Below, one piece after another: positions 1 to 64,000 of a DNA stretch of 64,000 nucleotides; the stretch's first letter is position 1, and each line of letters opens with the position of its first letter. The stretch is from Takakia lepidozioides. Its lineage: Eukaryota; Plantae; Bryophyta. The notes beneath the pieces are model-generated. The model was not told the DNA's origin. It did no database searches and worked only from the letters and a program-made list of their open reading frames with translations. Position numbers and translations under genes: made by a program. Where the stretch lies: positions 10,230,001 to 10,294,000 of the forward strand of contig CM060734.1 in the NCBI GenBank assembly GCA_030704615.1. Reading direction: 5' to 3'.

Positions 1-1881
1 AAATGACCATCCAATGTGCCACACTGACAACCGCTCTGGACAAACGACATTAGAATTTAACAAACAAGCAAAGAGGTGTATGATGGCAGAGGCTGAGACA
101 GTAGAGCAAGAGAAACTCATTGCTGATTTGAGGGCTATAATCTGTCGCAATGAGGTTACTTTCTAACAAAACAGTCAGGTTGAGGCTGAGATTGAAAGGT
201 ACATCCTGAAGTTGCAGCAAACACTCGCGGGCCAAAAGAATGAACTCTCTGTGGCTAACAAGGCTTGGAAGGAAGCCAATAATTTGGTTGCTGCCTATGC
301 GGCCCTGGTTGAACCTCATGCGAAGCGCATGGAGGCTTTACAGCAACAGTTAGATGTGTACAGACTCAAGGAGGAACAGGCTCTCAGGGGTGCTACACAG
401 GACTTGGTGGATAATCATCTTATGCAAGTATGGTTAACACAAGGGCCGGTGGAAGGGAAGGCACCACGAAAGCTCACTCAGAGGGAGATGAATGATTTCA
501 GGTTGCAGGTGCAGAACATTGCCACAACTACTATAGACAATGTTTATAGTAGGATAGCGGAGTTAAAGGGCTGCAGACTCAAGTGGATGACCTGAGTTCC
601 AATATTGACAAAAGAGTCTTTGTTCCCGAGGAGCAGCTGGTGGCTACTTATTTGCATGCCAGGACTCTGATTTTTCAGTCTTCTTCGCAGGAGGTGCAGG
701 AGTTGCCGGTAGTAGGAGGGACAGTGGCGGCAATATCACAGCCCCCATAGCAGGTGGCTGTGCAGGTGGCTGACCCTGTTGATACCATGGCAAAGCCACA
801 GTCTGAGGTTTGGGGGGATGCTGCTTTTAATCCACCTAGGACTCCTGCTGCACTGGAGTACAATCGGGCTATGATTATGCCCTTCAACCAAATTCCCATT
901 GTGATGGATTTGGCTTGGAAGGAATTCAGTCCTCCACAGTCTTTGGCACATTATTACCAGATCATGCGCATTTGGTTGCCAGTGGCAACTCGGACTAAGG
1001 TTCTTCCGAACAATCGACCCATTGAGGATCATCATTTTGCAAGGTACTGGTCTGAGGCACGCACCATGTTGAAGGAATTAATTGCCTTCCAGGTTGTTCA
1101 TGGGTACATCTACATCAAGACCAAGGAAGTATCTAGTATTGTCATGGGCTGTGGATTCTACTATGCTACTTGTTTCATTGCACGTTATCACATTGAGCAG
1201 CAGAAGATGCAATCACAATTTCCGAGTTATTCCAGTGGGGATCATTGGGTCTTACCTTTAGTTCCACCCCATATGTATCTGTATGATGCAAAAGTCATGA
1301 TGCAGAAGGATTCCCAGCTTCGTTAATGGTTTAATTTGGCTTGGAACAACTTGGCCAAAGAGAAATTGGGCCCTGATGATATTTTCTATAAGAGACATGA
1401 AGCCTGGAAATACTTACACTGTTCCAAAGTCATTGGCACACCTCTCACCTATACGGCCAAGGAGTTCAGGGAGTTCTCTCATTTTGCTTGCAAGCGATTA
1501 AAGCAAGTAGTACAGTTTAAGCTTCCAGACATGGTGGGCCAACACTGTATGCCACGTAGGATTCCTGAGGAGCCACTTAAAGTTCGGCCACCGAAACACC
1601 TCAAGGGGGGAAATGATTATGATACTACTGGTTCTACAGAGGAACCTTTTGACATGGCGGAGAACTATGCACTCCAGATGGCAGAGAAGAAACGACGGGG
1701 ATCTCCTATGCCTGAGAGGTTACCTCGTTATCAACCACAGGAGGGTCAGACATTTCCATTTGGTGATCAATCGCCTCCATCAGCCAGTGACAGGGCTCGG
1801 GCTCGCACACAGAGCCCTCCAAATGACTCTCACCGTCAGAAGGGTGCTCGCTCACAAAGGTTTGCTGATCCTAAACAGTAA
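1..1881 (+). pseudogene. 3' part of the large unknown accessory ORF of LTR family A, copy 1 (coiled coil plus conserved Trp/Tyr/His-rich domain)
   Basis: ORFs 212-595, 754-1326 and 1336-1881 are colinear with and highly similar to the minus-strand ORFs 3702-5648 and 3476-3742 (e.g. PFNQIPIVMDLAWKEFSPP, IEDHHFARYWSEA). The frame is broken by stops and a frameshift and ends just before a polypurine tract. Confidence 0.8.
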
Positions 1882-1920
1882 ACTGTGAGGACACAGCTTT
1901 TTGAGAGGGGGGAGGGGTAA

Positions 1921-2737
1921 TGTTAGAGGGCTGTTTGGGACGTAGACACTTTTATGGGTTCTGTGGGGTACCCTTAATTTTTGCGCAGACTTACGGATGG
2001 TAGACTTAGATCAACAGAGGCGTTAGGGGTGATAGGCACAGGCTTTAGGGGTGATAGACAGGCTTACACACTCAGTCACAGTCTTACACCGTATACAGCC
2101 TATCATAGTCTATCACAGCCATACACAGCCTTACACAGCCCGACACAGCCTTACACAGTTATCACAGTCAATCACAGCTCGACACAGTTTCACACAGCCC
2201 GACACAGTCCGACACAGCCAGTCACAGCTCGGTACAGTCACAGCCCGACACAGTTTGGCACAGCCCGTCACAGCGTATATAGGAAACGGTTATCATTGGC
2301 AGGGAACGACTGTGTGGGAATGACATCTGCAGAGGGAACGTGTTTACTTCTTAGGTGACAGTTAGTTAGTTAGGCGGTTAGAACAGCTTGTAGATAAAAT
2401 AGGCAGAGCAAGCATCATAGAGGACACTTCAGAGGGAGCACTTCTTGGTCATGCACGGGAGGAGATCAGGCGGAGAGCAGGGATGGAGAGCACGGTGAAG
2501 GAGAAGAGATGAACAGTAGATGCTCATTACATGCAAAGCTGTAGTGATATTGTAGAGCAGATTAGAGACACCATGGCTTCGGCCTGATACCTGATAAATC
2601 TTAATCTGATACTTATTCAATACAATCACACTGTGTAGAGAGATTTGAGTGAAGTTGTGGAATGAATGGATGAGTGAACTGATAGATACTGAAGCAATCT
2701 GATGCTTCAGTATACACAGTAAGGTAATTTGCTAACA
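1921..2737 (+). mobile_element. 3' LTR of LTR family A copy 1 (TGTTAG...CTAACA)
   Basis: PPT GAGAGGGGGGAGGGG at 1903-1917. Terminal inverted TGTTAG (1921) and CTAACA (2737). Internal CACAG(C/T) short repeats. Homologous to 2903-3434 on the opposite strand. Confidence 0.8.
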
Positions 2738-2902
2738 TGAAGGCAAGAAGAAATATAAACAGGAAGCACAACCATGATTCACTAGTTGTAGGTCATGACT
2801 GATTGTTCTGAGCGGGCTGAGTGCTTAGAGATATCCAACTCTTCTATCTTGGAGTTCCCACCTCCGATAGCGAAGGGATGGGTGAGTAAGAGCCGCTCAA
2901 CA
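2738..2902. mobile_element. Terminal fragment of an unrelated LTR ending ...GCCGCTCAACA
   Basis: Homology between the two family A LTRs stops exactly at 2903. The adjacent sequence ends in TCAACA (TGTTGA on minus), a typical LTR terminus. Confidence 0.5.
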
Positions 2903-3434
2903 GATCTCCTCCAGTGATGTCCAAGAAGTGATCTCCACGAAGTCACCCCCTCCATGTCGCTACTCTGCCTATTCTACCTGCAAGCTGTTCTAACCGCCTA
3001 ACTAACTAACTGTTATCCAAGACAGAATGCACGTTCCCTCTGCAGATGTCGTTCCCATACAGTCGTTCCCTGCCAATGATAACCGTTCCCTGTGAACGTT
3101 GTGACGGGTTGTGCCAAGCTGTATCGGGCTGTGACTGTGCCGAACTGTGACTAGCTGTGTCGGGCTGTGTTGGGCTGTGATAGACTGTGACTGATTGTGA
3201 TAGGCTATGATAGGTTGTGTAAGACTGTGACAAGCTATGTCAGGCAAAGTCAGGTTGTGACAAGCTGTGTAAGCCCGTGACTGACTGTGTGAGCCTGCCT
3301 ACCACCCCTAAGGCCTGTGTCTGTCACTCCTAAGGCCTCTGTTGGTCTGAGTCTACCATCCGTAAGTCTGCACAAAATTAAGGGTACCCCACAGAACCCG
3401 TAAAACTGTCCAAGTCCCAGACAACCCTCTAACA
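2903..3434 (-). mobile_element. Interrupted 3' LTR of LTR family A copy 2
   Basis: Minus strand reads PPT (3439-3451) then TGTTAGAGGG from 3434. Colinear with 1921-2467 up to GGAGGAGATC. Confidence 0.8.
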
Positions 3435-3475
3435 TTATCCCTCCCCCTCTCAAAAAACCGTGTCCTCATGGTTTA

Positions 3476-6400
3476 CTATTTAGGATCAGCAAACCTTTGT
3501 GAATGAGCACCCTTCTGCCGGTGAGAGTCCCTCGAAGGGCTCTGTGTGTGAGCCCGAACCATGTCGCTGGTTGGTGGGGATGACTGTCGACTAGATGGAA
3601 CTGACCGCCTTGCCTTTGGCTGATAAGGAGGTAACTTCTCAGGCATAGGAGATCCCCGTCGTTTCTTCTCGGCCATTTGTATCACATAATCCTCAGCCAT
3701 GTCAAAAACCCCCCTCCACAGAACTAGTAGTATTCGAATCATCTTCCCCCCGATGGCCTTTCGGTGCCTTGAAGCTTCTCAGGAATCCTGACTGGATATA
3801 GTGTATGCCCACCATGTTTGGAAGCTTAAACTTTAAGACTTGTATCAACCGCTTTCTGGCAAAATTAGTGTATGCCCTCAGTTCATCGTCTGTATAGCTA
3901 AGTGGTGTGCCAATGACATTGGAAAAGTGTAACCACTTTCTGGCTTCATGCCCCTTAGGAAAAATGTGGTCAAGACCCAAGTTCTCCTTGGCCAAATTCT
4001 CCAGAGCAAAAGTAAACCAAGAACGAAGTTGGGGATCCTTTTGAAGCATGATCCTTACATCATACAGATATGTATATGATGGAACTGAAGGTAACACCCA
4101 ATGCTCCCCATTGGAATAAGTCTGAAATCTCATCTGCATCTTTTGCTGCTCAATGTGATAGCGTGAAATAAAACAAGCAGCATAATACAGTCCACAACCC
4201 ATGACCAAACTAGGTACCTCCTTGGTCTTGGTGTAGATGTATCCATGAACAATCTGGAAGGTAATCAATTCCTTCAGCATGGTGCCTGCCTCAGACCAGT
4301 ACCGTGCAAAATGGTGATCTTCAATGGGTCTGTCATTTGGAAGAACTTTAGTCCAAGTTGCCACTGGCAACCAAATGCGCATAATCTGGTAATAGTGTGC
4401 CAAAGACTCTGGAGGACTAAATTCTTTCCAAGCCAAATCCATAACAATGGGAATTTGGTTGAAGGGTAGAATCATAGTCCGATTGTATTCAAGTGCAGCA
4501 GGAGTAGTAGGTGGGTTAAAAGAAGCATCACCCCAAACCTCAGACAGTGATTGCTGCAGTGCCATGGTATCAACATTGTCGACCTGGCGTGGTTGCTGTA
4601 ATGCGGTTGCCACAGTCCCTCCTGATGTTGGCAAGTCCTGCACTTCCTGTACCGAAGATTGGAAAATCAAAGTCCTGGCATGCAGACAAGTAGCCATGAG
4701 CTGTTCCTTAGGAACAAAGGCCTTTTTGTCAATGTTGGAGCTCAAGTCATCCACTTGAGTCTGCAGCCCTTCCACATCCTCCTGCAACTCAGCTATCCGA
4801 CTGTAGACATTATCTATAGTGGTTGTGGCAATGTTTTGCACCCGTAACCAGAGATCATTCCTCTCATCTTGGGTGAGCTTTCTTGGTGCCTTCCCTTCCA
4901 CTGGCCCTTGTGTTAACCACTCTTGCAAAATATGATTATCCACCAAGTCCTGTGTAACACCACGGAGATCCTGCTCCTCCTTGAGTCTGTATGTGTCCAA
5001 CTGTTGCTGTAAAGTCTCCATGCGCTTTGTATGAGGCTCAACCAGAGCTGCATAGGCAGCTGATAGATTATTGGCTTCTTTCCAGGCCCTGTAAGTCACA
5101 GAAAGTTCATTCTCCCGTACTGTGATTGTTTGCTGCAACTCATAGATGTACCTGTCTTTATGGGCATCGACCTGGTGGAACTGTTGAATGGTATCTTTGT
5201 TGTGACAGATAGTAGCCTTCATGTCAGCAATGAGTTTCCCCTGCTCCATTGATTCTGTCTCCGCCATTATACATCTCTCAGCTTGGTTCTTAACTTCTAG
5301 TGCAGCCATTTCCAGATTAGTCATTAGTGTTGCACACTGTATGGTCATTTTTTGATGGACTGCTTCCAATTCTGTATGAAGCAACTTCACTTCCTGCAAC
5401 TTGCCTTCATGCTTAACCTGCAACTGGTATAGCTGTTGCTTATGCACTTCATGCAACTTCTCTTGCTCAAGACCTGCTTCAATTGAATTTTCCTTCGCAA
5501 GATGTAAGGCAGCCTTAGTGTCCTCCAACTCTTTCTGCAACTTGAGGTTGGCCTCCACATCCAGTGGCAATTCTTGCCTCAAACTCTTGCTTGAGCTCCT
5601 CCCGTAATGCTGCCAATTGATCAGTGGAAGGAACAGGGGTCTTAACATAGGTGCCCAACAGATTGAGAGTCCTGCTTATGGAACTCATAAGCATGGCCTG
5701 TTGTGGGTCTTCATGGAGAACTTGCTGCTGTTCTTCATGATTCTCCACAGTTTGATGTTTCGCAAACTAGTCAGGCCATGATCCCATAAGATCTTCTTCC
5801 TGAGCAACCTCATCCTCCACAGGTGCTATAGTACCCTTGCCCTTTACCCCTTTAACCTCCGCCACAAGTTTGGGCATAACCTGCACAGCAGGGATTTCCT
5901 TGGGCAGACTCTGCATCTTTGGTACCATAGGTTCTCCGACCATGCCAGAGTTTTCATAGAGAAGGTCGTCCTTCTCAATTTCTGCCACTACTTGCTCTGT
6001 ACTGGGGATGTCCAACCCCTCTCTCTCCATAGTAAGAGGCTCCGGTGTAACAGCATGTCCGGTCTGAGTTACCACTAGGGCAACCTAGTCAGCTTACTGT
6101 GCTGGCTGTGGTACTGAGGTGACTTCTTCCTCCCTCTCTAATGGCCGTGCTTCCAGTAATAACAGCCTATTGTGTTGTTGCTCATCATCCTGCACAGGAG
6201 CTATGGAAACATCATCTTGAGGATTCCTTGTGGCCAGTGGATCTGCCACTACAGTTGCGTCCCTCTTCTGTCTCTTGGACTGGTGCTGCCCCTCCAATCC
6301 CCCTTGACCTTGTGAAGAGCCTTGCTCCTCAACTACAGTTGTGGCTGCCTCAAACACCCCCATTACTTTGCGTTCTCGTGCATCAAGCAAGCAAGAATCA

Positions 6401-6989
6401 AAGATAATCTGTGCAATAATTGGGCCAGACACAATGATTGGGGACTTGGCAGTAGTATTCTGTAACCGTTTCATCTCCTCCACCAGACCAGTGTACATCA
6501 TCTCCGCCCAAGCTACATCCTCTCCTCTCAAAGCTTTCAGAACCTCCTCCGTGAAAGATCTGCTAAGATACTGCTAGTTCTGTTTCATGACAAACAAAAT
6601 GTTTAGTATCTGGCCAATCTCCCTCAACCCTGGATACTCGGCTTTGGTGCAAGTGAATCTCTGGTTCCTGAAGAAACTCGTTTCTTGGAAAAGATCCCCT
6701 ATTTGCAATCTTGCCTTGTGCTCATCCATGCTCATATTACCAGATGGTAATTCAAAAAGTTGTTACAAGTATTGCGGAGTAACCTGTATATCTACGCCCT
6801 TCACTTGGGTAACTCCTGTCCGTGGCTCGAAGTTCTTGATGAACTGATCATCAAATCCCGATGATGCAAAGACCACTCTTTGCGTAACAACCCCTCCAAC
6901 CGCAACTCCTTCAGCAGCTGCACTACATGTGGTGTATCGATTGTTTGCTTATGTAGAATCGTCGTGCTCTTCACCCGGAGATCCTCCAT
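3476..6989 (-). pseudogene. Large (~1150 codon) accessory ORF of LTR family A copy 2: plant-TE-associated N-terminal domain, low-complexity linker, coiled coil, unknown conserved C-terminal domain
   Basis: Chain of ORF fragments 6801-7088, 6094-6531, 5767-6075, 5515-5748, 3702-5648 and 3476-3742, separated by stops and frameshifts. It lies in the sense orientation directly upstream of the PPT and LTR. No RT, RNase H or integrase motifs seen. Confidence 0.7.
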
Positions 6990-7299
6990 CACTCTAATTC
7001 TCTTCATCCCAGACAAACAAGAAGGCCTTGTTTGGAATAACTGCAGGAAAGCTTGTAAGGCGTAGGAGCATGAAAGTGTGGTTAGCACATAATGGAACAG
7101 GCAAGTGAGTGTAAGCCTGCGGGGCTTGCAAATAGTGAGTGAGAGAGAAAGTACTTTCGACCTGTCCTTCCTTGCGCCACTGCGTAAGAAGTAGAGCTAG
7201 TGTATAGTCCGTGATATCCGCCATAGCTACAAAGCTATAGCTTTGATTGCCTCTCCCGCCGAGACACTGGTTATCTGGAATAACACCTATTCTTCCGCT

Positions 7300-7767
7300 C
7301 ATAATCTTCTTAATTTCTTGTTCTTGTTTCTTGAATGGAATCTCTTGCACAAAATTCACGTTGCTGATTGGCCGTTGCCTCTTTAGGTAGCTTCTCATTT
7401 TTACCCTAATCTGTTCACATTCCAGCTTGGAATGACCACTAGGACTGCATATGTGGCAAAGGTTCCCCTTTGCCGGACGCGTAAAGGGTTCCATTACCTG
7501 TCCTCTTGATGCATTAATGGGCTCATAATAAGTTTCGGCTGATGTACCGGGTAGGTACTTTGACGGCCCTGTTTGTCTTCTTGTGTGATGGCGCTCGTTA
7601 TTGCAGTACATGCAATGCGGAGTGCTTTGCCCCTTAAGCCACGTGTTTGAATTCAAACACTCTTCCGTCTTCCTCTGGCCGCGTGGCACATTCTCCGAGT
7701 TTGACTTCCAAATTGTATTTACACTTACCGGCCACCTAACTGACATTAACTTGCGTCCATCTGTCAC
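7300..7767 (-). pseudogene. gag: Gag C-terminal fragment with zinc knuckles
   Basis: CHICSPSGHSKLEC is a CX2CX4HX4C knuckle. A degenerate second knuckle CMYCNNERHH lies in the same ORF (6994-7767). Confidence 0.65.
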
Positions 7768-9756
7768 TGCCCCTATGGACTGTGCGACTTGTGTGGGCTC
7801 TGTTGCCTATGTTGAGCTGTGACAAGCTGTGATAAGCAGTGATATACTGTAATAGGCTGTGGTCTAACACGAGTAGTGTGCATTGACCGGATCGTGTAGA
7901 AGGTGTACACATACTCCTGCGGGTGGTTTTACCTGGGCCTAGCTCAATATATTAGTATGAAGACAACCCTCAAAAGCACTATGCTTATCTTAAAGACCTC
8001 CGTGCCTAATTTTACCAACAAGTTTTTGCTGGAGGACATACCTTATGAAGGTCATTGCTCCATATCTTTGTCATGGAGGGGCCTTCTGCCAGTCCAGAAA
8101 AAAACCATGTTAGTATATCAATATGATGAAGAAATAACCAGAAAGGAAAGTGGTAGATGGTGTGTACAAGAACCACCAAGTACACTGGAAATAGAAAGAG
8201 AGGGAAGATACTCATGTCATGTCAAGACATGGACAAGACCCACTAGGGTCATTGTCAATTAAAGACGTAAACAGCCCAAAACAGGGCACCACCTAACACT
8301 TCCATTCTTGTCATAGCTTCCCGATTGACATCACCCAATCGTTCATGATAAAACAGGGTGGGAGGGCGGGGTTTGTTCATGTAAGGGACATGATAACAGG
8401 GCAGCATGCCAAACCAGGAGCAGACGGGCCGAAATCGAGGCTGGAGTCATCAGCCATATCAAGACGCAACAAGACAAGGGGCTCCTCTGCCCACATCCAC
8501 ATCTGTATGCTCAAGAAAATTCAAAGCAAGTGGGGATCCTCACCTGGTCCCATCACAAGCCCCCACAACAACCAACATGTTAGTGAGGATTGTGGAACCC
8601 CAGGTGAATCATAGATCCCCACACTTGTCATCGATGTCAACCAAGAACTTCTAAAGAAAGAGATGAAGACAAAAACAGAATGAACCCTAGTCACCAAAAG
8701 CACCTTGAGCGATTGGGAAAGAGAGCTGTGCGCCATTACCACCAGCAAGTCGCCTCCAAAAAAGCAAAGAAGCAATGAGGCATACAAGCAAGCTTGCAAG
8801 GTTAAGAAGGGGAGGGAGAGAGACTTCCCACCATAGGCGCCGCTGCAAAAATTAAAGGCCAGAGGAGGGAACACAACAAAGCATTCACAGCTTTGTCTCC
8901 CGCATGTAAGAGGGACCAAGTGCCGCCATGTTGCGCATCCCGAGGAAGTCGCTCAGCACGGGTACCATGCAGCAAACGGGGCAGCAGCAAGAACGCAGAC
9001 GTCATAATGCTCAGAAGCACAGCCTGTGCTTCTGACGGCGGAGAGACAGTTTAGGGCATTTGCCCGATTTTTCATCCGTGCCGGATGAAAAATAGTCACA
9101 ACATCCCTCGAACCCGACGGATTCCATCCGTAGCTAGGTTAAAAAAATAATTTGAAGGGTGGGGGTTAGGGTTTCACACCATAATTAACCATAATTAGGG
9201 GTAATTAAGATCTGTAGAATAATAGGAATTTCTGACTTAATGACAATTTTCAGAACTTTTTAATATCTTTCTCATCGATATAGCCTGCGATACCTTCGAT
9301 ATTGCTGCGATAGGGCAGTATTCTTCAATATCTTGTATACAGTCGATAGTCTATCTTGGACTGAATGATAGAAGAAATGGATGAATAATTGTAAAGGATG
9401 GATGAAGGAGTTTGAGCGGTTATTACAGTTATTGAACCGACCTGCTATATAATGCGTTCCTGAGAAGCAGAAAGTGTCAATTGAGCCAGAGAGCCGTGAC
9501 CGGGAGTAGGGAGAACAAAGTGAGTAAAAGATAGACTATAGAGTTATTCTGCAATGGTAGATTTAATACTGCGTTCTTGCAGTGTTGTGATTTATGAATG
9601 AGAAGAAGAAGAAAAAGAAGTGCAATTCACTTTGTGTATGTGTGAAGAATGAAGTGATGGAATGAGAAGGTGTTTCTGTGTGTAAGAACTGAAGAACCAT
9701 AATTATATGAGATGGTGAGAATGCGCATAAATGAAACAGATAAGAATTCGATGTGA

Positions 9757-10523
9757 GAATTAGTTTCTGGTCTATCAAGAGAAATATCGATAGGGAGATT
9801 CAAAGCTCAAGAAGGAGCAGATTAAGGAAACAAAGATAGAAAGAGTCTTCAATTGGATTCAGGGTAGGAGTATAATTGTGAAGTAACATCATTTGCATGG
9901 CAGAGAGCCATGGTGAGGGAATAAAGAAGTGTCAGAGTTGATCACTGGATTACCAGACCATTTATCGATAACAATCTTTCAAAAGTTTTGTTGTAGTGAT
10001 AAAGAAGTATTCTTATTGCAATTGGTCAATAAATGATGGTGTAGGGAGATATCCATCCTATACCGGAGTTGTTATTGGAAGCATAGTTGGTTGCAGAAGT
10101 GGTATAGACCATTTAAATGCTATCCTGAACTTATGAGAGAATGGAATCATAATTTTGGTGAGGGAAAATCCCTGGAGCGACTGGAGAAACAGAATTGGTG
10201 GTGAAGAATGATCACTAGCGATGTGTGAAGGAGAACAGATAGCATATCCTGTAGAACTAATTACCGGACTGCCTAATAGTTTGTCTCTAGATATCTTTAA
10301 AAGCCTACAATGTAGCGACAAAGAGATAATCAATCTATGGTTAGTCAGTAAAGAATGGTATCGAGAGCTGTTGGCTTTGTATCAGAGAGATTATTGGAGG
10401 AAAAACATAGTGGAGCAATGGTATTTGATTTCAGCCGATGGAGCAGAGTTAATAGAAGATGGAGAGAATATTTATGAATCTGGGAGAGTGATGATCGTGT
10501 TAGATGAAGATGACTGTTGGTAA
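9757..10523 (+). pseudogene. Three tandem F-box-like mini-ORF units; the last (10221-10523) is open
   Basis: ELITGLPNSLSLDIFKSL...LWLVSKEW (ORF 10221-10523), ELITGLPDHLSITIFQKF...LQLVNK*W (~9935) and ELVSGLSREISIG (~9757) fit the F-box pattern LxxLPxxLxxxIxxxL...LxxVSKxW. Confidence 0.55.
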
Positions 10524-10754
10524 AAGTTGTTTCAAAGAAGGAATAGAGAGAGGTAGAATAGTCTAGCATCATTATATATTAGTCGTATAGTGCTTTCCCA
10601 ACGAACGAACTCTAGACTAATTGATCTTTTCTTTTAGGATTGATCTTAGTTTTGAAAAGCGCGCCGTCATTGTGCTGGATCAGACTTTGAAGGACTTGAA
10701 CATTTCGATTGTTTCCCCTCCTACAAGATCAAATCAGGGCCATAAACAGCTGTA

Positions 10755-11085
10755 CACATCATCCGGTTCAGATGACAGAGAAAAATCATCCATGAGCTCA
10801 TCCGTTGAAAGAATCTTTCAGGAGGATGAAAAAATGGGAAATATCATCCATGGCAACGGTTCACAACCTCACAGGTAATTCAACATCCCAAAATTTCTCA
10901 TCCGGTATGGATGAAAAAAGCAATAAAAGAGGAATGAAAAATTAATATCCTGGCTGTTATCATCCGGTATGGATGAAAAACAGGATGATAGTGGCAACCC
11001 TCACAGATTTAGCTGACAATTGCAGTATGTGACATGCAATCAGAGGATGCGGATTTGCAGGAGCTAATGTGGAGACTTATCAACC
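10755..11085 (+). mobile_element. TCATCC/GGATGA palindromic subterminal repeats plus a short Mutator transposase fragment
   Basis: Repeated (T)CATCCG...GGATGA hairpins, also at 9068-9092. 11015-11085 encodes TIAVCDMQSED, the same peptide as in the transposase at ~33795. Confidence 0.55.
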
Positions 11086-12901
11086 TACCAATAACACCCA
11101 TTTTCATAAAGTCCTTTACAATATGAAAACCAAAATACCCATGAATTGTCTTCATTAAATATAACCATTTATTATAGATGAAGGGTGGGGCAAGGTCAAA
11201 TTTTCCAAAACATGTACTTTTGTGATTATGGTCAATTTTGGATTACGTCACCTTGCATCTGTCTACGTCAACACTAAGGGTCCCCTCTATGGGCATATAA
11301 ACACAGCCCACAAAGAGGTCCTTCGTATTCACATCGTCTTTCAATTTCAGTGTTAGCCATATACTATGTTCATACCGCAAACCTGTGGTGTGAAAAGACG
11401 AGCCTACGCAAAAAGCCCAGTTACTAACCTTTCACCTACATCTCATGTTCATTCCCGATATACCTGCTGCCTTGCAGCGGAAGAGAAAAGGAAACATGTA
11501 CGGTTCCTTTAGTTCATCATCAGAATTGTTTAAGATATCAAATTCATACTCGTTACCTACTGCCCTGCAGCGGAAGAGAAAAGGAAACAGGCTCGGTCAC
11601 TTTAAATCGACGAAAGCAATTGCATATGCCAGTAGCTTGTCATCGGTTCGGCAAAATCACCATGAAGGGGTACATTCCCATGAGATGTCATCATTCACTA
11701 GCACACAGTATTTCTCTTCTCACCATGAGGCCACATGATGCATTCAGCCTCTATTTCTCCAGACTTCCTCCCTTTTTCCTCTCTCACTCATCCTCTTATG
11801 CTTCCCTCATTTGCCTTTCCTTCAAGTAGACTCAACAGAAGCTGGTCCAGCACCCTAACGTCACCCATCTGCTGATTGCAGCCCAAGAACATCTAGGAAT
11901 CAAAATGATAACACCTACCCATCACCAACAACTCTAAGTTGCGAGCTAGCAATTTCTTTCTACATCATGCAACTACAGAAAGTGGAACACATCAGAAATC
12001 TCCCAAGTGTGCATGCATTGGAAACTCAAAATAGAGAATGTGATGCCCACTGCAGTGGGTAGAATCTAGGTCCAGACATCATCTTCTTCCTCTTCTCAGA
12101 TTTGGGCAGAGTCAGCCCATCCTACTTGTCACCTTCTCTCATGCATCACCCTACAACTTAACCTCCATATTACCGCTCTCTCACATGCCCAAGACAAAAT
12201 CAAAAACCAGGAGAGTGTCCTCCCTACAGCTGAATCACTCCTCCTCTTGTCTCCTCCGTCTCTACCTTCCACGGGAAGTCGAGTGGTATCGTAAGTGCCA
12301 CAATCCGGTGCCACCATTTCATGTATGTCCCCGGAGCTCTATTCCGCTCAAAATTCCTCGCCGCCATCGCCTGCTGCTGACTGCCCCCATCCCAACGCAT
12401 CTGATTCCTGCCAGACACCATTGCTGACACAAAACAGGATGCAGCCCCTCAGGCTCTAAATGCTACCGCCGAATATAAAGAAAGCGCCGAAACACTTCTT
12501 CAAAACCCTTAAGCGCACAACCTCGTGCTTGAAGCCCACTGTGATGACTCTCCCTCTCGAGCGGCTAGAAGCTCTAGACTGATAGCCCGAATGTCGTGTG
12601 AAGGAGTGGAATCCATCCACATAAGTTCTCATCCAGAAAGTTATTGGATGACAAACCGCGATGTCATCCGCAGCAACCAACAACAGATTTCATTAAGAGA
12701 CTTAGCAAAAAATTGCACCCAGGCTACTGGCCTCTAAGTGCTAAAAAGAAAAATTGAAAAACAGGACACAAGAAATTGCACAACAAACCCTTATTGATAA
12801 TTTTACAATTGTCACACAAGAAATCACGGACAAAGAAGCCAACCCCTTTTTGGCCACGTTTGGATAGGCCACCTTAAAAGCGCACATCTTACCAATCCAC
12901 T

Positions 12902-13057
12902 GGTAATGGGCACATACCACATTGGATGTGGTTGTGGGTTCAAACCACGGTCTGGTGTGTCATGAAGGTGTCCACCTTTCAATTGGAAGGCAGTAGCCCT
13001 TGTGGTGAAGAGACACCATAATTTACGCTTCCTTCGGGAGGCGTCTATATTTTGTTT
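12902..13057 (+). mobile_element. tRNA-derived SINE with 13-bp TSD
   Basis: B-box-like GGTTCAAACC. Flanked by TTACCAATCCACT at 12889-12901 and 13058-13070. A homologous copy lies at ~21150-21320 on the minus strand. Confidence 0.75.
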
Positions 13058-14127
13058 TTACCAATCCACTTATGATTGGGGTACATATTCACACCAATCT
13101 CATATAAAATCAGTCGTAATGGCATATCACTTGTTTTTTTGAATTTTATAGGTATTTCTCATGTTGTGGGTATCCTTGTCCAAAAAAATCAATAAAATAC
13201 ACCTAGTGTTTAAGGGTTAAGAGATTTTGGGCATGTAGTCACACTTTTCATATAAAAACAATACAAGCAACGATTTTATCAAAATGATGAGTGACAAGGT
13301 TTCTTGTCCAGTTGGAAAATTCATCCTCAAACATGCATGAAATCCATGGATATGAAGCCTTCGTTGGGGCTACCCCCCAACCTCTAATTTCAGAGCAGCC
13401 CTCTGTTTGTGGGCACGAAGGGCCACATACCTGCCCAGGCATGCTGCTTCATTGTGGGTGAGCGTAGGGGTTGGACCGCTTGCACCCCTCCTTTCCAAGT
13501 GGGAAGGCCGGCGGACAGATAATCTCTCTCTTCCGATGCCCTTTCATGAATTTCGGACTTCGAGCAGCCATAACTTTGATCAATGAAGCTTGGGCAAATG
13601 TCATTTGAAACTCAATGTTAATATAATTTTCTTGTTGGCCGCCCTTCAATGGTACCCAGAGTCAGGAAGTTATGGTTGTTCGAAAAAAGAGAGCGACTCA
13701 AAGCGGGTTGGGGGTAGTTGCAGCCTACGTTGGACCAAAATGAAACACACCATGGGTCCCTTAAGTACATAAGATATAAATATTAAAAAATAAAATAAAA
13801 ATAGGCCGTTGGATGTGCCCAGTTGAATTGCTCTAAACTGTCCATTATTGATAGAGTTGACAGTGTAGAATCATTATGAGCGGTGATTTGAATCGTCAAA
13901 CAGATGAATGTCTATCCTTTTCTTTGCAATCTTCAGTCCATAACCCAAAAAAAGCATCCAAAAGTCCATTGGACTTCGATTCTAAGGAAACGTAACATGT
14001 TTAGTGAATAAAGTTTACTTATTAAAAAGAATTTTAATATATTAAAAAGAATTTTAATAATGAGGGACTTTATGGAATCAGCTTATTTGGAGGTACCAAA
14101 AAGTACATAAACTTTTTTTTCTTTAAT

Positions 14128-15860
14128 ACTGAAGCTCAAATAAAAGCCTTACTTGCTAAGTGGATTCCTAGGGTGTTCTCCCATCTCAATAGCCCCTAGT
14201 GTAAGCTCGTCAAGCCCCACCTTATCCGCTCCTTCCCCAATAACTCCCTGCAGTGGGCTCCCTCTTTACGATGGATTGTGTAAGGTGACTCCAGACCCTC
14301 CATTCTTGGTTCTGAAGTGTGGAAGTCAATTTGGTTAGCTTGGACTCACTGTCGTTCTTTCTTGACTCAGAGATTGCCCTCCAGTTATGTTGAAGCTCTT
14401 CGTCAGCCGTTGTTTGGGAATTAGAACCTTGACTCGGAGCCTCTAGCCCTCCTCACCAAGAAGTGGGCTTTTTGGGAAGGGGCTGGTGTGTTGCATGTCA
14501 CCCATATTTGGGAAAATGGTTATTACTTTCGCTGGATCTGCTTAATAATCTTGTTGGTGCATGGAGGGTCTCGGACAGCTGGGGCCTCATCACTTTAGCA
14601 TTTTCAACCTCCTTGCTTTAGCTCCTCGGTGCTGGCCCTCTCTCATTGAAGGCAGGTTCACACGACAAAAATCCGTCCGTCCCATCCGGACGTGGCGGCT
14701 GCAGCGGGTGTGGCGGGCCGGGGTCCACCCTTGAGGAACGTGACGGCGAGGAAGGGACGGACGGCCTGGCCACTGTAGGTACTTCCCGCTGTCCGTCGCT
14801 GTCCATCCTTCCTTCTCCCTGGCTATCATGGCTAAAACATGTGTGTAGGGTTTAGCCGGAGGGCTCTTTATGAGAGCTTCTCTTGCTAAACTTATATGTT
14901 GCATCACGTGTGTACTATTGCATGTGAACATGTTGCACCGTCAGTCCCGTCCGTCCCCCTCCACACGTGCGGAGGGCCCACCACTATGGCTAGATGGGAC
15001 GGACGGATTTTTGCCGTGTGAACTTGCCTTCAGGACCCTTGCTAGGTTGGATCTTGCCTTTTGCATCACCCGTTCCCGGTTTTACTGGCCCAAGATTTTT
15101 AGGGTGATTTGGCTTGTGGTCTAGCCTTCAGGGTGGCCGCCGGGGGTGAGCTCACCTGCCTGGGGCCTACCAGCATTGAAAGACATGGTTTAGAGGACAT
15201 TCGGGTTATCGATTTTCTTTCTGGGATGGTTAACCCCTTCCCCCCTATTGGGGGAGAAGCCGCTTGGCTCCACAATGTTCGTCTGCGCTGGTTCCTTTGT
15301 TTTTCCATCTCAACCTTGCAGTTTGATCTTGGGGAATGGTCATGGATGGATAATAAGCGAACCTCTTTCCTTGGCTATACTACGAAAATTGACTACTCCC
15401 CTCTCAGGCCTGCCCATCAACGCACTATTGACTATAACAAAAAAATGCCCCCCTGGGCTCTCGGATGGTGTCTCGACACAGGTGTGGAAGGAAGTCTAGA
15501 GGAATGACCGATTTGCCAAGATTAGTGCGTTTTTGTGGAAAATAATGAACATGATCCTCCCTGTGGCTTGTGCAATTTCCTCCCTCGCCCCCACTTGTCT
15601 TATCTGCTCTCCCATCATTGATGAGACCATTGAGCATTGTCTTTTTTCTTGCCCTCGTGCATCTATCGTTTGGCAGTTCGATTTCTACTCCCCTTCGCAG
15701 CGTCCTCCGTTTGGAAATTATGCTCTCACTCTGCTCAATGTCCTCAATGGGGGCTTCGTGGATTTCTTGCCCGGTCTGGGCTTCTTTGCGGGCTCTCTCT
15801 TTATGGCAGATTTGGATATCTTGCTGTGCTTTTACTTTTGGAGGATCTAGCCGCAACATT
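14128..15860 (+). mobile_element. 5'-truncated L1-type LINE fragment (post-RT region and zf-RVT)
   Basis: TEAQIKALLAKWIPR at ~14128 and the zf-RVT motif CLICSPIIDETIEHCLFSCPRA in ORF 15533-15850. Interrupted by a MITE. Confidence 0.75.
14650..15029. mobile_element. Tourist/PIF-like MITE inserted in the LINE
   Basis: ~37-bp TIRs AGGCA(G/A)GTTCACACG(A/G)CAAAAATCCGTCCGTCCCATC, with TGA/TCA flanks. Confidence 0.8.
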
Positions 15861-16633
15861 AGACCTATTATGTTCAGATTTCATAAGGATATGAATACTG
15901 AGGGGAAGAAGACATGGGGGGTGCTTGTTGTAGATTTTGAAAATGTTCAAAGACAAGGAGACAAAAACTTCTCCAAGATTTTGATTTATCCTAGATTTGA
16001 GGGGCGTAATGTTTTTATTTTTGGCTCTATTTTGTTCTTTGAATTCAACCCTTGCACCACTACATCCATGCAAAAGATTGGACAAAAATAAAAAAATAAA
16101 AATAAAAATGTTTTCTTTGCTCACTATTTGCAGAACTCTCTATGAAGAGTGCATGCAGTAAGAGCAACATCCTCTACACCAAGTTGTCAGACTCGGGCAT
16201 TTTCTGGCACGACTCTCTCTCCACTGCATGGGAGCCCGCTGGGTGACATGGAAGATGGAGAAGTCAATTGGAGGCACCGCAAAGTGCGTCCTATCAGGAG
16301 CAAGGTCTAGTTAGATTTTGGGACTTAAGTGCTCTTTGGTTTTGTTTGATCCATGGTCATGATTTCCCCTACTCGGAATGGTCTTTTTTCCACTTTAATC
16401 TCTTTTGGTCACTTCCCGACTTTGGTCTTTCGGCTTTGGAGCTCTTGCTTCTACAAAGCTCCATGCTCTATCATGACGATTTAGTACTGTGGTTACGGGT
16501 GGTATCCTAGCTGTATTGCCTTCATGGCCCCCACAGGGTTATTTTTTCCCTGTTCCTCTTTAATTTGATTAACCGGGCCTTAGTCCCCTTTTCAAAGAAA
16601 TAAAAAAAATAAAAAATCATTGAATGTTCTTGC

Positions 16634-17137
16634 CAGTGTTGTTCTGGTATATAGGTGAAGGACTGGTATAAAGTATCAGTATATGCACTGGTATCAGATA
16701 CCAGACCAGTCTGGTATCATTTGGGAGAATACTTGCTCATATACCAGACCAGGTTGGTGTCAATTTTTTCATACCAGCCACAATACCAGTTTTCCCCGCC
16801 GTCTTCCTCATTTACTGTGGTATGTGTATTATACTAATTTATATGTGCATATGCCTACATACTTGTACTTATGTATATTTATTTCTTTATTTGTATTGTA
16901 TTTATTTTCACTTGATACTTGCTATTTGATAAACTTGTAAATCAAGATGACTTTGGAATGATACCAGAATTGATATCTCGTAACAGCTGGTGTTGTGGTC
17001 ATGACACTCATACTCATACCATTATCTAGAAAAAAAATACATCCACCATTATAGAGACCAAACTGGTATAAAAGTTTTGTGATATGTCTGGTACCAGGAC
17101 CAGTCTGGTATGTCCTGAACCTGATACCACAACTCTG
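16634..17137. mobile_element. hAT-type MITE
   Basis: TIR CAG(T/A)GTTGT. 8-bp TSD GTTCTTGC/GTTCTTAC. Many subterminal ATACCAG/CTGGTAT motifs. Confidence 0.8.
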
Positions 17138-17610
17138 GTTCTTACTTTACATTCTTCATCTTTCAATGCCCATTTGGTCAAAGTCCTTTTTCTGAATTCT
17201 GTTATGAACCGTGTTTAAAAAGTCCGATAATGGCTTTGTAAATGGACTAAAACAAATCCTTATGGTCCCTTTTTGCTATTAGCATTGCAATTTTGGAGTA
17301 TGACAATTTACAACTACTCAAGGTCCCAATAAAAGTGTTGTGACAGCATTTTTGGTCCACTGTAGGCTACAACTATAATTGTGCAGTACATTAGAGGTTA
17401 AACGAATTATGTCACAGCGCAAATTATGGCACTGCACAAAACTAATTTCTGCCAGAATCTTCTAATTTCCTATCTGAAATACAGCACATTGAAGGGCCTC
17501 ATAACGTAGCTCCAAGGATCCGCAAGAACAGTACCTTACAGGCTTTATCATTCACATGCGTCCAGTGGAAGATCAGGGGCAGAAAGACCATGAGAACATG
17601 AACTGAGACT

Positions 17611-20296
17611 TTAAGCATTAGTAGAGGCAAGCAAAGTAGCTAGACGCTCATACTTCTCAAGGCAATGTTCATCAGCATAATGCACAACAAAGTCTCCCTC
17701 CTCATATTTGTCGTACTCACGACTTGACGGACTATTCATATACCTGCAGATCATCCTTTCCAAACATCAGAATCTTTCATATTCTTCACTGAAACTTTTT
17801 CACCCTCAACCAACAAGTTGTATATTCTGACCCTCTGACCATACATAAGACTCTCCAAGTTGTTGCTTTCACTCCTATCTTTGCACCTAAGCTGTATCCC
17901 AATACCATTCCATATAATGAACATTCTTTTGGGTGCTCAGAAAGAGACCAACAATCTTGAATAGGCAAACAAAGTCAAAGTGAAAGGTACCGAAAAGGAA
18001 TGATGGCCACATGTTCAGTGAATTTGTCCAAGTACTTCATGCAATACAACCTCACTGCATGATGCTCCACATTTTTTTGAAAGAGGGCTGTCCTGTAAAA
18101 CTGGTACTGAATCTCCAGATAAGCCTGCTCTACAAACATACCCAAACACATGCAACTCAGAAGCACGCAACCTCATGAAAGTAAAAGGAATTGCAACATG
18201 TGCACTGTGTGCATCTCAGAAATGTGGTCTGCACTTCTACTGCTTACAAATGATCCAGTGTTGACATCTATGATATACTCACAGTAGCTTTAGGGGGATA
18301 AACTCTGCCTATCCCTTAGCACCAAGGAAGTGCAAATGAAATAACTAACCTTTGTCCAGGGAGTGCTCTGCATGATGTAGACACCTGTGTTAATGAAGGC
18401 CTTGGGATGGGGATCAGCATCGCGACTATACATAAAATGAGAGGTGTAAATAACATCTTTGCCAGACACATTATATTGATGCAAGCTCAGGATACTCTCC
18501 ACAGTTATGGATTTGTTTCTTATAATTGCATCAGCTTCCATTGCCACCACTATGTCCGCAAAGCTCAGCAACAGCTGCATGGCCTTGACTTTGGTCCAAG
18601 AGATGGGACGAGAAGAATCCAGACTTGTAGAAACTTCACAGTACCGATAGCCATGCAAGGCTGCATATGACAATCTGTTTGTGCGTAACTGCACTAAGTA
18701 GGCCTGTCATCAAAGCACCATCCCTGCTGCCAGATTCAGGTCACTTTCTCTGCCCCATTGCCTTAGTCTCATTCCTTAACCCTAATCTCCTCACTTGCAA
18801 AAACCTACACTACAAATGTCAATTAAGAGTGAGAGAGAATGCACACATTATATTGCAAGCAGGAGTTACACCCCACAAACATGAGTTTGCTGTTCCATCC
18901 CATGATGAATAACCAGTACGGGCCTACATCCTGTCTCAGTACGCCATCATTAACAGTAGTGACATTCAATCCAACCCATCTGAGGACATGCAATAGGGTA
19001 GACTTCATCAATAGTGTCCGACAGGCTTAAAGATGCTAAATGTAAATCTATGCAGGAGGTCAATCTTGTTCTTCCAAATTCTCGCAAAAACATGAAAAGA
19101 CCTATGTCTTGAGACTGAGTGCACCAGGCTCGGACAAATGTTGGCTTTTGAAAGTCTGTGCCTTGCAGTGTACCAAGACACAAGAAAGGTTTGTTTAGAG
19201 GTTCCCAACATTTCACTGAAATTCAGTTGTCTCCCAGAAAAGAGCCACATTGACATCAATAGATCTGTGTAATCTGCCATGGGTGATCAATGCAGATGGC
19301 ATAGGGAAACTGCAATCACAGCACCCTGTGATCTGTCAGTACTCCCTCTCCCTCTCTCTGCCTGTAGCCCCAGTGATGTGCCTAGCAGGGCAATCAGCTG
19401 TGCTAGACAAAGGACTACACTGGAACTTTCGGTCTGCTGAAATGCAACCAGAGCCTCATGTGTAACATCTTTGAGAAGGTAAAGGGATGTCAAAGCCAGC
19501 CCTAATTGGAACCGCCCCTACCAGGATTGCACTGCCTGTGTGTGAGCGCTAAGGAACTGCGAGTTTCAAAGCATGCATCCTGCTGGACTTAGGGTCAATG
19601 GTACCCAATGGAAGGTATGTCGTGCTGTCTCTACATACACTACAAACATAAACTGAACTAAGATAAAGTTGGAAATCGGTATACCTGTGGAAGGCCAACT
19701 GCCACAGAGAGAATGGTGACATTGCCAAGGCCAAAGCACAGGGAATTGGGTTTGTCCACCCACCGCAGCTGCTCCCGCTCTGTTCGAGAGAGCGGAACAA
19801 CAGTCACGGTCTCATTGTACAACTGCTGCAACAGGGATGTCTGGGTGTGGGTGAGGGGTTCCTGCTCTGCCACCTCTGCATACACACTCCTCTCCCAACT
19901 TTGAGAATGATATTCACACGCCGGAGAAGAGTGCGATTTGCAGACTCCTTCAAGGTTTGGAAGAACGGAGAGAATGTACATGCACAGAGCAATCTACTTG
20001 CACACTGAGCCGATAAGTTACACAGCTGCAAAGGGGCATTGTTGCATTCAGTTGAACGAGTGTCCTGGTCCGTATACTGCAATGGCAGCTCATTACAGAA
20101 AGCAGAGGAAGCATAGGAGGAGGGTAATGGATGTCCTACCCCTAGCAGAGAAAGAAGGTGAAGGCCGGAAGTAAGAAAGCACTGCATACACGGAAGCCAC
20201 GAGCATGAGCATGTATAGAAGGCGATAGCAGCAGCGGGCCCATCGCACCGCAGCGCGCCTAGTTCGCGAGTCTGGCCGGGCTTTGGGTGATCCCAT
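17611..20296 (-). CDS. Spliced type-II membrane glycosyltransferase, family GT34 (GMA12/MNN10-like)
   Basis: Predicted exons: ~20296-20140 (basic N-terminus plus TM helix LLYMLMLVASVYAVLSYF); ~20000-19685 (...VTILSVAVGLPQ); 18703-18350 (NRLSYAALHGY, ISWTKV, AMEADA, INTGVYI); 18124-17991; 17743-17611 (YMNS...GDFVVHYA). The last three introns have GT-AG ends in compatible phase; the first intron boundaries are approximate. Confidence 0.75.
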
Positions 20297-21149
20297 CCCC
20301 TTCCTCGCGGATCACCAGCAGTCAGATCTCCATCGCCATGACCAGCCTCACTCCACCTACACACTACGATGGCCCCCAAGGAGACGACAGCCAAGTGTCG
20401 AGGACATGTGACGAAAATGACAGTCAATGTTGTTTTTGGATCGTCTCGTAGCTTTTTCACAGTTGCACTTGAACCGTATGGTCTCTTGTCTTTCGTACTT
20501 CGATTCTACCAAGCAGGTTTGGATTGTGGGGCTGTGTGGAGAAGCAAATGTTCATAGGGGAAGCCGTATCGACAATAGGAGCGTGTATCCAGGAGGGTAG
20601 AGACGAAGGTGAGGTGGTTGAGGCTTGAAGAACAGTAGTGTCTCTGGAACATGATGCCAACAATTGCTTAGATAACGCTGGTGGATGGTGGCCGCTGCAG
20701 CTAGTAAGAAGGTATTTAGATGGGCTTCAGATGCATAAATGATGGGCCCTCACCGGAGAGGTATTGAAGACATTGTGGTCCGTAGCAATGCAAACAAACG
20801 AATCCCACTTCAGAATCTTAGATGGGATAAGCAATAAGAGGCAAGGTTTTCTTCCACCTGGGCACCCAGCCGAAAAGCCGTGGCTCAGGAACAGGAGCGA
20901 ATGCTGGTTCCACTGTGATGGGATTCATCAGGGCCTGCAAATTTCCACCACCTACTGGGTTCAGATGGATCCACACCTTGCCTCCTGCTCACAGACGTCG
21001 GTTCACCTTGTCAAGCCATCATTTGATGGATCTTCCATGGGCTTCACCATTCACCCCCCATGACTTGCTCGCTTACCTCCTGGAACATCCGAGGCATTGG
21101 GTCGGAGGCTTCCATGCCTAAGCGCCGCAGTCTTCAATAATATTAACAT

Positions 21150-21320
21150 TTAATATTTGACGCCTCCCCAAGGAAGCCTAAATTATGGTGTCACTTCATC
21201 CCGGAAGGATTACTGCCTTCCGCTAGGAAGGTGGACACCTTTGTGACACCAAGGGTGGATTGAACCCCCAACCACTTCCGAGGTGGTATGTGCCCATTAC
21301 CGCTACAACTTGGTTGTCAA
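21150..21320 (-). mobile_element. Second copy of the tRNA-derived SINE
   Basis: The reverse complement aligns with 12902-13050 (GGTAATGGGCACATACCAC...GGTTCAA...GACACCATAATTTA...GGGAGGCGTC). Possible TCTTCAA TSD. Confidence 0.7.
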
Positions 21321-22319
21321 CGCCATCTTCAACTTCAATTGTGGGCCTCCAGTTTGAGGCTCTCAAATGTAATTGTTTTTGCAAGAGCATAAGTTACATG
21401 CCAGTAAAATTTTGGCTTTGAGCTCTTCCTTCTCGCCTGCTAATGAAGCTCATTGATTTGAGGGGGGGGGACTGCTATCCTCATTTCCCCTCCTCTGTTG
21501 TCTGCTTTTTCTAAGGTAGAAACTTGGATGCGACCTTGCATCCATTTTGCTTTTCCGGTCCCAATATGTATGTGGCTTGATTTGATTGCAAGTGTGTGAG
21601 CTGACAGGTACGGCCCGCGAGGTATTGGCGGGAACGCCCCCTCCGGCAGGCTCGTCGGCGAGCTGGACGCCCCATGTCAAATCATCCCCCCCCCCTCCGA
21701 CCCCTCCGCCAGCCCCCGCCAGCCCGCTGCCCCCTCACCCGTCCCCACCCAGGACCCGTGAGCCCGCCCCCATCGATGGCCACATGGCGCCCCTTGCTCC
21801 GTCGGTCCCCCCACGCAATCTCCATCGCCGGCGCTCCCCCACCATCGATCCCCCAGCCGTGCGCCCCCCACCACCGCCCGATCTCCAGCCACGTGGCAGG
21901 CCCCCCCTTGATCCCCTCATCCCTAGGTTGATCCCCCGTCTAGTTCGGGAGTGATCCCCCACCCCCCCACCCCCCCTCTCCTGCCACGTGGTGCTCCCCC
22001 GAACCGTCGATCCCCTGCCCATCCATCCAACCTCAAGACGGCGATGTTAGCACTGGCGATAGTCAAGGAGGAGCCGATCCAACTCCCACCTAAGCAAGAG
22101 GACCAGGGAACGACACTCGAATTGTCTGTCTCAAGAAATCAGGGCGATCGTCTTGTGTTCTCGATAAAGAAGAAGGGGATATGGGGAATGAGGGAATCCC
22201 CCGTGAGAACGGAGCATCAGGCTAAGGCAAGGGCTAATCGATTGGCAGTGCGGATAGCACGACGTGCATTATTAGCCGCACAGCTAGCTGTTCAACGTGT
22301 AGAAAAACATATCACTACT

Positions 22320-23042
22320 TGTCGCGGCCCTTTGCCTTGAGGGCAGGGGGTCGGGACACATGAGGGGCTGCCCCTGTGGTGGGGGCAGCGGCAGCGATAG
22401 GTATGGGGGGCTGAAGCACCCTTGAGTGCCCAAGGCACTCAAGGAGGCGGAGGCGCTCACTAGGTGGAGCCCCGCACACCGGGTTGCGGTGGAGGTGGCT
22501 CCACAAGGGGTGGTGGTAGCTTAGTGGGACTTAGTGGGGGTGGCATAGGACTCACCATGGGGAGGAGACCTCGAGGTGGGAGTCGTGGGGAGTCTTGGGA
22601 CTCATCACGGTCCATTGGGGCCGCGGTGAGTGGGCCAAGACTCACCGCGACTCACCACCGGGAGTCGAGGGTTTTCGTGGTGGTTCGCCATAAAATGGCA
22701 TGGCTGGTTATGAAACCCCCGCGGACAGCTACAGAAGTATATATAGGGAGTAGTAACCCCGAGAACGGTGCAAGCCCGTTGGTGACCAAAAACTAGTGAG
22801 TAAGCGTGCGAGCCGGAAAGCGACCAAAGAGTGGGGAGCTGTTCCGGACTGCCATCTACCAAAGGGAATTCTCCTAGTCCCAAATAGGTGGAGGGTTTAG
22901 AGGGAAGCGGAAGGGGACCGTTATGTCCCGGTGAGCAGCCGAAACTCCAAGTTGGCCTGGAGGCCAGGTTGGGAGTCAGGCGCGCGCATCAAAGCGAGTA
23001 ACTATGACTTGAAGGGAGTTTACCGAACTGAGGTGTGCGACA
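22320..23042 (+). repeat. 5' LTR (723 bp)
   Basis: Direct repeat of 28565-29285. Only two 1-bp indels were noticed by eye. Confidence 0.95.
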
Positions 23043-23044
23043 CT

Positions 23045-23056
23045 TGGTATCAGAGC
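23045..23056 (+). promoter_or_regulatory. Primer binding site for initiator tRNA-Met
   Basis: TGGTATCAGAGC, 2 nt after the 5' LTR. Confidence 0.92.
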
Positions 23057-23097
23057 TTAGAGTTCAGTACGCGATCGTCCTTGGGATTGGCCTCATC

Positions 23098-24096
23098 ATG
23101 GGGTCGGGCAAGCCGAAGCGAAAGCGGAACGGCCCAAAAGATGATGATTCCGGTGAGCCCGATGGGGGCGACGTGTCACCGAGGCGGCCGTTTGAGGAAG
23201 CGATTAATGTTTCCGAAAACGAGGCCGCTCAGGAGCGGGAGGAATCCGAGGAGTCGGAGCCCGAGGAATCTTTGAGAGCTCCGACAAACCAAGAGATGCC
23301 TCCCATGCCGGCAGCCTTTTGGGAAGGGTTGTTGGCGCAGTTTGGCGGGACGTTGAAAGACGTGTTGAAGGCGGCTAATGCCACTTCCACCAAGGCAAAG
23401 TTTAAGGTGAAGCCTAAGGAACCCGGCACCTTCGAGGGCGTTCGAAACCGGAAGGCACTCAACACCTGGCTCCTGGAGCTAGAGCAGTACTTCCGGGCGG
23501 CCAAGTTGAGTGACGAGGATCGGGTGGAAGTGGCTCCCACCTATTTGAGGGGCTATGCTCAACAATGGTGGCAGAAACGCCTTCACGACCGAGGCCCAAG
23601 CCCGGAAACCTTGAACTGGAGTGAGTTCAAGGAATTGATGAAGAGACAGTTTGTGCCCCTCAACGCATCCTGGCTTGCCCGGGACAAGATGAGGAATTTG
23701 AAGCAAACTGATGACATTCGGGGGTATGTCCAGGCTTTCAATGTGCTGTTGCTCGAAGTCGCGGACATGGCAGAACCAGAAATGGTCTTCAACTTTGTGG
23801 CGGGACTGGCCCCATGGGCTAGGCGGAAGTTGGAGGAGAAGCCACCCAAGACTTTGAACGAGGCAATTGAGAGAGCTGAATGTTTCTCGGATGTCCCTAG
23901 GGGTGAGAGACAAGGCCGTACGGAGCTGAACCACAAGAAGACCCGGCGGGAAGGTGACTCCTCCCGACCGGAAAAGAAGTGGGATAGGCCACGCGGCGAA
24001 AATGGCACGTGGAAATCGAAGGGAGGTCCTTCACACGTCAAGGCGGCACCCGGTGCTTCGAAAGGAAAAGCGGGTGGAGCGACTTATGGCGGATAG
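23098..24096 (+). CDS. gag: Gag (retrotransposon gag domain), ended by an in-frame TAG just before the zinc knuckle
   Basis: PGTFEG...WLLELEQYF...YLRGYAQQWW...NLKQTDDIRGYV. The same frame continues after the TAG into [14 protein letters not shown]. Confidence 0.88.
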   Translation: MGSGKPKRKRNGPKDDDSGEPDGGDVSPRRPFEEAINVSENEAAQEREESEESEPEESLRAPTNQEMPPMPAAFWEGLLAQFGGTLKDVLKAANATSTKAKFKVKPKEPGTFEGVRNRKALNTWLLELEQYFRAAKLSDEDRVEVAPTYLRGYAQQWWQKRLHDRGPSPETLNWSEFKELMKRQFVPLNASWLARDKMRNLKQTDDIRGYVQAFNVLLLEVADMAEPEMVFNFVAGLAPWARRKLEEKPPKTLNEAIERAECFSDVPRGERQGRTELNHKKTRREGDSSRPEKKWDRPRGENGTWKSKGGPSHVKAAPGASKGKAGGATYGG

Positions 24097-27000
24097 AAGG
24101 CGACCTTTGATGGAGTGTGTTTCAATTGCGGGGAGCCCGGGCACATGGCCAAGAAGTGCACGAAGCCCCGACAATTGAACATGACTCGGGCGACCACGGA
24201 GCTGTCGGAAGATACCATCAGTCGCTTGGTGGAAGCGGTGGTCGCCAGGACTTGCAAGGTAGGCAAATTTTCTTGTGAGTTGTATCAGGAAACTGGCGCC
24301 TTACGAAAAGGGAGTCAGTTATTGTTCGTGGATGGGATAATATCCGGAACTAATGTGTCGTTGTTGGTGGACACAGGAGCGTCGCACTCCTTCATGACGC
24401 CGGCGGCGGCGCGAAAGTTGGGACTCCCGACAAGTGACGTGGGGGCCTCTATTGAGGTGCGCTCTGCCAAAGGAGAACCTCAGTTGGCGACAAGGTTGGC
24501 GTTTGATGTTCCTCTCCAACTGGGGAGTTGGGAGGGACGTGAGAACTTCACTATCTGCGAGATCGATGGAGTGGATCTCATTTTGGGAATGACCTTTTTG
24601 AGCAAATCCGGAGCGGTCATAGATGGCCGCAAGAGAGTAGTCACGCTGCCATGTGGGAATGGTGGCGAGGTTTTACGAGTGTCGGAAACGCCCAAATCCG
24701 TGGGAGGGCGAATAAACCTTCTATCAGCAAAGGAGTGGGCCGTGGAGGAGACACACGAGTCCCAGTTTTTGCTTTACATTAGAGAAGTGAAAGGAGAAGG
24801 CGATGGGGAGCCGAGCCCAGATTGGATCAAGGGGATTTTGGAGAAATACCAGGATGTGATGCCGGAGGATTTACCAAGCGGCTTGCCACCGCGAAGAGGA
24901 GTTGACCACAAAATTGAGGTGATACCGGGATCGGAACCGCCTGCCAAGGCGCCCTACCGGTTGAGCCACAAAGAGTTGGTCGAGCTGAAGACTCAGCTCA
25001 AAGATCTCATGTCAAAGGGGTACATCCGGCCGAGTAAGTCACCTTACGGAGCCCCGGTGCTATTTGCAGACAAGAAGGATGGGACGCTGCGGATGTGTGT
25101 CGATTACAGGGCTCTGAATAAGGTGACTATCAAAAACCGGTACCCTTTGCCAAGGATCGACGACCTCTTCGATCGGTTGGCAGGAGCGAAGTATTTCAGC
25201 CGGATCGACTTGCGCTCCGGTTATCACCAAATCGGGTGGCGGAAGGAGATGAGGAGAAGACCGCGTGCAGGACAAGGTATGGTTCATATGAGTTCTTGGT
25301 GATGCCTTTTGGGCTCACCAATGCACCAGCGACATTTAGCACGCTGATGAACAGCCTTTTCCAGGAGTGGTTGGATGACTTTGTGATCGTGTACATCGAC
25401 GACATCTTGGTGTACTCAAAAACAAAGGAGGAGCACCTGGAGCACCTCAAAAGGGTGTTCCAAAAATTGCGAGAAGGGAAGCTGTATGCCAAAGCTTCAA
25501 AGTGCGAATTCGGGGTCACAAAAGTGGAGTTCTTGGGGCACGTGATTACACAGGATGGGATCAAAATGGATGACAGAAAGGTGAGGGCGATCTTGGACTG
25601 GGAGCCTCCGACTTCGGTCCCGGGAGTGCGATCCTTCCTAGGACTCGCCTCCTATTACCGGAAGTATGTGAGAAATTTCGCCAAGATCGCGGGGCCGCTG
25701 TCGGACCTTCTGTGTAAATCCAAAGTCTGGGTATGGAACACATTTTGTGGCCAAGCTTTTGCTGAATTGAAGCAGCGGATGACGGAAGCTCCAGTCTTAA
25801 AAATCCCGGAGTTCGATCGTCCGTTTGAGATTCATACAGATGCATCGGACTTCGCAATTGGGGGTGTACTTATGCAAGATGGACGTCCAGTGGCTTACGA
25901 AAGTAAGAAACTGAATGAAGTGGAGCGACGGTGGCCGACGCACGAAAAAGAGATGAAGGCGGTGGTACATTGCCTTGAACTCTGGCGCCACTATGTTGGT
26001 TCCAACCCAGTGAAGGTGTTCACGGACAATGTCACGGTGAAGTATTTTGCCACGCAGCCCAAGTTATCCCCAAAACAACTTAGGTGGCAAGATACTTTGG
26101 CAGTGTTCGACGTGGATATCCAGTACAAACCGGGACGGGACAATGTGGTGGCCGATGCTTTAAGTAGAAAGCAGCAGCTCTTGTTGGTGTACAAGGGCGA
26201 GACGGCGCTCCAAAGGAAGATCCGGAAGGCTTGCCGGAAGGATGAGCTGGCAAAGTGCGTGATGCAGAACTTGAGAATGGGGGTTAAATCGCAGTTCCAC
26301 TTGCAAAACGGACTGCTCCGGTATAAGCAAAAACGTCTCTATGTGCCAAAGGGAGGGATCAGGGATAGTCTCTTGAGAGAATGCCATGATAGCCCGCTTG
26401 CGGGCCACGGTGGAGCCAAGCGCACTGCGGCACTCTTGAAGAAAGAGTATTTCTGGCCCAAACTGAGGGAGGAGGCAGAGGAGTATGTAAAGACATGCAC
26501 CACATGCCAACAAAACCGGAGCGAGTATAAAAAGCAAGCGGGGCTGTTACAACCCTTGCCGATTCCAGAGGGGACTTGGGAAAGCGTCTCGATGGATTTC
26601 ATGACTGCTATGCCGCTGTCAAAAGGATTCGATGCAATCATGGTGGTGGTAGATAGGTTCAGTAAAATGGCCCATTTCATCCCCACCAAGGAGACGGCAA
26701 CTGCGCAGGAGACAGGGCGACTTTACTTCACCCACGTCTTAAAGCATCATGGAGTCCCGAAGGATATTGTCTCGGACCGCGACCCAAAGTTTACGAGTAA
26801 ATTCTGGAGAGCACTTTGGAAGAAGATGGGGACGAGGCTGAAGATGAGCACCGCCTTCCGACCTACGACGGACGGCCAAACGGAAAGAGTGAATTCCGTA
26901 GTGAAGCAATTCTTGCGGAATTACGTGTCGGCAGACCAATCAGACTGGATGGAACACTTAGACGCGGCAGAGTTCTGTTATAATAACACAGAACACTCCG

Positions 27001-27659
27001 CGACGGGAGTTTCCCCTTTTGTGTTGGTCTATGGAAAAGCACCTCTGGTGCCGACAAGTTGGGCCGCCCAGGACGTTGAGGAACCAGCAGTAGCGGCGGT
27101 ACTGGAAGAACGCGAGCGTTTGTTGAAGCTCGCAAAGTACAACATTGCCAAAGCTAGGAAACGGTATGAAAGGCAGGCGAATCGGAAGCGGAGGGAAGTG
27201 AAGTTTGAGGCAGGCACAGAGGTCTGGTTGAACATCAAGAATTTTCGACTACCTCCGGAAATGAGTCCGAAGTTCGTACCTCCGTATGCGGGTCCCTTTC
27301 GCATTCGGAGGGTTATGAATGAGGATGTGTATGAATTGGAGCTGCCAGCAAACAGCAAGGTGCACCCAGTATTCCATGTCTCCCTTTTGAAGCCTTACTT
27401 CAAAGATGAAGCACGTCCGAATCGTCAGCAAGTGTTGCGTCCGCCACCTATGCTGTTGGATCATGAAAATGAACCCGAGTACGAGGTGGAGGCAATACTT
27501 AAGTCGAGGAGGTTCAAGAACCGAGAAACGGAGTATCTCGTCAAATGGAAGGGCTATCATCTTGTGGAGGCATCTTGGGTGCGTGCCTCAGAAATGGGAA
27601 ACGCATCCGAGGCAGTTGCAGCGTTCGAAGGGCGACCTCAAAAGCGGAAGAAGCGTTGA
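24097..27659 (+). CDS. pol: Zinc knuckle-protease-RT-RNase H-integrase-chromodomain polyprotein, with a 1-bp frameshift at ~25233
   Basis: Motifs [45 protein letters not shown]...CTTC, VSMDF, VSDRD, DGQTER, YAGPF, and chromodomain EYEVEAIL...YLVKWKGY...SW with terminal KRKKR. Confidence 0.95.
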
Positions 27660-28564
27660 TGGGGACATCAACCTTGGAGCGTGGGGGAGGAAATGCATGC
27701 TTAGCCCGGTTTAGCTAGCTCAGGAATCCGATTGCAAAAACTTGTATTGTACAAAAATTTGTGATAAAGGAAATGGGTTCCAAATATTGTGCGTCCTATT
27801 GTGTTTGGAATGGTGATGCATGGTGTGGTTGGCTGGTGTGTAGAATGCATGCTAGCTTACAAAAGTGGGAGAGGTAAATTGGGTTAATCGTGTGTTTGCG
27901 CAGTGCCGAAATCGGGTGACTCCCATCCAAGGGGCAAGGAAACTTGCGCCTTATTTGGGAGTTCAAGTGCTAGTGCGCACCTGGCGCGTGCGCGTACTAT
28001 AACTGCGCTACCGAGGGGTTTGCCTTGTAGTGCGGGCTAACGCGGAAGCTACGTGCTTCCGTTCACGTACTATAATCGTGTAGCCTCGGACGAAGTCGTA
28101 GTGCGGCTTCGGCGTGTTCCCGTACCTCAGGCCAGCATTCCAAGGCGGACCCAATTGTAGTGATTGGGGCGCACGGTTGGTTCAAGGTTATCTTCCTAGT
28201 CAAAGAGGGTTCCAGGTGAACCCTTGCTCAAGGTGATGCCAAAAGCGGCATCATGAGCGATCGCAAGCAATGTTGTTGCAGTAAGGCGATTCGATCCTCG
28301 GGGAGGATCGTTCCTTGGCCTTGAAGTAGGCCAAGAAGAGTGCACTGGGGGGAGCTGGAGAGGCCCCACCCTTGGCCGGGACTTGGAGGAAGTCGGCCGA
28401 ACTAGCTAGTGGAGAGTGGAGTCAAGTGTGGGGTTTGGTTCTTTGCCATGGGACGCCATGGTACGGAAACAACTCCTTGATGTGGGACGCCACAACTTGG
28501 ACGTTCGTTTCTACAAAATGGACAAAGTCGATGAGGACATCGACTCCATGTTGGTAGGGGTGTG

Positions 28565-29285
28565 TGTCGCGGCCCTTTGCCTTGAGGGCAGGGGGTCGGG
28601 ACACATGAGGGGCTGCCCCTGTGGTGGGGCAGCGGCAGCGATAGGTATGGGGGGCTGAAGCACCCTGAGTGCCCAAGGCACTCAAGGAGGCGGAGGCGCT
28701 CACTAGGTGGAGCCCCGCACACCGGGTTGCGGTGGAGGTGGCTCCACAAGGGGTGGTGGTAGCTTAGTGGGACTTAGTGGGGGTGGCATAGGACTCACCA
28801 TGGGGAGGAGACCTCGAGGTGGGAGTCGTGGGGAGTCTTGGGACTCATCACGGTCCATTGGGGCCGCGGTGAGTGGGCCAAGACTCACCGCGACTCACCA
28901 CCGGGAGTCGAGGGTTTTCGTGGTGGTTCGCCATAAAATGGCATGGCTGGTTATGAAACCCCCGCGGACAGCTACAGAAGTATATATAGGGAGTAGTAAC
29001 CCCGAGAACGGTGCAAGCCCGTTGGTGACCAAAAACTAGTGAGTAAGCGTGCGAGCCGGAAAGCGACCAAAGAGTGGGGAGCTGTTCCGGACTGCCATCT
29101 ACCAAAGGGAATTCTCCTAGTCCCAAATAGGTGGAGGGTTTAGAGGGAAGCGGAAGGGGACCGTTATGTCCCGGTGAGCAGCCGAAACTCCAAGTTGGCC
29201 TGGAGGCCAGGTTGGGAGTCAGGCGCGCGCATCAAAGCGAGTAACTATGACTTGAAGGGAGTTTACCGAACTGAGGTGTGCGACA
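28565..29285 (+). repeat. 3' LTR (721 bp)
   Basis: Preceded by a weak PPT (GGTAGGGGTGTG) and followed by the TSD CTACT. Confidence 0.95.
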
Positions 29286-29720
29286 CTACTAGTAGTATAA
29301 ACCATCCTTGACATCATGGTCAACAATGTTTGACCAATGCTCCAGATGACGTTTCATGGAAACTTATGACTGGAGATGGTTTCACAACTCTATTTATACG
29401 GCTACATCACTGCACGTGTCATTTTGAAGGCATATACATGGATGGATTCATCCATTGGATGAGTTCATCCATCCATGACATGCCATGGAAACTTATGACT
29501 GCATGACTGCAGATGGTTTCACAACTCTATTTATATTACTACATCACTGTCCGTGTCATTGTAAAGGCATTTATATGACTACATTACTACACGTGTCATT
29601 TTGAAGGCATACACATGAATCGATTCATATATTGGATGAGTTCATCCATCCATGTTTACCAAAAGTTATGTCAGCTTTGAACATGTGTCAATTTTCTACT
29701 GGTTCGATATTGGAATTGGA
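29286..29720 (+). repeat. Helitron-like 5' region with ACGTGTCATTTTGAAGG repeats; target of the chromovirus
   Basis: The reconstructed empty site A|TCACTACTAGTAGTATAA resembles Helitron 5' TC ends. Three to four diverged internal repeats. No 3' end identified. Confidence 0.35.
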
Positions 29721-30295
29721 GCTCAAAGCATTTTGTAATTATCATAGAGCACTAAGTCACATTGGGCCGGGGAGCAGGGTTGATGGAGGGGAGTGGGGAG
29801 CCCTTGTGAGGGAAACGGGAGGTGGAGGGGACCGGGGGGAAGACGCGTGCGGGGGAGCGGAAGAATTTTACGGCACGGGGCCGGGATCAAACTAGAGAGT
29901 TATTTGCAGGCGGATGCGCGGATGACCACCGAGCTACCCGAGAGATCGAGTGTCGAAAGGCCAGCGTGGAGTATATAACGGGCTGGGGTGTCGGAGGCCC
30001 AGGAAGGCGGGGTTGCTCTGGCGGTCGGGGGAGGCGAGGGAGCGGGCGGGTGGTGAAGGAGCGAACAGGCCAGGGGCGGGAGCGGGGCGGGCACCGCACC
30101 CGCGGGGCCTGGTTGGGCCCGGGGGGAGGGGGTCGGGAGGATTTTACAGGGGAGGGGATTTGACGCTGCCCCCGCCGGCCGTCCAAACTTCCGAACGTCC
30201 GTGTTGTCATGCTCGCACACTCCAAATAAACTCGTTGGGTAAGCGTAGTCTCTTCGTATAGATAATGGACAAAATCGTCCGAGAATTACAAAGAG

Positions 30296-30490
30296 CGATC
30301 GCCCTTCAAATGCTACTACCGCCTCAGGTGTGTTTCCCATTTCTCAAGCACGCACCCAAGTTGCATCTACCTGATGATAGACCTTCCATTTCACGAGATA
30401 CTCTGTTTCTCGATTCTTAAACCTCCTTGACTTAAGCACTGCCTCCACCTCGTACTTAGGTTCATTTCATGATCCAACAGCACAGGTGGT
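30296..30490 (-). pseudogene. Chromodomain fragment of a related chromovirus
   Basis: Minus strand encodes [37 protein letters not shown]...EMGNTPEAVVAFEGR, very close to the end of the 25236-27659 ORF. Confidence 0.85.
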
Positions 30491-30860
30491 CACTACAAGG
30501 AGGACAATTTAAAAAAATTAAAAAAAATTAAAAAAAAGGTGTTTAGCGATGCCGAGGCATTGCTAAAGCCCCCTTTTGGGGCGGGGTAGCAACCCCAATT
30601 TGCAACGCCCGGCCGTCGCACCAAGAACGTCGCAAAATAGCAACATCGGGGGTCACAAAGGGGGGGGGGGGACGCCCCGCCCACCTCCGGCGACGCCCCG
30701 ACGTCGCTTTTTGGCGATCCACAACACCGGCGGGGCCTCCGGCTAGCGACGCCAGGCCGTCGCTGGGTGGCGTCATGGGGTTGTGGCTTGCGACCCTCGG
30801 GCGTTGCAACAGGCATGAGGGCGTCGCAAGGTTTCCTGCGACGCCCAAAGGTCACCTGCT
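30491..30860. mobile_element. CACTA transposon terminus with subterminal repeats
   Basis: CACTACAAGG begins exactly where the chromodomain homology stops. Multiple GCGACGCC/GGCGTCGC motifs follow. The matching end was not found. Confidence 0.6.
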
Positions 30861-31599
30861 ATTTTGCATTGAATTGGGGGTGGATTTTTATTTTTTCCCA
30901 GGTTTTATTTTTGGGTGTTGAGTGACCTCAGAGCTTCCATTGCTCTAATTTAGCAGGTATACAAGTTTGGTTTACTGCATGAGTATGAGCAAGCATGAGT
31001 TGAGGGTGAGGCCGGTGCAACACAAAATGAAATACAAGGTGTAAGATGGAAATATATTTACAAGCAATAAGCGTAAATATTTTGCTCACAACGATTCAAA
31101 TGTAGGACTAGTCATCCTCGGAGTCATCGGAGTCATAGCTATCGGATGAGCCTGATGACTCCGCGGAGGATAATCTATCGCTATCACCCGACCGGCCTGC
31201 GCCGGAGCACCTGAACGAGGTCCCTAAACTCCCACAGAGATCTCATCCAATCCCTGTCATGACCCCCCCCCCATCCAAACTAGTGCCCTGTAATGCACTA
31301 ATCCCCTCCGAGTTGGCCATGTTGTGCATGAGGGATTGCCAACCATGCTCCTTGGCGTAGTCGTACTCTATCGGACCTAGTTATCATTCCTAACGTGACG
31401 TGGCCCCGGACACGTCAGACGTCACGTCGAATCCGGACGTTTACTCAACTATTTTTTTTTATATTTGACTTTTACGATTTACTTCTACCCGTTGTAATGA
31501 TATGACAGCTACGGTGTAAAACAGACGTGGCCAATTATTAAAATTTATTAATTTATTTGAAAAAAATACGGACGTTTAAAAGTTATTATTTTTTAAATC

Positions 31600-33690
31600 A
31601 AGCGACCACCCATATTGGCGGTCGCTTGTAATTTAATATTTTATATTAAGCGACCGCCTATATTGGCGGTTGCCGGCAATTTATGAAGTTTTAAATGGAG
31701 CGACTGCCCATATTGGCGGTAGCTTACAATTTATTATATTTTAAATTAAATGACGGCCTATATTGGCGGTTGCTTGAAAATTATTAGTTTCAAAAAATAA
31801 ACGACCGCCCAGATTGGTAGTCGCTCGGAGTTTAAATTTTTTTTTAAAAACACAACGACCGCCATTCGCCGGCCGTCATATATTTTTATTTTGATTCTAA
31901 AATGAAGCGACCGCCAAACCGTTGCTTCTTTAATTTGTTTAAAGAAAATGCAGCGACCGCCAAATGGCGGTCGCTCATTTTGTATTTTTTTAATTTAGCG
32001 GCCGCCAATTAGCGGCAGTGAATTTTTTTTTTAAGAAATTTAAATGAAACGACTACAACTACGGCAGTCGCTCTTTTTAAAAATATATATATGAAGCAAC
32101 CGCCAATACGGCGGTCGCTCTTTTTTGTTTATTTAAAACAATGAAGCGACCGCCAATACGGCGGTCGTTATTTTTTTTTTTATAAAAAAAATGAAGCGAC
32201 CGCCACTATAGTGGTCGCTCATTTTCGTTTATTTATTTTAAAAATGAAGCGACCGCCATATGGAGATCGCTCTTTTTCGCTTTTTAAAAAACTAAAGCGA
32301 CTGCCAATACGGCGGTAACTCCTTCAAAAAAACATTAAAAATAACAATTTAATATATTTTATTTTATTTATTTTAAACAAAACCAAAGAAAGAAAGAAAG
32401 AAAGGGAAAAGAAAAGAAAAGAAAAGAAAAAAAAACTGACGCGACCGCCATACGGCGGTCGCTTTTCTTCACTTTTTAAGAAACTGAAGCGATCGCCAAT
32501 TCCGCGGTCGCTCGTTTACGTTTTTATTAATTTATTTATTTTTATAAAAAAAAAACGACCGCACTATGGCTGTGTTTCTCTTTCGTTTCTTTTAAAAATG
32601 AAGCGACCGCCAGTACGGCGGTCGCTCTGTTAAGTTTTTCTAAAAAGTAAAGCGCCCATCCTATGGCCCTCGCTACATTTAAAATAAACAACAAAAAAAC
32701 GACTGCCGATAATGGCGGTTGCCCTAATTAAAAAAATTAAACAATAAATCGACTGCATGTACGACGGTCGCTCTGGCCATTACTAGTAGTCGCAATATTT
32801 TCAGAAATTAAAAATATACAAGCAACCACCATTAATGGCGGTCGCTCTATTTAAAAAATAAATAAATAAAAGCGACCGCCATAACTGGCGGTCGCAGCAT
32901 TTTCAGAAATTAAAAATATACAAGCGACCGCCAGTAATGGCCGTCGCTATATTTATAAATAAATAAAAAACAAAAGCGACCGCCAATAATGGCGGTCGCA
33001 CATAAGTTGTGTGGAGAGGAAGTGAGGGGGAGAATGAGCCTCCCTTTGCTTATCTGCCCCCCCCCCCCCTCTCATTCATCGGTCCACGCGTAAGGCACAC
33101 CTTCCGTCACCATGGCGGTCGTTACATTTTAAAAAAAAAACAATAAACCGACCGCCAGTAATGGCGTTCGTTCTATTTAAAAAATTAAACAATAAATTCG
33201 ACCGCCAGTAACGACGGTCGCTCTATAAAAAAATAAAAAATAAAAGCGACGGTCACTACTGGCAGTCGCAACATTTTTTGAAATTAAAAATATACATGCG
33301 ACCACATGTAATGGCGGTCGCTCTATTTAAAAAAAGAAAAAAAGAAAAACGACCGCCAAAACTGGCAGTCGCAACATTTTCAGAAATTAAAAAATATAAA
33401 GCGACCGCCAGTAATGGCCGTCGCTATATTAATAAATAAATAAAAAACAAAAGCGACCGCCAGCATATAAGTTGTGTGGAGAGGAAGTGAGGGGAGAATG
33501 AACCTCCCTTGGCTTATCTCCCCCCCCCCTCTTCTCATTCCTCTGACCACGCGTAAGGCACACCTTCTAGAATCGACCGCCACCATGGTGGTCGCTACAT
33601 TTAAAAAAAATAACCAAAAAAACGACCGTCATTACTATCGGTCGCTCTATTTAAAAAATTAAACAGTAAAAGCGACCGCCAGTGCAGCCC
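31600..33690. repeat. Array of ~38 GC-rich palindromes (AGCGACCGCCA-N3-5-TGGCGGTCGCT) with A/T-tract linkers, ~50-bp period
   Basis: Read directly and counted by eye. Includes a higher-order duplication (~32800-33105 vs ~33270-33570). Confidence 0.9.
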
Positions 33691-33710
33691 GGTGGCGATC
33701 TCCAGAATCT

Positions 33711-35231
33711 TGGCTCATGTTTGATCATGTGAAACGTGTGAAGGGCTGGACAACCATGGCTGCTCATGTGTACGATCCTTCTTACCAAAGAGTTATGACA
33801 ATTGCAGTGTGTGACATGCAATCCGAAGACACTGAGTCTCAAATCCTAATGTAGAAGTCCCTTGTGAAAGTCATGAGAAACCATGGTGTCTCAGATCCAA
33901 ACTTTCATGGATTTATGGCCGATAGCGCGCAGGCAAATTGGAATGCAGTCCGGTCTGTTTTGGAAGTGGTGATCCGAAAATACCCATGATGGGCAGGGAG
34001 CGCACTTGCCTGTTCCATTGGACGCAGTCCCTCCGAAGGCACACCAAGAGTTGCATAAAACCAGAGTTGCAGGAGGAACACATGAGACTCTGTCGGTTGT
34101 ATAAAGATGCGACAAGCAAGATCGAAGGAAACTCCTTATACCAAACTATAAGGGCATGGTGGTACTCCTCCGTTGCAGCAAGTCAGGATGGCCTCAAAGA
34201 ACTTGACGAATGGATGGGATTCTGGCACTTCAGATACAAACAGTGGGGAGAGTTCATGACAAGAGTAAGGTCCCTTCTTAATTTCCGAGGCTTGCATAAG
34301 TTCAATTCACGCTATTACCCCTGTTGACGTGTCTTTCTTCAATGCTATTAGCTTTTGAAGTACAATAATTAATGGAAAGAATATTGTGTGCAAAATATGT
34401 CTCTGGAGGACATAACGGATATGCCTTCCTATAATCTATCCGAGACTATGCATAGTGTGTGGAATGCGCAATCCGGCAAGAACGGACGGGACCTGTACGT
34501 TGCCACTTCGGATGACATGGTCCGAGCGCTTTCGCAACAGACACGGTACCGAGATTTCCTTCGTGGACGCGGTTCTGGTAAGGGGCCAGACAGGGCGGAG
34601 TTGCAGTTGAGGGCTGCAAACAGATGCAAGGATCCTGCTAGAATGACAAAGGTTGTAAACGAATGCACAATGGGAACACCTTTGCAATCAAGACATCCTC
34701 ATCTGGAAGGTGAGGAGAGATTCGGTTCATGCAAGCGCAAACTGGACACCCCTCCGGGATCGGACGGTGATTCACATTGACATGATAGGGATAACTTTTT
34801 GGTGCCACGTGTGCCCGTGCCACCCACTTTTGTGCACACAACATCCTTTGTGGGTGAATCTTCCTCGACAGAGTTCACGGAGTCCACAACTACAACTACA
34901 CGGGGGCAAACCTGCTGCCCATCCAGGAGTCTGATTGTGCAGACGCGTTGTGGCACATAGAACAAACTCCGCAAGGCTCAAAGGTGAAATGTTCCGCTAT
35001 CAGGGGTACGAGGTGACAGTTTCCAATTTCCCAGATTGCACTTGCCCAGACTTCAAAAACACAATCTCCAGTTCTCTAGGAAAGAGAGACAAATCATGCA
35101 AACATTTGTACTACATGTACATTCAGAGGATGTTTTGTGATCCAAAAACAGACACATACATTCACCAATGTACGATAGGGCCTGTTGATGTTATGACACT
35201 ACTTGAGCGAGATAGTACTGCACGAGTTTGA
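33711..35231 (+). pseudogene. Mutator/MULE DDE transposase with C-terminal SWIM finger; 5'-truncated, with stops, a frameshift and one intron (~34265-34392)
   Basis: MFDHVKR (D1), FMADSA (D2), CLFH (Mutator CxxH), NLSETMH (E), SWIM finger DCTCPDF...SCKHLYY. Confidence 0.85.
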
Positions 35232-35964
35232 GATGTTCTCGGGCATGACCTTGCAAAGCCTGGGCTGTTTTTCTGTGACGTCCGGTGACAGATGACAAAG
35301 TCGCCTTTATATGGAAAAAACTTCATGCTGTTTGATGGCAGCACTTTCTTGACTGAGAAGCCATCTCCTACCCCACGTCATGATCAATTGAATGACAATG
35401 CTTTGTATACTTTCTACACTTTCTACACTTTCCAATTTCGACCGTGCTTTCTGAATATACCCCAGTCTTACATGGACCTTCATTACTGGCATTGTTTATA
35501 CGACATGTATACTGTTTCGAACAAAAGGTATGTGAGGGAAATTCATACAACTTCAAAGCAGTGGAGGATGGCCTACTTCATTCAACATCGTTCAAGTTCT
35601 TTCACCCCAAATGTCATTGCTATCATCCATTGTATATTCATCCGTATTTTGACGTCCCTCATCCATCCAACATTCATCCCATATTCATCCTACATTTATC
35701 CATTCCACATACCCATTCATCCGTACAGATTTCGTCTCGCACTACTCTCAAATTTCCATTCGTGTCTTGCGTATGTTGCCCCCCCTAAACCGTAAACGTT
35801 GTCCCCACAACAATAGGTTTTGCTTTTCCCACGGCTATAGGCTCCACTTTCATTCTATGCTCACGCTTAAGAAATGTGCTCACACTTAGGAAATCTGCTC
35901 ACGCTTAACGAAGTCTGCTCACGCTTAGTCCGCTAAGCGTGAGCGCGCTTACACGCTAGCTTCC

Positions 35965-36740
35965 CTCTTTCATATTTTGTTTGGAATGGTAATACATGGC
36001 GTGGTTGGCTAGTATGTAGAATGCATGCTAGCTTACAAAGGTAGGAAGAGGTAAATTGGACAAGTCGTGTGTTTGCGTAGTGCTGAAATCGGGTGACTCC
36101 CATCTAAGGGGCAAATAAACTTGCATCTTCTTTAGGAGTTCATGTGCTAGTGCGCACTTGGCGCGTGCGTGTACTATAACTGTGCTACCGAAGGGGGTTG
36201 CCTTGTAGTGCATGCTAACGCGGAAGCTACATGCTTCTATTCACGTAGTATAATCGTGTAACCTCGGGACGAAGCCTTAGTGCGGCTTTGGCGTGTTCCC
36301 GTACCTCAGGCAGCATCTCAAAGCGGGCCCAATTGTAGTGGTTGGGGCGCACATTTGGTTCAAGGTTATCGTCCTAGTCAAAAGGGGTTCAAGGCAAACC
36401 TTTGTTCAAGGTGATGCCAAAGCGGCATCAAGAGTGGTCACAAGCAATGTTGTTGTAGTAAGGCGATTCAATCCTCGGGGAGGATCGTACCTTGGCCATG
36501 AAGAGAGCCAAGAAGAGTGCACTGGGTGGAGCTTGGGCTCCACCCTTGGCCGTGACTTGGAGGAAGTCAGCCAAACTAGCTGGTGGGGAGTAGAGTCAAG
36601 TGGGGGTTTGGTTCTTTGCTATGGGACGCCATGGTACAGAAACAAACTCCTTGATGTGGGACACCACAGACTTGGATATTAGTTTCCACAAAAAAGGACA
36701 AGTTGATGAGGACATTGACTCCTCGTTGGCAGGGGTGTGC
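35965..36740 (+). mobile_element. Diverged copy of the chromovirus 3' UTR and PPT, followed by a different TG-starting sequence
   Basis: Colinear with ~27820-28564. Ends GGCAGGGGTGTGCC, then TGTACACACG at 36741. Confidence 0.8.
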
Positions 36741-36984
36741 CTGTACACACGAAGCGTCGCGCTACTATCGGAGAGGCACAAACCGCAAGCCAGCACCACA
36801 CAATGTGTAGAAGGAAAGACGAAAGACGTCAAAGAAGAAAGATGAAAGACGTGACGCGTCCAACGTAACGGCTCACTGCAAAAAGTGACTGCACCCCATG
36901 TGCAGAAGGCGCCATGCAGGCCATACACGCAGCAACGGTCTATTCGATGAGCAAGATCTAATGTCCCGGCAACGCAATAATTAC

Positions 36985-37450
36985 CGCCGTCAGGGTCTGC
37001 CGTACTGGTTTGCCCTAAGTCTCCGCCAGTCCGGTCTGCCGTCGGGGTATGCCCGTATAGTCTGTCATACTTGTCTGCCCTTCTGGTCTACTTTTCTGAT
37101 CTGCTCTTCTGGTACGTTGGACCCAGCCGCAATAGTTGCCACTGTCAGGGTCTGCCGTACTGGTCTGCCGTAAGTCTCCGCCAGTCCGGTCTGCCGTCGG
37201 GGTCTGCCCGTATAGTCTGTCATAATGGTCTGCTCTTCTGGTCTGCATTTTGGTCTACTCTTCTGGTCTGGCATGGTGGCATGGTCTGCCCCTTCTGCTC
37301 AGCCCTCTGGTCTATCGAAGTGCTCTGTCGAAATGGTCTGCTGTTCTGGTGTGCCCTATTGGTCTGCCATAGTGGTCTGCTGTTCTGGTGTGCCCTTCTG
37401 GTGTGCCATAGTGGTATGCTATTATGGAATGCTCTTCTGGCCTGCCCCAT
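36985..37450. repeat. GGTCTG(C)-rich degenerate tandem repeats with a ~155-bp duplication
   Basis: GTCAGGGTCTGCCGTACTGG at ~36989 and ~37144, followed by repeated TGGTCTGC units. Confidence 0.7.
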
Positions 37451-39336
37451 GCTGGCACTCTTTTCGTGTACTTTGTGCATTCATGATCTGTCGGCGGGGT
37501 CACTAAGAAAGGTCCATCCATTTGACCATTTGAATGGTCTCCCCGACCGGTCTGTCAATCGGGTCGCTTTCAGGCATCCATCTAGAAGGTCCACTAGTTG
37601 GATGCGCAACAAATTTCGCCGGACATTCCCACTGGCAAGGTCCACATGCTGGGTCCACCTGCAAACAACATTGAAGACACACAACTCGGGAGCAAATCTG
37701 AATTTTATATAGCCAACTATGCACATATGCTTCCGCCATTTTTGCAATGTTGTTCTACACATGGTATATGGAGGACTCGCCTCAAAGAAGACAATGATAC
37801 AAGGGAAAGAACGATTCACAATTGCTGTCCACTAAAATGACTCGCTGAATACTTCCGATTGTTAGTAAAGAGCTACATACTTCCAACCATTTTCACTTCC
37901 ATTCAAGTCTGCACTGTAAACTCAACGTAAACACGGACCTCTTCCGCGCCCTCATACAGTCCCATGTATAGGCGAACAACAAAGCAAAAGAAAGTAGAAG
38001 CATATGAACGAAGGAGGCTGTGGCTTGAAACGATGGACTCCGACGTTGTCCTAGAAGTCCACAACTCCTTCGCGCTGAGTCATGCTCCAGGATTCTTCAC
38101 AACCGCGCTTACAACATTGCAAGAATCTGTTGGGTCCAAACAACAAACAACAAACAACAAACAACAAAAGGCAGGGAAGACAAAACGAGGAACGAGGGAA
38201 GACAATGAACGAGGGAAGACGAAAGAGGAGGAAACAGAAAAAGAGCAAAGGGGTCCTAGGAGCCGATCGGCGGCTGCGATGTGATGCCCTAAATCCGGAT
38301 GGTCTGGATAAAAACGGGGTTGGACGGGCAGATGCGCGCCACATCTGCTCGGGTCTACTCGGATGTGCAGGTTCAGTATGGTCTGTCGCAGCGAGAAGGG
38401 TGGACCCAGCCGCAGGCGTGGGGGGTGACTGAGCAGCTGCGCGCCATGGGTGCTGCGGGCCTGGCGACCGCTCTGCGCGGCTGGTCGGTGGGGAGGTGGG
38501 TGGAGGCGACCCCGCGTCCGTGCGCTGCCTGGCCCACACTGTGAGACTTAAAGACCCAATTAATCTAAAATGAGAGGCGTTTCGAACCAAACCAGTTTTT
38601 TTGTTTTGTTTAGGATTCACACATGGAGGGACAAGTTGTAATTTTAGGGTTGAAGGGATAGGGAGTAGGACTTCTTTATTGCATCTATCAAGCCATGAAG
38701 CCCTCTCAACCGGAAGTGGGTGAGGGAAAGGTCCCTAATCCCTATGCAGTGGAGTGACGAGTTTTGAACCCAACATCACATGCACCCAAGGTGACGGAAC
38801 TGGGTTTTTTGGGTTTTTTAGGGTGTGTGATTCCCTTGCCTGCCTCCTCTGCCCATGACGATGCCCTTTGAGGCCCGCGCACATGCACCTTTGCTCATTC
38901 CCATTCGCCTGGTGAGCGAATTACCCCTTGGCGGGCCCCACGTCAAGGAAGGGCCATACCGGGCAGATGCAGCAAACGGTTGGTAGGCCCCGTCGTGTTT
39001 TTCTTTTTGGAGTTGGTTTTTACCGAAGCACGGTGCTTGCCCTTACATGCTCAAGTGCTTGCCACTACATGCTCAGGTGTTTGTTTAACAAAACCAACCA
39101 CAGGAAAATGGACCGAGCTTTCATGGGGAGGGTTTTGCTAGTTTTTGTGTGCTTGAAGAGCTTGCACATTTTTTGCACATTGTGAGGAGAGGAAGAAGAA
39201 GACCCTTCAACTCCCTCTAAGAGATAACCCAAGAAAGAGCTGGGAAGAGAATCTTCCATGTTTTCTCTACTATAGAGAAAGCATACACTTAAAAAATCAA
39301 AACCCTATGGAGTACAGTACGGCAGGTAGCCGCCGC

Positions 39337-40815
39337 ATATCCGTAATCTAGGATTAGCCTCAAGAGAGGCTTGTCCCTACAGGAAGCCACTCATTAATGG
39401 CTATAATGAAGCCTTCTGCCATTTAATGCAGTCAACCAGCCCCGCTATCGGCCCATATGCCCTTTCCTCGCCAAGCCCCCTTGCTCGCCATACTCCTGAC
39501 CATACATGCGCCCTACCATGCTCTATGAGCCCTCCCCCATGCTCCATGCCAGGCCCCATGCTGCATGCTCCATAGCATGTTTGTTATACATGGATGAATT
39601 AAGGGATGAATGAGGTTAGGATCTTTTAGGGCGGCGGCTGGTTGAGGGTTTTGTTTGTTTGTTTGGGGCTTAGTGAGTTCTTTGCAAACTAAGGAAACCT
39701 TGAATGTGCTTCCTCCAAACATATTAAGGTATACCATCATGTTAGGGAAACCTCGATCGCAATTTCCTCTAGACATATCTTATATCACCAAAGTGATATG
39801 CCAGGGAAACCTCGACCGCGGTCTCCTCTAAACATGTCTTGTATCACTTAAGTGATATGCCAGGGAAACCTCAACCTCGGTTTCCTCGAAGCTCTTGAAC
39901 GCCCTGCACCACATCAAAGTGTTTAGTGATCCACAAGCTCACCTCACTAATCTAATCTACTCATAACCGCGTTCACTAATCCACTCACTAATCCATAGAA
40001 CCCCGCTGTTTGCTTTGAGAGCCAAGATAAGCAATGTTTAAATAGTCGTGACCCTAACGAGCCTAAACCCACCCCTAACCTCATCCATTTTAGACTCATC
40101 CCACTAAAATCATCTATGGATAACAAATATGACCATGGAGCATGCGGCATGGGGCCTCGCATGGAGCATGGCAGGGCAGCATGCATGGCGAGGAGTGGGT
40201 TTGGCTATCAAGGGGCATGGCGAGGAAATGGCAGGTGGCCCGGGCCGGCTCAGAATTTTGTGTGGCCTCGTCGTTATGAGGCTGGTCAGACGACCGTCAG
40301 GCTGTCTCATTAATATAGGAGCGAACTACCTTCATACGTCAAGGACTTAGAATTTTTTGGCATATGAATTTTACAACTACCTCCATGCAGGTAGTTTTAG
40401 GATTTTCTACATGAAGGTAGTTGCAAAACCAAGCTGAACTACCTGCATGAGAGTAGTTGCATACCACCCGAGGAGGTAGTTACCAGTAAGCGCCAACCAC
40501 CGGAACTACCGTTTTAGGAATGGAACCCAAGCCCTCCATCGCCAAATCGCCATCGACCTACCAACCAGACCACAACCTCCGCCCTGCCAAGTTTTTCGAT
40601 ATATAAGAGAAACAGGGGAATAGGGATCCTTTTAATGTAGCGGGGCCGCTGTCAGGTCCTGTCCCCTCTGCAACCCTGCGGCCTCATTACGACGAGGCCA
40701 CACAAAATTCTGAGGCCCGGGGGCCTGCCTCTTGGCATTAATGACAAAGCCCATTAATGTGCCCTGCCTTGTAGGGACAAGGCCTCTCTTTAGGCTAATC
40801 CTAGATTACAAATAT
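39337..40815. mobile_element. Foldback-like non-autonomous TIR element with nested inverted repeats
   Basis: Outer ~70-bp IR GTAATCTAGGATTAGCCT.AAGAGAGG. Inner IR 39535-39620 vs 40074-40172. IR 40250-40285 vs 40680-40713. Three ~60-bp tandem repeats at 39740-39890. Confidence 0.7.
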
Positions 40816-42903
40816 CCTGAGGCGTCGCAGCCGCAGCAGGTGCGAGACAACGCAGCCCCGTTTTTACTGGGTAAATAAGGATTTCTACTGCGCAAGATGA
40901 AAAAAAAAATCACTTTACCCCTGGCGAAGCGAACGTGGGGTTCGCTTCGGGTTCGCTTCCCCACGTTCGCCGCGGTGACACGCCCTGCCAGGGCGAATTC
41001 GCCCCACTGACAGGCGAGTTCGCCACTTTTTGCGCTCATGTGCGCGGGCCTTGTGTTGGGCGTTGAGGTTGACGCTGCCCGACTACCCTCAAGGTTGATC
41101 TAGGGCCCATCGCTCACTCTTCGAGTTGGAGAATAAGAAAGCATTATGGCAAGTGATGGGAGTGCCAAGTACGAAGAAAAGGGGCAGAAAGTATGTAGCT
41201 GGATAGCACTGGTGTGTTTGCAGGGGCTGTGTGGTGCAGCTTTGGTGGCAGGCGTGAGGATTGTGCCTTCTATGATGGGCTTGCATCTCATTACCGAGAC
41301 TGTGAAAACCCTACAGATCACTCTGGTGCGACATCTGTCTGTATTCATCCCGGTTTTGTAAAGGTCTTCTATCGCGGGAAGACTTCTTATTGATGAGGAA
41401 GAAGTCAGCGAAGGAATTGGAGGAAGGCCCATGGGATGTTTCAAGAGCTGTATTTCCGTAGACATTTCTGGCTGCATTGAAATGAGGAATGTTTATAAGG
41501 AGCATGTCAGCCTTCTTCCCAGCTTATTACATGCAGCACGAAAAAATAGCTTCAGGACCGCGACTTTACTCGAGGGAAGAAGAACAGTGTGGAAATAGTA
41601 GAAAGATAATTTCATAACCTTCAAATACAATCTTTAGAAAAATGATAAGCAGGGTATTGCAAAACTCTAGGGCGACAAGGCTTCCGAATTACTGGATAAA
41701 CAGCTCCTCTAGCTCTATTGTTGTGGTTCCAAGGAGTGGTTGTATTAAGGAGAGTGACAACCTGGATCCAGATGTTGCCAAATATCGTGCAATAAGAATC
41801 CAGGTGTGCAGTAAGCTGTTTTGAGAATGAGTTTCCTGTGAAGGAGAGCTGTGCATACTGCCCTTTGGGAAGGATGCTGCTGCAAATGCTGGTTGACAAA
41901 GACAAGTCTTTGTCAGCAGAGCTGTAAGCATTGTGCTGGTTAATCACTTCCCACAAGATGGATTTATATATCTGGATGCTCAACAGTTTGGTCACCGGTG
42001 CATTGTGCAGGCTCTTGCTTTACCTGTTTTCCTGGCAACGTATGCCTCCATTGTGATGCTATCCTCCAAGCCTTCTTCAGTGAGTTGCTTTTACTTTCAA
42101 ATTTTGGGTATCATGCAAGATCTCCTGCCCTATTTGAGGATTGTTTCCTCTCTGTGTTTGCAAGCAGCCTTCTCTTTGACTGCTGTGGCCCCCTATGTTT
42201 GTCTGAACTCTGGAGTTGTCATTGGTTGTTAGGGTTTTCAATTCAAATGGTATCTTCGGTTTTGAGGGTTGTCAGCACAGCTTTGCACTCAATCAGTGTT
42301 GTGATGTCATTACCTATGACAGTAAGGGCAAGGGGTTTGGTGGTGCATGGCAGGTCTTGCAGGCTCTTGGAAATGGCCTTCTTAGCCTTCCTGTAGGTTG
42401 TTTCTGCACCTTGCTGTCAGTTTCAGAGTTGTTGTCTCACATATGTCTTTGCTGCATGTGAGATTCTGAGAACATTAGTATAACACAATCAACATCTAAT
42501 ATCTACCAGTCTGGAATCATAAATGACGGCTGATGAATAAATACTCGATAAGCTGTTGTGAAAATGTAAGCAATATTGAATCATTCATGGTTTTTGATGA
42601 TCGGTACAGTCTTCAAGTATATTGAAATTAATGGGGATGTCCAGCTATCGCCATCTTAGATGGAGAGTTCACAGCCATGGGCTTTCTGACTGCACTGGCT
42701 TGCATAACAGCCCAGGGAGGAGAGGTTTTTCTGGCATGTTTTCACACAGGAAGTAGACAGGCCGCTGAAGTTAGGTTTGTGATGAGTGCAGGAGCAGGGC
42801 TGGCAGTGCTTGTAGCATTTGCATTTGGTGCACCAATCTCTCTGCAGTAAGTTGTATCCTATGTCCTTTAACTTCTGGCTTATCCTCTCCCTCTTTCTCT
42901 CTC

Positions 42904-44976
42904 TTGGTCTATGCTCCCATTAGTTCTTCTGAGATTGTGGAAGCAATTGAACATTTACATGGATATAAAGCCGGTGGACCTGATGGTATTGTCAACGAGC
43001 TTATCAAGCACGGTGGCGATCCCATGATAGAGGCCCTAGTTCTCCTCTTTAACCTTATCTGGAAGACTGAAATGATCCCCTTTCGCTGGCGACAGGGGAT
43101 CATTGTCAATCTATACAAGAAGGGTGACAGAGAAGAACCGGGGAACTACCGTGGCATCACGCTCCTCAATGCTGTTGGCAAGACATTCTGCAGAGTTATA
43201 AGTACTCGTCTCGAGGTTGATCTGGAGTCTAGAGGTTGTTTCCACGAAGGCCAAGCTGGCTTTCGGCGAAACAGGGGCTGTGTGGATCATATCTTCACTC
43301 TAAGCCAGATTATCCAGGGAAGGAAAAAAGAAGGGAAACCCACTTATGTCTTTTTCCTGGATGTCAAAAAGGCTTATGACACAGTGTGGAGAGATGGCCT
43401 ATGGTTCCGCCTCTGGTCTTGTGGGATCAAGGGAAAGATGTGGAGAGTTGTCCACAACTTGTATGCTCACACCAAAAGCTGTGTCACTGTTAACGGACAG
43501 AAGTCCAACTTCTTTGACATAGACCAAGGTGTAGCTCAAGGATGTACTCTCTCCCCTCTGCTCTTCAATGTTTTCATCAATCAACTCCTCGAGGATGTGG
43601 AAAGTGAGGGATTTGGGTTAAGGGTGGGTGATACCACCATACCAGCCCTTATGTTTGCGGATGACTTCGCAGGCATAGGGGAGACTCCAACCAATCTCCA
43701 GGAGTTGATTGCGCAGAGATACTTTGATCTTTGGGGGCTAGAGGCTAATGTCAGCAAATGTGCAGTGGTAGCATTCAACGACAGAGGAGAGGGAGGAAGT
43801 GATCTTAAGTGGCAGTGGGGTAGCCAAGAGATCCCGGTCCTCCCTTCCTACACTTACCTGGGCGTTGAGTTCTCCTCCAATTGTAATTGGAATGCACATA
43901 TCCGGAATGTTGTTCAAACTGGCAAGGGCAAAGCTCTGGGGCTCACTAAATTTTTCCACTGCAGAGGGGTCAACTCTGAGGTTAAGAAAACCATGCTTTG
44001 TCGCGTTATTAGACCTGCCTTGGATTACGGATCTGCTATATGGGTTGATAACTCCAACCAGGCTAAGTCTCTAGAATCCATTCAAGTGGGGGTGCTTAAG
44101 GAGTGTATGTCAGCATGCTCCAAAACAGCCAATGTGGCTGTTCGGGGTGAGTTTGGCATTCCGTCCTTAAGCTCCCGACAAGATGAATTCGAGGTCAGAT
44201 GGTGGGGTCAGCTGCAACATATGCCCAACACCAGATATCCTAAGTTAATCGACTCTATATCTTGGAAACAGGACCGCCCTGTCAAACAGGCTAAGTCCTG
44301 GCAGAAGAGAGTAGAAGAGATCCTCAAGGACCTGGACCTGGATCCGCAAGTCTTGACCCTGCTGGATAAATCTGACTTAGAGGCTGTAGTGTCCTCAGCC
44401 ATGTCTGTTGCCATGAGATTGTCTGATGAAAATGAAGTTAGGCAGAAAACTTCCCTGAACTTGTTTTCAGTCTGTGACATGGGGGAGGACATCTTGGATG
44501 ACCTCAAGGGTCTAGACTGAAATTTAAACTCAGGGCAGGAAGCCTACCTTTGAACAGCAAACAGAAGCAGAGAGGAAAGGGAGAGTGCAATTGCCCGTTG
44601 TGTGGGCAATCTGAAGACAGTATTCATTTTCTGATACACTGTCCGGGGTTCTCTCACCAAAGAGACGCTCTCTTCAAATCTATTAAGGGAATTGTGCCTG
44701 TACCCCTGTTTACCAACTTTGAAAGTCTCGAGGCTGAGCCAAAAGCCCAGGCCCTCCTGAGGCCTAGTTTTTGGGCAAATCACACACAGCAGATTGATGC
44801 TTGTGTGAAGGGATTTCTAGAGGATATCTGGAAAACCTGGATTAATTCTTTATATGGAGGTAAGTCTTACTACCAACGTCAGCCCCTGACAGAGGTAGGT
44901 TCTGTCCCTTTTGTTCCCGCTCAAACTGGGCGTGGGGTAAATGGCCACAAGGCTACGGCAAACAACGTCTTATGAG

Positions 44977-44981
<5 letters not shown>
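42904..44981 (+). mobile_element. 5'-truncated non-LTR retrotransposon (RTE/RTEX-like RT plus C-terminal CCHC finger)
   Basis: Motifs KAGGPDGI, NYRGITLL, QAGFR, FLDVKKAYDTV, GVAQGCTLSPLLF, MFADD, YTYLG and CPLC...EDSIHFLIHC. A 16-bp deletion at ~44513 (relative to the second copy) shifts the frame. (TC)n tail at 44982-45016. Confidence 0.93.
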
Positions 44982-45021
<40 letters not shown>

Positions 45022-45023
45022 TG

Positions 45024-45900
45024 AGTTAGGCAGAAAACTTCCCTGAACTTGTTTCCAGTCTGTGACGTGGGGGAGGACATCTTGGATGACCTCAAGGGTC
45101 TACCCACTCTCGGCACTAGACTGAAATTTAAACTCAGGGCAGGAAGCCTACTTTGAACAGCAAACAGAAGCAGAGAGGAAAGGGAGAGTGCAATTGCCCG
45201 TTGTGTGGGCAATCTGAAGACAGTATTCATTTTCTGATACACTGTCCGGGGTTCTCTCACCAAAGAGACGCTCTCTTCAAATCTATTAAGGGAATTGTGC
45301 CTGTACCCCTGTTTACCAACTTTGAAAGTCTCGAGGCTGAGCCAAAAGCCCAGGCCCTCCTGAGGCCTAGTTTTTGGGCAAATCACACACAGCAGATTGA
45401 TGCTTGTGTGAAGGGATTTCTAGAGGATATCTGGAAAACCCGGATTAATTCTTTATATGGAGGTAAGTCTTACTACCAACGTCAGCCCCTGACAGAGGTA
45501 GGTTCTGTCCCTTTTGTTCCCGCTCAAACTGGGCGCGGGGTCAATGGCCACAAGGCTACGGCAAACAACGTCTTATGAGTACAATCTCTCTGTAATTGCC
45601 CAATGTGTGGGCACCCTGCAGACAATATCCATTTTCTGATACATTGTCTATACCATGGTAAGTCAGACTTCTGGAGTGAGGCCCCCACAAAGGTAGTTTC
45701 TGTTCCCTTTAGTTCCACCCAAACTGGGGGCGGGGTCTATGTCCACAAGGCTGTGGCAAACAATTGTCTTATGAGTACATTCTCTTTGGTCTAGGCCACA
45801 AGGCTACGGCAATCAATCTCTTATGCACTCTCTCTTTTCTCTCCCTCTCTCCTGTTGTTGTCAGGCTACGGCAAACAAAGGCTTATGAGTACTTCTCCTG
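45024..45900 (+). mobile_element. Four further, progressively shorter 3' ends of the same LINE
   Basis: 45024-45590 is nearly identical to 44436-44987. The 3' motif (C)AGGCT(A/G)(C/T)GGCAA...CTTATG recurs at ~45546, ~45742, ~45794 and ~45863. Confidence 0.85.
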
Positions 45901-47559
45901 TTGTTGTGTCTGGGTTGTCTTTCAAGTGGTTTTTTGTTTCTTATGTATCATGTGCTATAAGCTCTTCAGGCATTTATTGGATGTTGTAGAGCACTTTTCT
46001 GTCTCTCTTTTCTTTCCTGCATGAGGCACTCCATCTTTGGATGTCATTTCTTGTTTATTGAAGGTGGTTTCTGCTTTTTTTTCACTTTGCCCTCCCCCTT
46101 CTCTTTCTCTGTCTCACTTTGCTCCCTCCCTCAATCATTCTCTGATACATTTCAAACAGACCTTCCTTATCTTCATTTTCATGTGGCATATCAAGTGATT
46201 ACTCTTGACCCATCTCCCTCAGCAGATTTCTACCAACAAAAGATGAATGCGGCTCACTTTGGCTGTGATCACAGGTATGCAGTAAGGACATGGTATTGGG
46301 CATGCCTCATGTCCGTGCTTGTGGTGAGTTTTCCAACTTTCTTGTTTATTGGAGGTATTTGAAACCTAATCTCTCAATTTCCCTGGGGGTTCCTAGAAAG
46401 TTTCTGTGAACAGGATTACGTCTTAGGGGGACATATATTGAACTCCATCTGTAGCAATCGGCAAGTTCTTACTGGCACTTTCTAATCTTTGGTTTATATC
46501 AGTAGGCCTATGGATGTGATCTGATGTGAGCATAGTTTGCATTCTTTCTATCTTCCTGAATCCCTTTCAGTGTGAATCTTTCTTTCAGTCAATAGTGACT
46601 TAATTTTTGCGGTGAGATAGGTGGTACCGGCAGCAATGGTCCTTGGAGCATCATGGTCAGACTGGCAGCGACTTTTTGCTTTCACCAGGTGCCTAGTGTG
46701 TGCCTCTTCTTATAGTGCTTCAGACAAGTGTTGTTGAACTGGATTTTATTCACTTTCTAGCCACTGTCCCAGAGGTCAATGATGTTATCCTCTTTGAACT
46801 TCCTTGCTTGGTAAATATCTTTGACCAAACATCAGACCTTGATTTTGAAGTGGCTCACTGTATTAATTGTTGGAATCCCAATGTAGGAGTTGCCAGTCAA
46901 ACCTCACCTTGCAGCACTCGATAGTGTAGCAAGGGTCAATGCTCTCTCTTGCTCTCTTACATCGAGTATCCTGAACAGATGAATGTCGTGCCCGGCTGAA
47001 CTTCAATTGAGCTGTACTGCGAGTAGCTAGGCTTGCAACTAGCCGATCTGAGCTGGATACTAGCAAGCAAATGCAACTCTTGAGTCAGTTGTCATGCCAC
47101 CTTTGGTCAACTGTTTGTGAAGTGGTACGTCCATTTTTTGGGCCACTTTGTATCTCTTGTTTATCTTGTAGGTAACTGTCTTTTTGTTCTGGTCCAGACC
47201 AAAGGATGGAGTGGAATTGGCTGTTTGTGTTCCTGCACATGGAGTTGCCATAGGTGCTTGGTTGGGAGCGTGGCCAATGCCCCTAGACTGGGAGCGTCCC
47301 TGGCAGGTTTGCAATTGTTCCTTCTTGATAGTTTGTACTTAACAGCTTGCAAAATTGTTATTGTGATGATGACAACTTTCTTCTACGTCTCCCTGTGGCC
47401 TTGAGAATCGTTCTTGCCAGAATTCAACTTCTCTAAAGCGCTTCACTTTAGCAGCCTATGTTCTACATGGCAAGTTGGATTGACATCTGGATAAATGCTG
47501 GTGTATCATGGAAATGTTGGGAGAAAAGAGAGGATGGAGAGATATGCATCTAAGATAGC

Positions 47560-48720
47560 GTCTTGGCGTGATGCACAGGAATGGCCAATTTGCTGCACAT
47601 ATGGTGCCATTGGAGGATATTTGCTGGGCTTGACTGTCTCTGTAGTCCTCTCTTATATAAGCTCAAGACAATCTCATTCCAAAAAGGACTGACCTGGCTG
47701 CAGTGCTATGTGGGCAGCAACATAGAGCAAGTCCTCTTTTTGAGCCCCCTGGGACAAAATAAAGTTCCTTTCTATCAGTACTTCTCTACACTGATGTTGT
47801 TGCTCTCTTGGGACAATCTCCTGTCTTCCCTCAACGCCACCTTTGCATACTGGAAGACCTCTCCAAAGACTATGGCCTGCAGGTCAATCTTAGCAAAACT
47901 AAGATCATGGTTTTCAATGGCCATGTGGATTGCAGATTCCACTACAATCAGCAGGACATTGAGGTTGTCAAATCCTATACGTACCTGGGTCTGGTTATCC
48001 TCACCCAAATTCCAGTTTGCCTCAAATGCTATGGACCGATTGACAAAGGGTAGGACTGCCTCCATTCGCCTTCAGGCCAAATGTAAACAGATGCACCTGC
48101 GCCAACCAAAAAGTGGCTCTTTGATACCGTTGTCACCCCAGCCGCCACTTATGGCTGTGAGTTCTGGGCTGTCCCAGTCTCCTGGTGGGAGAAACATTTG
48201 GAACCGCTGCAGTCATCTTTCCTCCAAACAATGCTTGGTGCTTGAAGCACAACTCCATCACCCATTCTATGTGCGGAGTTGGCATGCATGCCACTTCAAA
48301 CCGAAGCTCTAACAACAAAACTCCATTTCCACTAAGAGCATTCTTAGTTCTCCGCGATGTTAGAATCTTGCGGCCTAATTACTTATCTGCGCCTTTATCT
48401 CCCTGTCTTCTGAGAGCATTGGGGTGATTCAGGGTGGTGGGCTCCCCCAATTTACGGATATAGACTGGTAGATGGGATAACTTGCAGCGAGAAGACCAAG
48501 ACCGCCTATGCTCATCATGCACTGGGCCCAACCTTTGTATCAAAACTGAAGAACACTTCTTTTACTGCCCTCTTTACTATGAGATCCGTAGGAGATTCCA
48601 CTGTCTTTTCTGTGAAACCCAATCTCTCATATAAGTCTTCCATTATGAGGATCAGAAATGCTTGGCAGCTTTTCTGCACGAAGCTTTGACCCTTAGGCAA
48701 TCCCTTGAGCAGTAGTTTCT
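47560..48720 (+). mobile_element. Degenerate LINE RT fragment (RTE/RTEX-like)
   Basis: VLLYTDVVAL, GLQVNLSKTKIMVF, IEVVKSYTYLG, TYGCEFW and a C-terminal EEHFFYCPLYYEIR. Confidence 0.75.
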
Positions 48721-48984
48721 TCTCGGCTCTTGCTGGCTTCATTGTCTTTTATTGGCTCTGTCCCAATTTATTTGGGATAGAGGCATTGTAGGGACTCCTT
48801 TTGAGCGGGTATAGAGTGCGAGTAATGGAGGAGGTAGGCTGAATGGGTAAGCCTCCAGATATACCTTCACTAGGTGGTGAGGGTTTGGATCCCCCTTCCC
48901 TAGTTAATACATATATTATTAACTTTAAGGAAGATTAATATATATTCCATTTGAATCATTTGTAAGCTTTCTCATATTGAGAAC

Positions 48985-49348
48985 AGATGACAGAAGACAC
49001 GTGTCAAAAAATAATGACAGGTAATTATAGCGTAGAGCATACACTTTTAATGTATGAGCATCTATATCTATGTATATACATTGTAGTTTAACATACCATC
49101 AATATAGCAGGTGTATCTTGGTGGTGAGAAGGTTGGAATATTTTCCAGCAAGTGTTGGATTCAAACTTTTCATGCCACGTAGAGTATATATTTTTGAAAA
49201 GGCTAGGAACTTGGATGGAAAGGTTCATTCATTTGTAAGTTTTTTTACATTGAGAAGATGAAAGTGGACACGTGTCAAAAGATTAATGATGGGTAATTAC
49301 AGCGTAGAGCATTGACTTTTGATGTGGCAGCGCTTATATAACTAGATA
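48985..49348 (-). repeat. Two ~100-bp direct repeats resembling Helitron 5' ends
   Basis: ACACGTGTCAAAA...GTAATTA.AGCGTAGAGCAT occurs twice. The minus strand starts A|TCTAGTTATATA. Confidence 0.35.
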
Positions 49349-49753
49349 TTCTAGCGACACAAGGTCGGAAGCTAGTTTAGCGTAGAGCAGGAATAGGGTG
49401 CCATAGTGCCACATCATCGTCGCCACGTTTCGTAGCCGTCATCGTTGCCACGTTTCGTCACCACGTCATCAACGTCAAGTTTTTTGGACCCTGCCCGAAA
49501 TGCCCGAAATCACCGAGCTTGAGCTTGTCACTCATGCGCCGCCGCTTCTTTCTTGCTTGTTGTCTTCGTTTGTGTTTGTGCGTCACCACGTCATCAACGT
49601 CAACATTTTTGGACCCTGCCCGAAATGCCCGAAATCACCAAGTTTGTCACTCACTGCCGCTTCTTTCTCGCTCGCTGTCTTCGTTTGTGTTTGCGTGTCT
49701 CCGTGCGCGTCTGCCTTTGTGCGCTAGGTGTGGTTGCTGGAATCATTGGAATC

Positions 49754-49863
49754 ATGGCTGGTGTGGAGGATAGCACCAACAATGCAGGAGCAATTCACAA
49801 CGAGGAGGAGAAAAAGCCTTTGGAGGGGGGGGAGGTCACATTAATCTGAAAGTGAAGGGTCGG
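49754..49863 (+). pseudogene. SUMO: Isolated first exon of a SUMO gene, frameshifted in a G-run
   Basis: MAGVEDSTNNAGAIHNEEEKKPLEGG/GHINLKVKG matches the plant SUMO N-terminus (..EDKKP....HINLKVKGQ). No downstream SUMO exons (DGNEVFF...QTGG) were found. Confidence 0.75.
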
Positions 49864-49979
49864 GCATGGAAGCCCGTGGCATTTTTGTATGGGTTGTTTC
49901 CCTGTTGGGCTTGGAGTCGTTAGGATCGTAGAGAATGGCTTACGTAGGGATGTATTCTTCATCGTCTTCAAGGTTTTGG

Positions 49980-52542
49980 CTTGAAGCCGGGAAAGTTTAT
50001 GTTTCCTGAAACTGCAAAGGAATGTGGATGTCAACTCAGAGAGAAAGAAGTACATTCGTCTTGAAAAGACGTGCGAAACTCTTTACGAATATCTTGAACA
50101 TAAGGAGAGTTTGAGGTGGGAGAGAGGAGGCCCGTCGAGTTTTCGACAATATGGCTGGACGAGATGTGGTTTCATGGAGTGCGATGATTGCAGGATATGC
50201 TCAGCAAGGGTGTGGTCAGGAGGCCTTGGAGACCTATGAGCAAATGATATGGGAAGGGTGGGTACCGGACAAAGTCACATTCACTTCCGTTCTCGATGCA
50301 TGTGCCAGCCTAGCCAACTTGGGAAAGGGCAAAAAGATCCATGCTGATATTATCAAAGACAGAATTGAGCCAAATATCGTCCTGGAAACTGCCCTTGCCA
50401 ACATGTATGCCAAATGTGGGAACATGACGGATGCGCATCTAGTGTTTGACAATATGGCTCAACAAAATGTGGTCTCATGGAGTGCGCAGGATATGCTCAG
50501 CTTGGATGTGGTAAAAAGGCTTTGGAGATCTATGAGCAAAAGATACAGAAAGGGGTTATGCCCAACCAGGTAACGTTTGTGTGTGTTTCAATGCATGTGC
50601 CAGCCTGGTGGCTGAACGAGATGCTCTCCTGGAGTGCAATGATTTCAGGATATGCCCAACATGGATGTGGTAGGGAGGCTTTAGAGACATATGAGCGAAT
50701 GATACGGGAAGGGGTGACACCCAACCAGGTCATTTTTGTTTATGTTTTCAACGCCTGTGCCAGCCTGGCAACCGTGGAAAATGGCACAGAAATCCATGCT
50801 GACATTATCAAAGCTGGAATTGAGCCAACAGTCACTTTGGAAAATACCCTTATTGACATGTATGCCAAATGCAGGGATATAAAGAATGTCTGGCTAGTGT
50901 TTGACAATATGGTTGAACGACATGTGGTCTCATGGAGTGCTATGATTGCAGGATATGCTCAACACGGGTGTGGTAGGGTGGCCCTGCAACTATTGGAACA
51001 AATGCAACAGGAAGGGTTGAAGCCGAATGGTATCACTTTTATATATGCTGTTAACACTGTATTCGTTAAAAGTGGACAATGGCTTGTTCACTTTTATTGT
51101 AGGAGAATTGAAATGGCGTATCTCCAATAAGAGGTTGTAGCCGAATGGTAAAATGATATTTGTTTGTGTCGACTTTGGCTAAAAGTTTTTTTTTTTTTTT
51201 CATTTGCAATAGAATCGTTGATGGTAGTCCTAAGTTTACATCAATACCTTATAACTAAGGTGCGAAGAGTTTTGTCATCACGGGCATGAAACATTGTAAA
51301 TTTCAAGTCTTTCAATATTTGAGGGTACTCTTTTATCCATACGTCAGACATTTATCTACATAATAACAATATAATATGTACATATATTGTTAATATATAT
51401 TTATGAAAATCATAAGGGAGAAACATCCATAATAGTATATCATGATGCATCCAGGAATTCCAACCATTTTTTATTTCATATATGACATGTCTGGTTTCCA
51501 TCAATCTATGAAGCAAGACGTTTGTTTTACACATAATACCATTACAATGATAAAATTTCATGACATCATCATGTATATATTGCACCGTATATTTATTTTG
51601 ATTGAATCCATTTCATATGTATATCCTTTTTATGGTATGGAGATTAGATTTCATACAAGAAAATATTTTTAGTTGTACCTTTATTTCTGTTCATAGACCT
51701 TCTAATATGATCATGTCCACTTTTCTACCATCCTGTCCACTTTTAACAAATACAGTGTTTGTTCTCTTTGCATGTAGTCATGTGGGACTAGTAGATGAAG
51801 GCAGTCATTACTTTGATTCTATAGTCAAGCTCATGGCCTGACTTCCACAAACCAACATTTTGGCTGCATGGTGGACCTTCTAGGCCGTGCAGGGCATGTG
51901 GATGAGGCATAGGACTTCATCAAGAAAATGCCAAGCGAAGTGGGGGACTTTGCTTGGTGCCTGCAGAATTGATGGGAATCTGGAGGTGGCAGAACGTGCA
52001 TCAATCTTCTTGAGTGGGATCTGCAGGATGCGGCAACGTATGTGCTTCTATGCAACCTCTATGCTGCGGCTGGCAGGTGGGACGATGCCGCAAAGGTGAG
52101 GAGGATGATGTGGGACAGAGGTATCAGTAAGGAGCCTGGTCGGTGCTGCATAGAGGTCTATAATCAGGTGCATATTTCGTTGTAGATGATAAATTGCATC
52201 CACGACTTGAGGAAATCCATGTTGAGCTGAAGAGATTGTCTTGGCAGATGAAGGAGGCGGGGTACGTGCCTGACACTCGATTCGTATTGCATGATGTGGA
52301 AGAGAAACAAAAGGATATTTCTCTTTGTCAACACAGCGAGAAGCTCGCCATTGCTCTTGGCCTGATTAGCATGTCCGCTGGGTCCCCTCTTCGTATCATC
52401 GAGAACCTTCGGGTGTGTGGTGACTGCCACACTGCCATCAAGTTCATCTCAAAGATTTCTGGGCGAGCAATTGTTGTACGGGAGGCCAACCGCTTTCACC
52501 ATTTCCAAGTTGGGGTTTGTTCTTGTGGGCGATTACTGGTGA
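49980..52542 (+). pseudogene. PLS-class PPR-E-DYW RNA editing factor pseudogene
   Basis: Repeated DVVSWSAMIAGYAQ.G.G.EAL, TF..VL.AC and L..MYAKCG motifs. PG box KEPGRCCIEV. DYW domain HSEKLA...NLRVCGDCH...CSCG(fs)DYW. Many frameshifts and stops, and a TIR insertion. Confidence 0.92.
51053..51759. mobile_element. AT-rich TIR element with 4-bp TSD, inserted in the PPR gene
   Basis: 26-bp TIR AACACTGTATT(C/T)GTTAAAAGTGGACA, with TGTT on both sides. The PPR frame (ITFI..VL.ACSH) resumes after it. Confidence 0.85.
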
Positions 52543-53999
52543 AAAGCTGGACATGTATGGAGAAGAGTGTGTACCAATGTCTATACTGTACTTTCTGGTC
52601 AGCTGTCCGTGATGACAACAAGTCAATCATAATTTGAGCTGAAGCAGTCACAGATAGCCTTATTACAGATGGGTTGTCATAAAGAGTATCAGGTATGAAT
52701 ATGTCCCTGAACTGTTGGAGGTTGAGCTCCCAGTTTTGCACTTCCAAGACCCATTTGTAGTTGTGGGTACCTGTTTCTACCTTGCTTCTTGCCTGCGATT
52801 ACGAGGAGTCGGACCAGTGTTACAAAATTGAAAGTTTCAATCTCACCAAGTCGTCCAGATGGTAGTCCAATGGTAAGCTAGATGATCTTTCCAAGAGGCG
52901 ACAAGACTTCTTGGTGTGCATGGGAGCTAGTTACTGTAAAACAGCTACTATATTAGATTGTGCAACTTCGAACAAATTGCTACGTAACCATGTAGATGTC
53001 AAAGTAAATTCTATCAAACCTACATTTTCATTCCTCGTTGGTAATGTGCTTACAAAGAGTACGTAAGAGGTCTCTCTCCTCTCGCTCTAGGACAGGAGAA
53101 TAGGGAGTCCAACTAGGTGATGGGTGTACCAACAACGAGAATTTAACTATGAAAAAGTTTGAAGCAGGGTAGAGGTTCAGGGCTGTTAACATGAAGCTCG
53201 AAGAGCACAAGGGATGGAATTCAGTTGATGTCAGCAGGTAAGATGTCCCTCTAGGGGCTCTCTGTAGTTATCACTGCCATAGTTAGTTTACTGTCAGAAA
53301 TACAGTAGAAACACAGTAGAAACACAATAGTGGTGTTGCAGTTTCACAATTACCTTCCTATCTAATACATTGTCTACCACATGGGCATGGGTGGGTTGAT
53401 TGCAGTCGATATATCCAGATGCAAGCTTTGGTGGTGGCAATTCAATTGCTGAGAAATAGAGAGATGGACAGCATGTGCCATATGTGGCTTGGGATTTAGT
53501 ATTGTTGAACAAAGTGCAACTTGCACTTGCTGAAATTGAGGCATGGCTAGAAAGATATGTGGCATATTGGTGCGGCATAGCTTGTGGGAATGCAGGCAAG
53601 GACATTACAAAGTTCATGGTTACTGCGGTTGCCATAGATATGAGTGATGCAGGTTGAATATGCTTGAATCTGCTTCAGGAATCGCAAAACTGCTGAGTTT
53701 TTCGGAGAGCTCTCACCCCCTTGGATGCCCATGGATGTTTCAAGCTCGAGTAGCATCTCTTGGGCTCATTTGTAAGATTTGAGGTGAGAGTCTGACGCCC
53801 AACTGAACTACCTGATTGCGGTTGATAATGTCAAACACCTATTGCTTTGCATCTGCTGGGACCATAGGGCCCTCCATCAAATGGGAATGTTCAACAACAA
53901 GGTTTGATGCAAAGCACTAGTACTCCTCCGTAAAGGAACTTGTCAAGGTTTGATGCTGTTTGAATTTCTGGCACTAAGGTCAAGCACGGAGCATGGAAT

Positions 54000-56753
54000 A
54001 GCGGTGGCAAAAGTTCTTTAAAGATCCTTCACGACAGTGGGACAACCCCGATGTCAAGGTGCGGCTTTCTTAATTTATGATCTGAAGGAGTTGTTGTGCA
54101 AAAGTGGCTCTTCCTGTAGGTATCATAGGCCATGAAAATACATTGTCAAAGGGTTTTTTTGAGAAGCAGGATGAAAAAGCCTGGATCAAGCCAATATCTA
54201 CAAAATTCAGCTGGCAAAGCATGGATTTCTCATGGACTTCAACACATGTGATGTACGATTCCCACTTACAGAGCCATCCGCAATGTCAACAGTCAACACC
54301 CACATAGTAACATTCACCCTGTTTATCAGAATCGGCCCTAAATTTTCATGTTGAATTCTGCAAGTTAGCTGGTTGAGTGAACCTTTGATAATTTGGAGTG
54401 ACTTTGACATGATACTGCCAATGTGACAACAAGGAAGTATCCAGAAACAGGTAACAGAGACGAGGAGAAGCTGTGGAATGAATACTTTTCTGACCCCAGT
54501 CAATGGTGGGACAATTATGCAAAAAAATGAATGTTTGTTGGATTACAAAGAGTAGCAGATGCAATTGAGCGTAGGAACTAGTGTGATAAGTTGAGTTGGG
54601 TGTTTCCTAGAACAAATCTAGGCTGTCATTGTCAGTTGATAGCAGCAAGCAAGGATGTATGTATGATTTGTGCAGAGGCATGGATAGCTGAAGAAGCAGA
54701 GATAGTGTGTGGGTGGACAGATTCATCCAAGAGGGCCAGACTTCAAGCTTCAGATGACCTATGATTCCATGTGGATCAATAGCTACAGTAAACCTGCATG
54801 GGTAGATGGTCAACTAAAGGCAGCAGCTACAGCGGCACAGTTGATAGAATCAGGCATCTAAACCATGACCACAACTTCTGAAAAAGGATCAAGAGAGGGA
54901 GTCCACAATGCCTCTTCTGGCACTTCTGGGCATGTGAAGATACTTTGTGCGGCAGACAGACTGACAGAAGCTCTACAGACTCTAAACCAAGGAGGCATTT
55001 CAGCAGATTCAGATACGTATGTCTATCTCTTGCTTAAGTGCATCAAGATGGAAGGTCTGGAAGCTGGAAAGCAGGTGCACACTCACATTATCCAAAGTGG
55101 ATTCACGCCAAATATTTTTCTACTCAACACCCTTGTCAACATGTATGTTAACTGCGGGAGCATCATGGATGCTCACCAAGTGTTCAACAGAATGCCTCAA
55201 CGATCTTTAATCACGTGGAATATAATGTTGGCAGGATTTACCAAGCATGGGAGGGGTAGGATTAATGCTTTGGGCAAATGCTGCGTGAAGGGGTGAAGCC
55301 CAACCACATCACGTTTGTTTGCATTTGCAAATTCGTATGCAAGCCTGGCAGCTCTGGAAAAGGGCAAAGAGGTCGATGGCGACATTGTCAGAGCTGCAAT
55401 TGTACCAAATGTCATTCTGTACAATACCCTCGTGGACATGTATGAAGGGAGTGTTCGACAGTATGGCTGAACGAGATATGGTGTTGTGGAGTGCGATGAT
55501 TGCAAGATATGCACAGCAAGGGCGCGGAAGCTGAAGGAGCAGGGAACACTGAACACTGAACACTGCTCTGGTGGACATGTATGCCAAATTTGGGAGCATT
55601 GAGGATGCGAAAGGAGTGTTCAACACTATGGCTGAACGAGATGTGGTGTCGTGGAACGCGATGCTTGCAGAGTATGTACATCAGGGGCGCGGGGTGGAGG
55701 CTTTGGAGACCTATGAGCAAATGATGGGGGAAGGGGTGAAGCCTGACCATATCACATTTGTGTGCGTTTGCAGTGCGTGTGCAAGCAGGTGGCAGCCCTG
55801 GAAAAAGGCAAAGAGATGCATGGTTGCATCGCCAAAGCTGGAATTGTACCAGATGTGATTCTGAACAATACCCTCGTGGACATGTATGCCAAATGTGGGA
55901 GCATTGAGGATGCGGTGGGAGTTGTTCAACAATATGGCTAAACGAGATTTGGTATCGTGGAACGCGATGCTTGCAGGATCTGCACAACAGGGGGGGGGGG
56001 GACGGAGGCCTTGGAAACCTATGAGCAAATGATGGGGGAAGGGGTGAAGTGCCACCACATCACGTTTGTGTGCGTTTGTAATGTTTGTGCAAGCCTGGCA
56101 GCCCTGGAAAAGGGCAAAGAGGTCCATGGTAACATCATCAAAGCTGGAATTGTACCACGTCATTCTGGACAATGCCCTGATGGACATGTATGCGAAATGT
56201 GGGTGCATTGAGGATGCAAAGGGAGTATTTGACAATATGGCTGAACGAAATGTGATGTCATGGAACGCGATAATCGCAGGATATGCCCAGCATGGTTGTC
56301 ATACCGAGGTCCTGCAACTATTTGAAGGAATGGAAAAGAACGGCTTGAAGCCGGACAGTATCACCTTTATATGTGTTCTCCCTGCATGCAGCCACACTGG
56401 CCTACTGAATGAAGGAAGACGCTACTTCGATTCCCTGAGTCAAGATCATGGTGTCACTCTGACAGTAAAGCATTTTGGCTGCATGGTGGACCTTCTTGGA
56501 CGTGCGGGACAATTGGATGAGGCAGTGGACCTGATTAATAAAATGCCAATCAATCCAGATGTTGTAGTGTGGAGGCCTTGCTTGGTGCTTGCAGAATCCA
56601 TGACAATGTGGAGATGACTAAACGTGCGGCAACATCTATCCTCAAGTGAGATGAACAGGATGTCGCGACTTATGTGTTGCTATCAAACATCTATGATACA
56701 CAACGTCACTGCTGCATTGAGGTTTACGACAGGGTGCACACCTTCGTTGTAGA
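54000..56753 (+). pseudogene. PLS-class PPR pseudogene with N-terminal OSB-type PDF motifs, truncated in the E domain by an LTR
   Basis: RWQKFFKDPSRQWDN (~54002), EEKLWNEYFSDPSQWWDN (~54463) and HPRGPDFK...MWI...KPAWVDGQL (54724-54817). The last is in frame with PPR ORF 54865 across one TAA. PPR repeats run to HFGCMVDLLGRAG, then CIEV..RVHTFVV up to 56753. Confidence 0.8.
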
Positions 56754-57048
56754 TGCCGTGCGCATACATATCGCTACACAACTACATCGTTGTCCAAAAC
56801 CACACAACACATGTGCACACCAAACACTAGTCTCTCACTAGTCTACCACTAGTGCACCATTAGGCTGCCACTAGACAACCACTAGCCACCACTAGTGCAG
56901 CCACTAGTCCACCACTAGTCTGTCACTAGCCACCACTAGTGCAACCACTAGTCCATCATTAGGTTGCCACTAGCCACCACTAGTGCAGCCACTAGTCCAC
57001 CACTAGTCTGCCACTAGCCACCACTAGTGCAGCCACTAGTCCATCACA
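56754..57048 (-). repeat. Extra copy of the Gypsy-DNMT LTR (CCACTAG-rich)
   Basis: Homologous to 57369-57604 with more CCACTAG units. TG...CA ends. No TSD. Confidence 0.85.
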
Positions 57049-57049
57049 A

Positions 57050-57366
57050 TGATAAGGAAAAGAATGATACAAGCATACAAGCTCTCTCAAACTCACACAC
57101 TTGCACATGAAAACATCACTCATATATTAAGTCGAGCCAAGTGCATCCCACGCCATGGGGAATCCACACTACGGCGCCATAGCTAGACGCGGTGAGGCTC
57201 AACTCGAGAAAGATGAGCCCACCGCGATCTGCCGTGAAGATAACAACGCCAGGTGCCCAAACATATATTGGTCCCTGGATTGACACTTGGGTCAATCCCA
57301 AATGTCAATATATAAAAGCTAGTTATTTCCTAGTTAACTTCATACTAGTCGTAAAATAACTTGACA
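57050..57366 (-). mobile_element. Probable unrelated LTR between the two CCACTAG LTRs
   Basis: TGATAAG...CTTGACA imperfect terminal inverted ends. No coding motifs. Confidence 0.45.
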
Positions 57367-57368
57367 GC

Positions 57369-57604
57369 TGTCATGCGCATACATATCGCTACACAACTAC
57401 ATCATTGTCCAAAACCACACAACATATGTGCACACCAAACACTAGTCTATCACTAGTCCATCACTAGTGCACCACTAGGTTGCCACTAGACAACCACTAG
57501 CCACCACTAGTGCAACCACTAGTCCACCACTAGTCTGCCACCAGCCACTAGTCCATCATTAGGCTGCCACTAGCCACCACTAGTGCAGCCACTAGTCCAT
57601 CACA
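57369..57604 (-). repeat. 3' LTR (236 bp) of the Gypsy-DNMT-PHD element
   Basis: Minus strand reads PPT AGGGGGACGAT (57605-57615), then TGTGA...TGACA. Confidence 0.85.
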
Positions 57605-57844
57605 ATCGTCCCCCTAGCTAGCGCTTAGGTCCCTCTAAATCCAGGTAGCCACAAGATGTGATAGTGGCCATAGCCTCACTAAGTCCTCCACCACTGTCCC
57701 TACTACACTCAAACTCGATAGATCAAGAGGCCGGGTACAAGAGTTGCCCCATCGTTAGTCGCCGTCTTGCAACTTGTGAACTTGAGCCTGAGATCTCGGG
57801 TATTGACTCCTATGAGCTTGGCATCCCAGTCATATCCACTGTCA

Positions 57845-60820
57845 CTATCCCAAGTAGTGTGGACATAACCAATCTCCATCAGGAACCCTCTCAAGAGGTA
57901 GTGTCAAGCATCCCATGTGCCAACCTCTTGAGCATCGATCATACACCAGCATAGTGGCGGCACCACGAGCATGCCCACATAACATGCAATGCAACCCTGG
58001 AGATACCACTGCAAGGGTGGGATCCATCCTCCCATCCACATATGGAAGGTGACATGGCGCACAATTACGCACATGGTCCTTCCATACCATGCCATCTCGA
58101 CCCTCCAGAATCAACACTCCTGAAGGCAACACCTCCCTGACCCTTAGAATCACACGTCCTGCTGTGACATCCAAGGTCGTAGGCGTTGTCTGCTGCAGAT
58201 ACACATAGTCCACAGGGTGGAAACGCCGAACACCTGGCCAATATCCCCCTCCACGTATAGTGGCATACCTCAACGTGTCTCGGTGTTGGGCAATAGCAAG
58301 ATTCACAAAAGCCATAGGCATGACTCTCTGGAACAACTCTGCCCGCTGGGCACATGCTTGTGTCCACACATCCGAATCATCAAGGTTGAGGACTACTGCA
58401 GCCTCCCTGCAAATAGACGCAGGCAAATCTGGCTCTCGGCCAAAGAAAAGGAAATATGGTGAGAAGGAGGCAAGTGATGTTTGCTTGCTAAACGTGTAGC
58501 CCATGGCTAGCCAAGGTACCTGAAGATCCCAATCTCCTAGGTGTCCCTTTTGCAAGCCATACTTGCGCAAACCCCTCTTCACCGTCTGCACCACTCTCTC
58601 TGCCAAGCCATCGGCCTCAGGATGATCCCAAGAAGTGGTACGGTGGTCTATCAAGGCTTTATCACACAAAGCCTGAAACTCCCCCAAGAATTCTCTCCCT
58701 TGGTCCGTGAGTACCTCAGCTGGAGCACCGAATCGGCTAAGCACACGATCCAGGAATGCATACGCAGCCCCCTCACTAGCCTTGTCAGCCAATGGAACCA
58801 ACTCAATCCACTTGGAGAAGTGCTCCACCATCACCAACACATATCTGTGGTGGCGCATCGTCAATGGCAACGGCCCCGCGAAGTCAAGACTCCACCTGTA
58901 GCCCAATCCCATGATGGGTAATGGATGCAATTGTGGTGTAGGGGCGTTGAATGAAGCACGCACCCTGGCACACACCATGCACCTAGCCACGAACTGTTGC
59001 ACCTCTGTGTATATACCACGCCACCAATACTGCCCCTGCAGTAAACTATGAGTGCGTCGCACTCCAAAATGCCCCAACTCCTCATGGGCATGCCTCACTA
59101 ACCGTGCACGCTGTGTTGGGTGAAGCACGATCCTCACCCGACCATCCTCCCACACTCGAAGCAGGTGTATCCCCTCCCACTTGAACCTCTTGGCTCGTTG
59201 CAGGATCCGATCCCTCTCCTTGGCAGTCACACTAGCTGTCGTGTCTCCAGTGCGGATGTAGTCCAACACAACCGAATCCTCATGTATATCTCTGGCACCA
59301 CCTGGCTCATCACTAGCCTCAGGGTCCTCAGACACTCCATCTACAGTCATCCCTATTGTAGGTCCAATCTGACCTCCCGATGCCAAGATACACAAAAAGG
59401 CAGATGCATGCCATCCCGGCACCATCTCCTCGTCTGTCTCACCATGCCACCGAGCTCCAGTGTCATCATGCTGGCTCGTGCATGGATTGCGACTTAATCC
59501 ATCCGCATCCCTATTGACCAAACCCGGTCGATGCACAACCTGAAAGTCATACTCTTGGAGTATAAGTGCCCACCGTGCAAGCTTCCCCGTAAGCTTGTCT
59601 GACTCCATCAACCACTTGAGTGGTTGGTGATCCGTGACAAGGGTGAAGAGATTGCTGTATAGATAGCACCTGAAATGTGCCACGGCCCACATTACAGCTA
59701 AGCACTCCCCTTCATATAAGCTATACTTAGACTCTACAGCGTTGTTCAAGCGGCTAGCATAAGCCACTATGAACTCTCTTCCCTCATCATCCACATGTGT
59801 GAGCACCGCTCCAAGCCCCAGCATGCTCCAATCTGTATGCACCTGAAAGGGACGCCCCCTGATAGGTCGTCTCAAGATCGGCGCCGAGGTCAACCTCGCC
59901 TTGAGCTCTTGAAAAGTTCGCTCTTGCTCATCTTCCCACTGCCAATCCTGGTCTACCTTGGTCAGCTTCGTTAGAGCCTTTGCAATAGCACTAAATCCCT
60001 TGACAAACCGTCTATAGTAGTTTGCCAACCCCATGAAAGCTCGAACTCGGCTCACATCCGTGGGACGTGGAATCTGTGCAATGGCCTCTACCTTAGTCTG
60101 CTGGATCCCCAATCCTCCAGGATATATCATGTGGCCCAGATACTCAATCTGGTTGTGGAAGAACTTGCATTTCCCCGGATGTAATTTCAATCCGTGCGCT
60201 CTCAAGCGCTCAAACACCACCTGAAGGTGTCTCTCGTGCTCCTCCGCCGTAGCACTAAAGATGATGATGTCATCTATGTAGCACCGAGCAAAGTCTATCC
60301 CTGCTAGAATCATGTCTATAACTCTCTGGAACTCTGCAGGAGCGTTCTTAAGCCCGCATGGTAAGAACCGCCACTGATATAGGCAATCCTTCCCATGCTC
60401 ATTGATACCCCAGAATGTCGTCTTCTGCTTGTCCGCCTCCTTGATCGGCAACTGGTGATATCCGGACCGCAAGTCTAGAGTGCTAAAGACCTTGGCATGC
60501 CCAATGGCATCAAAGATCTCCTCCGGTGTGGGCATGGCATACTTAACGGACTTGGTCTGACAATTTACAGGCCGGTAATCACCGCACATACGTCTCTCCG
60601 TCCAATTGCCATAGACATCCTTCTTGGCTGGCATCACCGTGGCTGAAGCATACTCTGCACTAGAGAGCTCCACCAAACCAGCCTCCCAGAGATCTTGAGT
60701 CCTCATCTGAATCAAAGACCTCTCCATGTCACTGTATCTATAGGGTCTCCGAAAGATTGGCGTGTCCGTGGCCAACTCAATACGAATCTCCTGACCCTTC
60801 AGTGCTCCCAAATCCTTCAA
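57845..60820 (-). CDS. pol: RT-RNase H-integrase-PHD finger part of pol
   Basis: Motifs [36 protein letters not shown]...CMVC, SLDFAG, LTDQGREF and GLAER. Terminal PHD-like CMLC...MLV(Y)DRCSRGWHMGCL...VPDGDWLCPH(Y). Confidence 0.95.
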   Translation of the reverse strand: MKDLGALKGQEIRIELATDTPIFRRPYRYSDMERSLIQMRTQDLWEAGLVELSSAEYASATVMPAKKDVYGNWTERRMCGDYRPVNCQTKSVKYAMPTPEEIFDAIGHAKVFSTLDLRSGYHQLPIKEADKQKTTFWGINEHGKDCLYQWRFLPCGLKNAPAEFQRVIDMILAGIDFARCYIDDIIIFSATAEEHERHLQVVFERLRAHGLKLHPGKCKFFHNQIEYLGHMIYPGGLGIQQTKVEAIAQIPRPTDVSRVRAFMGLANYYRRFVKGFSAIAKALTKLTKVDQDWQWEDEQERTFQELKARLTSAPILRRPIRGRPFQVHTDWSMLGLGAVLTHVDDEGREFIVAYASRLNNAVESKYSLYEGECLAVMWAVAHFRCYLYSNLFTLVTDHQPLKWLMESDKLTGKLARWALILQEYDFQVVHRPGLVNRDADGLSRNPCTSQHDDTGARWHGETDEEMVPGWHASAFLCILASGGQIGPTIGMTVDGVSEDPEASDEPGGARDIHEDSVVLDYIRTGDTTASVTAKERDRILQRAKRFKWEGIHLLRVWEDGRVRIVLHPTQRARLVRHAHEELGHFGVRRTHSLLQGQYWWRGIYTEVQQFVARCMVCARVRASFNAPTPQLHPLPIMGLGYRWSLDFAGPLPLTMRHHRYVLVMVEHFSKWIELVPLADKASEGAAYAFLDRVLSRFGAPAEVLTDQGREFLGEFQALCDKALIDHRTTSWDHPEADGLAERVVQTVKRGLRKYGLQKGHLGDWDLQVPWLAMGYTFSKQTSLASFSPYFLFFGREPDLPASICREAAVVLNLDDSDVWTQACAQRAELFQRVMPMAFVNLAIAQHRDTLRYATIRGGGYWPGVRRFHPVDYVYLQQTTPTTLDVTAGRVILRVREVLPSGVLILEGRDGMVWKDHVRNCAPCHLPYVDGRMDPTLAVVSPGLHCMLCGHARGAATMLVYDRCSRGWHMGCLTLPLERVPDGDWLCPHYLG

Positions 60821-61269
60821 ACTGAAGGCAAAGCAATTCCTGTAAGCCCTCAGGAACCGCCGTATATGTCGTCTCTCTCCTCCAGTGACAATGGGTCCAA
60901 TGTCAGGCTCCCAATTGTCCTCTGTAACTGCAACCTTAAGTCCAGCAGACTTAGAGGTAGAGGACGCGTCCCGTGGTTGCTATGCCGCAACCTCTTGAGC
61001 AGTACTCCCTGCCTGCTCAGTCAATGACAAGGCCTCATCCTGCCCCATCATCTCATCATTGAGGACCTCTTCAACCCGAGAAGAATCCCCAACCTCATCC
61101 ATCACAGCCGCCTTGGCTGCCAACTCCCTCTGAACCTCGAGCACCTCCCACGTGTGCCATGGATGTCTACACCTTGTGGTCCTCACCGGCTCGCCCCCAC
61201 TCACTGCTTGTACCGTCTCGGTAGGCAGAGAGACCGTCAAGGGAAGTGCACTCCGCATTCTATGTTGCT

Positions 61270-62230
61270 CAGCCATAGCCAAGCTGATAATCCAGGTCAA
61301 GCAATTTAGATCCATTGCTTGCCCCAACACCTGACGACGTGATGCCTCAGAAAGATAAGGCGCCGCCGTGGTCCCAATGGAAAAACCCATAGCCCGCTCT
61401 CGCTCGTCGGCATTAGGCTCCACTAACTGCTGCAACTGAGCATCCCACAGGAGGCCAAGTCCACTATCCCGGAAAGCATGCGATCCTGGGAAGCTGAGCA
61501 GTGTAGTAGTGTTGCTCGTGGTTGACCCACCTTGTTGACCACTGCCAAAGGCGAACGGTCATCGTGTCTCACACGCTGAGACTGCCTCCCTGTGTCCAAG
61601 ATGCTATCAACTGTGAGGTGTGTTGGCCACTGCATCCCATCAAATGCACGCTTGAGCAGTGCGGGTGGCATTAAGTTAGTCCACCATAGCCGTAGTCAAT
61701 GAGCCCGTGACCCCACTGCAGCTGCATCCAGCAACAATGCTGAACCAAGCCACGACCGGACTTGATGCACCCTGGCCATCACCCTGGCCCGAGAATCGCC
61801 CATCAGTGGCACATTCTCCAAGATGTATGCTGGAGATACAGCTTGATGAAGCTGTAAGTGGCGTAAAACCCGCACCATCTCTCAAAACAGACCCGACCTC
61901 GAGTCTCACAATCCATTGCCATGCCCGGCTGATGAATGCCTTTGGCAGGGCCAACCTGCCACTACCAAATCAATGGAGCCAACCCGCTCCAAATCCCGTG
62001 CCCCCAGCAACGAAATGTCTGCTGGCAAGGCCTGCTGATATCCACAAACTGCAGACACTGGCAACAACTCAAGGGTACTGCTGCACCAACTGAGCAACAT
62101 GACGGAGTGAGACGCGTCGTGCGGTCTCATCCCTCTCCACATACAAGTAACGCCGTACTCATACACCTGCCTGTAGAACAGCAACCAACCCGGTGCTGAT
62201 CCCGCCAAACAAGTCGGCAAATGCCTTCAT
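61270..62230 (-). pseudogene. C5-cytosine DNA methyltransferase domain (DNMT3-like, non-permuted) within pol
   Basis: Motif I DLFGGI (62198-62215), II YVERD, III ADI, IV DLVVAGWPCQ (PC within 61942-61956), V RSGLF, VI YILENV (61810-61818), VIII H*LRLWWTN (61675-61701), IX ERERAMGF (~61382-61405), X RRQVLGQAM (61313-61339). Four TGA stops and 2-3 frameshifts. Confidence 0.9.
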
Positions 62231-62612
62231 CCGGACACTACCACACGATCGGTGTGGTGTCCAATGGTGACAACTGAGGTGGTCTTGGTGCAATCCCCGC
62301 ACTGTCTTCCTCTCCTGACGGTACAAAAGCCTCTACCTAGGCTTGTGGCACACGACAATCAGTAACCCGCTGCAAATCCTTGCTCGAGCCCCACAATGGA
62401 GTGTGAACAACCATGGCAAGCAACTCCGCCATACCATACATGTCATCCTGCTCTCCCAGAGGTGACACATCCTGCGAATGAGTGTTGTCATCCAACAACT
62501 CTCAAGTCACTGCAGCTGTGAATGCTGCCAGTGTTGGCATCTTGCCTCGCTGGACAACCGCAACTCCTCCTATGAACATCATAGGGAGCTGCATACGCCG
62601 GCCCTCCCCTGA

Positions 62613-62978
62613 CTACCATCCAGGCCTATAGGAAGCTGACTCCTCCCAAAAATCCAGGGTGAAGCCCATGGGGTACAACATTGCCCCACCAACAAGGACA
62701 TCGTACGAGACCGCGTCTGTCACAATGGCCTTGGCTCTCATCACTGAGCCATCTGTAGGATGATCCGGCTGTAATCTGATAGCCAACTCACGCCGTGTCA
62801 TGCCCCGAGCCTGCTCTGATCCTCCCAGAGATATCTGTATCTGGAAAGGGCACGGCTCCATATCCGCCTCCGTGAGGCCCAAGCCTGCAATAGCAGCTCT
62901 GCCCAGCATCAATGGCTGAGCTCCCGAGTCCAACAAGACTCGCAGTGGCCGGTACCTCTTGCTTGTCGGTCCACTCAA
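62613..62978 (-). CDS. Retropepsin aspartic protease
   Basis: VLLDSGAQ catalytic motif and downstream YDVLVGG. Confidence 0.85.
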   Translation of the reverse strand: MSGPTSKRYRPLRVLLDSGAQPLMLGRAAIAGLGLTEADMEPCPFQIQISLGGSEQARGMTRRELAIRLQPDHPTDGSVMRAKAIVTDAVSYDVLVGGAMLYPMGFTLDFWEESASYRPGW

Positions 62979-62993
62979 ACAGAAAATGTCATC

Positions 62994-64000
62994 CTAGTTG
63001 TCTAACATGACAACTTCAGGTGTCACCATGGCGCGCTCAATGGCTGGCCTAGCTGACAGCTCCATCAACCTGGCAGCTGCAGCTTGCCATGGCGCCGTCG
63101 TGGCAGTCTTGACCCTCACATCCGAGGATCCCTCCGGCACTACACCTCCCACTATCTCCGCAGAAGATGAAGTAACCTCCCCACTCTCACAGAGTGTAGC
63201 TGCCAGCCTGAACACCTCAGCTGGTCTTACCCCCGACGTCGCAATCATGGTAGTCGAGAACAATGGAGCCTGGCACACAGCTGTGGCCGCCCCCAGCAGC
63301 ACACTAGCTGCCGTAGCCTTGGCAACACTAGGTAGTGGTGCTGCCCGTGTAGCTCTCCCCAATGGCATAGTAACCTCCGCCTCGGTAACAGTAGGGCGAG
63401 AACTAGGTGCCATGGACGGCGTCGACACTGTCTCCGCCAATGTGAATGACTGAGGAAGCCTGGCCTGACGGCTTGCCTCCCCACGCTGTGGATCCAACTC
63501 CACCTCCACACCCCGTGGCTCAGGAACTCGTGCCGCTCCTCGAGTCACTGCCGCAGCTGACTCCACTTGCACTAGTGGTAGTGGTGCCCCGCTCATAGTG
63601 GTAGTGGTAGTGCTGCTTGACACTAGTGGTAGTGGTGCCCCACCCATAGTGGTAGTGGTAGTGGCACCCCTCACTAGTGGTAGTGCTACCCCGCACATGA
63701 ATCCCATGCCTCCCATGTCTCCTCCCTCAGGAGCAGGAGGTGGACCATCTGGCCTTAGAGCCGGTACCACCTGAGCTGTGGCCATGGCAGTGAGCCTCTG
63801 CTCTAGCTGCTGAAGCCGGTTGGCCATGCCTTGGTCACCACCCTGATCTCCGCGTCCTTGGCCATGTTGAGCTTGCCCTTGGCCTGCACCTCGTCCGTTC
63901 TGGGCTGCTCCACCTCGCCCCCGGCCACCATTGTTCCCTTGGAACTGGCCTGGGCGCAACTCAGGATGCAAACCATAGCACTGGGCTTCTCCATGCCCGT
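62994..64000 (-). CDS. gag: Gag C-terminal and linker region
   Basis: End of a zinc knuckle (GHGEAQC..LHP) at the window edge, an RG/GQ-rich segment, and the repeated peptide TTTTM(G/S)GAPLPLV. Confidence 0.6.
   Translation of the reverse strand, partial: GHGEAQCYGLHPELRPGQFQGNNGGRGRGGAAQNGRGAGQGQAQHGQGRGDQGGDQGMANRLQQLEQRLTAMATAQVVPALRPDGPPPAPEGGDMGGMGFMCGVALPLVRGATTTTTMGGAPLPLVSSSTTTTTMSGAPLPLVQVESAAAVTRGAARVPEPRGVEVELDPQRGEASRQARLPQSFTLAETVSTPSMAPSSRPTVTEAEVTMPLGRATRAAPLPSVAKATAASVLLGAATAVCQAPLFSTTMIATSGVRPAEVFRLAATLCESGEVTSSSAEIVGGVVPEGSSDVRVKTATTAPWQAAAARLMELSARPAIERAMVTPEVVMLDN

Follow-up and report, generated by a model that had tools for sequence, protein, structure and literature searches.

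What does a PHD finger do at the end of a retrotransposon integrase, in an element that also carries a DNA methyltransferase? This question is raised by an element copy found in the 64,000 nucleotides of Takakia lepidozioides DNA analysed here (the window), with all its features on the minus strand. The first-pass annotation had proposed that the finger is an H3K4me0-type reader that steers integration away from active promoters, paired with a DNMT3-like enzyme after the fashion of the ADD domain of animal DNMT3.

The element is ordered Gag-PR-DNMT, a stop codon, then RT-RH-IN-PHD. The window contains the C-terminal part of Gag (62997..64000, homologs P0296 and P0299), an aspartyl protease (62616..62993, a weak Pfam match with a DSG motif) and a broken DNMT3-like C5 methyltransferase (61289..62215, delimited by Pfam and frame reconstruction). 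Past the stop, ORF2 (57845..60979) is open over 1044 codons in this copy and encodes a reverse transcriptase and RNase H (59540..60802), an integrase with an HHCC motif, a DDE core and a beta-rich C-terminal domain (58040..59128) closed by a conserved Cys-His pair (aa 976-977), and the PHD finger (57854..57988, aa 998-1042). A polypurine-tract-like stretch recognized from sequence (57605..57618) lies ahead of terminal repeat B1 (57369..57604); repeat A (57049..57366) and repeat B2 (56754..57048), the 3' end of the element, come after it. B2 and B1 are 89% identical over 245 aligned bases, and repeat A was inferred from the A-coding-B-A-B layout present in full in L004, L042 and L043, three of the nine loci scanned. 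The window holds the 3' B-A-B repeats, and the 5' end with its copy of repeat A lies beyond it. The copy is a dead Gypsy-DNMT3 retrotransposon.

Its reverse transcriptase falls in one clade with the Klebsormidium element KFL_009030040 (P0042), with an SH-aLRT value of 99.6 (57 selected sequences, fast search) that holds for the clade as a whole and not for the deeper order inside; FastTree recovered the same clade with 152 sequences. Its relatives carry the labels Marchantia, Riccia, Calypogeia and Sphagnum. The element represents land plants within the Gypsy-DNMT3 lineage that was described in Klebsormidium. In Marchantia, which carries the family, complete Gag-PR-DNMT proteins stand in the annotation as hypothetical genes (P0296, with 18 member sequences). 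Caution is thus needed with bryophyte gene models, as some DNMT3-like and PHD models are transposon pieces.

The presence of a PHD finger at the integrase C-terminus was confirmed. ORF2 ends with CMLC-x8-MLVYDRC-SRGW-H-MG-C...VPDGDWLCPHYLG followed by the stop, and PF00628 scored 27.7 bits over aa 998-1041 (cut-off 24, E 2.7e-6), C-terminal to the RT, RNase H and integrase zinc-binding and core domains identified by Pfam. A PDB search returned 65 sequences at E<=0.01, and the 60 listed were all PHD-bearing chromatin proteins. The two Cys-to-Tyr changes reported earlier indeed affect zinc ligands: the copy retains six of the eight C4HC3 ligands, ligand 3 (aa 1013, 57941-57943) and ligand 8 (aa 1042, 57854-57856) being Tyr, and a conserved Pro of the finger is also lost. 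In contigs from the same organism (runs X1 and X2, one sample), a Cys codon at 57942, at ligand 3, accounts for 99% of the summed depth. Separately, a run guessed to be RNA yielded three diverged contigs.

Such damage might mean that the finger was captured from the host and is carried along as a functionless passenger, and the loss of the domain in one algal sub-lineage could be read likewise. However, the damage fits the general decay of this copy, and the relatives tell otherwise. All eight zinc ligands are present in 191 of 208 relatives, with His as ligand 8 in 11 more, so that the family consensus keeps the ligands that this copy has lost; the close clade has them in 17/17. This conservation holds at integrase identities of 40-80%, in sequences from liverworts, mosses and green-lineage metagenomes alike. 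Over the PHD, pN (0.25-0.30) is lower than pS (0.54-0.60) in comparisons with four loci, L042 being left out because a frameshift broke its alignment. The 191 intact ligand sets largely refute the passenger reading, which we find hardly credible.

Nor is the finger a peculiarity of this element: it is the rule across a lineage to which the published Klebsormidium Gypsy-DNMT3 belongs. Counting only searches whose query held no PHD (RT and integrase-core), 43 RT-selected proteins reach at least 55 aa past the integrase C-terminal domain, and 42 of them have a PHD after the integrase; the 43rd has a diverged finger. This length filter leaves out Closterium proteins ending without a PHD, which were counted separately. 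Among loci found by integrase-core patterns, the figure is 56 of 57 assessable. No chromodomain was seen downstream of the PHD, close relatives having no more than about 15 aa after the last Cys.

What might such a finger bind? The Gly reported at the cage position, two residues before the zinc-binding His, was verified in this copy (aa 1019, 57923-57925). A cage Trp at this position is found in 0/208 relatives (Gly in 176, Ala in 20), which sets the family apart from H3K4me3-cage PHDs of the ING, BPTF and TAF3 type, and the cage-side Met position holds Met in 172/208. An aromatic residue directly before the first Cys, which we take to be the ING2 cage position, is rare too (F 3, Y 1, W 1; n=208). 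In contrast, the Ala1 pocket occurs together with the Arg2-binding Asp in 180/208. Both are kept in the Takakia copy (Pro at 57881-57883 and Trp at 57869-57871 for the pocket, Asp at 57938-57940), which aligns without gaps to KDM5B PHD1: L325, D328, P347, G349 and W351 of KDM5B, which PMC4225485 shows to be required for H3 binding, correspond to L1011, D1014, P1033, G1035 and W1037. The PHDs of KDM5A/B (PHD1), BAZ2A/B, BHC80, ATXR5 and UHRF1 (PMC4225485, PMC5415848, 10.1101/715474) are similar in having the Ala1 pocket and the Arg2 Asp with no cage Trp; unlike them, this copy and most close relatives have neither the N-terminal Lys4-binding Asp nor the acidic wall. Indeed, the equivalents of KDM5B D308 and E321 are Pro and Ala in this copy, which lacks both acidic features, the Lys4 anchor ahead of the first Cys and the wall ahead of the third. 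Loss of D308/E321 costs KDM5 PHD1 about 6- to 12-fold in affinity, and H3 binding in the close clade may therefore be weak.

The proposal of an H3K4me0-type reader thus stands in part. The missing Trp cage and the cage-less PHDs among the nearest solved relatives agree with it, whereas strict K4me0 sensing is weakened by the absent Lys4 anchors. A D/E at two to four residues before the first Cys is found in only 5/17 close relatives versus 118/191 distant ones, and the acidic patch before the third Cys in 3/17 versus 147/191. Since the acidic Lys4 grip is missing here and in 12/17 of the closest relatives, a tether to the H3 tail is better supported by these residues than a K4me0 sensor. The finger of this copy is broken; on balance, we favour the view that the intact fingers of its relatives bind the free start of H3 and probably tether the integrase to nucleosomes, independently of the methyltransferase.

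Alternatively, the PHD could have a host chromatin factor as its partner, or a histone surface other than the H3 tail, or be a structural zinc module packed against the C-terminal domain of the integrase. When an intact relative is compared with the PDB, the KMT2C/KMT2D tandem PHDs match best, with KMT2C and KMT2D PHDs and WSTF at the top, and tandem PHDs of KMT2C/KMT2D bind partners other than H3. Moreover, the Cys at aa 976, upstream of the PHD, is invariant (208/208) and followed by His in 177, which hints at additional metal binding or packing, and members of the close clade show erosion of the acidic surface. However, the pocket and Asp shared by 180/208 are most simply explained by an H3-like N-terminal ligand. 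The Closterium elements, of which eight proteins end after the integrase with no PHD, nevertheless retain the integrase, so the finger is dispensable for the integrase fold. Foldseek with a 427-aa model gave only integrases among the matches listed. We regard these alternatives as unlikely in comparison with an H3 tether.

The claim of a DNMT3-like enzyme in the same element is borne out. In this copy, the region 61289-62215 has four stops inside aligned stretches and two frameshifts, and motif I and the PC and ENV motifs are still readable; the catalytic motifs are intact in P0296 and P0299, and the best PDB matches of the intact homolog P0294 are DNMT3A (E 2.7e-7). A strict H3K4me0 sensor coupled to this enzyme would direct integration off promoters and deliver a packaged methyltransferase to the new insertion, following ADD-DNMT3 logic. 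The two domains do co-occur: the DNMT was found in 29/31 assessable loci (the two without it include L031, which has only part of the RT), and both labels run through the clade of SH-aLRT 99.6; distant members, moreover, mostly keep the Lys4 anchors and acidic patch counted above. Against this, those anchors are rare in the close clade, and the two domains are about 1,100 codons apart, with RT, RNase H and a conserved in-frame stop in between; they are never adjacent among the proteins mapped. Each also occurs alone: P0036, P0158, P0161 and L036 have the PHD and no DNMT, and three of the eight Closterium proteins ending after the integrase have the DNMT. No ADD family was matched on the element by Pfam at E<=1. 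Because the PHD and the DNMT are separable and lie in different open frames, an ADD-like pairing in cis is unlikely, and that part of the first-pass annotation found no support. In addition, PMC5890265 reports no activity in yeast for KnitGypsy-Dnmt3, a result deemed inconclusive by its authors. We therefore consider the coupled sensor doubtful; judged from their distribution, the putative reader and writer are old companions, yet separable.

The stop between the DNMT and the RT bears on how both are made. Its context in this copy is GCA-TAG-CAA-CCA (60974..60985, stop at 60980-60982). GCR-stop-CAA is found in 7/9 close-clade sequences from three subfamilies, versus 0/663 decay stops; four of the seven are copies of one subfamily. 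This conserved context rules out random decay as the origin of the stop. Proteins from Marchantia, Calypogeia and Sphagnum terminate 96-100 aa past DNMT motif X, whereas the stop site of L024 reads as a Tyr codon, and P0193, P0196, P0207, P0224, L055 and the Klebsormidium P0042 run from DNMT into RT with no stop. According to PMC2754532, the TMV-type readthrough motif is UAG-CAR-YYA and plants insert Tyr. The Takakia-type stop resembles it in being followed by CAA and then by a codon led by a pyrimidine; it differs in that it would link Gag-PR-DNMT to RT-IN and in its sixth base, which departs from the consensus in 4/7, CAR-YYA being matched exactly in 3/7. From this context, the conserved stop is probably leaky. 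Internal initiation past the stop is less likely since neither this copy nor L001 has a Met close to it, and splicing may be another route to Pol. We found no published description of a leaky stop after the DNMT in such elements, in a search that did not extend to figures, Repbase entries, Craig's thesis or bioRxiv supplements.

Assuming readthrough and an H3-tethering finger, a mechanism can be outlined. Occasional readthrough would produce a long polyprotein, from which the protease would release the integrase-PHD from the DNMT. The PHD would then bind Ala1-Arg2-Thr3 of H3 like KDM5 PHD1 and the BAZ2 and UHRF1 PHDs. It would not be attracted by H3K4me3, which would probably weaken binding, though with a smaller effect than on classic K4me0 readers, since this sub-lineage has lost most of its acidic Lys4 anchors. 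The integrase would be expected to dock on nucleosomes and to avoid active promoters only moderately, if at all.

The conserved stop also predicts a large excess of methyltransferase over integrase, which would narrow the role of the DNMT3 to methylation of the particle or cDNA rather than that of a one-to-one integrase partner. Extended to the land-plant Gypsy-DNMT3 elements, a TMV-type leaky stop would supply active DNMT3 at Gag level and integrase-PHD at a few percent; the particle would methylate its cDNA or the site where it lands, and the PHD would select nucleosomes unmethylated at H3K4, an ADD-DNMT3 logic in trans. We hold this complete scheme to be speculative and rather improbable. 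No binding test of any retrotransposon PHD was found in the literature, despite twenty years of guessed insertion guidance; the lineage supplies intact natural PHDs and a tractable host, Marchantia.

REM1, a Chlamydomonas Gypsy element (Perez-Alegre 2005), reportedly has its PHD in a separate antisense frame. Together with another Chlamydomonas Gypsy element, Gypsy-7a_cRei (PMC9940879), it resembles the present lineage as an LTR retrotransposon whose PHD is proposed to guide or soften insertion. Gypsy-7a_cRei differs in that its legend gives the order RNase H, PHD, integrase, with no DNMT; its intergenic insertion is reported as 2.6 times chance, the authors allowing selection against genic insertions as a cause. 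Retrotransposon PHDs have been called widespread (PMC6673714).

Like the element analysed here, KnitGypsy-Dnmt3 of the streptophyte Gypsy-DNMT3 elements (de Mendoza et al. 2018, PMC5890265) has a Gypsy Pol, an intronless DNMT3-like domain ahead of the RT and DIRS-like A-coding-B-A-B repeats. There, the DNMT lies inside the Pol frame, in an alga, whereas here a stop separates it from the RT. The DNMT and RT nevertheless share a reading frame, and the element is therefore a variant of Gypsy-DNMT3 and not another family. The text and supplements of PMC5890265, figures apart, do not mention a PHD.

A chromatin reader at the integrase C-terminus is also typical of chromoviruses (Neumann et al. 2019, PMC6317226), and the PHD does sit where the first-pass annotation had placed it, in the position of their chromodomain. 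One chromovirus is present in the same window. Unlike chromoviruses, the element has no chromodomain by Pfam, and its RT falls apart from that of this neighbour. EpiLTRs (bioRxiv 10.64898/2026.05.21.726589) likewise combine a reader and a DNA-methyl writer in one LTR element; the main text of that study, which contains no PHD, describes elements of Euglena and Cymbomonas in which the reader is a chromodomain, accompanied by DAM and a DNMT4-related enzyme. Both retrotransposon PHDs and elements that unite a reader with a writer have already been published. Finally, the animal DNMT3 ADD module lies directly before the catalytic domain, whereas the reader here is downstream, on the integrase.

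The minus-strand frame at 57845-60979 encodes reverse transcriptase (RT), RNase H, integrase and a C-terminal PHD finger. The first-pass annotation had called this finger from the sequence alone, and the call is confirmed by a PF00628 score of 27.7 bits against a Pfam cut-off of 24; Tyr does occupy Zn ligands 3 and 8, and Gly the cage position, two residues before the Zn-binding His, as it described. The finger matched 65 PDB sequences at E<=0.01, headed by CHD4, KDM5A PHD1, ATXR5, PHF21A and KDM5B PHD1, and in an AlphaFold2 model (54 sequences) the PHD blocks reached pLDDT 75-90 with the expected hairpin present. Contigs from the same organism keep a Cys codon at 57942 (ligand 3) in 99% of depth and a Pro codon at 57900 in 99.8% (the same Pro is found in 173 of 208 relatives), thus the damage at both positions is private to the window copy, whose PHD is real but decayed. 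One sequencing run gave 3,694 contigs aligned over 501 bases, which points to a repeat family and is not a copy number. At 58049-58063 (minus strand, aa 973-977), Cys976 is present in all 208 finger-bearing relatives, His977 in 177 and Cys973 in 125, and Cys976 is missing from the tails of PHD-less Closterium proteins; these residues are a possible extra metal site joining integrase to PHD.

The PHD is the rule in the element family. The matches listed in an RT-RNase H search included 120 proteins, and 42 of the 43 reaching at least 55 aa beyond the integrase C-terminal domain carry the PHD, the 43rd having a diverged finger; integrase-core patterns found 80 loci, with a PHD in 56 of the 57 assessable. 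Of 292 proteins, 208 extend into the PHD region and were used for the ligand counts. A family consensus without the eight Zn ligands would have spoken against the annotation, but the check gave no refutation, since 191 of the 208 hold all eight; Tyr at ligand 3 or 8 was found in none, and His at ligand 8 in 11 (C4HC2H fingers, proteins P0209-P0224, P0183, P0263). In four usable comparisons the PHD showed pN < pS, with a smaller gap than the integrase core, and it is most improbable that the finger is a mere passenger. Some relatives are arranged differently: in one locus (L061:222-1928) the PHD lies after RNase H and before integrase, as in Gypsy-7a, and another (L010:2946-3086) gives an additional PHD match ahead of the protease. 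A chromodomain follows the PHD in P0181 and a Tudor domain in P0132. Many distant relatives (such as P0033, P0035, P0058, P0076, P0122, P0125, P0140 and P0154) extend 300-550 aa beyond the PHD into a domain that has no Pfam match and by eye contains motifs resembling those of SAM methyltransferases; this may be the DAM-LTR adenine methyltransferase.

A Trp at the cage position characterises methyl-Lys4-reading PHDs (PMC4225485, PMC5415848, both in extract), and none of the 208 relatives has it. The window PHD aligns without gaps to KDM5B PHD1: by the numbering in the PMC4225485 extract, the Ala1 pocket (L325, P347, G349, W351) becomes L1011, P1033, G1035 and W1037, and the Arg2-binding D328 becomes D1014. 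Pocket and Asp occur jointly in 180/208 relatives. The best PDB matches of an intact relative are the PHDs of KMT2C and KMT2D, which may point to a non-histone partner; a non-histone or structural role appears unlikely to us. The Lys4-holding D308 of KDM5B is Pro994 in the window copy, and E321 is Ala1007. D or E at 2-4 residues before the first Cys was found in 118 of 191 distant relatives versus 5 of the 17 closest to the window copy, and an acidic patch ahead of the third Cys in 147/191 versus 3/17; in KDM5A, such residues count more for the unmethylated than for the trimethylated peptide (extract of 10.1101/715474). Because these acidic residues are kept in distant members and mostly lost in close ones, the former look like K4me0 readers, whereas in the window sub-lineage the PHD looks suited to binding the H3 N-terminus, with a weakened ability to discriminate Lys4 states and perhaps lower affinity. 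The H3K4me0-type reader proposed at first thus agrees with the missing cage Trp and the distant members, but not with the anchors lost here and rare among close relatives. In a viral collection, 27 contigs (L081-L107) encode an almost canonical N-terminus of histone H3, several of them with insertions following Lys27.

Upstream of the RT frame lie a broken DNMT (61289-62215, minus strand), a protease and the C-terminal part of Gag. The enzyme is DNMT3-like, as had been proposed: the best solved-structure match of an intact homolog is DNMT3A, followed by DNMT3B and DNMT3C, and bacterial enzymes score far lower. Between DNMT and RT stands a conserved in-frame stop, GCR-stop-CAA (60974-60985, minus strand), about 60 codons ahead of RT in the window sub-lineage and recurring in related loci (L001:8152, L004:6940, L042:8149, L045:8149, L010:7282, L044:1944). 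Seven of nine sequences chosen as close-clade members have it, and these seven represent three subfamilies whose linkers otherwise differ; of the remaining two, one has stop-stop at the site and one Tyr-CAA. Among 663 decay stops in these loci the context never occurs, and CAA directly follows 14 of them. Among 34 proteins from a DNMT-tail search, six terminate 94-100 aa past motif X and three more, from Marchantia, share the same end sequence; the others are truncated, continue into RT without a linker or belong to a subfamily without a fixed stop. Marchantia P0296 is a complete Gag-PR-DNMT protein terminating at the stop, which is absent from P0193, P0196, P0207, P0224, P0042 and L055. Several Marchantia, Sphagnum and Calypogeia gene models (P0003, P0189, P0190, P0296, P0297, P0293, P0295), annotated as hypothetical, as PHD-type or as DNA methyltransferase, represent fragments of this family, some skipping the stop-bearing linker. 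The TMV readthrough signal is UAG followed by CAR-YYA, read as Tyr in plants (PMC2754532, in extract), and three of the seven GCR-stop-CAA sequences match CAR-YYA in full. We infer that the stop is probably subject to programmed readthrough. DNMT would then be made at Gag-level abundance, in large excess over integrase-PHD, and protease cleavage would separate the two.

DNMT is the usual companion of the PHD (29 of 31 assessable loci), placed by branch ahead of RT or between RNase H and integrase. The two are nevertheless separable, since eight Closterium proteins end after integrase without a PHD, three of them with a same-frame DNMT, and DNMT is absent from the PHD-bearing P0036, P0158, P0161 and L036. 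An ADD-like allosteric module acting in cis is at odds with this separability and with a stop dividing DNMT from RT-integrase-PHD, and strict K4me0 sensing coupled to DNMT, closer to the distant fingers than to the window's, is doubtful. We lean towards an integrase-borne H3-tail tether, independent of DNMT and with at most moderate bias away from H3K4me3: binding of the H3 tail by the PHD would tether integrase, separately from DNMT. The only published targeting hint found is that of Gypsy-7a_cRei, inserted in intergenic DNA 2.6 times above chance, with selection as another possible cause (PMC9940879, in extract).

The relatives, those with a named source being from Calypogeia, Marchantia, Riccia, Sphagnum, Klebsormidium and Closterium, form one clade in the RT-RNase H tree (SH-aLRT 99.6; also with FastTree), apart from the window's chromovirus. 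This neighbour (22320-29285, plus strand) is young, with LTRs 99.7% identical and a 5-bp target duplication, and has a chromodomain (Pfam 44 bits; Tyr-Trp-Tyr cage by eye) where the Gypsy-DNMT3 element has a PHD; the cage-bearing type is confined to non-seed plants according to the PMC6317226 extract. Taken with the element's closest relatives, this chromovirus suggests that the host is a non-seed land plant. Decayed PPR arrays lie at 50115-52637, ending in a DYW-type tail, and at 54862-56700 (both plus strand), the second adjoining the element's 3' end, and a 581-codon frame at 42775-44520 (plus strand) is non-LTR reverse transcriptase-like by eye.

Retrotransposon PHDs have been described as widespread (PMC6673714) and as common in Chlamydomonas elements (PMC8557442), and a 2026 preprint reports LTR elements with reader and writer (bioRxiv 10.64898/2026.05.21.726589, in extract). 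The Gypsy-DNMT3 PHD, its bryophyte spread and the stop after DNMT were not found in the literature searched, which did not extend to figures, Repbase or preprint supplements, nor in the portions available of PMC11982613 and PMC11244446. Repeats B1-A-B2 lie downstream of the coding part, and the complete A-coding-B-A-B layout was seen in three of nine loci scanned (L004, L042, L043); target duplications of 4 bp at L004 and L042 are consistent with a DDE integrase. The B1/A junction (window 57357-57378, minus strand; L004:10340-10360) has the sequence TGACA-GC-TGTCA, in which two bases link the 3' and 5' end sequences of the element, and resembles a built-in circle junction. A-coding-B-A-B repeats together with DNMT3 are the marks of KnitGypsy-Dnmt3 in the portion of PMC5890265 available, and the lineage of the window element shares both.

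Follow-up and report, generated by a model that had tools for sequence, protein, structure and literature searches.

A decayed Ty3/gypsy retrotransposon of Takakia lepidozioides belongs to a family that carries a DNMT3-like methyltransferase ahead of a conserved stop codon

The window analysed here, a 64,000-nt stretch of the genome of the bryophyte Takakia lepidozioides, contains on its minus strand a dead copy of a multi-copy Ty3/gypsy family, the 5′ end of which lies beyond the window. As we read the family from its sequence, ORF1 encodes Gag, a protease and a DNMT3-like methyltransferase (DNMT) and closes at a stop codon that is likely read through into an ORF2 for reverse transcriptase (RT), RNase H (RH), integrase (IN) and a PHD finger, the DNMT being packaged abundantly and likely methylating the element's own cDNA before integration. 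We consider this composite reading likely, with appreciable room for error. Almost certain, in our judgement, is the joint occurrence of its elements: a domain with the DNMT3 fold, catalytic motifs that are intact in most relatives, purifying selection, a fixed stop with CAA CCN directly after it, ends of the form A-ORFs-B(-A-B) flanked by 4-bp target site duplications (TSDs), and an internal palindrome. A DNMT3-bearing Gypsy with such a repeat layout has been known since 2018 from Klebsormidium; the fixed stop that closes the Gag-PR-DNMT ORF1 and the split A/B repeat ends go beyond the earlier note on this DNA that our analysis followed up.

The element enters the window with the gag-like 3′ part of ORF1 (62997..64000, minus), which is open for 334 codons, continues past the window edge, and comprises the end of a zinc knuckle, a Gly-rich stretch and a spacer that align with CCHC-bearing ORF1 proteins of Marchantia. 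The aspartic protease (PR; 62616..62993) carries the DSG catalytic motif within LLDSGA, is bounded by stops private to the window copy and is 56% identical to the Marchantia PR; its own match to PF13650 (E 0.006) falls under the cut-off, and the relatives P0047 and P0131 match this profile. A decayed linker (62216..62615), delimited by in-frame alignment with intact ORF1 proteins, leads to the DNMT3-like C5 cytosine methyltransferase (61253..62215), which has motifs I-X in canonical order and is broken by four stops and three frameshifts, with five more stops in PR plus linker. The C-terminal tail of ORF1 (60983..61252) is again an open frame and ends where the ORF1 proteins of relatives terminate, namely at an in-frame TAG (60982-60980), which together with the adjoining CAA CCA (60974..60982) is conserved and fits the TMV-type CAR YYA context. 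ORF2 (57845..60979) is open over 1044 codons, within which Pfam places RT (60592-60125), RNase H (59938-59549), integrase (59119-58631, rve plus H2C2) and the PHD finger (57988-57857), all on the minus strand. Two Cys positions of the PHD finger are Tyr in the window copy, and the domain is intact in relatives, where its best matches are CHD4, PHF12, PHF21A, ATXR5 and KDM5. Many PHD fingers of these types read unmodified H3K4, and there is perhaps an even chance that the PHD finger steers integration via histone H3 tails. The gag-PR-RT-RH-IN order, the DDE integrase, the polypurine tract (PPT) and the TSD (the last taken from relatives) identify the element as Ty3/gypsy. At the integrase C-terminus a chromovirus-type chromodomain is absent from the element and the PHD finger stands there instead; likewise, Pfam yielded no match in the element to a DIRS-type tyrosine recombinase, and a DDE integrase and 4-bp TSD are found instead.

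The earlier note had read C5-methyltransferase motifs in order on the minus strand between the protease and RT, and every motif that it quoted was found, distributed over three frames. These are offset by frameshifts near 62213, 62070 and 61495, and one of the four stops lies within motif VIII. The profile search that it had proposed returned a significant C5-methyltransferase match, since the middle frame with X at stops scored 45.1 bits against PF00145 (E 1.2e-11; curated cut-off 22); the unextended fragment reached only 18.2 bits, and the two flanking fragments gave no score when searched alone against PF00145. Intact relatives are colinear over all the breaks (for P0004, with 47, 85, 70 and 65% identity in four consecutive segments). 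A profile built from 13 relatives and compared with the PDB scored 82 bits with DNMT3A and 73 with DNMT3B, 47 or less with DRM, and 30 with HhaI. Similarly, an AlphaFold model of the intact relative P0010 (pLDDT 74, pTM 0.79) matched DNMT3A in Foldseek with an E of 4.8e-18 and TM scores of 0.62/0.78, DNMT3 accounting for all the matches listed. Across the family the motifs I-X are non-permuted and include the PCQ Cys, ENV and RxR, motif VIII being broken in the window copy. A DRM identity was rejected because the motif order is not permuted; the DRM matches moreover span only positions 36-162 of the profile, and no UBA match was found. The closest sequence match and the closest match of the predicted fold therefore support a domain of the DNMT3 type, as opposed to DRM, DNMT1/CMT or bacterial enzymes, and in this the DNMT3-like assignment of the earlier note holds.

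Searches with the DNMT fragment retrieved 33 homologues, including 15 from Marchantia, one from Calypogeia and one from Haematococcus; a profile search extended the set to Sphagnum fallax, Monoraphidium and a Chrzof1 gene model, and an ORF2 search to Calypogeia, Riccia, Closterium (DNMT-RT models) and Klebsormidium. For the domain, 506 clusters (50% identity) reach E<=1e-30, and the closest named relatives of the window element are liverworts and a moss. The Marchantia copies P0184, P0185, P0186 and P0189 bear Mp_Vg / MARPO_Y identifiers, presumably denoting the male sex chromosome. From metagenomes, 80 of 160 loci found using DNMT patterns were kept as related loci, some of which are one insertion sampled twice (L062/L064, L078/L079), and most of those that are sufficiently long read gag-PR-DNMT-RT-RH-IN-PHD. 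The same samples contain more divergent DNMT-bearing subfamilies, at 43-53% to Marchantia (L065, L066, L067, L073, L074, L076, L077, L080), and two DNMT elements, nested or back to back, occur in each of L019, L066, L076 and L077. In run X1, the host's own, 72,772 of 3,038,600 contigs match the element and 30 of 30 bins are covered, summed contig depths in this run not being copy numbers.

A quick RT-RH tree of 67 rows (no bootstraps, P0414 left out, deep forks weak) separates a 59-row clade of chlorophytes, Klebsormidium, Closterium, liverworts and the window from eight other gypsy rows (SH-aLRT 99), and groups the window with the liverworts (SH-aLRT 97). The DNMT tree holds TE sequences only, and its long branches join at the base; there P0012, a protein from a metagenome locus, clusters with a Sphagnum protein (SH-aLRT 95). 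Chlorophyte-type members form a clade of their own in both trees. The DNMT lies, fully or in part, between RNase H and integrase in 90 of 135 proteins, the named ones being from chlorophytes, and P0061, P0074, P0082 and P0091 of this chlorophyte type have an additional precomputed Pfam domain, PF01585, which we take to be a G-patch. As the RT tree broadly tracks host relationships, it suggests that the clade may have descended vertically for long, with a single relocation of the DNMT within the polyprotein. Klebsormidium RTs share the RT clade of the window, and the Klebsormidium gene models that we retrieved contain no DNMT. The window family probably represents, in land plants, a lineage to which KnitGypsy-Dnmt3 of Klebsormidium also belongs.

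Between the window and the loci, pN is 0.22 for the DNMT, 0.18 for RT, 0.17 for integrase and 0.31 for PR, at a pS of 0.64-0.80, synonymous sites being near saturation (pS 0.75); within the loci, dN/dS is higher for the DNMT (0.59) than for RT (0.40) and RH (0.37). Of 64 loci, 62 retain the catalytic Cys; the ENV Glu persists in 63 of 66 and DLFGG in 52 of 62, and retention of the motif VIII arginines drops to 37 and 48 of the 66 loci, which are decayed. Counting only loci with at least 90% of a domain at 55% identity or more, the DNMT has 1.17 stops per 100 codons and the other domains 0.86-1.46. The apparent conservation of the DNMT is biased upward because the loci were fished with DNMT patterns. 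With this bias in mind, the comparisons support an integral, family-wide module that is under purifying selection and about as conserved as RT and integrase. The earlier note's idea of an integral polyprotein module is thus borne out as regards its family-wide presence and purifying selection, but not its placement inside a continuous pol, the DNMT ending ORF1 before the stop. In the window copy, nine premature stops and three frameshifts all fall in PR-DNMT (62996-61490) and none in ORF2 (60979-57848), a clustering that for the stops has a post hoc Fisher p of 2e-4, whereas strongly conserved sites are altered at 0 of 69 positions in the DNMT and 19 of 248 in ORF2. Relaxed selection on the window DNMT is hence hinted at by the stops but not backed by the missense load, and the clustering may reflect chance, a recombinant origin of the copy or selection that acted on ORF2 later. 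At the break sites 61908 and 61882 more than 99% of the summed depth in the host run reads another letter, so these breaks are private to the window copy. CpG and CHG depletion is flat along the element and, being confounded by host methylation, is unusable as evidence for self-methylation.

How the domain would act has to be weighed against two other accounts. That a host DNMT3 pseudogene was captured once and has decayed neutrally, in this copy or in the family, would fit the clustering of stops and frameshifts in PR-DNMT, but we give it next to no credence: the family data refute it, as the domain is found at one position and in one frame across dozens of loci and in named plants, synonymous divergence is saturated where non-synonymous divergence is low, the window copy has lost none of the strongly conserved DNMT sites, and contigs of the host run cover the DNMT region like the remainder of the element. 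The two other outcomes that the earlier note had named as fatal to its proposal besides a failed profile search, family members without the domain and a neutrally evolving DNMT beside a constrained RT, are accordingly not what we observe. In the mechanism that we prefer, ORF1 would give Gag-PR-DNMT, to which occasional readthrough would add RT-RH-IN-PHD; inside the particle, the protease would cut the domains free, the cDNA would receive methyl groups from the DNMT, and new copies would arrive marked. For release by the protease and methylation of cDNA in the particle we see the balance tipping slightly in favour. A conserved and folded DNMT might instead act elsewhere or non-catalytically, be it on integrated copies, on host chromatin as self-limiting silencing, or as a cDNA-binding module, which strikes us as rather improbable: members from the chlorophyte type to land plants retain the catalytic Cys, ENV and motif I, and in both architectures the domain is part of a Gag- or Pol-linked polyprotein. 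By what is generally known of retroelements, such a position would place the domain in the particle. In favour of an action elsewhere or without catalysis, neither the Klebsormidium enzyme nor human DNMT3B was active in yeast, the result for the Klebsormidium enzyme being called inconclusive by its authors, and models of host benefit are discussed in the same paper (PMC5890265). Self-methylation as the purpose of such domains was proposed by de Mendoza et al. (2018; PMC5890265), whose hypothesis the 'self-encoded epigenetic system' of the earlier note restates, and what supports it here is the conservation of catalytic residues together with the position in the polyprotein.

The boundary between the DNMT and RT was compared in the 46 loci that extend over the end of the DNMT as well as the start of RT (34 of the 80 lacked both sides). 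In 44 of these a stop (33 TAG, 11 TAA) occupies one and the same codon, 35 before the RT query start, the remaining two having GAG and a frameshift, respectively; the DNMT here is hence not in a single open frame with RT, a point that the earlier note had proposed to check on a consensus of copies. CAACCC follows the stop directly in 42 of 46 loci, although 45 of 46 junction contexts are distinct, and no other of 1575 codon columns has stops in more than 36% of loci. The window has TAG CAA CCA in the equivalent frame, with a linker that is six codons longer and otherwise dissimilar to that of the loci. CAR YYA after UAG is the readthrough signal of TMV (PMC2754532); the window fits it exactly, and the CAA CCC of the loci is one base off. 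Akin to this, 19 of 25 (gag-)PR-DNMT proteins, including a group of about 50% identity, end 69-165 residues past the DNMT, and the (gag-)PR-DNMT proteins placed in the DNMT tree form one 20-row clade with the window (SH-aLRT 95). In the Closterium models and several other relatives the DNMT runs into RT without a stop, and since the Closterium models and, according to the 2018 authors, Klebsormidium have such a DNMT-RT arrangement, the stop looks derived; P0341, nested in the RT clade of the window yet with DNMT and RT in one frame, is an exception.

At its 3′ end the element (minus strand throughout) has a PPT (57606..57615), in a position equivalent to that in related loci, which adjoins repeat B1 (57369..57605) with its 44-nt tandem units and GACA end. 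B1 meets repeat A2 (57050..57366) at the palindromic junction GACA-GC-TGTC (57363..57372), that is, a right end, two nucleotides and a left end; A2 was delimited by analogy with the full-length L019, L060, L062 and L064, and its partner A1 would lie beyond the window. Repeat B2 (56754..57049), joined cleanly end to start with A2 and equal to B1 at 223 of 235 aligned bases, forms the right end, so that the window copy ends B-A-B. The motif GGACCTAA just 5′ of the PPT (57633-57626, minus) is common to the window and a distant moss-type family despite their diverged repeats. Pfam PPR matches, the ORF list and the junction identify the insertion target as a decayed PLS-type PPR gene (54862..56753, plus), interrupted in its C-terminal region, presumably E+-like. 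Elements start with TGTC and end with GACA, and the junction GACA-NN-TGTC recurs in L008, L017, L019, L029, L059, L060, L062 and L064. The layout A-ORFs-B-A-B is complete in L019, L060, L062 and L064 and present as 3′ halves in L017, L029 and L059, and A-ORFs-B is seen in L016, L042 and L078, with six further 3′ ends having B only. All five sites with both intact ends on one contig have a 4-bp duplication flanking A...B, a sixth being pieced together from two contigs, apparently of a single insertion, and all 16 intact 5′ ends begin at A next to unique flank, none at B. The family thus has split A/B repeats instead of a terminal LTR pair, and inspection by eye of L008, L019, L060, L062 and L064 revealed no TGG-type tRNA primer-binding site after A1. 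Most simply, these ends could be accounted for if B+A served as the LTR of a PPT-primed cDNA that would be circularised or trimmed and in which the DDE integrase would then cut the internal GACA-NN-TGTC: a 2-LTR circle opened at the palindrome would give A-ORFs-B-A-B, and a 1-LTR circle, or cuts at both sites, would give A-ORFs-B. We rate this route as plausible but a little short of an even chance. Random opening of 2-LTR circles also predicts A-B-A-ORFs-B, which was seen at 0 of 16 intact 5′ ends, so that a directional bias or another route is needed.

Both the expression of ORF2 and the origin of the ends allow for more conventional explanations. Considering the TMV-type context and the fixed position of the stop, readthrough is probably the route to ORF2. 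The same element might instead express ORF2 by splicing out a short, stop-holding in-frame intron, as in Ogre, or by reinitiation just past the stop, an alternative to which we assign a fairly low probability. In-frame GT-AG pairs surround the stop in both lineages, an AG|GT 9 nt ahead of it is shared by the window and 38 of 46 loci, in-frame AG acceptors lying 54-72 nt downstream, and longer introns of 114-174 nt around the stop can be drawn; yet the candidates are short and only 44-54% AT, and the stop stays strictly in frame in both lineages despite the six-codon difference in length. Marchantia and Sphagnum gene models that join DNMT to RT were not counted as continuous ORFs, as they skip the junction at differing places and splice round the stop at different sites every time. 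One contig of a run that we only guess to be RNA is gapless over 59182-61354. An ATG three codons past the stop in 44 of 46 loci also fits, and would favour, reinitiation, as opposed to the window, where 84 codons without Met follow the stop. Conserved RNA structure downstream of the stop was not consistently significant (z of -0.9 for the window; near -2.7 for three of seven loci). As to the ends, the A-ORFs-B form and the B-A-B tail could have arisen after insertion or in assembly, through B1 x B2 recombination, tandem LTR read-through or repeat collapse; B is only 113 nt long in the loci, its two copies are about 450 nt apart, and the loci are metagenome assemblies. The short A-ORFs-B form may indeed stem from B1-B2 recombination. 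We nonetheless think such an origin unlikely for the layout as such, because it would leave all but the short form unexplained, every intact 5′ end starts at A and the duplications flank A...B wherever both ends are present, and an equivalent layout was independently reported in Klebsormidium (PMC5890265).

In light of earlier work, the closest known system is KnitGypsy-Dnmt3 of Klebsormidium nitens (de Mendoza et al., 2018, PMC5890265), which confirms what the earlier note had stated about a retrotransposon-borne DNMT in that alga. It shares with the window family the Gypsy domain set, an intronless, non-permuted DNMT3-like domain under purifying selection, and repeats described as 'DIRS-like', with A flanking the ORFs and B flanking the 3′ A (PMC5890265); in our RT tree Klebsormidium RT-RH-IN(-PHD) proteins fall within the clade of the window. 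As opposed to KnitGypsy-Dnmt3, the window family resides in a land plant at high copy number and its DNMT closes ORF1 before a fixed stop, whereas the authors place DNMT, RT and RNase H in one ORF, and the text of PMC5890265 on which we drew does not describe A-ORFs-B forms, a 4-bp TSD or the end-to-end palindrome. The chlorophyte RT-RH-DNMT-IN-PHD Gypsy elements (Haematococcus, Monoraphidium, the Chrzof1 model) resemble the family in their DNMT (33-43% to Marchantia P0009), in RT-RH and IN-PHD and in belonging to the 59-row RT clade, but have the DNMT between RNase H and integrase in a single continuous ORF. EpiLTRs, SymbioDIRS-Dnmt3 and SymbioLINE-Dnmt are likewise described as retrotransposons with a C5 methyltransferase (bioRxiv 10.64898/2026.05.21.726589; PMC5890265), and SymbioDIRS-Dnmt3 is reported to have de novo CG methylation activity in yeast (PMC5890265). 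The EpiLTRs pair their methyltransferases with a chromatin reader (bioRxiv 10.64898/2026.05.21.726589), these being, as the preprint describes them, DNMT4-related DNMTs with DAM and a chromodomain, unlike the DNMT3-type domain and PHD finger of a DDE-integrase Gypsy; the DIRS and LINE backbones of the other two are unrelated to it. The Ogre (Tat) elements also separate GAG-PROT from RT-RH-INT in two ORFs, by an intron of about 274 bp according to PMC6317226 rather than by a single in-frame stop after a DNMT. The resemblance to TMV-type readthrough lies in the UAG CAR YYA context (PMC2754532), known here from sequence, and candidate readthrough has been noted in the rice gypsy RIRE2. In foamy virus, the DDE integrase is reported to cut end-to-end palindromic LTR-LTR junctions in circular DNA (PMC1180852), whereas the palindrome of the window family is fixed inside the element and its cleavage there is conjectural. 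Our literature searches turned up no paper that treats members in land plants or chlorophytes, the stop or the att-like junction, although figures and supplements may bear on this; the earlier note, too, was aware of no characterised land-plant family. A 2026 preprint uses the phrase 'streptophytes (Gypsy-DNMT3)' (bioRxiv 10.64898/2026.05.21.726589).

The DNMT element sits at the end of the second of two decayed PLS-type PPR genes (50115-52637 and 54862-56753, plus), one of which has a DYW domain (E 5e-40); such PPR and DYW flanks agree with a land-plant host. An unrelated chromodomain Gypsy (22320-29287, plus) has 725-nt LTRs that are 99.7% identical, indicating recent insertion, and its RT switches frame between ORFs 24097-25302 and 25122-27659; part of its 3′ non-coding region (27794-28564) recurs 8.2 kb away at 35970-36739 with 87.5% identity. 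The window further contains a large inverted duplication (1-2467 / 2903-5350, 80% identical), the longer arm of which bears a 657-codon frame (3702-5675, minus) with no Pfam match, a LINE-type RT frame and, after it, a tandem duplication (about 560 nt, 96%; 42775-45591), and an AT-rich satellite, present in both orientations, built of units of some 50 nt that have a GC-rich core (31580-33695).

The question of what retrotransposon-borne DNMTs do dates from 2018, the sole Gypsy example in the literature we drew on being algal and without demonstrated activity. Because Marchantia polymorpha, a tractable plant, has annotated and apparently intact ORF1 copies (18 sequences in one cluster), the self-methylation hypothesis is directly testable. 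The fixed stop bears on dosage, as the DNMT would be made with Gag and not with RT: under readthrough, the DNMT would be at the level of Gag and RT-IN at a fraction of it. Split-repeat ends combined with a DDE integrase suggest that replication follows an unusual route, and such ends may explain the absence of the clade from LTR-based surveys; the REXdb paper mentions neither PHD, methyltransferase nor Marchantia. Copies of the family inflate DNMT counts in bryophyte annotations. The broadest reading, which we put forward tentatively and think less likely to hold than not in its entirety, is that of an ancient, overlooked green-plant Ty3/gypsy clade that would combine a DNMT3 writer with a PHD reader, lack terminal LTRs and have its internal palindrome opened by the DDE integrase; its DNMT would have moved once, lying between RNase H and integrase in chlorophytes and before RT in streptophytes, and the land-plant branch would have set the DNMT ahead of a readthrough stop, with DNMT at the level of capsid pre-methylating every new copy. 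If this is true, de novo methylation in bryophyte genomes has an independent source in these elements.
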